A stretch of DNA of 32,000 bases, taken from positions 1,920,001 through 1,952,000 of the forward strand of contig NZ_CP089977.1 in assembly GCF_025643275.1 (NCBI RefSeq), written 5' to 3'. The stretch's first letter is position 1. The number at the start of each line of letters is the position of its first letter. Origin of the DNA: Moraxella nasicaprae. Lineage in GTDB: Bacteria; Pseudomonadota; Gammaproteobacteria; Pseudomonadales; Moraxellaceae. Shown here piece after piece: positions 1 through 32,000 of the stretch. Position numbers and translations under genes: made by a program. The notes below the pieces were generated by a model, which searched no databases, had not been told where the DNA came from, and saw only the letters and a program-made list of their open reading frames with translations.

Positions 1-2
1 AT

Positions 3-542
3 AACTTTACCAAATTTGAATTGGACGAACACCTAAAAACACGCTATGAAGTGCTGGAAATGACCCAAAAAACCATTGGGTTTGACTTTGATGACAAAAA
101 GCCCATTCATCAAAGTTACCAAATTCGCCACAAAAACAGCACCAAATCATCAGCATCGCCTGATGGTACTGCTGCCAATAATCAGCGTGCTGATGATAAG
201 GTGGTTGGGTCATCGACTGATTTGGTAAAATCATCGAAATTTGCCTCCAAAAAAGCACCATCACAGCAAGCAAGACAAGAAAAGGGTTTTGCCAAAAAAC
301 ATCACGGCACAGCATCGGGCAATCATCGTCAATTTGCCAAACATCCATCAACACGCACCAATAAAAAGGCTGATTTTGACAAACCTGCTGGCAATAATCA
401 AATCAGCAAGCCAAGCATTAAGCGAGTGTATGTCAATCCAAAATTGGCTGGGGCAGATGAGATGGCAAAACGACTTGACCAAAAACTGCATGAACAATCA
501 AGCCAAACCCCAAGAAAATATAAGGTAAAAACAACATCATGA
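3..542 (+). CDS. C-terminal part of a protein entering from the left edge; basic Lys/Ser-rich low-complexity tail, function unknown (possibly an RNA-binding/helicase-type tail)
   Basis: Frame 3 is open from the window edge to TGA 540-542. The track's 'M' at 21 is a TTG, so the true start lies upstream of the window. The stop overlaps the ttcA ATG (ATGA 539-542). Confidence 0.4.
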
Positions 543-1618
543 GTACCAATCCATCATATGATAGCCCAGAAGATTTGCGTGAATTGGGCGATATTTTGAC
601 CGCCAAAGACAAAACCATGTCAGATGATGAGAGCGATGACGAGACACCGTATGATTTTGATGATGGCATCAAATCTACTCGTTTTAAGAAATTGCAAAAA
701 AAGCTTCGCAAAGAGGTTTCTTGGGCAATTCGTGACTTTAAGATGATTGAAGAGGGCGATGTGGTGATGGTCTGCATCTCTGGCGGTAAAGACAGCTTTA
801 CCTTGCTGGATATTTTGCTATTCCTAAAACGCATTGCTCCCATCAATTTTGAGGTGGTGGCGGTCAATCTTGACCAAAAGCAGCCAGGTTTTCCCGAAGA
901 TGTATTGCCAAAATACCTGTCAGAACAAGGCATTCCTTATTATATCCTAGAAAAAGATACTTATAGTATCGTCAAGTCAGTCGTGCCAGAGGGCAAAACC
1001 TATTGTTCAGCGTGTTCTCGTTTGCGTCGAGGTTCTTTGTATGGTTTTGCCAAGCAGATTGGGGCAACCAAAGTGGCTTTGGGACATCATCGTGATGACA
1101 TTTTGGCAACTTTCTTTTTAAATTTATTTCATGGTGGCAGCCTAAAAGCAATGCCGCCAAAACTGCTGTCTGATGACAAGCAAAATGTGCTGATTCGTCC
1201 GCTGGCTTATGTTGCCGAAAAAGACATCATCAAATATGCCAATTACAAGCAATTTCCTATCATTCCTTGTAATCTGTGTGGCAGTCAAGAAAACTTGCAA
1301 CGAGCAATGATTAACGATATGCTACGAGAGTGGGATAAGGCTCACCCAAAACGCTTGGCAAGTATGTTTAAGGCATTGCAAAATGTTGCCCCTAGTCAAT
1401 TAGCTGACCGCAACTTGTTTGACTTTGAAAATCTATCTTTGGCTCGCACTGATGACCAGCGGTTGTTTGAGGGCGATAACATTCAGGTGGGTGTGGCGGA
1501 TAAATTGGACAAAATGGGTCTGCCCATCAATCCGTTGGTGCAGTCATTTAACCCTAAATATCAAAAAGATGACAAAGAAACAACCAATAAAATACCTGTC
1601 ATCAATCCGCTTTTGTGA
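539..1618 (+). CDS. ttcA: tRNA 2-thiocytidine(32) synthetase TtcA (PP-loop ATPase)
   Basis: PP-loop motif CISGGKDS, conserved LGHHRDD and [12 protein letters not shown] cysteine motif. 359 aa with an acidic N-terminal extension. Confidence 0.9.
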
Positions 1619-1630
1619 TGACTAAATGAC

Positions 1631-1667
1631 AAAACATCAGATTGGATTGGTCTGATGTTTTTTATTT
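1631..1667 (+). terminator. rho-independent terminator after ttcA
   Basis: Stem AAAACATCAGA (1631-1641) / TCTGATGTTTT (1651-1661) followed by a T-run. Confidence 0.6.
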
Positions 1668-1678
1668 AAGGTGGCGAT

Positions 1679-2161
1679 ATGACTATCCATTTGGATTTAT
1701 TTGATGAGCAAGATTATTCCTTATTTGCCCAAGTGCTACAAAATCCACAAGTCATGAAAAATATCACAGGTCATGCCATTGATGATGACAGTGTTCAAAA
1801 AGCATGGGAAAATCGGTTAATGCCCATCAATGCCAAAAATGAAGTGGCAGGCTATTATAAAATCCTACTTGATGGCAATTATATTGGCTATGGTAAATTA
1901 AGTTTTGATGATGTCATTTTTGATAGACCATGTATTGAAATTGGTTATTTTTTATTGCCAGAATTTTGGGGATGGGGGATTGGTTATCAAGTGGGACTAA
2001 GGTTAATCAACCTTGCTCATCATTATGGGTATCCAATCATTGCAACTGTGAGTCAAGAAAATCATATTTCTAAGAAATTATTGGGCAAATTAAACTTTTG
2101 TTTTGATAAAATGATTGAGCTTGATGGAAAAATGGGAGAGGTTTGGGTTTTAAAAGATTAA
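1679..2161 (+). CDS. GNAT-family N-acetyltransferase (RimJ/RimL-like)
   Basis: 160 aa with the typical GNAT core (IEIGYFLLPEFWGWGIGYQVGLRLINLA). AAGGTGG ribosome-binding site 5 nt upstream of the ATG. Confidence 0.8.
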   Translation: MTIHLDLFDEQDYSLFAQVLQNPQVMKNITGHAIDDDSVQKAWENRLMPINAKNEVAGYYKILLDGNYIGYGKLSFDDVIFDRPCIEIGYFLLPEFWGWGIGYQVGLRLINLAHHYGYPIIATVSQENHISKKLLGKLNFCFDKMIELDGKMGEVWVLKD

Positions 2162-2195
2162 AAAAATGGTTCTGGTTCAAAAGGTATGCTACAAA

Positions 2196-2273
2196 GAAAA
2201 CCGTTCGTGGTGAGCTTGTCGAACCATGACGGTTTTCCCACCCGCAGGCAAGCTCAGGGCGAACGAAAAAACC
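2196..2273 (+). repeat. intergenic palindromic repeat, copy A (17-nt core GTGAGCTTGTCGAACCA in a hairpin loop)
   Basis: Stem GAAAACCGT (2196-2204) / ACGGTTTTC (2229-2237) encloses the core at 2210-2226. An alternative longer pairing is CGTTCG-tgg-TGAGCTTG / CAAGCTCA-ggg-CGAACG. A second copy lies at 3635-3712. Confidence 0.55.
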
Positions 2274-2302
2274 TAATTTGGCATACTGTTTAGACCACTA
2301 CC

Positions 2303-2334
2303 AAAAAAAATCACACCTTATAAAAAGTGTGATT
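2303..2334 (-). terminator. rho-independent terminator of the MORN-repeat gene (possibly bidirectional)
   Basis: Stem AATCACAC (2309-2316) / GTGTGATT (2327-2334). On the minus strand the hairpin is followed by T8 (A-run 2303-2310). Confidence 0.65.
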
Positions 2335-2340
2335 TTGTGG

Positions 2341-3423
2341 TTACTTTTTTAATTCTTCAAAAATTTCATCATATTCACGCACTATTTTTTGCCACCCATC
2401 ATTGTTTTTGGCAAGCTGTCGGCAATGGCGTTCGTTGTCGCAAGCAAAAGCGAGTTTATTATCATAAAACCAACCCTGCTCTATAAACACATCGCCTTGC
2501 CAATGCCCAAGTGGCGAGCGAGGTTTATCCGCATAGGCGGGTTTTGGAATGGTGCGTGTCCCAAAACCAAATGCCCCGCCATCAATTAGGCTACCTGTAT
2601 AGCGAACGCCATGATTGCCGTTGGTTGTGCCGTAGCCTGTTTGTGTACCATGCCAAAAATCACCCGTATATTCTATGCCATTGGCATAATGGAATGTGCC
2701 TTTGCCGTGCATGTGGTTATTTTTAAACTCACCCTCGTAACGGTCGCCATTTGCCCAGATAAAGACACCTTTGCCGTGCATTGAATTATTAACAAAATCG
2801 CCCTCATAATAATTGCCATTGGCAAAGAAATACTTGCCCTTGCCTGTGCGTTGGTCGTGTTGCCACTCGCCCTCATAGCGGTCGCCCACCCAAGGCTCAT
2901 TGGCGTACCAATAAGTGCCAAAACCATGATGCCTGCCGCCAATCATCTCGCCCTCGTAGCGGTCGCTCTCAAATTCACCTTTGCCAAAAGTGTATGTGCC
3001 ACGATAAATGTTAGTATTACTTTGAGGTTCGCCCTCGTAGATGTCGCCATTGTCAAAGACGATTTTTTGATAGCCTACTGCCACACCATCTTGATAGTCT
3101 GCTGTCATGATTTGGATTTCATCTTTTAGGTCTAGGGCTTGGGCGGTGGCTCGTCCGTGCAGTTTGCCTTGTCGGTATGTGCCAGTAACTGTGTATCCGC
3201 AGTTTGATTGTCTTTGACAAGTCCAAGTCGCTGTGCCGTAGCCTTCTGCAAAGCCGTCTTTACAGTCGCCACTCCATTTGACTTGGCGGTAAGGAATGTA
3301 TTGATTGGGATAGATTTTGCAAGTGTTGTTAGTGCTGATGGCATAGCCGTCCGATGGCTTGGCACTGACAAAGGCAGGTAGGGCGAATAATAGCGGTGTC
3401 AGTAGTAGGGCGTAGGATTTCAT
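2341..3423 (-). CDS. secreted MORN-repeat protein
   Basis: N-terminal signal peptide MKSYALLLTPLLFALPAFVSA. At least six tandem YxGxxxxxxxHGxG MORN-type repeats (e.g. YEGEFKNNHMHGKGTF, YEGDFVNNSMHGKGVF). Confidence 0.85.
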   Translation of the reverse strand: MKSYALLLTPLLFALPAFVSAKPSDGYAISTNNTCKIYPNQYIPYRQVKWSGDCKDGFAEGYGTATWTCQRQSNCGYTVTGTYRQGKLHGRATAQALDLKDEIQIMTADYQDGVAVGYQKIVFDNGDIYEGEPQSNTNIYRGTYTFGKGEFESDRYEGEMIGGRHHGFGTYWYANEPWVGDRYEGEWQHDQRTGKGKYFFANGNYYEGDFVNNSMHGKGVFIWANGDRYEGEFKNNHMHGKGTFHYANGIEYTGDFWHGTQTGYGTTNGNHGVRYTGSLIDGGAFGFGTRTIPKPAYADKPRSPLGHWQGDVFIEQGWFYDNKLAFACDNERHCRQLAKNNDGWQKIVREYDEIFEELKK

Positions 3424-3634
3424 GGACTGTCCTTGATGTCTTGAATTTTGTCATTATACCTAATACTGTCAAATAAGCAATGGTGTTTTATTGTCTGAAT
3501 TTTTTTAGACGAAGCACAAAGATAATGCCAAATTGTTTTGGGTGGGGTGGGTTTATATTTTGGCGAAATCTACTTTTGATGGGTGTTGGGCATCAGGTGT
3601 GGCAAATATAGTCAATTCTATTCAAAACTAGACA

Positions 3635-3712
3635 AAGGTTTTTTGCTCAAAGTGAGCTTGTCGAACCACAAGAAAACCGCTGCTTTCAATAAGCTTAGGG
3701 TGAAGGGTTTTG
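3635..3712 (+). repeat. intergenic palindromic repeat, copy B
   Basis: Identical 17-mer GTGAGCTTGTCGAACCA at 3652-3668, flanked by GGTTTT (3637-3642) / AAAACC (3673-3678). Downstream AAGCTTAGGGTGAA matches AAGCTCAGGGCGAA of copy A. Confidence 0.55.
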
Positions 3713-3891
3713 CTGTATGGTTTTGATGTGAATTCAGTATATATCAATGACAGACCCAGCACCAAACAATCACACCGATAGTCAATCATCGATTGATGAA
3801 AATGTCATCATAAAAATCTTGGACACTCTTTAATTATGATTCATCTGACCCCATCAATCATCATCATTGTTAAAAAAATACAGTTATCATT

Positions 3892-6036
3892 ATGACCACT
3901 CGCACCGCCCTTCAAGCCGCCCAATTGGCCAAACAAGCCAAACTCACAGGCGAACAAAACCCCAAAGACAAAAAAGACAAACAAACACCCAAAATTCTAA
4001 CAGGTATCAATGCCACAGGTAGCCAGATTTCAAGTGGGGCGTTTGAAATGGTAACCGATTATGAGCCTGCTGGCGACCAGCCAACTGCCATACAGGGGCT
4101 TGTGGACGGTATTAAGGATGGCTTAACAGGTCAGCTTCTTTTGGGCGTAACAGGCTCTGGCAAGACTTATACAATGGCAAAGGTCATTGCAGAGCTTGGG
4201 CGACCTGCGATTATTATGGCACACAACAAGACTTTGGCGGCACAGCTGCATGGCGAGTTTAAGGCGTTTTTTCCTAATAATGCGGTGGAATATTTTGTCT
4301 CTTATTATGATTATTATCAGCCAGAGGCCTATGTGCCAGCGTCCGACACCTTTATTGAAAAGGATTCGGCAATCAACGACCATATTGACCAAATGCGACT
4401 TTCGGCAACCCGTGCCTTATTAGAAAGGCGTGATGCGATTATTGTGGCAAGCGTTTCTGCCATTTATGGCTTGGGCGATGTGGACAGTTATATGCAAATG
4501 CTCCTTCATATCGTGGTGGGCGATAGGGTACATCGTGATACTTTGATTAAACGCCTCGTTGCTTTGCAATATGAACGCAATGAGCTGGATTTTGGGCGGG
4601 GGACTTATCGCATTCGGGGCGAGACTTTGGACATTTATCCTGCCGAAAGTGAGAGCCTTGCGGTGCGTGTGGCGTTTTTTGATGATGAAATTGAAAAGAT
4701 TGCTTGGTTTGACCCATTGACAGGCAAGGCGGTCAAAAGCGTGCCACGAGTTACTATTTATCCCAAATCGCACTATGTCACCCCCAAAGAAAAATTGGAG
4801 CAAGCAAGCGAAACCATCAAAGCCGAGCTTGCCGAGCGGTTGGACTATTTTCGTCAAAATGACAAACTCATAGAAGCCCAACGAATCAAAGAACGCACCC
4901 AATACGACCTTGAAATGATACAACAGCTTGGCTATTGTAATGGCATTGAGAATTATTCTCGTCATTTATCAGGGCGAGCGACAGGCGAAGCACCACCCAC
5001 TTTGTTTGATTATGTGCCGTCCGATGCCCTGCTATTTATTGATGAAAGCCACGCCACCGTACCGCAGATTGGGGCGATGTACAAGGGCGATAGAAGTCGC
5101 AAAGAAACTTTGGTGCAATATGGCTTTCGTCTGCCGTCTGCTCTTGACAACCGTCCGATGAAGTTTGAGGAATGGGAGGCGATTAAGCCTACCACCATTT
5201 ATGTGTCGGCAACGCCTGCCGATTATGAATTAAAAAATAGCCAAAAGATTGTGGAACAAGTGGTTCGTCCCACAGGCTTGATTGACCCTGTTTTGGAAAT
5301 TCGCCCTGTTTTGACCCAAGTGGACGATGTCTTGGGCGAGATTCATTTGCGTAAGGCGGTTAATGAGCGAGTGTTGATTACCACCTTGACCAAACGAATG
5401 GCGGAGGATTTGACCAGTTATTTACAAGAATATGGCATTAAGGTGGCATATTTGCACTCAGACATTGATACTGTTGAGAGAATGAAAATCATTCACGAGT
5501 TAAGAACAGGTGTTCACGATGTGCTGGTAGGCATTAACTTATTAAGAGAAGGGCTTGATATGCCAGAGGTGAGCCTTGTGGCGATTTTTGATGCGGACAA
5601 GGAGGGCTTTTTGCGTTCGGAGCGGTCTTTGATTCAGACCATTGGGCGAGCGGCACGGCATATCAATGGCAAGGCGATTTTGTATGCCGACAAAATCACC
5701 CCCAGTATGCAAAAGGCGATGGACGAGACCCAGCGGCGTAGAACAAAGCAAATCGCCTTTAATGAAGCCCACGGCATTATTCCAAAATCTGCCGTGCGAG
5801 CCATTACCGATAAGATTGACACAGGCGAAGAAATCCAAGATGAGCCAATCTTGCCTGCCGTACCAACCGCTTTGGCTGATGTGGACGAGACGATTTTGCA
5901 TAACCCACAACTGACGGTCAAAGAAATCAACCGCCTTGACAAAGAAATGAGAAAACTCTCTGGCGAACTAAAATTTGAAGAGGCGGCGAAAGTAAGGGAT
6001 AAGATTGTGGCATTAAAACAACTACTTTTAACATAA
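3892..6036 (+). CDS. uvrB: excinuclease ABC subunit B
   Basis: Walker A GVTGSGKT, the [10 protein letters not shown] beta-hairpin motif, helicase motifs ([17 protein letters not shown]) and a C-terminal UVR domain ([11 protein letters not shown]). Confidence 0.95.
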
Positions 6037-6067
6037 AAACTGATTTCTTAGTCGCATTAGAATAAAC

Positions 6068-6106
6068 TTGGGGGCAATCAAACAATAATACCCAGATTGC
6101 CCCCAA
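6068..6106. terminator. bidirectional terminator between convergent uvrB and argF
   Basis: Perfect 12-bp stem TTGGGGGCAATC (6068-6079) / GATTGCCCCCAA (6095-6106). Confidence 0.6.
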
Positions 6107-6123
6107 AGAACCGCCAAGCCCAA

Positions 6124-7038
6124 TCAAGCCCTAATCTTATCTTGCAACAAAAACTCTACCAAGGCTTTTTGGGCGTGCAAGCGGTTTTCTGCTTCGTCCC
6201 ATACCACCGAGCGGGGGTCATCTAGCAAGTTTTGGCTAATCTCTTCACCCCGATGAGCAGGCAAGCAATGCATAAACAAGACATCAGGCTGTGCCAAATC
6301 CAGCAAGTTTTCATCAACCTGATAACCTGCAAAATCTCTTAGGCGTTTTTGTTGCTCTTGTTCTTGCCCCATACTTGCCCAAACATCGGTTACCACAAGA
6401 TGAGCTTCTTTTACCGCCTCAGCAGGCTTGTCTATTAATTGCACACGGTGTTTATAACGGTTTAATAAGTCAGCATTGGGCTTATAACCATCAGGGCTTG
6501 CAATGTTTAAATAAAAATCAAACTGCTCTGCCGCCAGCATATAAGACGAACACATATTATTGCCATCGCCCACCCAAGTTACAGTTTTACCTGCAATACT
6601 GCCACGGTGCTCGTTAAAGGTTTGAATATCGCTTAATAACTGGCAAGGGTGATATTCATCGGTCAAAGCATTAATCACAGGCACAGACGAATATTTGGCA
6701 AAATTGCAAATACGGTCGTGCCCAAAGGTACGCATCACAACAATATCCACCATACTAGAAATCACACGGGCAGAATCTTCAATCGGCTCGCCCCGTCCAA
6801 GCTGAATAGCACTTGGCGACAAAAACAAAGCGTGCCCACCAAACTGGCTCATACCCGCTTCAAACGACACCCTTGTACGAGTGCTGTGCTTTTCAAAAAT
6901 CATCGCCATCGTACGCCCAACAAAGGGTTGATAAAGCTCGCCCGCCTTTTGCATTTGGCGAAGCTGGCTGGCACGGCGAATAATCAAGGCAAGCTCATCT
7001 TTGGTCGCATCAAGCAAATTTAGAAAATGACGGGTCAT
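6124..7038 (-). CDS. argF: ornithine carbamoyltransferase
   Basis: Carbamoyl-phosphate motif [16 protein letters not shown] and [12 protein letters not shown]. 304 aa. Confidence 0.9.
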
Positions 7039-7372
7039 AAGAAACTCCTATAAAATGTAGGGAATTTATGGAATAATCCGATTATAACAAAGTTTTTTAT
7101 GATTAGAAAGTCTCAATTCATGAATTTTATTTTCTTAACCATCAACAAATTTTTTGCAAAAAATTGTCCACAAAAGACAAAGGTTGTCCGTTGTGTGGTT
7201 GCATGATACTGATTGCTAAATTTTTAAAACCAATAGAATAGGCGTTTTAGATGGAAGTAGGTGTTTTTTGCCAGCTGTTTTATCAATAATCCAAACAAAT
7301 CGATAAATTCAAACCATCACACCGCCAAATCAATCAAGATGGCGGTGAATGAGCGGTCGATATAGTCGCTGT

Positions 7373-8581
7373 TTATTGTAGTTGCCATAATTGCCCATTA
7401 TCCAGCAGGATAACGATGGTTTTGGCTGATGATTTGACATCAATGATTTTTCCATCAAAGTGGATAGGTAGGTGTTGTAGTGTTTCGTCCTTTTGGAGCA
7501 GGGTAAGCCCTTGATAATCGCTGGTGGGAATGATGGTGTATTGATTGGTTGCGGCTGTCAGGTTGGTATTTTTATCGCCAATCTGATGATTGCTAACGCC
7601 ATTTCCTAGTACGGTTTTTGTCAGTACATCATCTTGCCAGTCATAACGCACCAACTCTCGTTTTAGATGGGGCATTTGTACGGCATACAGCTTGCCCTGT
7701 GCCACAAAAGGCGACTGCCAGCGATGAGTTGGCAGAGCGGTGCTTTGGGCAAGAATGGTCAGCTTGCCTTGATTTAGCCCAATAACAGCCGTGCTTGCTC
7801 CACTGCCACCACCTGCGGGCGTACTGACCAGATAGGAGCGACCGTCTTTTTGCCATTTGGTGAGCAAATTAGCCTCAAACACCTGATTGGGCAGTTCAAG
7901 AGCAGCAGACAAATCATGCAAATCATGTCGTTCTAGATAGCGAATTTGCCCAGCCTCGATGGCATCGCCAAGCACGCCATGCTGATAGGTCTGTGTGTCT
8001 GGTTTGGCAAGTACGGCAATGTGTCCATCATTATCACTTGCCAAATCAATTTGTAGCGGCTTGACATCTGGCAGAACGGCAAAATCTTCACGAATGGCTT
8101 GCAGATGACCTGTTGTATCAATGCGTGCAATGTGATGTAAGCCCGATTGGTCTGTAATGACAATCGTGGCAAATGGTAGGGCAATCATGCCAGCATGGGT
8201 AGCCAACTTGATGGTTGTGGGGTATTTTTTGCCATCAATCCATTGTACAAAATTTCCCTGACGGTCCGCCAACCCCACTCGACCATAGCCTGCCACAGGG
8301 GCAATGTCTGGCGAAAAACCATCTGCCAGTTGCTTGTTGGGTGTGCCAATGTGCCACAGTTGCCCTTGCTCATTGATGCCAAAAATATTGCCATGTTCAT
8401 CAAGGGTAAACTGTCGAACCGCTCCCAGCTGCTTGGTGTTAAGTAGGGTTAGGGTTGGTGATGATGTGACGGGCATTGACGATGAGTTGGCAGGCGTATG
8501 CCCGCAAGCACTTAGATGAGCTAGGCCAAGCACGGCAATCACCAGTGTACGAAGTTTTGTAAAATAAGAGAATTTCATCAT
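7373..8581 (-). CDS. lipoprotein of unknown function
   Basis: The track ORF runs to 8716, but an internal MMKFSYFTKLRTLVIAVLGLAHLSAC gives a signal peptide plus lipobox (LSAC). The start is therefore placed at 8581/8578. Confidence 0.65.
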   Translation of the reverse strand: MMKFSYFTKLRTLVIAVLGLAHLSACGHTPANSSSMPVTSSPTLTLLNTKQLGAVRQFTLDEHGNIFGINEQGQLWHIGTPNKQLADGFSPDIAPVAGYGRVGLADRQGNFVQWIDGKKYPTTIKLATHAGMIALPFATIVITDQSGLHHIARIDTTGHLQAIREDFAVLPDVKPLQIDLASDNDGHIAVLAKPDTQTYQHGVLGDAIEAGQIRYLERHDLHDLSAALELPNQVFEANLLTKWQKDGRSYLVSTPAGGGSGASTAVIGLNQGKLTILAQSTALPTHRWQSPFVAQGKLYAVQMPHLKRELVRYDWQDDVLTKTVLGNGVSNHQIGDKNTNLTAATNQYTIIPTSDYQGLTLLQKDETLQHLPIHFDGKIIDVKSSAKTIVILLDNGQLWQLQ

Positions 8582-8789
8582 GATGACTGGTAAAAATACA
8601 TTGCTTAAAATCAACTCATTGTAGCATAAAAAATCCCAACATGAACTCATGCAATCATCAAAAGAATATGAAGCCATGTGGTATAAATGGTTTTGCGTGG
8701 CAAAAACCCACATCAAATTGCGGTGTTTGGTTGTGTTTGGGGGTAATTTTGGGTATCATACGCACATACGATTTAATGAAGCGGTATTC

Positions 8790-9767
8790 ATGTCAAATTT
8801 TGTGAACAATTACCCAAAGCGTCCAGCATTTCGCCGCATTGGTTTGATGGGCAGAGCAGGCAAATCAAGCGTTGTGGAGACGCTTAATGAGCTAATTTTA
8901 TTACTACAAAACAGAAACTTATCCATCGTGATTGATACTGAGACGGCAGCCATTGAGGGCTTGAATGTTGATTTTGGGCAGATGGATAATCAGCGATTTC
9001 AGATTGTGCCACGCCAAAAAATTGGCGAGTACTGCGACCTTGCTATCGTGGTTGGTGGCGATGGTTCGATGCTACAAGCAGCATCGGTGCTGGCAGGGAC
9101 TGATGTGCCTGTGCTTGGCATCAATCGTGGGCGATTGGGCTTTTTGGCTGATGTCAATCCTGATGAGCTGACCGAAAAGGTGAGCCAAGTGCTTGATGGC
9201 AAATATTGGCTGGTGGAGCGATTTTTATTGAAATTTCAAATCGTGCAAAATGACTTGCAAGGTCAGCCAACCGATGCCGTCATTCATGAAGATGTTGCCC
9301 TAAATGACATTGTCCTACACGCTGGCAAGTCGGTGCATACCATTGATTTTAAATTAAAAATTAACAATAGCGATGTCTATCGTCAGCATGCAGATGGATT
9401 GATTGTCGCCACACCAACAGGCTCAACCGCTTATTCTTTATCCGCAGGTGGCCCCATCATTCACCCCACAATTGATGCCATTTGTCTTGTGCCAATGCAC
9501 CCGCACACCTTGACCAGTCGTCCTTTGGTGGTGGCGGGCAGTAGTCAGATTGCCATCAATATCCATAAAGACAATCGCACTCAGCCGATGGTTGGGGCAG
9601 ATGGTAAAGCGTCCGCACCGCTGGATAATGACCAAACTTTATTGATTGCTAAGCATCATAAGACACTATTGTTATTGCACCCAAACGGATATAGTTTTTA
9701 TGAGGCATGCCGTACCAAGCTGAACTGGAATCTGTATAGCGAAGAATTTGCTTTTGACAAATATTGA
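8790..9767 (+). CDS. nadK: NAD kinase
   Basis: GGDGSML and NRGRLGFL motifs and TPTGSTAYSLSAGGPI. Start moved to ATG 8790 (MSNFVNN...), because the track's 5' extension overlaps the divergent lipoprotein gene. Confidence 0.9.
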   Translation: MSNFVNNYPKRPAFRRIGLMGRAGKSSVVETLNELILLLQNRNLSIVIDTETAAIEGLNVDFGQMDNQRFQIVPRQKIGEYCDLAIVVGGDGSMLQAASVLAGTDVPVLGINRGRLGFLADVNPDELTEKVSQVLDGKYWLVERFLLKFQIVQNDLQGQPTDAVIHEDVALNDIVLHAGKSVHTIDFKLKINNSDVYRQHADGLIVATPTGSTAYSLSAGGPIIHPTIDAICLVPMHPHTLTSRPLVVAGSSQIAINIHKDNRTQPMVGADGKASAPLDNDQTLLIAKHHKTLLLLHPNGYSFYEACRTKLNWNLYSEEFAFDKY

Positions 9768-9801
9768 TTTTGACTGACATTGAACATAGCTGAGGCACAT
9801 C

Positions 9802-10089
9802 ATGAATAAACAAGACATTTTGGCAAACTTAACCCCAGAGATTGTGGATAAATTTCGCACCGCCATCGAGATTGGCAAATGGGAAAATGGCGAACGCTTG
9901 ACCGATGCTCAGCGTGCCACTTGTATGCAGGCGGTGATGGTGTGGGAATATGAATATTTGCCAATCACTGAACGCACTGGCTATATCCATAAACCTGTCA
10001 AAGATGACGGCACGGTGGTGGGCGAGGAGTGTGATGTGGAGCATGACCATCATTATCCTAATGAGCAGCCTGTGAAGTTTAAGCACTGA
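9802..10089 (+). CDS. YeaC-like small protein (DUF1315-type)
   Basis: 95 aa. The N-terminal pattern LTPEIVDKFRTAIEIGKWENGERLTDAQRATCMQAV matches my recollection of the YeaC/DUF1315 family. Confidence 0.7.
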   Translation: MNKQDILANLTPEIVDKFRTAIEIGKWENGERLTDAQRATCMQAVMVWEYEYLPITERTGYIHKPVKDDGTVVGEECDVEHDHHYPNEQPVKFKH

Positions 10090-10103
10090 TACGCTGTATA
10101 AAA

Positions 10104-10131
10104 AAAGACGAGTAATGATGCTCGTCTTTTT
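10104..10131 (+). terminator. rho-independent terminator
   Basis: Stem AAAGACGAG (10104-10112) / CTCGTCTTT (10121-10129) running into a T-run. Confidence 0.65.
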
Positions 10132-10298
10132 GGTCTTATGGTTGATAAGATGATGGGTGGTATTTTATGTTTTTGCAATAAAAAACATTCATGGTAAGCT
10201 GGGTTAAATCACCGTGACTTTTTTGCCCACGAGTGGGTTGGGGTAGATAGTCTGGTTTATTATTGCTTGGTTAAAATATCATTTTAAATCATCGTCAA

Positions 10299-11939
10299 TC
10301 ATGCCAAAATCCGCCAAACCACCACCAAGCCAGCCAATAATAAAAATAGCGGTGCTAGGGCAAAATGAATAAAGCTGGCACTCCACCATGCCAAAGAAAG
10401 CATCAATAGCACACCAAATCCTGCAATCCAATCGTGTCGTCTTTGATTCAAAGCGTCTGCTCGCATGGACTGTATTTCTCGCAAAATACTGTCTTGGGTT
10501 GCTCCTAGTAGGGTAAGACTTTGGATACTTTGGGTGAGTTGTTTGGGCAAATCTGTGGTCGATAACAAAATTTCTGGTAATTTACCCTTGATGTCATGTA
10601 GGTTTTTGACAGGGTCAAGCTGGTCTTTGACCCAAGCGGTCAAAATCGGCTTGGCAAGCGACCAGATGTCAAGTTCTGGGTATAGTTCTCGCCCCAATCC
10701 TTCAACATGCACCAATGTTTTAAGCAGTAGCATCAACTGAGGTGGAATGCTCATGCGATGACGGCGTGCGATGTTGAGAATTTCAAACAGCACGCCTGCA
10801 AAATCAATCTGGTCAATGGGTTTTAGCACCATGGGCGAGACGGTACGAGCCATATCCTGAATCAGAGCGTGCTTGTCAGCCGATGGTGGAATCCAGCCAG
10901 CCGCTGCGATGATTTCGACCAGCATGCCATAATTGCCATTCATCACAGACAGTAGCAGGCGTGCGACAATAAGCTGGTCTTCTTTGGACAGTTGCCCTAT
11001 GATGGCACAATCTAGCCCAATATAGCGAGGATTGGCAACAGCACCACCATCAGGCAATGTTTCTACAAAGATATTGCCAGGGTGCATGTCTGCATGGAAA
11101 AAATTATCCCGAAACACTTGGGTAAAAAAGATGGTCAAGCCTTTCTTGGCAAGTTCTGCACGGTCATAGCCTAACTCATCAAAAGTTTTGGTTTGGGAAA
11201 TGGGCATGCCAAAGATGCGTTCAGACACCATGACAGATTTGCTAGACAGATAGACTTCTGGCACATAAATCAGTCGTGAACCCAAGAAGTTTTGACGCAT
11301 TTTGGTGCTATTGCTTGCTTCAATGCTTAAATCTAGCTCGCCAAGCATGATTTGTCGATAATCCTCGACAATATCCACCAAATGCACGGCTCGGGCAGCT
11401 TCCATGCGAGCAGACACCCAAGCTGCCAATTCTCGCAAAAATTCAAAGTCCGCAACAATGCCCTCAAAAATATCTGGACGAACGACTTTGACCACAACCT
11501 CCCTGCCATCGTGCAGGGCGGCGGTATGCACTTGGGCGACGCTGGCAGCGGCCATCGGCACAACATCAAATCTGGCAAACAGCTCATCAATGGGCTTGCC
11601 TAAGCCTGTACGAGGGTCTTGGATTTGAGCAATGGCAGTCTGAACATCAAAGGGGCTGACTTTGTCTTGTAATAATGATAGCTCGTCAATGATGTGAGCT
11701 GGCAGTAAATCCGAGCGAGTGGAGAGTAGCTGCCCTAGTTTTAAAAACAGCGTTCCCATCTCTTCTAAGGCAAACTTAATCGCCAATGGCTTGGGGGTCT
11801 GTCCGATGCTGGCAGGGTGCATACGAATCAAGCGAGCAATCACAGCAAGCTCTGGAATCTCAGCCAAATAGCTATCTAGGCGATGTTTGGCGGCGATGCG
11901 ATATAGGCGAAGTAATCGACTGCGATGGGAAATAAGCAT
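10299..11939 (-). CDS. ubiB: ubiquinone biosynthesis regulatory kinase UbiB (ABC1/ADCK family)
   Basis: ABC1-kinase motifs (AAASVAQVH, VVVKVVRP, FFHADMHPGNIF), C-terminal TM segments, and position after ubiE-ubiJ. Confidence 0.9.
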   Translation of the reverse strand: MLISHRSRLLRLYRIAAKHRLDSYLAEIPELAVIARLIRMHPASIGQTPKPLAIKFALEEMGTLFLKLGQLLSTRSDLLPAHIIDELSLLQDKVSPFDVQTAIAQIQDPRTGLGKPIDELFARFDVVPMAAASVAQVHTAALHDGREVVVKVVRPDIFEGIVADFEFLRELAAWVSARMEAARAVHLVDIVEDYRQIMLGELDLSIEASNSTKMRQNFLGSRLIYVPEVYLSSKSVMVSERIFGMPISQTKTFDELGYDRAELAKKGLTIFFTQVFRDNFFHADMHPGNIFVETLPDGGAVANPRYIGLDCAIIGQLSKEDQLIVARLLLSVMNGNYGMLVEIIAAAGWIPPSADKHALIQDMARTVSPMVLKPIDQIDFAGVLFEILNIARRHRMSIPPQLMLLLKTLVHVEGLGRELYPELDIWSLAKPILTAWVKDQLDPVKNLHDIKGKLPEILLSTTDLPKQLTQSIQSLTLLGATQDSILREIQSMRADALNQRRHDWIAGFGVLLMLSLAWWSASFIHFALAPLFLLLAGLVVVWRILA

Positions 11940-11953
11940 GGTTAATCAGCAAG

Positions 11954-12580
11954 CTAGTCAAGTTGGTTTTTTAGGGCGGTTAGGCGAGCCTGTTCTCGCT
12001 CAATATCACTTTGCAAAGCGAGCAGTTGTTGTTTTTTGGCGAGTATTTCTGCATCAAGCTGGTTGGCTGGTTTGCTATATAAGCCCAAAAAATCCGACCC
12101 AATTTCTTTGATGCCATCGATGATGGGTTTGGCGATGGGCGAAAACTCCTGCCCAAGCAAGTACAGATGACTGGTGGCTTGTCTGCCAAGCAGTTGTTCG
12201 ATTTTGTCCCAAAAATCAGGTTCAAAATTCTCCATCAAAGTTTTCAGCTGCATCAACAAATGGTGGTCGCCACGAATGGGGAGATTTCCTGTTGGGTTTT
12301 TTATTATTTCTAATAAATGAACGGGATTTTCGACAGTCAAAGTACAATCTGGCTGATGTATGATTGTTCCATTTTTTGGCTCAAAGACACTTTGAACGAC
12401 AGGTTCAAAGCGTACCCCATCATCACAAAATAGCACATCAACGCTTAACTCAGGTGAGTTGATGACCACTCTTAGCGTTTTGCCAGTCAGCCTACCCATG
12501 CCATCAGCAGTGATGGCATCACTACGAATGGCGGTGTTGATGAGTCGTTCGGCCGCCGCCAGTGCAAGAACCAGTATCAT
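11954..12580 (-). CDS. ubiJ: ubiquinone biosynthesis accessory factor UbiJ (SCP2 domain)
   Basis: 208 aa located between ubiE and ubiB. The start codon directly abuts the ubiE stop. N-terminal SCP2-like pattern and C-terminal coiled coil. Confidence 0.7.
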   Translation of the reverse strand: MILVLALAAAERLINTAIRSDAITADGMGRLTGKTLRVVINSPELSVDVLFCDDGVRFEPVVQSVFEPKNGTIIHQPDCTLTVENPVHLLEIIKNPTGNLPIRGDHHLLMQLKTLMENFEPDFWDKIEQLLGRQATSHLYLLGQEFSPIAKPIIDGIKEIGSDFLGLYSKPANQLDAEILAKKQQLLALQSDIEREQARLTALKNQLD

Positions 12581-13423
12581 TTAGCGAGCCTTAAAGCCAC
12601 GATGCACGGCAACGATACCGCCTGTTAAGTTGTGGTAGTCACAGTTAATAAAACCTGCGTTTTCCATCATGCCTTTGAGCGTGGCTTGGTCTGGGTGCAT
12701 ACGGATACTTTCGGCAAGGTATTGATAGCTTTCGGCATCGCCTGCCACCAGCTTACCCATCATTGGTAGGGCGGTGAATGAATACAGGTCATAAGCCTTA
12801 GATAGTGGTTCAAAAATTGGTTTGGAAAATTCCAGCACTAATAAGCGACCACCTGGTTTTAGCACTCGGTGCATGGCAGCAAGAGCTTTATCTTTGTCCG
12901 TCACATTACGCAGACCAAAGCTGATGGTAACTAGGTCAAACGAATTATCCGCAAAAGGTTCTAGCGTCTCGGCATTGGCAAGCACAAAATCGACATTGTT
13001 ACAACCAGCATTGATAAGACGAGTGCGACCCACTTCTAGCATGGCTTCGTTGATGTCAGATAATACCACTTTGCCAGAGCGACCCACTGCACGGCTAAAT
13101 GCCTTGGATAAGTCGCCTGTACCACCTGCAATATCAAGCACACTTTGACCTGAACGAACACCAGTCAGGCTGATGGCGTAGCGTTTCCATAATCGATGAA
13201 TGCCAAAGCTCATCAGGTCGTTCATGATGTCGTATTTACGAGCGACAGAGGTAAACACTTGTGCAACTTTGGCTTCTTTTTCGGTTTTTTTGACGGTTTG
13301 ATAACCAAAATGCGTGGTTTCTTCGCTGACAGGCTCACTGCCTTGTGGGTGTTGTAGCTGACTTTGACCTTGTGGCGTGCCTGTTGGCAAGATGTTTGGA
13401 TTGGTGAATTGGGTGTCGCTCAT
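12581..13423 (-). CDS. ubiE: demethylmenaquinone/ubiquinone C-methyltransferase UbiE
   Basis: SAM-binding motif [11 protein letters not shown], then FGLRNVTDK and [13 protein letters not shown]. Confidence 0.9.
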
Positions 13424-13529
13424 ATCGATAAACCTAATGTGTGAAATTTTTTTACTATGATACTACAAATTGATGAAATTTGCGAAAAATTCGCCATTTT
13501 TTCTGCTGGCAGTAGGGGAATTGTGTTAA

Positions 13530-14234
13530 TTAAATGCCATCATCGGTTTGGTGCATTTGTTCAATCGTTGCCAGTTCGCCTGCCACAAAAGGTTGGGTAA
13601 AGTCTTGAATATCATCAATCGTTCTGATGGCGTGCAGACCATCATGAATGAAATCGTACAGCGGCTGATAGCCGTTTTGGTAGGCACTTTTTTTGGCAAG
13701 TTTGAATGCGTTAAACAGCAAAAAAGAATTAAAATGTTCATAGCATTGCTGACAAACCGTCTCGATGGTTTGGATTTGCTTGATGCGTGCTGATTTATTG
13801 CCGCTACTTTGATATAGATGACGCATGGTGGCGGTGTCTGGCTGATGATACTTGCCATCAAGATAGGCTTGGGCAAGCACCAAATCCAGCTCGATGGCTT
13901 CAATGCCCGCTTGAACACCCAAAATCCCAACATCAAGAATGTGTTTTGGCAATAATTTTTCTAATTTTCCCACGCCTGACAGGGCGTTTTGACCTGCTGT
14001 TAATAACTGTTGTGCGATGACATCAAATGATTGATTGTGATAAATCTGTTCAATCAGATAACAAGCCAGCGGAGCGGTTTTGGGATTGTCAAACAATGTG
14101 GCATGTGTTTGGTAGATACGCTGTATTTGCCATGACTGTATCTGTTGTAAAGCATCAAACAAGGCTTGATGGCGATGATGTGGCAGGCGTTGATAATGTT
14201 GCAAGAGCTGTACAAGATAGCTAATGTTCGACAT
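13530..14234 (-). CDS. hypothetical protein
   Basis: 234-aa ORF with coding-like composition. I recognise no motif. Confidence 0.5.
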   Translation of the reverse strand: MSNISYLVQLLQHYQRLPHHRHQALFDALQQIQSWQIQRIYQTHATLFDNPKTAPLACYLIEQIYHNQSFDVIAQQLLTAGQNALSGVGKLEKLLPKHILDVGILGVQAGIEAIELDLVLAQAYLDGKYHQPDTATMRHLYQSSGNKSARIKQIQTIETVCQQCYEHFNSFLLFNAFKLAKKSAYQNGYQPLYDFIHDGLHAIRTIDDIQDFTQPFVAGELATIEQMHQTDDGI

Positions 14235-14492
14235 AATAAAGTTCCCAAATCATCAAAATATCCATCGTGTACAATATCTGATAAATTGGACGCTGTCAAA
14301 TCGAAGTTTGCTAAGCATGATTGGAAATTTTAATCAAAATAAAATATATACTGATGGTTAATTTGTGGTAAAATTAAGCAACAATTGTGTGAGTTATTTT
14401 GACTGATGATATTCTAAGTCATTAAGCACAATGTTTAACATCATCGCTGGATAGTTGCGTCCAGCTTATTTTTTAAAAAAATTGGCGGATTT

Positions 14493-16085
14493 ATGACAAA
14501 TTCATCAAGTAAACAGACCACACCGCTGGCAGGCAATATCTTTTTTGGCTTGTTGTTGGCACTGATGAGTGCTTATTTTGTCTGGTGGGGGCTGGATTAT
14601 ACCAATCATCAATTGACATTGCTGTTTTTGGTTGCTTCGTTTTTTGGAATATTCTTGGCGTTTAACATCGGTGGTAATGATGTTGCCAATTCATTTGGTA
14701 CTTCGGTAGGTTCTGGTACTTTAACCGTCACGCAAGCCTTGGCGATTGCTGCGATTTTTGAGGTGTCAGGAGCGGTATTGGCAGGTGCTGCGGTTACCGA
14801 CACCATTCGTAGCGGCATCGTGGATTTAAGTGGACTTGGCGTGAAGCCAGACCAGTTTATTTATTTGATGCTGTCAGCGTTAGTGGCGGCTTCTTTTTGG
14901 CTTTTGTTTGCCACCAAAAAGGGCTATCCTGTCTCAACCACGCATGCCATCATTGGTGGTATTATTGGTAGTTCGGTGGTGCTTGGCATCAGTATGGGTG
15001 GCACGCAGTTGGCGTTTGAAACCGTACAATGGGCAAAAGTGGGCAGTATCGCCGTTTCTTGGGTCATCTCACCTGCACTGGGTGCGTTGTTTTCTTATGT
15101 GATTTATAGCTTAATTAAGAAAAATATTTTAAGCTATAATGATAAGGCGGAAACTCGCATCAAAGACCTTAAAACTCGTAAAAAAGAAATTAAGGCCAAT
15201 CAAGCGATGTATTTTGAGGGTCTTAGTGAAGAGGATAAACTGCCCTATACCAATGCCATGTTGCGAGACCAAGAAGTGTACAAGGATGCCGATTGTTCTC
15301 GTGATGACTTAGAAACAGAATATTATCGCTCATTGTTCGATGTCGAAAGAGAGCGAGAGCAAGTCGATCCGCTCAAAGCCATTCGCACTTGGGTGCCACT
15401 ATTGGCGGCAGGTGGGGCAATCATCATGACGGCAATGGTGGTCTTTAAAGGTTTGCAGCACACAGGACTGAATCTATCGCCTGTACATGCCATCTTGGTG
15501 ATGGGTATGCTTGGGGCGTTTGTATGGTTGGCGGCATTTTTGTACACCAAAAACATTCGTGGCAAGCAAAAAACCGATCTTGGCAAGGCAACCTTTGTGA
15601 TGTTTAGTTGGATGCAGGTGTTTACTGCTTGTGCCTTTGCATTTAGTCATGGCTCGAATGATATTGCTAATGCAGTCGGTCCTTTTGTGGCGATTTTGGA
15701 AGTGATTCGCACAGGCGTGCTAGAAAATCAGTCTAGCGTGCCAGCCCCTGTCATGCTGACCTTTGGTGTGGCGTTGATTGTGGGTCTGTGGTTTATTGGT
15801 AAAGAGGTCATTCAAACTGTCGGCACAAACTTAACAGAAATGCACCCAGCCTCTGGCTTTACCGCAGAATTGGCGGCAGCGGCAGTGGTGATGGGTGCGT
15901 CCAGCTTGGGCATTCCTGTATCAAGCACACACATTTTGGTCGGTGCTGTTTTGGGCATTGGCATGGTCAATAAAAACACCAATTGGAAGTTGATGCGTCC
16001 GATTGGCTTGGCGTGGGTGATTACCTTGCCAGCAGCAGCAGCCATCAGTGCGATTGCCTTTTTGGTGCTTAATGCAGTATTGTAG
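14493..16085 (+). CDS. inorganic phosphate transporter, PiT family
   Basis: Duplicated PiT signature GGNDVANSFGTSVGSG / GSNDIANAVGPF, many TM segments and a central hydrophilic loop. Confidence 0.9.
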   Translation: MTNSSSKQTTPLAGNIFFGLLLALMSAYFVWWGLDYTNHQLTLLFLVASFFGIFLAFNIGGNDVANSFGTSVGSGTLTVTQALAIAAIFEVSGAVLAGAAVTDTIRSGIVDLSGLGVKPDQFIYLMLSALVAASFWLLFATKKGYPVSTTHAIIGGIIGSSVVLGISMGGTQLAFETVQWAKVGSIAVSWVISPALGALFSYVIYSLIKKNILSYNDKAETRIKDLKTRKKEIKANQAMYFEGLSEEDKLPYTNAMLRDQEVYKDADCSRDDLETEYYRSLFDVEREREQVDPLKAIRTWVPLLAAGGAIIMTAMVVFKGLQHTGLNLSPVHAILVMGMLGAFVWLAAFLYTKNIRGKQKTDLGKATFVMFSWMQVFTACAFAFSHGSNDIANAVGPFVAILEVIRTGVLENQSSVPAPVMLTFGVALIVGLWFIGKEVIQTVGTNLTEMHPASGFTAELAAAAVVMGASSLGIPVSSTHILVGAVLGIGMVNKNTNWKLMRPIGLAWVITLPAAAAISAIAFLVLNAVL

Positions 16086-16103
16086 TATTGCCATCAATAA
16101 AAA

Positions 16104-16129
16104 AACCACTCAGATTGAGTGGTTTTTTT
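16104..16129. terminator. bidirectional terminator between the PiT gene and truD
   Basis: Stem AACCACTCA (16104-16112) / TGAGTGGTT (16116-16124), flanked by an A-run and a T-run. Confidence 0.7.
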
Positions 16130-16146
16130 ATGCAATGAGGTTGGTG

Positions 16147-17244
16147 TTAAGGGGTGGTTTGAGTATCTTGTGCGTGCAGTAGGGTGAATTGCTTAACCAG
16201 TGCCGCCAGCACCACAGTAGCAAAGCTGCCTTTGGGCAAACAAAAAGACAGCTGTAATGTTTGTTCATCAAGCCATTGCCATGATAAATCAGACACCATC
16301 AGTCTAAGCGGTCTTTGGGCGATTTTTGTTCCGATGATGTCAAGCCCTGCTTTAAACACTTGATGGCATTCATCATCAATGATGGCTTGGTACATCTGCT
16401 GTACATCAGCGGTGTGTCTGCCATCGCCCACGCCATACAGTGGGGCGGTTAGATGAATGTCGCCTGTATGTAGCCTGTGTCTGATGTCATCATCAATCAT
16501 CGCCTCAAAAATTGACCCTGTGCCATTAAGATTAAAAATATCGCCACAGATGGCATGGTTCCAGTTGCCAAGCTCAACTCTTTTGGCGAGCATTTTGTTA
16601 AACAGCACGCTTCTTGCCACCGAAATCATCAAACCATCTTGTTCGGCAAATCGCTTATTGGGGCGATAACTGCCTTTTTGTATGATTTTTTCAAAAAATC
16701 GTTGTGCTTTGGCGATATTATTGTCATCATGCCCAAATCGCTGCTCCCCAAAATAATTTGGCACGCCTGTTTGTTTTAATTGATGTAGCGTCTCATCAAT
16801 GGCAGGGCGATTGCCACAAACATGCCGTAAAATGATGTCAAATTGATTGCTTTTATGTGTGCCAGTCGCCAGCTTACGATGATGCCAATGTTGCTGGTTA
16901 AGAATGATGTACTCATCATCACGCAGGTGTGGCTGAATAAATGCCATCAAATCGACCTGAGGTAGTTGCTGTTTTGGTAGGCGAATACTAAACCACTGAT
17001 GTGTGATGGCGTGGCGGTCTTTTTTGCCAGAGTAGCCCACATCACGCATTGGCACATCTGCCCACATCGCCAGTAGTTTGGCAAGATGGGCGGTATTGAT
17101 GCCTGTTTTGGTCAGATGTAGCCATAGGTGTTCGCCTTGCCCTGTATGCTCGATGGATAAATTTTCGGTCACTTCAAAATCAGCAGGCTGCTGTTTGTAG
17201 ATGGCGGCATCGATGGGTTGCAAGTACGGCTGTGGGTAGTGCAT
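16147..17244 (-). CDS. truD: tRNA pseudouridine(13) synthase TruD
   Basis: TruD-like sequence (FEVTENL, YSGKKDRHAITHQWFS, PNYFGEQRFG). Start set to the MHYPQPYL ATG at 17244, because the track's 5' extension overlaps the upstream gene. Confidence 0.85.
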   Translation of the reverse strand: MHYPQPYLQPIDAAIYKQQPADFEVTENLSIEHTGQGEHLWLHLTKTGINTAHLAKLLAMWADVPMRDVGYSGKKDRHAITHQWFSIRLPKQQLPQVDLMAFIQPHLRDDEYIILNQQHWHHRKLATGTHKSNQFDIILRHVCGNRPAIDETLHQLKQTGVPNYFGEQRFGHDDNNIAKAQRFFEKIIQKGSYRPNKRFAEQDGLMISVARSVLFNKMLAKRVELGNWNHAICGDIFNLNGTGSIFEAMIDDDIRHRLHTGDIHLTAPLYGVGDGRHTADVQQMYQAIIDDECHQVFKAGLDIIGTKIAQRPLRLMVSDLSWQWLDEQTLQLSFCLPKGSFATVVLAALVKQFTLLHAQDTQTTP

Positions 17245-17251
17245 GAGCGTC

Positions 17252-17818
17252 TCAGTTTGGATTGATAAACAGTTTTTTGGGCAGATAGCCAATGACCATT
17301 TCATCTGGGGCGGTGTCAGTGGTGGCGGTGATTTTGATTTGATAACGCTGTTTAAAGTACGCTGGTAAAGCGTCCATAACATCAAAAATCTCGTCCACAT
17401 CAACGCCATATTTATTGTCAATATGAGAAGTGGCACGAGTGCCTACAATATCAAATTCTTGATAAAAGGCGGAGCGTTTGGCGATACTGGTTGCCTCTGC
17501 CATATCTTTGGCGACAACCAGCATTTTGTGATGATATTCTTCAAAATGATTGGGTTTGTAACCGCCCAAATTGATGAAATAGAGTTTTTTATCGTTATCA
17601 ATCACGCTGTCTTTTGGTACGATTTCAATCGTATGACCATCAACCTGACAAACCTTGCGATAGGCATCAATGTGCCAAATGTCTTTAATTTCTGCCCATG
17701 ATTGTTCAAAATGAGGAATCAGCTCGTGAACCTGATTGGCAATCCCAAAGAAAATATCGTGTTGTTCAATCAGGCGACCTTTGGGGGTGGCTCCTAGTTT
17801 TAGCATATAAAGATACAT
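17252..17818 (-). CDS. DUF1543-like protein (two repeated halves)
   Basis: MYLYMLKLGATPKGRLIEQHDIFFG and LYFINLGGYKPNHFEEYHHKMLVVA are two copies of the same module. AAGGAAG RBS before ATG 17818. The gene ends 7 nt before truD. Confidence 0.65.
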   Translation of the reverse strand: MYLYMLKLGATPKGRLIEQHDIFFGIANQVHELIPHFEQSWAEIKDIWHIDAYRKVCQVDGHTIEIVPKDSVIDNDKKLYFINLGGYKPNHFEEYHHKMLVVAKDMAEATSIAKRSAFYQEFDIVGTRATSHIDNKYGVDVDEIFDVMDALPAYFKQRYQIKITATTDTAPDEMVIGYLPKKLFINPN

Positions 17819-17996
17819 CGTACTTCCTTTTTGCGTGAATAAGTTGAATAGTATAGCACCAAACCGACCAACATAAAATACAAAGCAAGGATTAAATATT
17901 GAGCAGCAGTTTAGGCAACTTGAAAGAATTTCAAAATTACCACCATCAATGCTATAATAGAGCAATTTTTTATTTTTGTTATTTTGGTTTTATATT

Positions 17997-20900
17997 ATGA
18001 ATCCATCAGCCAGCAATGCAGCCACCACCCACAAAACCCACGACCCAGCGAACTTTACCCTAACACCGCCTAGCGATTTTCCCTATCGTGATATTCAAAA
18101 GAATAACAAAGAGCGGTTAAAAGCCATTTTAAATCAAAGAATTATGTTCCTTGACGGTGCGATGGGAACAGAGATTCAAAATTATAAATTAGCCGAAGCA
18201 GATTATCGTGGCGAGCGGTTTGCTGATTTTGGCTTTGATGTTAAAGGCAATAATGATTTACTTGTATTAACACAACCACAAATCATTGAAAGTATTCATA
18301 AAAGTTATCTGGACGCTGGGGCGGACATCATTGAGACCAACAGCTTTAACGGCACACAAATCTCAATGGCAGACTACCATATGGAGCATTTGGTCTATGA
18401 AATTAACAAAACTTCTGCCCAATTAGCAAGACAAGCCTGTGATGAATATACCGCCAAAAATCCTGATAAACCCCGTTTTGTCGCTGGCGTGATTGGACCG
18501 ACTTCTCGCACTTGTTCTATTTCGCCTGATGTGAATGACCCTGCGTTTCGCAATGTGTCGTTTGATGAGCTGGTGGACAATTATACCGAAAGTACGTTTG
18601 CCTTGATTGAAGGCGGTGCGGACATTATTCTCATTGAAACCATTTTTGATACCTTAAATGCCAAAGCAGCGATTTTTGCCGTGCTTGGCGTGTTTGAAAA
18701 AATCGGTTTTGAATTGCCGATTATGATTAGTGGGACGATTACCGATGCGTCAGGGCGTACACTGTCTGGGCAAACTGCCGAAGCGTTTTATAATTCTATC
18801 AGACACGCCAATCCCATTTCCATCGGCTTTAACTGTGCGTTGGGGGCTGATGCGTTAAAACCACACATCAAAACTTTGTCTGATGTCTGCGAGACTTTTG
18901 TCTCAGCTCACCCAAATGCAGGTTTGCCCAACGAGTTTGGAGCATATGACGAAACGCCTGATGAAACTGCGACAATGGTTGCCGATTTTGCCAAATCAGG
19001 CATTGTTAATATTGTTGGTGGGTGCTGTGGCACAACGCCAGAGCATATCCGTGTGATGGTGCAAAAAGTATCTGCCTTTGCCCCACGCCAAATCCCAGAT
19101 TACAAGCCTGCTTGCCGTTTGTCAGGGCTTGAAGCCTTTAACATTACTCGTGATAGCTTGTTTGTCAATGTGGGCGAACGAACCAATGTGACAGGTTCAA
19201 AAAAGTTTTTAAGATTGATTAAAAACGAAGAATATGGGCAAGCCCTAGATGTGGCAAGAGACCAAGTAGAAGGCGGAGCCCAAATCGTGGACATCAATAT
19301 GGACGAGGCGATGCTGGACAGTAAGCAGGCGATGATTCATTTTGTCAATTTGATAGCAAGTGAGCCTGACATTAGCCGAGTGCCACTGATGATTGATTCA
19401 TCAAAATGGGACATTATTGAAGCAGGCTTAAAATGCACGCAGGGCAAAGCGGTGGTCAATTCCATATCCCTAAAAGAAGGCTATGATGAATTTGTGCAAA
19501 AAGCTAAATTGTGCAGACGGTTTGGTGCAGCGATTATCGTAATGGCATTTGATGAAAAAGGACAAGCCGATACCGAAGAGCGAAAAATTGAGATTTGTAA
19601 ACGCTCTTATGATATTTTGGTGGACGAAGTGGGTTTTCCAAGTGAAGACATTATTTTTGACCCCAATATTTTTGCGGTAGCGACAGGCATTGAAGAGCAT
19701 AACAATTATGGCGTCGATTTTATCAATGCCACAGGCTGGATTACCCAAAACCTACCCAATGCAATGGTGTCAGGTGGGGTGTCTAATGTGTCGTTTAGTT
19801 TCCGTGGCAATCCCATTCGTGAAGCCATTCACGCCGTGTTTTTGTATCACGCCATTAACAATGGTATGACAATGGGCATTGTCAATCCTGCAATGCTAGA
19901 ATTGTATGATGAGATTGACCCTATTGCTCGTGAAGCCATTGAAGATGTGATTTTAAATCGTAACAATGACAACAACGAAGCGACCGAAAAACTCTTGGAA
20001 GTTGCCGAAAATTATCACGCAGGCGACAAAGCCAAAACAGGCGGTAGTGATTTGGCTTGGCGTAATGAGAGCGTTGAAAAACGCATTGAATACGCCCTTG
20101 TCAAAGGTATTACCACTTATATTAACGAAGATACCGAAGAAGCCAGATTAAAATACCCAAAACCCTTAAATGTCATTGAAGGTCCACTAATGGACGGTAT
20201 GAATGTGGTGGGCGATTTGTTTGGGGCGGGCAAAATGTTTTTACCGCAAGTGGTCAAATCCGCCCGAGTGATGAAACAGGCGGTGGCGTGGCTCAATCCC
20301 TACATTGAAGCTGAAAAAGTCGCAGGCGAGTCTAAGGGCAAAATCCTAATGGCAACGGTCAAGGGCGATGTCCACGACATTGGCAAAAATATCGTGGGCG
20401 TGGTGCTGGGCTGTAATGGTTATGACATTGTGGATTTGGGCGTGATGGTGCCGTGCGAAAAGATTTTACAAACCGCCAAAGATGAAAAAGTGGACATTAT
20501 CGGACTGTCAGGCTTAATTACCCCAAGCCTTGATGAAATGGTCTATGTGGCAAGCCAAATGCAAGAGCAAGGCTTTAAAATTCCCTTACTGATTGGTGGA
20601 GCGACCACAAGCAAGGCACACACGGCGGTCAAAATTGACCCACAATATTCAAATGACGCAGTGATTTATGTGGCGGACGCAAGCCGTGCAGTCGGTGTAG
20701 CGACCACGCTGTTATCCAAAGAGATGAAAGAAAATTTTGTTGCTGAAACTCGTGCCGAATATCAAAAAGTGCGTGAACGGCTGGCGAATAAACAGCCTAA
20801 ATCCGCCAAGCTGTCTTATCTTGATGCGGTGGAAAACGGCTTGCAAAAAGACTGGCAGAGCTATACTCCGCCTGTACCGAACCATTTAGGGCAGCTTGTC

Positions 20901-21773
20901 TTTGATGATTATCCGTTGGAGCGTTTGTTGCCTTATATTGATTGGACGCCGTTTTTTATTTCGTGGGGTTTGGTGGGCAAATATCCGAAGATTTTTGATG
21001 ATGAAGTGGTGGGGACAGAAGCCAAAGAGCTATTTGCCAATGCAGCCGCAATGATTGACAAGCTCATCAAAGAAAAATCCGTCATCGCCAAAGCAGTGGT
21101 CAAGCTCTCGCCAGCCACTCGCACAGGGACGGATACGGTGAGCGTCAATGATGATGGCAAAGTGTATGAGTTTTATCATTTGCGTCAGCAGTCGGATAAG
21201 GTAACAGGCAAGCCCAATTATAGCCTAGCGGACTTTATTGCCCCAAGTGAAAGCGGTAAACCTGACTTTTTGGGTGGCTTTACGGTGTCCATCTTTGGGG
21301 CAGAAGAATTGGCAGACGAATACAAGGCAAAGGGCGATGATTATAATGCCATTATGGTGCAAGCGGTGTGTGATAGGTTTGCCGAGAGCTTTGCTGAAGC
21401 CTTGCACGAGCGGGTGCGTAAGGAATTTTGGGGATACCAAGCGGACGAAAGTTTCACCAACGATGAGCTGATAAAAGAAAAATATGTCGGCATTCGTCCT
21501 GCCCCGGGTTATCCTGCCTGTCCAGAACACACCGAAAAAGGCACGCTCTTTGAGTGGCTTGATACTACCGCCACCATCGGCACTTATTTGACCGAAAGCT
21601 ATGCAATGTATCCACCGTCTAGCGTATCGGGCTTTTATTATAGCTTGCCTGAGAGCTGTTATTTTAATGTCGGCAAAATCAGCCAAGACCAATTAGAGCA
21701 TTACGCTAAACTTAAAGGGTGGGATTTAAATACCGCTAAGAAATGGCTAAATCCGAATTTGGGGGAGGTGTGA
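17997..21773 (+). CDS. metH: cobalamin-dependent methionine synthase
   Basis: Homocysteine-binding ([11 protein letters not shown]), pterin-binding, B12-binding ([11 protein letters not shown]) and AdoMet-activation domains. Start placed at ATG 17997. Confidence 0.95.
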
Positions 21774-21880
21774 AGCTGATATGGTGGGGTGTATGGATTG
21801 GTATTTGATGCTGTATCAATCCATGTATCTTGCCTGATTTAAAAAAATCATATTTTTTCAAAAATTTTTGCAAAAAATGC

Positions 21881-21908
21881 TTGACACTCCAAAAAAACCC
21901 TGTATAAT
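21881..21908 (+). promoter_or_regulatory. sigma-70 promoter of tRNA-Leu
   Basis: TTGACA (21881-21886), 16-bp spacer, TATAAT (21903-21908). AT-rich UP-like tract upstream (21841-21878). Confidence 0.65.
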
Positions 21909-21943
21909 ACGCACACATAAGCAAAGACGCTTAACCACTTTAA

Positions 21944-22030
21944 GCCAGTGTGGTGAAATTGGTAGACACGACGGATTCAAAATCCGTTGCCTTTAAAAGC
22001 GTGTCGGTTCGAGTCCGACCACTGGTACCA
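21944..22030 (+). tRNA. tRNA-Leu (anticodon CAA)
   Basis: Acceptor stem GCCAGTG/CACTGGT, anticodon arm ACGGA-TTCAAAA-TCCGT, long variable arm, GGTTCGAGTCC T-arm and encoded CCA. Close to the E. coli leuX-type sequence as I remember it. Confidence 0.92.
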
Positions 22031-22036
22031 TCTAAG

Positions 22037-22065
22037 AAAAAGCCCTGATTATTCAGGGCTTTTTG
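22037..22065 (+). terminator. rho-independent terminator after tRNA-Leu
   Basis: Stem AGCCCTGA (22041-22048) / TCAGGGCT (22053-22060) followed by TTTT. Confidence 0.75.
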
Positions 22066-22199
22066 CTATCTTGCCATCTTTGACACCTGTTATCATCTCA
22101 ATAATAACAGTATATATGACAGTATGCGACTATAAATACCGTCAAAATCACAAAAAGTATACTGTTATGGTTCATCAAAACCTTTTTAAAATTTGGTTG

Positions 22200-22545
22200 A
22201 TTTGATTTATTTGCCCATCGGCACAATATGTCTGTAAACTCCACACTCGCCTGACCATTCATTTTGGTTAAATCTCTATGAATGCCTAATGGGAAATTGG
22301 TTGATAATGAGCAAACTGCCAATGCCAGATTGCTTATCAATCATATCAAGCAGTATAGGGTATATCTGCGGTAGCAATTTGCCCATCAATAATTAACAAA
22401 TCCACTCTGCGGTATTTTTGCTTAATCTTAGCAATACCACTATCAGCGATTGATAAAATGATGTCTTCATATAAATCCCCAGCTTAAACAAATAACACTT
22501 TCTTTGGTTTGTGATAATCATGAGTACCCAAAGCTCATTAGCTCC
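22200..22545 (-). pseudogene. degraded IstB/DnaC-like AAA+ ATPase remnant (IS21-helper type), spread over three frames
   Basis: Minus-strand pieces read KESVICLS / GDLYEDIILSIADSGIAKIKQKYRRVDLLIIDG (Walker B-like, 22346-22483), LLDMIDKQSGIGSLLIINQFPI (sensor-1-like, 22276-22350) and ...TDILCRWANKS. Stops and frameshifts separate them. Confidence 0.35.
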
Positions 22546-22574
22546 TGCCGTAATCTGTAATAATACCACTTTGA

Positions 22575-23702
22575 GCCGACCTGACCACCATCACCCACAA
22601 CGGACAAACCCAAACCACCATCCCCCAAAACCAAAACATCTTAAATGAACTAAACACACAATTAACCCAAGATACAACCGCCAAAGACACCCAAGTCTTT
22701 TTAACTCCAAACACCACCAACACAAAAGACGAGCTGGTTCAAGGGCTTGCCAATCCTAGCAAAGGACACACCTACCTTGACATAGACCATCTGGACAATG
22801 CCATAGAAACCCTAAACCACGAAATCGCCCATCACAATGGCTTAGGAGAAACTTCTGCCACAAGAATGGGCAAAATCTCTGATTTGGCGTATAATATTGG
22901 CATCAGTCTTAACCAAGGGGACATCAATACTCATAGACAAGCCATCACACCAACTGCTCAAACCCTGCAAGGTTTAAGCACCGAAGATAGACTTGCTTAT
23001 CACGCTCAAAATCAAGCCTTGCTTGATGCCAATCAAGAACAGCTTAAGGGGGAGAAGGATAATGGGGATGGGGTTTGGAATAATCGCTACATTCCTCCGC
23101 TTATCAACACCAACAACCCAAATGCAAGAAGATGGAATGTAAACAATAATCCTCACGCTCTCACGGTTCGTAGAGAAATAGAGGTTATTCGTCAAACTTA
23201 TCCAAACTTTGGTGGTATCCAACAAATTACAAATGGACCAGTTACCCGAAGAGAAGCGGCTGAATATACCGCCTTTCGTATGTTTATTAGACATGGTACA
23301 AATCAGACCCATTCTAACCATAATGCTGCTTACGATGCTTTTAGAGCAAGTCCTTATTATCAAAATTTAAATAGACCCAATTCCACACAACTTAATATTG
23401 GGTTAAATAATGCTAATTACAATGTTGCTAGGCATGAGCAGATTAATAATAGAGTTATTTCTTTTGGACAAAATTCCAATCAAATAAACCACACATGGCG
23501 ACACTTGGAAGCAAAAGGCATTAGTAGACATATTGCTGAACCTGCTATAAGAAATGATCTTGGAAGAAGGGATTTGAATTCCATCCCTATAGGCATAACC
23601 AAAGGGTTTAAGATTACAATTAATGGTCAGCAAGTCCAGTATTATATTCATAGAATTGGCGTTAATCAGTACAATATAGGTAGATCCCATGTTAAAAGAT
23701 GA
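22575..23702 (+). CDS. 5'-truncated polymorphic-toxin gene end: T/N/Q-rich exoprotein segment, conserved pre-toxin block, and a unique ~225-aa C-terminal toxin domain (CT1)
   Basis: Frame 3 is open from the TGA at 22572-74 to TGA 23700-02, with no credible start or RBS at the 5' end. Block 22811-23016 recurs at 27182-27387. The unique C-terminal end overlaps a small ORF, as in toxin/immunity pairs. Confidence 0.65.
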   Translation, partial: ADLTTITHNGQTQTTIPQNQNILNELNTQLTQDTTAKDTQVFLTPNTTNTKDELVQGLANPSKGHTYLDIDHLDNAIETLNHEIAHHNGLGETSATRMGKISDLAYNIGISLNQGDINTHRQAITPTAQTLQGLSTEDRLAYHAQNQALLDANQEQLKGEKDNGDGVWNNRYIPPLINTNNPNARRWNVNNNPHALTVRREIEVIRQTYPNFGGIQQITNGPVTRREAAEYTAFRMFIRHGTNQTHSNHNAAYDAFRASPYYQNLNRPNSTQLNIGLNNANYNVARHEQINNRVISFGQNSNQINHTWRHLEAKGISRHIAEPAIRNDLGRRDLNSIPIGITKGFKITINGQQVQYYIHRIGVNQYNIGRSHVKR

Positions 23703-24063
23703 TATGAAACTGCGTTTTCTGTGCGAAAGTGAATTATTGCTAATTTCTAAATTACTGGACTTGTGTACAGCATCTTATAAACTTCAATCATCGCTCGAGC
23801 AAATATTGGTTTTTGATTTGACTGATGATGGAGGTATGGGTTCTTTGGAATTTTTTTATGACAGCGATTGTGTGAGGGAATTTGATAAACCGTTAATACA
23901 AGCTGAGACTTATGATACTGATGGTAGAAAGATAATGCTTGAATTGTCTTTGGATAATTATGGTTATTTGTATCAGCTAGATAGCTGGACATCTGATTTT
24001 AACCCACTGGTTAGCCCATTAGGCACATTAAATATTTTAGAGAACATAAGACTTGATTTCTAG
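23689..24063 (+). CDS. putative immunity protein for CT1 (acidic, 124 aa)
   Basis: The ATG lies 14 nt inside the toxin frame (alternative ATG at 23704). The DDGGMGSLEF ... LDSWTSDFNPL pattern resembles small immunity families seen next to Rhs/CdiA toxins (from memory, unverified). Confidence 0.6.
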   Translation: MLKDDMKLRFLCESELLLISKLLDLCTASYKLQSSLEQILVFDLTDDGGMGSLEFFYDSDCVREFDKPLIQAETYDTDGRKIMLELSLDNYGYLYQLDSWTSDFNPLVSPLGTLNILENIRLDF

Positions 24064-24136
24064 GTTGGTTAAGGTAAATTTTAGTTTAGGTCTTAAAATA
24101 CTGGCTATTATTGCTGTTTTATCTGATTAGGACTAT

Positions 24137-24262
24137 ATGTTGGTTAAAGACAATGCGGCTGGAAAACCAACTGCTCATGGTGGAAGTTACTGGAAGCTCT
24201 TAGATAAGCATGGTAATAGAATAGGTACACTTTCAAAAGATGGTATATATTTACGCAAATAA
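24137..24262 (+). pseudogene. orphan toxin 3' tail (41 codons)
   Basis: Reads ...AAGKPTAHGGSYWKLLDKHGNRIGTLSKDGIYLRK*. The frame opens only at 24131 and there is no RBS. It ends 17 nt before the next small ORF. Confidence 0.45.
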
Positions 24263-24279
24263 TATTTGAGGTAATGTTA

Positions 24280-24725
24280 ATGCATAATTTTATATATGTT
24301 TGTTATTTATCTTGTTTTGATCACTGGCTTACAGAGATAGAGGCTGATGAGTGTCAAATTTTAATCTTTGATATTGCAAAAGACAACAGAAATTTGGATG
24401 AGTACTTTGAAGGGGAAAAAAGATTTTTGGGTTTTTATACTGCAATCTCTGATTTGGTTGAAGATGTGAAAACTAATAAGCTTTTTAATACAAAATCAAA
24501 AAGTTTTCAGGAGATTTTGTTAAATAGCCTAAGAGAAAAGTCCCTAAAAGAAATTTATTATCCTGAAAAAAAATTTTAGTCAAAGGTGGTTATGATAGAA
24601 CAGACCTCATCTTTATCCCCAATCAAGATATTTTGAATTATATTCAGCAATTGGCACAAGAAAATAATTTATTTATTATTGAAATTATTGATTACAATGA
24701 TTACTTGTTAAATTATGATGATTAG
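24280..24725 (+). pseudogene. immunity-like gene split by a frameshift in an A8 run
   Basis: GAGGT RBS before ATG 24280, and the frame stops at 24577-79. One extra A in the A8 run (24566-24573) would join it to frame 3, ...KKILVKGGYDRTDLIFIPNQDILNYIQQLAQENNLFIIEIIDYNDYLLNYDD* (to 24725). Confidence 0.45.
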
Positions 24726-24728
24726 TAA

Positions 24729-24878
24729 ACCCTCTCCGATGCCACAGGCATCAGCACTAAGGTACTGCTTACCAGCATTACCGCCCAAAGAGGCATTCAA
24801 GGGGGAACTAACAAAGTACTGACCGTCATAGATACCCATGACAAACTATTGGCTCATCATCTAAAACATTGGAGTTAA
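24729..24878 (+). pseudogene. orphan exoprotein/toxin fragment, possibly a diverged pre-toxin block end
   Basis: A relatively GC-richer 150-nt frame, TLSDATGISTKVLLTSITAQRGIQGGTNKVLTVIDTHDKLLAHHLKHWS*. ITAQ..IQG and D.LLAHH echo ITPTAQTLQG and D.LAYH/LAHH of the repeated block. A minus-strand reading cannot be excluded. Confidence 0.3.
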
Positions 24879-24885
24879 AATTCGA

Positions 24886-25302
24886 ATGAAACAGATTGAA
24901 CTAATTATCCATACCTTTTTAAATCGTCATTTTGCTTCAGAGCTTTACTTTCTTTGGGATGTTGTTTGTGGGGTTAGTGAAAATCGCATACAACCACCCT
25001 GTGAAGAAATTATTTATGATAACGAAACGGCATTTTTTCTCGCTTTGGAATTCTTGTTTGCCCAAAACTACTGTCACTTAATAACCAATGATGGTAATAA
25101 AGAGATTGATGACGAAATAGCCAAGATGGATGCCAAACAAGCTTGTCAGCTACTTAAAGATGTTTGGATTGGTGAGGAGGCTATGAATAAGCTTGATGAA
25201 GAAAATCAGTATGTTGGTTGGTGGTTTAGGATATTATGCCCCTATAACATCGTTCATCGATATGTAGATGAAGATGGTGAAGAGAGATGGGTTCTTAATT
25301 GA
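24886..25302 (+). CDS. putative immunity protein (acidic, 138 aa)
   Basis: GGAG about 11 nt upstream of the ATG. AT-rich, acidic, Trp-rich C-terminus. It directly follows a toxin-like fragment. Confidence 0.5.
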   Translation: MKQIELIIHTFLNRHFASELYFLWDVVCGVSENRIQPPCEEIIYDNETAFFLALEFLFAQNYCHLITNDGNKEIDDEIAKMDAKQACQLLKDVWIGEEAMNKLDEENQYVGWWFRILCPYNIVHRYVDEDGEERWVLN

Positions 25303-25308
25303 TTAGCT

Positions 25309-25343
25309 CGTAGGTTGGGTTGAACAACAGTGAAACCCAATAT
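25309..25343 (+). repeat. partial copy (left arm) of the MITE-like element
   Basis: CGTAGGTTGGGTTGAACAACAGTGAAACCCAATAT matches the first ~35 nt of the element at 25760. It contains the hairpin TTGGGTT/AACCCAA. Confidence 0.6.
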
Positions 25344-25496
25344 TTATCAGGTGGAAATTTATCCCATACTGAAAGAAAGTTTAGTCTGTACGATGGTTAT
25401 TTATCTAAATCTGATACAATAATATTTCATATCAGTTCAAATATTTTATATGACCCTAAAATTACCTATGATTGTAAAAAAAGTGAAAGTGGGTAA
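25344..25496 (+). pseudogene. orphan toxin 3' tail
   Basis: Frame 3 reads LSGGNLSHTERKFSLYDGYLSKSDTIIFHISSNILYDPKITYDCKKSESG*. It has no start, and the frame opens inside the repeat. Confidence 0.35.
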
Positions 25497-25540
25497 TCAA
25501 GAAACCCAAATTTGCCAACCTAAAAAATAGCGGAGTTTTT

Positions 25541-25744
25541 ATGAACAAACAAACCTCTTTTAATCCCTATTCTCAAGAAATGTTACCAGAGGGGTTTAAA
25601 TATCCAAAAAGCTACCTTGAATTATCCAAAGATACTTCAAGCATTAACTGGGACAGCCCTGCAGATACCATCTATTCCTCCCTCTATCAAGCCAAACTAT
25701 TAGCTGAGTTTCACTTGGCTTTGATGGGGGGGGTTGGTGCTTAA
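25541..25744 (+). pseudogene. truncated immunity-like ORF (67 aa) containing a G8 run
   Basis: GGAG RBS. The N-terminus LPEGFKYPKSYLEL resembles SMI1/KNR4 (SUKH)-type immunity N-termini. The ORF ends just after G8 (25726-25733) and just before the MITE-like element. Confidence 0.4.
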
Positions 25745-25759
25745 TCACACCAAAACAGC

Positions 25760-25855
25760 CCGTAGGTTGGGTTGAACGGCAGTGAAACCTAAGCATTTAT
25801 GGTGTAACCAATTGATTTTATTGGATTGGGTTTCGTACCTCAACCCAATCTATGG
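25760..25855 (+). mobile_element. MITE-like ~96-bp element with terminal inverted repeats
   Basis: Left end CCGTAGGTTGGGTTGA versus the reverse complement of the right end, CCATAGATTGGGTTGA. Internal hairpin ATTGGGTT/AACCCAAT. A homologous copy lies at 27063-27152. Confidence 0.6.
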
Positions 25856-25923
25856 GTGGTGCATTAGGTGGAGCGGTTATGATTTGCTCAAAAAAAGTAG
25901 GAGATGCTTGTGTCAATCAATGA
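25852..25923 (+). pseudogene. orphan toxin 3' tail (Gly-rich, Cys-x7-Cys end)
   Basis: ...GGALGGAVMICSKKVGDACVNQ*. This is related to the end of the 26181-26348 frame. Confidence 0.35.
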
Positions 25924-25977
25924 TGGTTATTATAAGAATAGAACTAAGTTGAGAAACTTTCATATCAGCTTGCTAAT

Positions 25978-26184
25978 ATGCTTTTTTTATTTCTCACTAT
26001 AGCTATGTTGGCATATCTTAGATTTGTACTTCTTGCTAAAATAGTGTTCTATGTGATGTTTTTATGCATATTTCATACTTTTTATCGATGCTTTATTCTT
26101 CACCAGCATGTTATGGGAAAAATGAAAAAAAAGAAGAAAGAAGGGGTAAATCCCATTTTTGATATAGATATTTTTGATGATTGA
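25978..26184 (+). CDS. small membrane protein, putative immunity (68 aa)
   Basis: Two hydrophobic segments followed by a Lys-rich and then acidic tail. A T7 run at 25982-25988 could hide a frameshift from an upstream ATG at 25904. Confidence 0.5.
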   Translation: MLFLFLTIAMLAYLRFVLLAKIVFYVMFLCIFHTFYRCFILHQHVMGKMKKKKKEGVNPIFDIDIFDD

Positions 26185-26348
26185 TATTAAAGGGCGTTAT
26201 TGTCCCTATTGCTGGCATCAAGGGAAATGTTACTCTTTACGGAAATGGCTCTACCAGTTACTCTTATGGTCAATCGGTAGGTGCTGAAGCTGGGGTTGCT
26301 ATACAAATATGTGAAAATAAAACATCTGAATACTGTTCCCAACAATAG
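26181..26348 (+). pseudogene. orphan toxin 3' tail (Gly/Ser-rich, Cys-x7-Cys end)
   Basis: ...KGVIVPIAGIKGNVTLYGNGSTSYSYGQSVGAEAGVAIQICENKTSEYCSQQ*. The only possible start is a TTG at the frame opening. Confidence 0.4.
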
Positions 26349-26356
26349 AGGTAAAA

Positions 26357-26575
26357 ATGAATAAACATATTATCTATACATTTATCGCAGTTTGGCTATT
26401 TGGTATAATCACAGGAATTTTGGGTTTTTTGATAGACATCAATATCTACATCCACAATATTATACTTGCCATCTCGGTCTTTTTTACAATACTTCTATCT
26501 TTATGCATAGGTGGATTTGTTTTTGATTCAAATATTAAATTTTTTAAAAAAATTTTAAGAAAAAAAATCAAATAA
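26357..26575 (+). CDS. small two-TM membrane protein, putative immunity (72 aa)
   Basis: GAGG RBS 5-6 nt upstream of the ATG. Two clear TM segments and a basic C-terminal tail. Confidence 0.55.
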   Translation: MNKHIIYTFIAVWLFGIITGILGFLIDINIYIHNIILAISVFFTILLSLCIGGFVFDSNIKFFKKILRKKIK

Positions 26576-26576
26576 T

Positions 26577-26669
26577 GCAGGTGTGGACTTGCTAGATACT
26601 GAGTCTAGAATCAAGTATGGTTGCCACATGTTAGGATATACAGCAGCACAAGGCTGTAAATTAAAATGA
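26577..26669 (+). pseudogene. orphan toxin 3' tail
   Basis: AGVDLLDTESRIKYGCHMLGYTAAQGCKLK*. The stop overlaps the next ATG (ATGA 26666-26669). Confidence 0.3.
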
Positions 26670-27012
26670 ATAATTACATTCTTTTTTCTTATATGCACTT
26701 TCATCGGTCATTGCTGGTTTTTCTTTTGGGCTATGTATCTATATTATAGAATGGGTTGCTCAAAGTGGGGCGGAAATGCCATTTGCTTTCGCCTTTTTTT
26801 CCAGTATGGGCTATGCGATTTTGGGCCTTCCCAATACATCAATTTTATTTGGGGTTGATATTACCATAGAGGAATATTGGCAAGCTATGAGTAAATACAA
26901 AATTTTTTTTCTAATGATATTGGGTGGTATTCTGGCTGTTATATGCCCACCTTTGATTTTTCTTACTATCGGTGAAGAATTTGATATAATTAGAATTACT
27001 GGGTTTTTATAA
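26666..27012 (+). pseudogene. membrane immunity-like gene split by a frameshift in a T6 run
   Basis: ATG 26666 (frame 2) stops after 27 codons. One extra T in the T6 run (26682-26687) joins it to frame 1, ...LYALSSVIAGFSFGLCIYIIEWVAQSGAEMPFAFAFF..., which is the track ORF 26776-27012. Confidence 0.45.
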
Positions 27013-27062
27013 TGGGATTTATACATCCATTAATTGCCCATCTCTTGATTAAAGCTGTAGCA

Positions 27063-27152
27063 CGGTAGGCTTGGGTTGGCGATAGCACAACCTAGGCATT
27101 ATGATGTAACTCATTGAATTTGTTGGTTTTCGTACCTCAACCCAATCTACGG
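27063..27152 (+). mobile_element. MITE-like element, second full copy
   Basis: Collinear with 25760-25855 and in the same orientation. The right end TTCGTACCTCAACCCAATCTACGG is nearly identical. Confidence 0.6.
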
Positions 27153-27167
27153 GCTTAAGATTTGTAA

Positions 27168-27425
27168 AACCTATTTCTTCTCCCAAACCACGAAATCGCC
27201 CACCACAATGGCTTAGGAGAAACTTCTGCCACAAGAATGGGCAAAATCTCTGATTTGGCGTATAATATTGGCACAAGTCTTAATAAAGAGGACATCAATA
27301 CTCATAGACAAGCTATCACACCAACTGCTCAAACTCTACAAAATCTAAGCACCGATGAACAGCTTGCTCACCACACAAACAACCAAGTAATCTTATTGGA
27401 GGAGATTCTTTGGCAGTGGCTTTAA
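27168..27425 (+). pseudogene. second copy of the pre-toxin block with a degraded toxin
   Basis: 27182-27387 aligns without gaps to 22811-23016 (offset 4371). The frame opens at 27168 and stops about 20 codons after the homology ends. Confidence 0.65.
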
Positions 27426-27456
27426 ATGTGGATTATAATGGCGTTCCTGCAAAAAT

Positions 27457-27597
27457 ATGGGCGATGAACATATTAGAATTGCTGGTACAAGATACAATCG
27501 AGGTTTAGAGTTATCAAAAGAGAAAATAGAGCAAGATACATCATACGGGGACAGTATCTTAAAAAGAAAAAACAAACTAAAAGAGTTAATAAAATGA
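27457..27597 (+). pseudogene. probable last piece of the degraded second toxin (46 codons)
   Basis: MGDEHIRIAGTRYNRGLELSKEKIEQDTSYGDSILKRKNKLKELIK*. The stop overlaps the next ATG (ATGA 27594-27597). Frames 3, 2 and 1 each carry an open piece across 27168-27597. Confidence 0.35.
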
Positions 27598-27962
27598 AAA
27601 TAATGAATATTGCATTATCGATTTGCATTTGTTTTTTTATATTTATTTTTCTAAACAAGTATGATTCTTGGGGTATTTCTGAGGGGCTGTGTATTTATCA
27701 TGGTAACTCTGTAGGTGTCGCTCTAATACTATCCTTTATTTTATTTTTTGCAAATTTTTTATTTTTGTTTTTCTTTAGGGATAAACAAACAATGACCAAC
27801 ATTATATTTATTATCATCTCGATTGGTCTTTTGGCGTATTGGCATCCTGTAATGTACAATCATTCAATAAATTTTCTATTAACACACACCAATATCCAAA
27901 TAGAACAACTTGGCGAGATTGCTAGATGTGAGATACAACGCAATAACGACCTAAGGTTTTAG
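27594..27962 (+). CDS. polytopic small membrane protein, putative immunity (122 aa)
   Basis: Four hydrophobic segments. Translationally coupled to the preceding toxin-end frame. Confidence 0.55.
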   Translation: MKIMNIALSICICFFIFIFLNKYDSWGISEGLCIYHGNSVGVALILSFILFFANFLFLFFFRDKQTMTNIIFIIISIGLLAYWHPVMYNHSINFLLTHTNIQIEQLGEIARCEIQRNNDLRF

Positions 27963-27967
27963 AGATG

Positions 27968-28005
27968 TAAAAAACTAAGCAGCTGCCCATTTGGGAAAAT
28001 GGGCA
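27968..28005 (-). terminator. terminator-like hairpin at the right island border
   Basis: Stem TGCCCATTT (27984-27992) / AAATGGGCA (27997-28005). On the minus strand a T6 run follows after 9 nt. Confidence 0.45.
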
Positions 28006-28078
28006 AAAAGAGCGAGGGGCGTCATTGATTTGACCTTGACAAAACCATTTGCCATAAGATCCTGGGAGAGTATGATAC

Positions 28079-29344
28079 TCATTCACCATCAACAATAATG
28101 ATATTTCGTTCGATGAGAGCTGTTTGCCAAGCAACAAGATGCTCCAAGCCAATCAGTTCTACCGCCAAACCTTGTGGGTTATTGGCAAGTTGGTCGATTT
28201 TTCTTAGCGAGCCACGATCAGGTGGTCGATGTGCTGAAACGCCAAGATATATCTGGGCTTGTACCGAAGCTGCCAAAGCGAGTAATTTGGCAATATCGTC
28301 AGCATCATCAACCACGCCAAACTGTTCAAGGGCGACATATTTGGTGGGTGTGCTGTCTGGGTATTCAAAATTTGCCCCAATCAATCTATCGCTGAGTGTT
28401 TGGGTCTGTTTGGAGGTGGGCTTACTGGGCTGGTAGTCGTCTTGGTCGATGACTTGTTTGCTGAATTTATTTAGTAATTCTTGATAATATGGCAAATTGG
28501 TATCAATGGTAAAATTGGTATTGGCACGCAGATGACTAATCAGATATGCCAGTAATCTAGGAAAAATGCCGTATAGACCAATGCTTGCGATGATTAGCCA
28601 AGCAAATGTGGCAGCGTGAGCGTTCGTATTGTTAAGGTCTGGTAAAGCAAGCCCAAATTGTTTTGGTAAAAAGCCTAATATCTGTACCATCATTTCAAAA
28701 TGATGTTTTTGTAATAATGTCGAACCCCAAACAAAATCATAGCGTTTGAACAAAAATAAACCTAACAAACCCAGCAAACTGCCCAACAGACCAAATAGCC
28801 AAGCACCGTGCATTACTTTGGCGATGTGCCATTTTTTCTTCTGAGCGATGCTTTGTTCGATGACGGCGATGGCGGCTTGTTGGCTGGTGTTTTGCCCAAA
28901 AGCCTTAGCAATGGGGGTGTGTAGCGTGCTTTTTTCAAGCAAAAGCCCAAATAATGACGGTCTGCGTCTGCCCAAGCTAATCAGCCAAAAAACCAGCGAC
29001 AATGTATGCCAGCCTAATAAAGCAATCAGCACATAGAAAAAATTAACCGCTTGTGAGCTGAGTAATCCTGCCACGCCAAGCAATGCAAAGAAAAAATAAC
29101 CCATGTACAGCATACGCACAGCGGTGCGAATGTATAGCTGGCTATTTTCAAGTGCGTCCATCAGCTCGCCTGTGCTATCAATCTTGACAGCTCGCAAAAA
29201 TAGCTTGTCATAAGCGGACTCATCGCCTGTTTTTAGGGTTTCGGTGATGAGTTTGGGGTTTTGAGCAAAAATAAAGTTTTGTTGTTCAAGCTGGCGAATC
29301 AGCTCGACATGTTGGTGCTGGCGTTGGGTGTATTGATGGTTCAT
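28079..29344 (-). CDS. polytopic membrane protein (DUF2868-like by recollection)
   Basis: 421 aa with a soluble N-terminus, several TM helices and a soluble C-terminal domain. The ATG overlaps the stop of the rnfB-like gene (ATGA at 29341-29344). Confidence 0.55.
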   Translation of the reverse strand: MNHQYTQRQHQHVELIRQLEQQNFIFAQNPKLITETLKTGDESAYDKLFLRAVKIDSTGELMDALENSQLYIRTAVRMLYMGYFFFALLGVAGLLSSQAVNFFYVLIALLGWHTLSLVFWLISLGRRRPSLFGLLLEKSTLHTPIAKAFGQNTSQQAAIAVIEQSIAQKKKWHIAKVMHGAWLFGLLGSLLGLLGLFLFKRYDFVWGSTLLQKHHFEMMVQILGFLPKQFGLALPDLNNTNAHAATFAWLIIASIGLYGIFPRLLAYLISHLRANTNFTIDTNLPYYQELLNKFSKQVIDQDDYQPSKPTSKQTQTLSDRLIGANFEYPDSTPTKYVALEQFGVVDDADDIAKLLALAASVQAQIYLGVSAHRPPDRGSLRKIDQLANNPQGLAVELIGLEHLVAWQTALIERNIIIVDGE

Positions 29345-30168
29345 GGCGATAGAGCATTGAGTTGTTGGGTAAGGTGGTTAAGTTGTTCTTGGAGTGCTGC
29401 ATCATCACGCACTGCCAGTTGTTTGGTCAGTTTTTTGATTTGGGTGCGTAATTTGGCAGCCAAAATGGTGTTTTTAGCGGTGGTTTCATCAATGGCGGTC
29501 TGCTCGCCACTTAGCACATTGGCGATGGCGGATTCAATGGTGCTAACCACAGGTTTATCGCCAGTTTCAATGGTTTTGGTCATACGCCCCAGATGTCTAT
29601 GGTAGCGGATTCTTAGGTGTGTTTGTTCGTTTTGTCGTTCTTTGTCGGTCAGGGTGCGTGGATATGGCACAAGGCTGATGCAGTCCACAGGACAAGGGGC
29701 AATACATAGCTCACAACCTGTGCATAGCTCATTGATGATGCTGTGCATGTGCTTAGCCGTGCCAATGATGGCATCAACAGGGCAGGCGGGAATACATTTG
29801 GTGCAGCCGATACAGCTAGATTCATCGATGACGGCTCGCATTTCTATGGGGCGATTGGTATGTTCGTCAATGGGGTGTTTGCTGGGTGTGGCTGGTAAGT
29901 ATGTGCTTTGTTGCAAAGAGGCGATTTGGTCGCTGACCGCCTGACCGCCTGGCACGCATAGATTGGTTGGTTCGCCATTGATGACGATGCCGTAGGCATA
30001 AGGCAGGCAGCCATCGTGATGCCCACATAGTCCGCATTGGGTTTGGGGCAAGATGGCATCGATATTGGCGATGGCGATTTTTTGGCTGGCTGGTAAGCGG
30101 TCAATGGCTAGCGGAGAAAACAAAATGGGCAAATCGCTTAATCTGTCCAGATGAGTGGTGTCAGTCAT
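29341..30168 (-). CDS. RnfB/RsxB-like iron-sulfur ferredoxin without an N-terminal membrane anchor
   Basis: LPQTQCGLCGHHDGCLPYA...CVPGG cluster motif plus two 4Fe-4S motifs, CIGCTKCIPACP and CTGCELCIAPCP. Long helical C-terminal extension. Confidence 0.8.
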   Translation of the reverse strand: MTDTTHLDRLSDLPILFSPLAIDRLPASQKIAIANIDAILPQTQCGLCGHHDGCLPYAYGIVINGEPTNLCVPGGQAVSDQIASLQQSTYLPATPSKHPIDEHTNRPIEMRAVIDESSCIGCTKCIPACPVDAIIGTAKHMHSIINELCTGCELCIAPCPVDCISLVPYPRTLTDKERQNEQTHLRIRYHRHLGRMTKTIETGDKPVVSTIESAIANVLSGEQTAIDETTAKNTILAAKLRTQIKKLTKQLAVRDDAALQEQLNHLTQQLNALSP

Positions 30169-30185
30169 AATGTTTGGTTAATGAG

Positions 30186-30986
30186 TTAATGATGATGAAA
30201 CTGTTCGATGACAGCACGAATCAATTGATGAGAGATACTACCAGCACGAGGCGTGGGAGGTAATTGGCTTAGTTCAAAAAAATCCGCTTCGGCAAGCTCT
30301 TGCTTATCAATGACGATGTCGCCCCCGTCATAATGGGCAAAAAATCCCAGCATCAAATTACTAGGATATGGCCACGATTGGCTACCAAAATAACGAATGT
30401 CCTTGATGCAAATGCCTATCTCTTCTTGCACCTCTCGTACAATCGCCATTTCGACCGTCTCGCCTGCTTCCATAAAGCCTGCAATCAGTCCAAATATGCC
30501 ACTTTTGTGCTTGTGGTGTCTGGCAAGTAGTAGCTGTGGTTTTGGTGTGTCAGTACGAACGATGGCAACAATCACACACGGCTGTATGCGTGGATAGGCG
30601 TGATGTTTGCAGGCGGTGCAGATTTTGGCGTATTCGTGGCGATGAAAGATGGTTTTGTTACCACACACACCGCAAAATTGATGCTCATGTTGCCACCGAA
30701 CCAAAGCAATGGCGTGGCTTAGATGATTGGCGGCTGTTTCGTCCATGTGGCTAAGCAAGTTGCCAAATTCGATGAATTGCAGGTTTTTGGCGGTTTTGCT
30801 GTCATAGCCTTGCCCATAGGGATATATCAACCCAAGCTCCAATGCGTCCGTCAATCCGATGGCATGTGTCGCCAACCAATGATGGGGCGGTGCAAATAGC
30901 TTGATGGCTGATTTTGGCGTATTGGCAAAAGTGTGTGGCAGACCATTTTCATCACATAATACACCACTGCCACGAATGACCCACAT
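30186..30986 (-). CDS. nudC: NADH pyrophosphatase (Nudix) NudC
   Basis: Zinc ribbon CGVCGNKT...CTACKHHAYP and Nudix box GFMEAGETVEMAIVREVQEEIGI. Start set at ATG 30986, which shares one base with the dnaQ stop (TGATG). Confidence 0.85.
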   Translation of the reverse strand: MWVIRGSGVLCDENGLPHTFANTPKSAIKLFAPPHHWLATHAIGLTDALELGLIYPYGQGYDSKTAKNLQFIEFGNLLSHMDETAANHLSHAIALVRWQHEHQFCGVCGNKTIFHRHEYAKICTACKHHAYPRIQPCVIVAIVRTDTPKPQLLLARHHKHKSGIFGLIAGFMEAGETVEMAIVREVQEEIGICIKDIRYFGSQSWPYPSNLMLGFFAHYDGGDIVIDKQELAEADFFELSQLPPTPRAGSISHQLIRAVIEQFHHH

Positions 30987-32000
30987 CACGATAAGACAGA
31001 CTCTCGCCAAATGCGGTCAGCGTCAAAATCAGCACCAGACTGCTGAATTAGGCTGGCATATTGTGATAAATCGCTAAACGCAACCCCTTGTTCATTTTGT
31101 TCACTATTTTTGACTTCTTCGTCCATTGACAAAGCAAGCTGACCGCCTGTCATCGCCAAAAAAACTTCCGCCAAAATCTCAGAGTCCAGTAATGCCCCGT
31201 GGAAAGTACGGTTTTTATTGCCTACACCCAAGCGATTGACTAGGGCGTCAAGTGTATTTTTTTGACCAGGATACATTTGCCTTGCCATTGCCAGACTGTC
31301 GGTCACTTGAACTCTATCCAAAAAGTCGGTCAGTCCAACTTTGTCAAATTCCATTTTTAAAAATCGCATATCAAAGTTGGCGTTGTGTGCGATGACTTCG
31401 CTGTCCACCATAAATTCATAAATGTCTTGGGCGACTTCGGCAAATTTTGGTTTGTCGGTCAAAAATTCATTGCTAATGCCATGAACTCTGATGACTTCCT
31501 CGTCCATCTCTCGGTCGGGATTGATATAGACATGCAGTTTTTTGCCAGTAAATTTGCGACCAACCATCTCAATGATACCCACCTCAACGATACGATCACC
31601 GCCTTGGTCTTCAAAACCTGTGGTCTCTGTATCCATGATGAGTTGGCGTTCGGGCTTGCCACGATTGTCAGGCTTGGGTAATAACGCCCAAAAATCAGGA
31701 TTGATACGACTGGTATCGCCATCATAGGCAGGGTTTTGTTCGCAATGCTCTGACGATGGCGTGGTATGCACACTGATGTCTGTTGATGAATTTGGCGTGG
31801 CGTCTTGGTCGGTTAAGGCGGGAATGAATGTTTCGCCAGCACCATCGACACCCAGATTGGCAAGTTTATCCGCCATTTCGTTACCTGCGTGCCCTGCATG
31901 ACCTTTGACCCACTGCCAATCAATACGGCGATTTTGACTAAGGGTATCTAAGCGTTGCCATAAATCTTGATTAAGTACCGCCTTACCGTCTGATTTTTTC
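30986..32000 (-). CDS. dnaQ: RNase HI - DNA polymerase III epsilon (DnaQ) fusion protein; N-terminus outside the window
   Basis: DnaQ motifs MDTETTGF, AHNANFDMRFL and HGALLDSEILAEVF. The frame stays open upstream of the track's M (31876) to the window edge and reads ...DLWQRLDTLSQNRRIDWQWVKGHAGHAGNEMADKLA, an RNase HI C-terminus. Confidence 0.85.
   Translation of the reverse strand, partial: KKSDGKAVLNQDLWQRLDTLSQNRRIDWQWVKGHAGHAGNEMADKLANLGVDGAGETFIPALTDQDATPNSSTDISVHTTPSSEHCEQNPAYDGDTSRINPDFWALLPKPDNRGKPERQLIMDTETTGFEDQGGDRIVEVGIIEMVGRKFTGKKLHVYINPDREMDEEVIRVHGISNEFLTDKPKFAEVAQDIYEFMVDSEVIAHNANFDMRFLKMEFDKVGLTDFLDRVQVTDSLAMARQMYPGQKNTLDALVNRLGVGNKNRTFHGALLDSEILAEVFLAMTGGQLALSMDEEVKNSEQNEQGVAFSDLSQYASLIQQSGADFDADRIWRESVLS

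Follow-up and report, generated by a model that had tools for sequence, protein, structure and literature searches.

The window analyzed here is a 32-kb stretch of the 2.1-Mb contig of Moraxella nasicaprae, and it contains an AT-rich interval at 22066–27965 (GC 0.353, versus 0.442 on its left and 0.463 on its right) in which all genes are on the plus strand. The left edge is formed by tRNA-Leu(CAA) (21944–22030, plus strand; ARAGORN, Rfam tRNA 58 bits). The remaining 26 kb of the window carries housekeeping genes only, the flanking ones being uvrB, an OTCase-family carbamoyltransferase, NAD kinase, ABC1 kinase, a PHO4 transporter, truD, metH, DUF2868, and an rnfB-like Fe-S protein, and the gene order around the interval varies between Moraxella species. 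The initial annotation had described this AT-rich, plus-strand interval beside tRNA-Leu, which we confirm; the leuX-type island integration that it suggested stays putative, and neither an integrase nor a direct repeat of the tRNA-Leu 3′ end was found at the interval. A degenerate IS21-family IstB helper-ATPase remnant (22100–22490, minus strand) is split across three frames; it is 44–49% identical to annotated istB genes over 71 aa (tblastn, E 2e-4) and has a weak Bac_DnaA ATPase match (E 0.013).

The first toxin frame, 22575–23702, has 375 open codons, with the first ATG/GTG/TTG at 22866; it had been noted as a frame with no credible start beside an IS-type ATPase remnant, which holds, the remnant now being identified as IS21 IstB. 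Its first part (22575–23072, ending ...GEKDNGDG) is a 5′-truncated cdiA remnant, i.e., the Moraxella type-1 pre-toxin region, with about 130 codons deleted after 22619 relative to full-length CdiA. This region is 64–86% identical (best tblastn/tblastx segment) to TPS-domain proteins of M. cuniculi, M. lacunata, M. bovoculi, M. porci, and M. oblonga, where it is located directly before the variable C terminus, and it contains an invariant HExxH motif. The TPS-domain exoproteins with this segment are 2804–3341 aa long in M. cuniculi, M. lacunata, and M. bovoculi (2804 aa in M. cuniculi L002 and 3312 aa in M. bovoculi L011); the order in M. lacunata L005 is ESPR, TPS, and FHA repeats, the segment, a CDI_toxin_EC869_like domain, and then a CdiI gene. 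ShlB/TpsB genes adjoin the Moraxella cdiA loci carrying the segment. A second type-1 copy lies at 27168–27395, with homology beginning at NHEIAHH (27186), where the 5′ homology of orphans begins in many Moraxella arrays; the conserved segment is carried by a 206-nt direct repeat, D1 (22811–23016 and 27182–27387, 88% identical). A second, type-2 Moraxella pre-toxin region has, by homology, left 40 codons at 24729–24848, which are 64–70% identical to the N-terminal part of array proteins of 685 aa (L001 8503–10560) and 701 aa (L005 16040–18145). Judged by these sequence relationships, the conserved segment belongs to Moraxella CdiA as its pre-toxin region, and delivery runs through the ordinary CdiB/CdiA two-partner secretion pathway rather than through the uncharacterized parent system that had been considered.

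The rest of the frame encodes CdiA-CT1 in two domains. The N-terminal (middle) domain (23073–23453, by homology) is common to P0003 and P0019, each with a different toxin domain behind it, and is also found in the VENN-type orphan P0044 and in M. canis CdiA; from the bipartite organization described for CdiA-CT (PMC11630599), we infer a putative cytoplasm-entry role for it. The toxin domain (23454–23702; motif FGxNxNQxxHTWRH...Y...NIGR) is widespread although it matched no Pfam family; its 189 library matches are always C-terminal, in fusions with Rhs, DUF637, or PT-VENN proteins. In its AF2 model (pLDDT 88), the CT1 toxin domain has a RelE/ParE-like fold, and it is probably an RNase. It resembles the BECR/RelE-fold CdiA-CT RNase toxins and RelE/HigB/ParE in its predicted topology (beta-alpha-alpha-beta-beta-beta), in its invariant His/Arg/His/Tyr, and in its Foldseek matches, with HigB2 as the best (5jaa_D, probability 0.99, but an E-value of only 0.017 and a TM of 0.55), followed by RelE, BrnT, and ParE2. 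Unlike those toxins, it has no sequence similarity to solved structures, activity and substrate being putative, and its cognate immunity protein belongs to DUF6984, for which no solved structural homologue was found. The intact immunity gene, cdiI1 (23689–24063; PF22480 at 1e-22), encodes 124 aa with a pI of 4.1 and overlaps the CT1 stop by 14 nt; at 90% identity, its product clusters with proteins from M. bovoculi and M. lacunata. In M. bovoculi, the first orphan after cdiA matches CT1 plus cdiI1 at ~88% identity, and a full-length M. canis CdiA ends in the same two-domain CT followed by a DUF6984 gene (a related pair).

The CT2 tail (24131–24262) represents, by clustering, the final 43 codons of a toxin of the P0347 type, its 41-aa ORF grouping with the C terminus of P0347 (234 aa, Moraxella sp.). 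The next gene, cdiI2 (24274–24725), is frameshifted at an A8 run (24566–24573), giving 101 aa in frame and then 52 codons out of frame; its relatives have 148–150 aa, of which P0342 and P0344 read through the site (...EKKILVKGGYDRT...), and the same truncated form of 99 aa (P0343) is present in independent assemblies. The stretch 24567–24725, previously listed as its own frame, is the out-of-frame C terminus of cdiI2. CT3 is reduced to the last 12 codons (24851–24889, ...SSSKTLELKFE and stop) of the toxin of P0010 and of a 952-aa M. canis CdiA fragment. Its stop overlaps in an ATGA with intact cdiI3 (24886–25302; 138 aa, pI 4.4), which falls in a 90% cluster of 16 members, with M. canis and M. 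cuniculi represented, and shows a weak DUF596 match (E 0.14); the M. canis homologue lies immediately 3′ of a ...LELKFE toxin. The CT4 tail (25446–25529, ...YDPKITYDCKK...), frameshifted at an A7 run, matches the end of a 553-aa M. cuniculi orphan toxin (L002 7551–9212), and the truncated cdiI4 (25541–25744, by homology) matches a 124-aa SMI1/KNR4-like immunity gene of M. cuniculi over its first 39 codons only.

MITE/REP-like elements are placed at module junctions: repeat analysis gave a partial one at 25305–25340 and another at 27060–27155, and a third (25757–25856), with terminal inverted repeats CCGTAGGTTGGGTTGA ... TCAACCCAATCTATGG, cuts off CT5. The previously listed frames 25314–25445 and 25776–25856 are read-through of these repeats. 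Of CT5, a glycine-rich toxin, the ~22 final codons are left (25857–25923; ...MGGALGGAVMICSKKVGDACVNQ and stop), aligning with the end of a 184-aa toxin frame (L023 3047–3601); the small membrane immunity gene behind it, cdiI5 (25910–26184), is frameshifted near a T7 run at 25982, its L023 homologue having 91 aa, and 25978–26184, formerly a separate frame, is a piece of it. The Gly/Ser-rich CT6 tail (26181–26348, 55 codons) has its end conserved in L023 and L024; its parent toxin was not found, and it has no similarity to P0012. Intact cdiI6 (26357–26575, 72 aa), with two transmembrane segments predicted by hydropathy and an AGAGG ribosome-binding site, has homologues of 39–75% identity in four metagenome contigs (L023–L026), the 75% being to a 70-aa L023 ORF. 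For the 36-codon CT7 tail (26559–26669), L028 has a comparable 48-aa ORF before its cdiI7 homologue, with a 4-nt overlap; cdiI7 (26666–27065), a membrane immunity gene, has decayed by two single-base deletions, in T6 (26682–26687) and T5 (27004–27008), as compared with full-length P0334 and P0336 (relatives 132 aa). CT8 (27396–27597), by homology, is what internal deletion and frameshifting have left of a P0006-type toxin, the intact homologue of which has weak similarity to SLT lytic transglycosylases; in a second strain (L015) more of CT8 survives, and the two sequences part precisely at 27396 (an indel inside CT8). Intact cdiI8 (27594–27962, 122 aa), a multi-pass membrane immunity gene by hydropathy, shows homology along its entire length with the gene that lies 3′ of the P0006-type toxin of M. 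cuniculi and M. porci.

After this homology-based re-parsing, the count of eight modules in the initial annotation is kept, together with their toxin/immunity grammar and the junction overlaps (ATG 23689 within frame 22575–23702; ATGA at 26666 and 27594); several of the listed frames, however, are of another nature, and most toxins are short dead tails. Only CT1 is complete among the eight toxins, the other seven being tails of 12–55 codons or an internally deleted copy, and half of the eight immunity genes (cdiI1, cdiI3, cdiI6, and cdiI8) are intact, with the other four frameshifted or truncated. Each of modules 2–8 has a counterpart elsewhere, in which the tail closes a longer toxin and the immunity gene comes next, except that no parent toxin was found for CT6. 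As had been stated, these are orphan toxin C-terminal fragments and immunity genes with no transporter or full-length exoprotein in the 32-kb window: TpsB, VgrG/PAAR, and MafA were not found there, and no cdiBAI is present in the 22 kb upstream or the 4 kb downstream of the array.

These comparisons establish the homology, architecture, and decay state of the array, and we consider it very probable that the interval is what remains, stranded and decaying, of the orphan region of a Moraxella-type cdi locus, an orphan CdiA toxin-tip/immunity array being a well-known kind of element. In the intact system, CdiB (a TpsB) exports a CdiA of ~3000 aa, whose last ~200–400 residues, after the conserved pre-toxin region, are the swappable toxin, neutralized by the small CdiI encoded immediately downstream; displaced toxin-tip/immunity pairs pile up behind cdiA as orphans. 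Here, cdiB and ~95% of cdiA would have been lost, with the IS21 remnant at the break, and the one complete tip that survives is CT1, an entry-like domain plus a RelE-fold toxin, probably an RNase, with its intact DUF6984 immunity gene. The toxin fragments are presumably neither made nor exported because they have no start codon, signal peptide, or TPS domain.

Orphan arrays, missing start signals, and expressed orphan CdiI have been described (PMC3150448, PMC6336857). Like the orphan cdiA-CT/cdiI arrays of E. coli EC93/EC869, Yersinia, and Neisseria (Poole et al. 2011, PMC3150448), the present array has pre-toxin homology with full-length CdiA, fragments without start and secretion signals, a small and often overlapping immunity ORF after each fragment, interrupting IS elements, and modules exchanged between species. 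Those arrays are classically directly behind cdiBAI, whereas no cdiBAI adjoins this one in the window; the boundary motif here, following the HExxH-containing region, is ...E(S/N)GDG(V/F)W, not VENN, and the decay is far advanced. The type-II CdiA loci of Acinetobacter, of the same family Moraxellaceae (De Gregorio et al. 2019, PMC6336857; PT-LPEN modules, 3′ orphan remnants), likewise have non-VENN pre-toxin modules, bipartite CT regions sharing N-terminal modules, and remnants built up stepwise with immunity genes predominating, but the Moraxella pre-toxin has no LPEN motif and occurs as two paralogous types, and the array is detached from cdiA.

Four full-length immunity genes next to seven destroyed toxins could also mean that the array is a stand-alone island selected for its immunity genes and carrying the toxin remnants as passengers, in the manner of acquired interbacterial defence clusters. 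Between species, identity is at least 90% for both cdiI1 and cdiI3, solitary tail-plus-immunity units stand by housekeeping genes in M. porci and L027, and an orphan CdiI of E. coli EC93 is expressed and protective (PMC3150448); with the other four immunity genes broken, and cdiI8 frameshifted in the second strain's contig, we regard this as possible, at somewhat less than an even chance. It is unlikely that the array is a live toxin reservoir that feeds CT1 and its immunity gene, through the pre-toxin repeat, to a functional cdiBA elsewhere in M. nasicaprae. The pre-toxin homology has been kept (500 bp at CT1, 210 bp at the second copy), the shared NHEIAHH start suggests a recurrent recombination handle, and comparable reloading is documented in Yersinia (PMC3150448); however, only one toxin is complete, the array is unlinked to any cdiA, a genome scan did not bring up M. 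nasicaprae, the M. nasicaprae contig is absent from the best 120 of 2137 TpsB homologues above threshold, and the homologue search found the segment in no other M. nasicaprae protein.

The in-frame Met at 22866 counts against the decaying cdi remnant, as it would give a potential product of 278 aa, the annotated ORF, which could form an intracellular TA-like addiction pair with DUF6984. Its Met-Gly-Lys is invariant across the family, the predicted fold resembles RelE/HigB/ParE of TA systems, the genes overlap in a TA-like geometry, and a promoter-like match lies at 22867–22895. Yet the Met is just as invariant, and internal, in full-length CdiA, the homology extends upstream of it in both window copies, no SD-like sequence is at a usable distance from the ATG (AGGAG is 17 nt upstream), and the promoter-like match falls downstream of the ATG, such matches not being enriched (36 found versus 27 ± 5.6 expected), so that we find this pair quite improbable. 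Hardly any weight can be given to another or unknown delivery system (Rhs/T6SS, MafB, or a novel exoprotein), to which the absence of PT-VENN, a segment without a Pfam family, the occurrence of the CT1 toxin domain on Rhs proteins, and the weak resemblance of cdiI3 to DUF596 (Neisseria) might point: every long segment-bearing protein found is an ESPR/TPS-domain exoprotein (FHA repeats being shown for M. lacunata), and RHS, PAAR, VgrG, and DUF1020 matches are absent from the segment-bearing proteins found and from the window ORFs.

If the interval is such a stranded cdi remnant, cdiI1, cdiI3, cdiI6, and cdiI8 may still be expressed and protect the cell against CdiA toxins of its neighbors, although this protective-repertoire reading is weakened by the damage to four of the eight immunity genes. 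Recombination via 250–500 bp of pre-toxin homology could put CT1 back onto a full-length cdiA, provided that the cell has or acquires such a gene.

The interval 22066-27965 has a GC content of 35.3% (left flank, 44.2%; right flank, 46.3%) and every coding frame in it is on the plus strand, which bears out the AT-rich, plus-strand interval beside tRNA-Leu(CAA) (21944-22030) described in the initial annotation. The overlaps reported there at 23689, 26666, and 27594 are genuine, and comparison with intact relatives gives the same count of modules, i.e., eight units of a toxin C-terminus of CdiA (CT) and its immunity gene (cdiI). The first frame, 22575-23702, holds 375 open codons with no ATG, GTG, or TTG until 22866; the ORF 22866-23702 is 100% identical to an annotated NCBI protein of M. 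nasicaprae. A direct repeat of 206 nt connects 22811-23016 with 27182-27387 (88% identity). The IS-type ATPase remnant seen beside the cut frame could be named: it is the IstB helper ATPase of IS21, wrecked over three frames at 22100-22490 on the minus strand (44-49% identity over 71 aa to annotated istB genes, E 2e-4), and it is located at the 5' break of the array. The rest of the 32 kb is housekeeping only (PP-loop ATPase, UvrB, OTCase-family carbamoyltransferase, NAD kinase, ABC1 kinase, PHO4 transporter, TruD, MetH, DUF2868, and an RnfB-like Fe-S protein), so the window indeed has no exporter of the toxins and no full-length exoprotein gene. Amid these genes lie a 360-aa MORN-repeat protein (2341-3423, minus strand) and a 447-aa ORF with no Pfam match (7373-8716, minus strand). 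Across the window, an Rfam scan returned tRNA and nothing else, a terminator scan found none, and promoter-like sites were not enriched.

Genomic contexts indicate that the conserved segment (22575-23072; second copy, 27168-27395) is the pre-toxin region of Moraxella CdiA, for which the predicted export route is ordinary CdiB/CdiA two-partner (type Vb) secretion. In M. cuniculi, family members form an array behind a 2804-aa TPS-domain protein whose C-terminal part reads ...NQDILNELNAQLTQ...GHTYLDIDHLDNAIEALNHEITHHNGQGETSATRMGKLGNLAYNIG...EKESD before a variable tip. In M. lacunata the segment is found near the end of a 3341-aa protein with ESPR, TPS, filamentous-haemagglutinin repeats, and a CDI_toxin_EC869_like tip, with a Pfam CdiI gene next downstream; in M. 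bovoculi it ends a 3312-aa ESPR/TPS protein, and an Imm8 gene comes next. ShlB/TpsB genes adjoin these arrays. Over the best segment, these three TPS-domain exoproteins match at 64-86% identity in their pre-CT region, and cdiA-type frames of M. porci, M. oblonga, and M. pluranimalium fall within that range. The search of related genomes for a full-length gene with the segment was thus successful (the 2804-, 3312-, and 3341-aa TPS proteins), and the earlier suspicion of an uncharacterised parent system does not hold, the segment sitting in ESPR/TPS exoproteins with ShlB/TpsB neighbours. Please note that a word-indexed protein search with the 375-aa frame returned Moraxella proteins only, of 200-554 aa, which have frame residues ~100-165 in common and then unrelated C-termini (some PT-HINT or papain-like C39); this search missed every full-length CdiA and gives no basis for ruling them out. 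Moraxella cdi loci are often flanked by genes of mobile elements or plasmids, among them IS3 and IS1595 transposases, Toprim, MPTase-PolyVal, ParA, relaxase, resolvase, and ParE (M. bovoculi locus L011, 11408-20427; locus L017, 13733-17020), and one M. bovis TpsB (P0192) is on a plasmid.

The variable part of these proteins starts after ...E(S/N)GDG(V/F)W, and the boundary in the window reads ...GEKDNGDGVW. The window differs here from the PT-VENN class of CdiA: no PF04829 match was obtained at E <= 1 and no VENN motif is located at the CT boundary. The M. canis carrier of a CT1-type CT does possess PT-VENN. A second, paralogous type of pre-toxin region (MAKAIQDNP...GHELDHIRGG...QNQALLEGN...GREGEW; 28% identity to the first over about 215 residues) heads array proteins of 685-701 aa in M. 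bovis and M. lacunata, and a remnant of 40 codons is left in the window at 24729-24848. Comparison of the first cdiA remnant (22575-22626) with the M. cuniculi locus (L002, ~1830-2250) shows ...ITHNGQTQTT fused straight onto QNQNILNELN; about 130 codons of full-length CdiA are skipped, a glycine-rich hydrophobic stretch (GMFGVAVGATATGL) among them, indicating an internal deletion besides the 5' truncation.

The motif L-x-HExxH-x2-3-G-x2-E is invariant across both pre-toxin types (22815-22850 and 27186-27221 in the window), and the homology of orphans often starts precisely at NHEIAHH. The pre-toxin family with its invariant HExxH-x2-3-G-x2-E is Moraxella-specific, a modest point beyond routine. 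In classical CdiA, cleavage of the toxin tip is VENN-dependent. It is conceivable, and in our judgment quite doubtful, that the pre-toxin region acts as a minimal self-processing peptidase of zincin-like type, releasing the toxin tip in place of VENN-dependent cleavage; if so, the recurrent orphan start at NHEIAHH would reflect selection for keeping the catalytic core in each cassette. Peptidase matches do not exceed chance level (3e11, E 2.5; Zincin_1, E 0.19, in one of the 12 members), and the AF2 model of the region, from a shallow alignment, is unusable (pLDDT 44).

CT1 is the one complete toxin among the eight. Beyond the boundary at 23073 it has two parts, a middle domain to about 23453, common to the homologous proteins P0003 and P0019 with other toxins behind it there, and a toxin domain, a layout that agrees with the bipartite organization of entry domain and toxin domain described for CdiA-CT (PMC11630599; PMC6336857). 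An exhaustive search with the toxin domain, i.e., the last ~80 residues, gave 189 matches at E <= 1e-3, C-terminal in every one; the carriers include RHS-repeat proteins, a 1678-aa DUF637 haemagglutinin-type protein, and a PT-VENN orphan. The invariant positions are F, N, Q, H, R, H, and Y (FGxNxNQxxHxxRH...Y). No Pfam or NCBIfam family matched this domain, and neither CT1, cdiI1, nor the toxin profile gave a meaningful match when searched against PDB sequences. AlphaFold2 modeled the domain from a 20-sequence alignment with a pLDDT of 88 and a beta-alpha-alpha-beta-beta-beta topology; Foldseek against the PDB placed HigB2 on top (probability 0.99, E 0.017, TM 0.55), followed by RelE, BrnT, ParE2, and other RelE/ParE-type toxins. 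With moderate confidence, the predicted fold suggests a RelE/ParE-like (BECR-type) toxin, probably an RNase.

The immunity gene of this pair, cdiI1 (23689-24063), overlaps CT1 and encodes a DUF6984 protein (1e-22). Pfam and NCBIfam profile searches of all frames delivered this one significant family; the other frames gave nothing beyond a weak DUF596 match. A close counterpart of the CT1/cdiI1 pair, at about 88% identity, is the first orphan module behind the M. bovoculi cdiA, and a full-length M. canis CdiA (TPS, DUF637, PT-VENN) ends in a CT1-type two-domain CT with a DUF6984 gene next to it. The three independent contexts link DUF6984, as a putative immunity protein, to the CT1-type toxin. 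The support for toxicity and its neutralization is one of association, i.e., the domain is found on Rhs, CdiA, and VENN carriers, and DUF6984 follows in three contexts.

Six of the eight adjacencies of tail and immunity gene recur in other genomes or contigs. In a seventh case (module 2), the homologues of toxin and immunity gene co-occur on shared contigs. CT2 (24131-24262) corresponds to the C-terminal 43 codons of P0347, a Moraxella sp. toxin of 234 aa, and cdiI2 is frameshifted at an A8 run (24566-24573), so that what had been listed as a separate frame at 24567-24725 is really the out-of-frame C-terminus of cdiI2, as judged against relatives of 148-150 aa; the same shortened form, of 99 aa (P0343), is also seen in independent assemblies. 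In module 3 the type-2 pre-toxin remnant abuts the last 12 toxin codons (...SSSKTLELKFE*), from a toxin found on P0010 and on a 952-aa fragment of an M. canis CdiA, and cdiI3 is intact (138 aa; identity to proteins of M. canis and M. cuniculi, 90% or more). CT4 is a frameshifted tail of a 553-aa orphan toxin of M. cuniculi, and just 39 homologous codons are left of cdiI4, a 124-aa SMI1/KNR4-like immunity gene. Module 5 has the last ~22 codons of a glycine-rich toxin, severed by a MITE-like element, and a 91-aa membrane immunity gene frameshifted near a T7 run. Module 6 consists of a 55-codon tail and an intact 72-aa membrane immunity gene; on comparison, the glycine-rich P0012 showed no similarity to the CT6 tail. 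Module 7 has a 36-codon tail, and its immunity gene (132 aa in relatives) has two single-base deletions in T runs. In module 8 the second pre-toxin copy runs into the tail of a P0006-type toxin across an internal deletion and a frameshift, and the module ends with intact cdiI8, a multi-pass membrane protein of 122 aa. The intact P0006-type CT of M. cuniculi (L002, 10001-11041; remnant in the window, 27396-27597) has a weak match to SLT lytic transglycosylase (E 0.005). This match, together with the pairing of the P0006-type CT with a multi-pass membrane immunity protein, hints at a periplasmic, cell-wall-directed toxin.

The decay series is clear: toxins go first and immunity genes after, via homopolymer slips or frameshifts and MITE insertions. 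Only one toxin is complete, four of the eight immunity genes are intact, and the toxin pieces other than CT1 are mostly tails of 12-55 codons. The array contains MITE/REP-like elements, ~95-100 nt long and bounded by terminal inverted repeats (CCGTAGGTTGGGTTGA ... TCAACCCAATCTAYGG): two span 25757-25856 and 27060-27155, and a third, partial one spans 25305-25340. Within the 32 kb they are confined to the array, at module junctions. Related copies occur in cdi arrays of other species (L002 of M. cuniculi, ~7545; metagenome contig L023, 5004-5099). The frameshifts of the immunity genes and that of CT4 are all at or beside homopolymers, i.e., 24566-24573 (A8), 25476 (A7), 25982 (T7), 26682-26687 (T6), and 27004-27008 (T5), and they could be fixed decay or slipped-strand on/off switching. 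The flanks contain seventeen homopolymer runs of at least 7 nt with unbroken housekeeping ORFs, so the frameshifts of the array are probably real and not artefacts. Over 27396-32000, a second M. nasicaprae-like assembly (L015) matches the window at 96.9% identity; it splits off exactly at 27396 and has more of CT8 left, which shows that erosion is ongoing at the strain level.

The array sits at a synteny breakpoint. The ABC1...NUDIX-Fe-S-DUF2868 block is kept in M. cuniculi and two metagenomic Moraxella lineages, where other genes follow DUF2868 and no tRNA-Leu, metH, or array is nearby. The window has no integrase ORF, and a search for direct repeats of the tRNA 3' end, taken down to 18 nt, found none; the earlier proposal of an island integrated at tRNA-Leu is not supported. 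Lone tail-plus-immunity units with housekeeping neighbours are found in M. porci (ppx; L010, 9480-10143) and on metagenome contigs of unknown origin (L027, 4837-5235, pepA/lptFG; L028, 692-1233), and stranded CDI immunity remnants thus seem common.

We consider that the array is very probably a fossil orphan region of a cdi locus, of which cdiB and most of cdiA would have been removed by an IS21-associated deletion. The fragments gave no ESPR or TPS match, and no start codon is located within 22575-22865; with start codon, signal peptide, and TPS domain all missing, they would be neither made nor exported. The array resembles the orphan cdiA-CT/cdiI arrays (PMC3150448) in its homology to the CdiA pre-toxin region, in the missing start and secretion signals, and in the order of CT and small immunity ORF; the sole feature of that class on which it fails is adjacency to cdiBAI, which is absent from the 32 kb, the upstream genes being housekeeping only. 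It also agrees with Acinetobacter type-II loci, which have non-VENN pre-toxin modules and immunity-rich remnants (PMC6336857). A delivery system other than CDI (Rhs/T6SS or MafB) is extremely improbable: neither the window nor the proteins found with the segment match RHS repeats, PAAR/VgrG, or the DUF1020 MafB N-terminus, and the window has no MafA alongside.

The intact immunity genes have their own starts and may protect against CdiA toxins of co-resident Moraxella, as orphan CdiI does in E. coli EC93 (PMC3150448); an immunity island kept by selection has somewhat less than an even chance and is partly compatible with the fossil origin. Pre-toxin homology could also serve to load CT1 back onto a full-length cdiA, provided the genome has one. 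That the array is a live reservoir is unlikely. A TpsB search had no M. nasicaprae among the best 120 of 2137 matches, and a profile scan of genome contigs with the pre-toxin alignment returned eight Moraxella loci and not M. nasicaprae, M. bovis, M. bovoculi, or M. cuniculi; since that scan also missed M. bovoculi and M. cuniculi, the absence of M. nasicaprae is uninformative. CT1 and cdiI1 acting as an internally initiated TA-like pair is very unlikely, as the in-frame ATG at 22866 has no usable SD sequence.

The general understanding of CDI is unchanged by the array. CdiB/CdiA contact-dependent inhibition is now assigned to M. nasicaprae genes annotated as hypothetical, and DUF6984 gains a putative immunity role for a widespread toxin domain outside Pfam with a RelE-like predicted fold. 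The array documents the decay course of a cdi orphan region separated from its exporter. Moraxella includes commensals and pathogens of the nasopharynx and eye of goats, cattle, and humans, and toxin/immunity cassettes pass between its species at identities of at least 88%.

Follow-up and report, generated by a model that had tools for sequence, protein, structure and literature searches.

The CDI, Rhs and Maf systems are all well known to have orphan toxin/immunity cassettes that are exchanged by recombination, and because of this the core of what is described here is ordinary. In Y. pestis, recombination between cdiA and orphan cdiA-CT/cdiI modules with pre-VENN homology has been documented to produce fusions (Poole et al., 2011; PMC3150448). 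In Acinetobacter, the class-3 type-II CdiA proteins possess a PT-LPEN pre-toxin region and a modular CT, and their orphans are presented, in the main-text passages devoted to them, as displaced remnants (De Gregorio et al., 2019; PMC6336857). As for the type V (TpsA) toxins in general, HINT figures as their sole protease, with DUF637 and PT-VENN as pre-toxin domains, and a metallopeptidase releasing domain is listed for PVC systems only (Zhang et al., 2012; PMC3482391).

The locus considered here lies in a 32 kb stretch of the Moraxella nasicaprae genome (the window, that is, the whole of the DNA that was analysed), which contains a pre-toxin segment in two copies:

22811-23016, plus strand: block copy A, the pre-toxin repeat under study
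27182-27387, plus strand: block copy B, within the open frame 27168-27425; homology begins exactly at the N-HEIAHH codons

We consider it about 80% probable that these copies are the toxin-proximal part of a CdiA pre-toxin region, where cassettes are swapped by recombination, and that the array in the window is the residue of this process. The copies align over 206 nt without gaps, at an offset of 4371, and are 88% identical (181 of 206 positions, or 87.9%, with 25 mismatches), forming the sole family reported by the repeat search. The gapless duplication at constant offset put forward in a preliminary description of this DNA is thereby borne out, both by the search and by our own mismatch count, and where about 17 mismatches had been estimated over some 185 nt, 18 fall within the first 185 nt of the block. 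The other direct repeats of at least 40 nt in the 32 kb window reach only 41–45 nt at 71%, so that the pair lies far beyond chance. Two mismatches (positions 3 and 22) are found in the first 92 nt, which enclose a perfect run of 70 nt, and similarity falls to chance immediately beyond both ends of the block. Both copies are in frame (..NHEIAHHNGLGETSATRMGKISDLAYNIG..LA(Y/H)H) and their codons differ by 7 synonymous and 12 non-synonymous changes; after the block, A runs on into an intact C-terminal domain of 205 aa, with its stop at 23702, and the frame of B ends at 27425.

Both copies appear to be contained in 5′-truncated orphan cdiA-CT/cdiI modules, with homology to TPS-type CdiA, without the secretion domain and with an immunity gene directly downstream. 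The two modules are held in a low-GC island of about 6 kb that extends from a tRNA-Leu gene to a DUF2868 gene (GC 0.30–0.38, versus 0.42–0.50 in the flanks), and in and around it the following elements were found:

21944-22030, plus strand: tRNA-Leu(CAA), left border of the island (ARAGORN)
24137-27012, plus strand: remnants of degraded toxin/immunity modules (tblastn of ORFs from related loci, ORF list, Pfam)
24690-24893, plus strand: fragment of the 685-716-aa ORFs of the related loci L001 and L004 (tblastn)
25459-25527, plus strand: tail of the 553-aa orphan toxin of locus L013 (tblastn)
25511-25657, plus strand: start of the SMI1_KNR4-like immunity gene of that 553-aa L013 toxin (tblastn)
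27063-27153, no strand: MITE-like element bounded by terminal inverted repeats of 17 nt; 28 nt separate its end from copy B
28079-29344, minus strand: DUF2868 gene, right flank of the island (PF11067, E 1e-38)

Further copies of the MITE-like element occur at 25759-25856 and, in partial form, at 25305-25340. Several small ORFs, some of them for membrane proteins, are present in 24137-27012. The terminator scan found no terminators in the island. The 32 kb window contains neither cdiA nor cdiB (TPS, ShlB, POTRA), the neighbours being metH, tRNA-Leu and the DUF2868 gene; metH, DUF2868, the Fe-S gene (4Fe-4S ferredoxin domain, 29341-30168) and the tRNA region have no matches in any related locus, and because these flanking genes lack counterparts there, the site bears no sign of ever having held a complete cdi locus. 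Among the matches listed to the C-terminal region or the TPS domain of M. lacunata CdiA there is no entry of M. nasicaprae, and hence no full-length CdiA of this species, all being under 1000 aa; the genome-contig collection probably lacks the species, given that its scan returned no locus of it, the window's own included.

The module of copy A is made up of the following:

22575-23702, plus strand: orphan A, a frame open for 375 codons, comprising a truncated cdiA 3′ end and CT1
22587-22616, plus strand: upstream CdiA remnant TITHNGQTQT, about CdiA residues 2834-2843 (tblastn with M. lacunata CdiA and P0052-P0055)
23017-23090, plus strand: what remains of the conserved pre-toxin, as far as the family boundary ..NQALLDANQEQLKGEKDNGDGVWN; missing from copy B; homologues align to 23081-23090
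23091-23702, plus strand: CT1, a variable CdiA-CT of about 205 aa; orphan o1 of M. bovoculi is 86% (aa) and 91% (nt) identical to it, with a dS of 0.15
23689-24063, plus strand: cdiI of CT1 (DUF6984; PF22480, E 1e-22), overlapping the toxin stop codon

On translation, orphan A has no start codon until an internal ATG at 22866 (MGK), and the NCBI annotation covers only a 278-aa part of it (P0001, 100% identical, M. nasicaprae). It aligns to residues 2970-3127 of the 3341-aa M. lacunata CdiA with 77% identity, and after TITHNGQTQT an internal deletion of about 127 codons has taken away the LPNN motif and a hydrophobic stretch. No match to CT1 was obtained in the Pfam scan or the PDB sequence search, and no family was found for it; its pairing with DUF6984 recurs in other species, and the CT1-cdiI cassette ends at about 24105, where identity to the relatives collapses. 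With a dN/dS of 0.54 for CT1 and 0.17 for cdiI, whose product is 96% identical to its counterparts in M. bovoculi and M. lacunata, both genes, and especially cdiI, are intact and constrained.

The module of copy B continues beyond the block as follows:

27396-27567, plus strand: deletion junction and frameshifted P0006-type toxin tail, about 185 codons missing
27594-27962, plus strand: cdiI of the copy-B module, a hydrophobic protein of 122 aa; 72% identity to the M. cuniculi ORF that follows P0006 (L013 11038-11424)

The open frame of orphan B, from 27168, is also devoid of a start codon, the first ATG being internal, at MGK. In it, residues 28-97 of P0006 run straight into residues 283-337 (at the junction, 27404-27454 corresponds to residues 283-299 and 27445-27567 to residues 297-337), and most of the toxin is gone; the remaining tail is weakly SLT-like (E 0.005, below the cutoff), and its pairing with the downstream immunity gene recurs in other species. 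Owing to the deletion in A and the toxin loss in B, neither orphan would be able to give a normal product without further repair.

In the relatives, the block does occur at the 3′ end of very large genes, encoding proteins of 3341 aa (M. lacunata), 3312 aa (M. bovoculi), at least 2804 aa (M. cuniculi) and 2516 aa (Marinospirillum). In the full-length CdiA proteins of the three Moraxella species (2800–3341 aa, with TPS domain) it is located about 200 codons before the stop, and its initial reading as the pre-toxin segment of a polymorphic toxin is upheld. The M. lacunata protein (L004) carries ESPR, TPS and CDI_toxin_EC869_like domains, with the block at residues ~3024-3125; the M. bovoculi cdiA is followed by Imm8, by an orphan with the same CT1 type and by DUF6984, with cdiB nearby; and in M. 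cuniculi five copies of the block accompany the TpsA. In these three species the block also heads orphans downstream of full-length cdiA, so placed that cdiBAI lies upstream of them, which in the M. nasicaprae window is absent. One and the same CT is resident in the full-length cdiA of one species (L013) and an orphan in others (L002, L003 and L007). The close homologues of P0001 are all Moraxella proteins of 206–554 aa that have the block in common and then diverge, and remote homologues of the block are found in Acinetobacter and Psychrobacter. A metagenome scan with the N-HEIAHH-NG codon pattern yielded two contigs in all, each of the M. lacunata type, without any new junction.

The boundary of the toxin had been placed at ...STxxxLAxH, and this position is refuted by the family, in which conservation extends about 25 codons further, to ..NQALLDxNxxQLxGExESGD(G/E)-hydrophobic (window ~23081-23096). 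The sharp end of similarity at LAxH, which had been taken for the exchange boundary, is in fact an internal deletion junction: A and B cease to resemble each other there only because copy B has lost about 185 codons. STxxxLAxH itself is an 8-residue insertion specific to Moraxella and missing in remote relatives, and LAxH was ruled out as boundary motif by the family alignment, the copy-B deletion and this absence. From the alignments, the true boundary is placed at E-S-G-D-(G/E)-hydrophobic, at about 23090 in the window and some 25 codons past LAxH. Across 19 instances, identity is 70% in the 72 residues before it and 24% (median 19%) in the 100 residues after it, so that the claim of a conserved upstream and a hypervariable downstream side stands when measured at the ESGD boundary; the homology of the orphans to CdiA starts anywhere in residues 2566-3057 and always ends at 3122-3127. 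It was also correctly seen that the boundary motif is not VENN, as neither PF04829/PF04830 nor a VENN string is found in the window fragment or in M. lacunata CdiA; the neighbouring M. porci cdiA in L003, by contrast, has both PF04829 and PF04830. The elements follow one another in the order QKDLP(N/E)N motif, some 235 residues ahead of the toxin start, HExxH domain and ESGD boundary. The LPEN-type motif reads QKDLPNN in the full-length M. lacunata homologue and LPEN/LPQN/IPEN in P0050, P0034 and P0035, has been deleted from orphan A and is absent in orphan B. By sequence, the block is probably part of a pre-toxin region of the LPEN class, without VENN.

The divergence of the copies is not uniform. 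A and B are mutual nearest relatives (98%) only in nucleotides 1-92 of the block; afterwards they are 80% identical and no longer nearest (Fisher p 5.5e-5 for heterogeneity, with 0 of 5000 permutations reaching the observed value). In the comparison of the window with M. bovoculi o1, the block is 76% identical in nucleotides, with a dS of about 1.0, and the adjoining CT1-cdiI cassette is 91–97% identical, with a dS of 0.15 in CT1 and 0.10 in cdiI; the switch of identity occurs at ~23090-23100 and its end at ~24105. This mosaic divergence indicates probable crossovers in the block and at its end. Such crossovers would be possible in the pre-toxin because all cassettes carry the same sequence of about 0.2–0.5 kb, in which homologous recombination of the RecA type could act with a full-length cdiA, another orphan or incoming DNA as partner. 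The crossover would join a new CT/cdiI pair and push the old pair downstream, and the window array would be what remains of such events. We infer that RecA mediates the exchange and that it serves toxin switching. Of the proposal that the repeat is a recombination handle for toxin switching, the footprints in and at the end of the block sustain the first part, and for the second the window offers no recipient cdiA; toxin switching is thus not demonstrated in the M. nasicaprae genome, as the window lacks a full-length recipient and both orphans are internally deleted. The handle in this region is most likely a relic, since the modules are stranded by tRNA-Leu, with damage to both toxin frames and with neither cdiA nor cdiB anywhere in the window. 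What is still useful there is probably the conserved immunity genes, along with a possible role of the modules as donor DNA.

An alternative origin of the pair would be a recent segmental duplication within the M. nasicaprae genome that copied 206 nt, as the 98% identity of the first 92 nt might suggest; however, it was rejected as extremely improbable, because the flanks on either side of both copies are unrelated, the second half of each copy is no closer to its partner than to the copies of other species, and A and B head different cassettes, each with its own orthologue in another species. That the blocks are inert remains of cassettes expelled from a cdi locus which has since disappeared or which this site never had, and that they have no current role in switching, is a possibility of some weight, although we do not favor it. 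The window without cdiA or cdiB, the internal deletions and frameshifts of both orphan frames and an island full of toxin/immunity fragments and MITE-like elements all agree with it, as does the view of the Acinetobacter orphans as displaced-gene remnants in the passages of De Gregorio et al. that treat them (PMC6336857). Yet CT1 and cdiI are intact, with the dN/dS values given above and with cdiI 96% identical in three species, the 70-nt perfect run between A and B is ample for recombination, and an inert state in this window is compatible with a handle at the level of the family, contradicting only its present-day use.

The block may have been conserved chiefly for the function of the protein, which counts against its reading as a recombination handle; for this, and for a possible promoter within the block, three features are relevant:

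22674-22958, plus strand: pre-toxin domain core, made up of a three-stranded sheet, the helix with HExxH and two more helices (zincin-like AF2 model, pLDDT 90.4)
22818-22850 (A) and 27189-27221 (B), plus strand: HEIAHHNGLGE codons (HExxHxxGxxE), by direct reading
22867-22895 (A) and 27238-27266 (B), plus strand: candidate sigma-70-like site TGGGCA-N17-TATAAT (consensus scan)

Metzincins have the motif HExxHxxGxxH/D, and the predicted fold of the pre-toxin, together with its HExxHxxGxxE, is suggestive of a small zinc peptidase. The block could owe its conservation to a small zincin-like module, metal-binding or peptidase, by which CdiA-CT is processed or released, the use of the block in recombination being a by-product, which we hold to be rather doubtful. 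The AF2 models are confident (pLDDT 90.6 and 90.4), and in the Foldseek comparison with the PDB the trimmed core matches almost exclusively Zn metallopeptidases (zincins such as abylysin, selecase, IrrE/PprI, 3lmc, anthrax LF and collagenases; best 4jiu, prob 0.99, E 0.03, TM 0.46). The order of elements fits a zincin, with HEIAH on the helix that follows the three-stranded sheet, a conserved Glu at +6 and a spacing like that of metzincins; within the family, conservation is highest in columns H5, G8, G10 and E11, HEIAH is kept in all Moraxella copies, and the dN/dS of the block is 0.18. Against this, no Foldseek match reaches E 0.001 and TM never exceeds 0.47, and the full 221-residue model had no significant match in the PDB, only the trimmed core giving a coherent list. 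In Pfam and NCBIfam scans of the block, of orphan A and of the homologues, no family was found for the block, nor did a curated peptidase family emerge, even at E 10, in those databases or in sequence searches of the PDB. (The one E 5e-4 match in the PDB sequence searches with the A3 and A4 profiles and with CT1 was a designed repeat protein, without a significant single stretch, and was discarded.) Moreover, 5 of the 19 aligned family sequences carry another residue in place of the catalytic Glu or first His (HAIAH, HDAAH, HDATH, EEIAH, EEITH). The 5′ junction at AACCACGAAATCG, the HExxH codons, is also recurrent: seven modules, copy B among them, start there and so lack the sheet, and the sequences upstream of them are of four unrelated kinds. 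It has also to be considered that the block might be retained because an internal promoter transcribes the downstream CT/cdiI, and chiefly the immunity gene, which is unlikely. The candidate site is present in both copies, and its stretch is kept even in the shortest orphans (L010 o1, L004 o1); its TAT-AAT and GGC codons are invariant at synonymous sites in 18–19 of 19 instances (TAT-AAT: 19/19, 18/18), when the codon use of cdiA is TAT 65%, AAT 62% and GGC 37% and the codons beside TAT-AAT vary freely; and in E. coli EC93 transcription of the orphan regions has been observed (PMC3150448). Nevertheless, the site is a mere consensus match, in an island where the scan gives 36 sites versus 27.6 expected by chance, and the synonymous-site argument is weak since the instances are phylogenetically related. 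A broader proposal, in which the block would be half of an uncatalogued minimal zincin-like (HExxHxxGxxE) domain of the LPEN-class CdiA proteins of Moraxellaceae that cuts the C-terminal toxin free in delivery, as a metallopeptidase of the releasing type in a type V toxin, and the orphan cassette a mobile unit starting at the HExxH codons with its own immunity-gene promoter, is speculative and probably incorrect.

What is new is a toxin-demarcating region of non-VENN type, found so far only in Moraxella, Psychrobacter, Acinetobacter and one Marinospirillum, without an entry in Pfam or NCBIfam, with the boundary motif ESGD(G/E)-hydrophobic and a confidently predicted fold that would resemble a small zinc peptidase. 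If the domain truly cleaves, it would provide a handle on the release of the CdiA toxin from the filament, no such type V protease appearing in PMC3482391. The true boundary and the limits of the cassette (~23090 to ~24105) allow the correct annotation of toxin and immunity genes in the sampled Moraxella. The sampled species include the livestock-associated M. bovis and M. bovoculi.

Compared with the minimal zincins (the minigluzincins abylysin and selecase, IrrE/PprI and the archaemetzincin-like 3lmc), the predicted domain shares a core of about 95 residues with a three-stranded sheet, the HExxH helix and the next helix; it differs in that the best match (E 0.03, TM 0.46) is below significance, without relationship at the level of sequence, in that a Glu, six positions past the second His, would serve as third ligand, and in that the catalytic residues are not universal in the family. 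With the pre-toxin and releasing peptidases of Zhang et al. (PMC3482391), for which a built-in toxin-freeing peptidase is an established idea, it has in common the position of a conserved module directly N-terminal to a polymorphic toxin, although the block matches no Pfam model derived from that work. The Acinetobacter PT-LPEN CdiA proteins come from the same family, Moraxellaceae. Their ..GRAEIVQQQKDLPEN.. is matched by ..GREGIKKEQKDLPNN.. of M. lacunata CdiA, and in a supplementary alignment of PMC6336857, of poor legibility, bau-D2 has TTGHEIAH after LPEN; the main-text passages that present them mention neither HExxH nor zincin nor peptidase. According to those same passages, the variable region starts at LPEN in Acinetobacter, whereas in Moraxella about 235 more residues, the block included, are conserved and variability begins at ESGD. 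In relation to the orphans of E. coli EC93/EC869, Yersinia and Neisseria (PMC3150448), those of Moraxella lack VENN/PF04829, have their boundary at ESGD(G/E)-hydrophobic after a HExxH domain and, in the window, stand beside a tRNA gene and not downstream of cdiBAI. In all other respects compared they are the same: 5′-truncated toxin fragments without a start, each with a small immunity gene after it, a retained cdiA homology of variable length that ends abruptly at the pre-toxin/CT boundary, and cassettes common to several species at high identity.

The segments 22811-23016 (copy A) and 27182-27387 (copy B) match at 181/206 positions in an ungapped pairwise alignment with an offset of 4371, which bears out the duplication reported in the preliminary description. 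Matching is at chance level directly beyond both ends of the block, and a repeat search found nothing comparable elsewhere in the 32-kb window. The copies have the reading frame NHEIAHHNGLGETSATRMGKISDLAYNIG...LA(Y/H)H in common, and their mismatches number 2 in nucleotides 1-92 (with a perfect run of 70 nt), 6 at positions 93-153 and 17 at positions 154-206. Both lie in an island of ~6 kb with a GC of 0.30-0.38, vs 0.42-0.50 in the flanks, in which no secretion gene (TPS, ShlB or other) is annotated:

uvrB, ABC1 kinase, PHO4 transporter and truD, housekeeping genes left of the island
17976-21773, metH, left of the island
21944-22030, tRNA-Leu(CAA), left of the island
22575-23702, open frame of orphan A, 375 codons, its first start codon an internal ATG at 22866
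23689-24063, DUF6984 ORF (Pfam) after orphan A, overlapping its stop
27168-27425, short frame of orphan B containing copy B, with broken frames next
27594-27962, hydrophobic ORF of 122 aa downstream of those broken frames
28079-29344, minus strand, DUF2868 gene, right of the island
4Fe-4S ferredoxin-domain, NUDIX hydrolase and RNase T-family exonuclease genes, right of the island

The close homologues of the block are all Moraxella proteins of 206-554 aa, which share the motif MGK..AYNIG.SLN..I..HRQ.ITPT... and then pass into unrelated C-termini (PT-HINT, peptidase C39, PF21814 and, in many cases, no assigned family); a M. nasicaprae protein matches the 278-aa ORF at 22866-23702 with 100% identity. 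The block is also found in much longer proteins: in M. lacunata in a protein of 3341 aa (residues ~3024-3125) that has N-terminal ESPR and TPS and a C-terminal CDI_toxin_EC869_like domain; in M. bovoculi ~200 codons ahead of the stop of a 3312-aa ESPR/TPS protein, followed by an Imm8 gene, an orphan with a CT1-type toxin (P0002) and a DUF6984 gene, with IS elements, a PT-HINT orphan and a ShlB-type cdiB in the vicinity; and in M. cuniculi in a TpsA of at least 2804 aa, as well as in four more orphans. When 1.84 billion representatives were searched exhaustively with HMMER, just 34 relatives were returned, from Moraxella, Psychrobacter, Acinetobacter and one Marinospirillum, the last a 2516-aa TPS/hemagglutinin-repeat protein matched at residues 2046-2164. 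Its place in the full-length TPS proteins identifies the block as the conserved part of a CdiA family that adjoins the toxin; both copies in the window head orphan cdiA-CT/cdiI modules.

PT-VENN and DUF637 are absent, by Pfam, from this CdiA family. The M. lacunata CdiA carries ..GREGIKKEQKDLPNN.. ~235 residues upstream of ESGD, the toxin boundary motif, which corresponds to the PT-LPEN motif ..GRAEIVQQQKDLPEN.. defined for Acinetobacter class-3 type-II CdiA (PMC6336857), and the remote relatives in Acinetobacter and Psychrobacter have LPEN, LPQN or IPEN upstream. With an LPEN-like motif ahead of the block, the Moraxella genes would be LPEN-class CdiAs with an extra conserved domain between LPEN and the variable toxin; the supplementary alignment of PMC6336857, in a poor OCR text, has TTGHEIAH in bau-D2. 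The M. porci locus L003 holds a VENN-class cdiA (100-7392; DUF637, PT-VENN, PT-HINT) and then an orphan (8789-10528) that keeps ~560 residues of the 3′ region of an LPEN-class CdiA. In M. porci, then, a gene of one class is trailed by an orphan of the other, and the block is unable to pair with that resident gene.

The block stands at the 3′ end of larger genes and the sequence downstream is hypervariable, as the preliminary description had anticipated: in a non-redundant set of 19 instances drawn from 11 loci, mean identity is 70% (minimum 53%) over the 72 residues upstream of the boundary vs 24% (median 19%) over the 100 residues downstream, where there are ~10 distinct toxin types. The boundary itself reads ..E-x-E-S-G-D-(G/E)-(F/V/I/M)-(E/W/Y)-(S/N/D), and ..Q-x-x-G-D-x-F-E-(D/N) in the Psychrobacter and Acinetobacter relatives, and homologue alignments to the window reach no further than 23081-23090. 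STxxxLAxH, earlier proposed as the boundary, is instead an eight-residue insertion peculiar to Moraxella, 25 codons upstream of the true one. An internal deletion in copy B is what ends the A/B similarity at LAxH: residues 28-97 of the M. cuniculi protein P0006, at 27186-27395, are followed directly by residues 283-299 at 27404-27454, the tail past the frameshift corresponds to residues 297-337 at 27445-27567, and the ORF that comes next is 72% identical to the ORF after P0006 in M. cuniculi. Orphan A has lost ~127 codons, the LPNN motif among them, TITHNGQTQT (~CdiA residues 2834-2843) being joined straight to ~residue 2970.

The homology of the orphans to the M. lacunata CdiA starts variously, at residues 2566, 2718, 2783, 2869, 2900, 2942, 2970, 3024, 3038, 3040 and 3057, and ends nearly always at 3122-3127. 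In seven orphans, whose upstream sequences are of four unrelated kinds, homology sets in within ~10 nt of AACCACGAAATCG (N-HEIAHH codons), at these sites:

27182 in the window (copy B)
~4118 in related locus L007
~3340 in related locus L009
~3744 and ~6182 in L013 (M. cuniculi)
~14136 in L004 (M. lacunata)
~7111 in L001 (M. bovis)

Random truncation does not account for so recurrent and nearly exact a 5′ edge.

Beyond the hypervariability past the boundary, recombination has left footprints within and at the end of the block, which carry the claim of a recombination handle further than the preliminary description had asked. Nucleotides 1-92 are 98% identical between A and B, other-species copies being 79-93% identical to either; nucleotides 93-206 are 80% identical, no nearer than to foreign copies, and there copy B is closest to M. 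lacunata o3 (87%) and M. porci (86%). The heterogeneity is significant (Fisher p 5.5e-5; observed maximum chi-square reached by 0/5000 permutations), and such a mosaic would be expected if successive cassettes had joined the same resident sequence via crossovers within the block. Between species, orphan A and M. bovoculi o1 are 76% identical in the block (nt, dS ~1.0), 91% in CT1, the toxin of orphan A (dS 0.15), and 97% in cdiI (dS 0.10). Sliding-window identity rises from 60-87% to 91-100% at ~23090-23100, remains high for ~1.0 kb and drops to chance at ~24105 (window 23091-24105 vs L010 10223-11270). As the low divergence of the cassette against the high divergence of the block shows, CT1-cdiI has moved between lineages independently of the attached block; one toxin type lies in the full-length cdiA of one species and in orphans of others.

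CT1 is itself modular: the M. lacunata protein P0003 has the same first ~195 residues and another C-terminal domain past ..ARHEQINNR, and P0020 (340 aa, with an N-terminus resembling a signal peptide) closes with a stretch 35% identical to the last ~95 residues of CT1 (23409-23684; compared with P0003, P0019 and P0020).

The ~540 bp from tRNA-Leu to the start of cdiA homology (22031-22575) have no match in related loci and no integrase. The stretch 24690-24893 is homologous to residues ~67-180 of 685-716 aa ORFs (L001 8503-10560; L004 16040-18145), which are found among the arrayed orphans of M. bovis and M. lacunata and give weak DUF4225 and DUF7436 matches alone in Pfam. A 30-nt inverted repeat, 90% complementary, joins the DUF6984 immunity gene (23930-23959) to a fragment of a SMI1_KNR4-like immunity gene 1.66 kb away (25620-25649). 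A MITE-like element of ~95 nt with 17-nt terminal inverted repeats CCCGTAGRTTGGGTTGA occurs at 25759-25856, ~27063-27153 and 25305-25340; its termini are confined to the island within the window (4 observed vs 0.05 expected), one copy of it ends 28 nt upstream of copy B, and another lies between M. cuniculi orphan modules (L013 7540-7626).

As for the pre-toxin domain, AlphaFold, confident even on shallow alignments (P0004 residues 1-221, pLDDT 90.6, pTM 0.90; window 22674-22958, pLDDT 90.4), predicts a three-stranded sheet, a HEIAH-bearing helix and more helices. Foldseek found no significant PDB neighbour for the full model, the best matches being Zn peptidases at E >1; the trimmed core matched nearly only zinc metallopeptidases, none reaching E 0.001, the best being abylysin (4jiu; prob 0.99, E 0.03, TM 0.46, rmsd 3.3 over 71 columns) and others IrrE/PprI, selecase, 3lmc, anthrax lethal factor and collagenases. 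Metzincins have the spacing HExxHxxGxx(H/D), which HEIAHHNGLGE resembles (HExxHxxGxxE) with Glu at the third position; this Glu, the second His and the two Gly are the most conserved columns of the family. Against an obligatory enzyme count the substitution of the first His or the catalytic Glu in 5/19 sequences and the lack of a sequence-level match to any peptidase family in Pfam, NCBIfam or PDB. HINT is the sole releasing protease given for type V toxins by Zhang et al. (PMC3482391). That the domain is a peptidase is a lead that we consider rather improbable.

The window contains no recipient cdiA for the block, and C-terminal and TPS queries gave no full-length M. nasicaprae CdiA among the matches listed, all <1000 aa; the genes flanking the island have no counterpart in the related cdi loci compared. 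The blocks in this genome may therefore be relics. What is conserved best is cdiI (DUF6984), with 96% aa identity across three species and a dN/dS of 0.17 vs 0.54 for CT1, which fits retention of the immunity gene for protection. Within the block, TGGGCA-N17-TATAAT, a sigma-70-like site, arises from the MGK and AYNIG codons (22867-22895 and 27238-27266); the synonymous sites of TAT-AAT and GGC do not vary in 18-19/19 instances, unlike those of adjoining codons, and the site may be an internal promoter of the orphan CT/cdiI genes.

In short, the kind of system (orphan toxin cassettes whose recombination handle is not VENN) had been correctly recognised, the boundary had been misplaced, and a present-day function in the M. 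nasicaprae genome is unproven. The recombination evidence from the Moraxella block matches the published picture for VENN-type systems (PMC3150448) and for Acinetobacter (PMC6336857); the system is thus of a known kind, with a pre-toxin variant that is undescribed.
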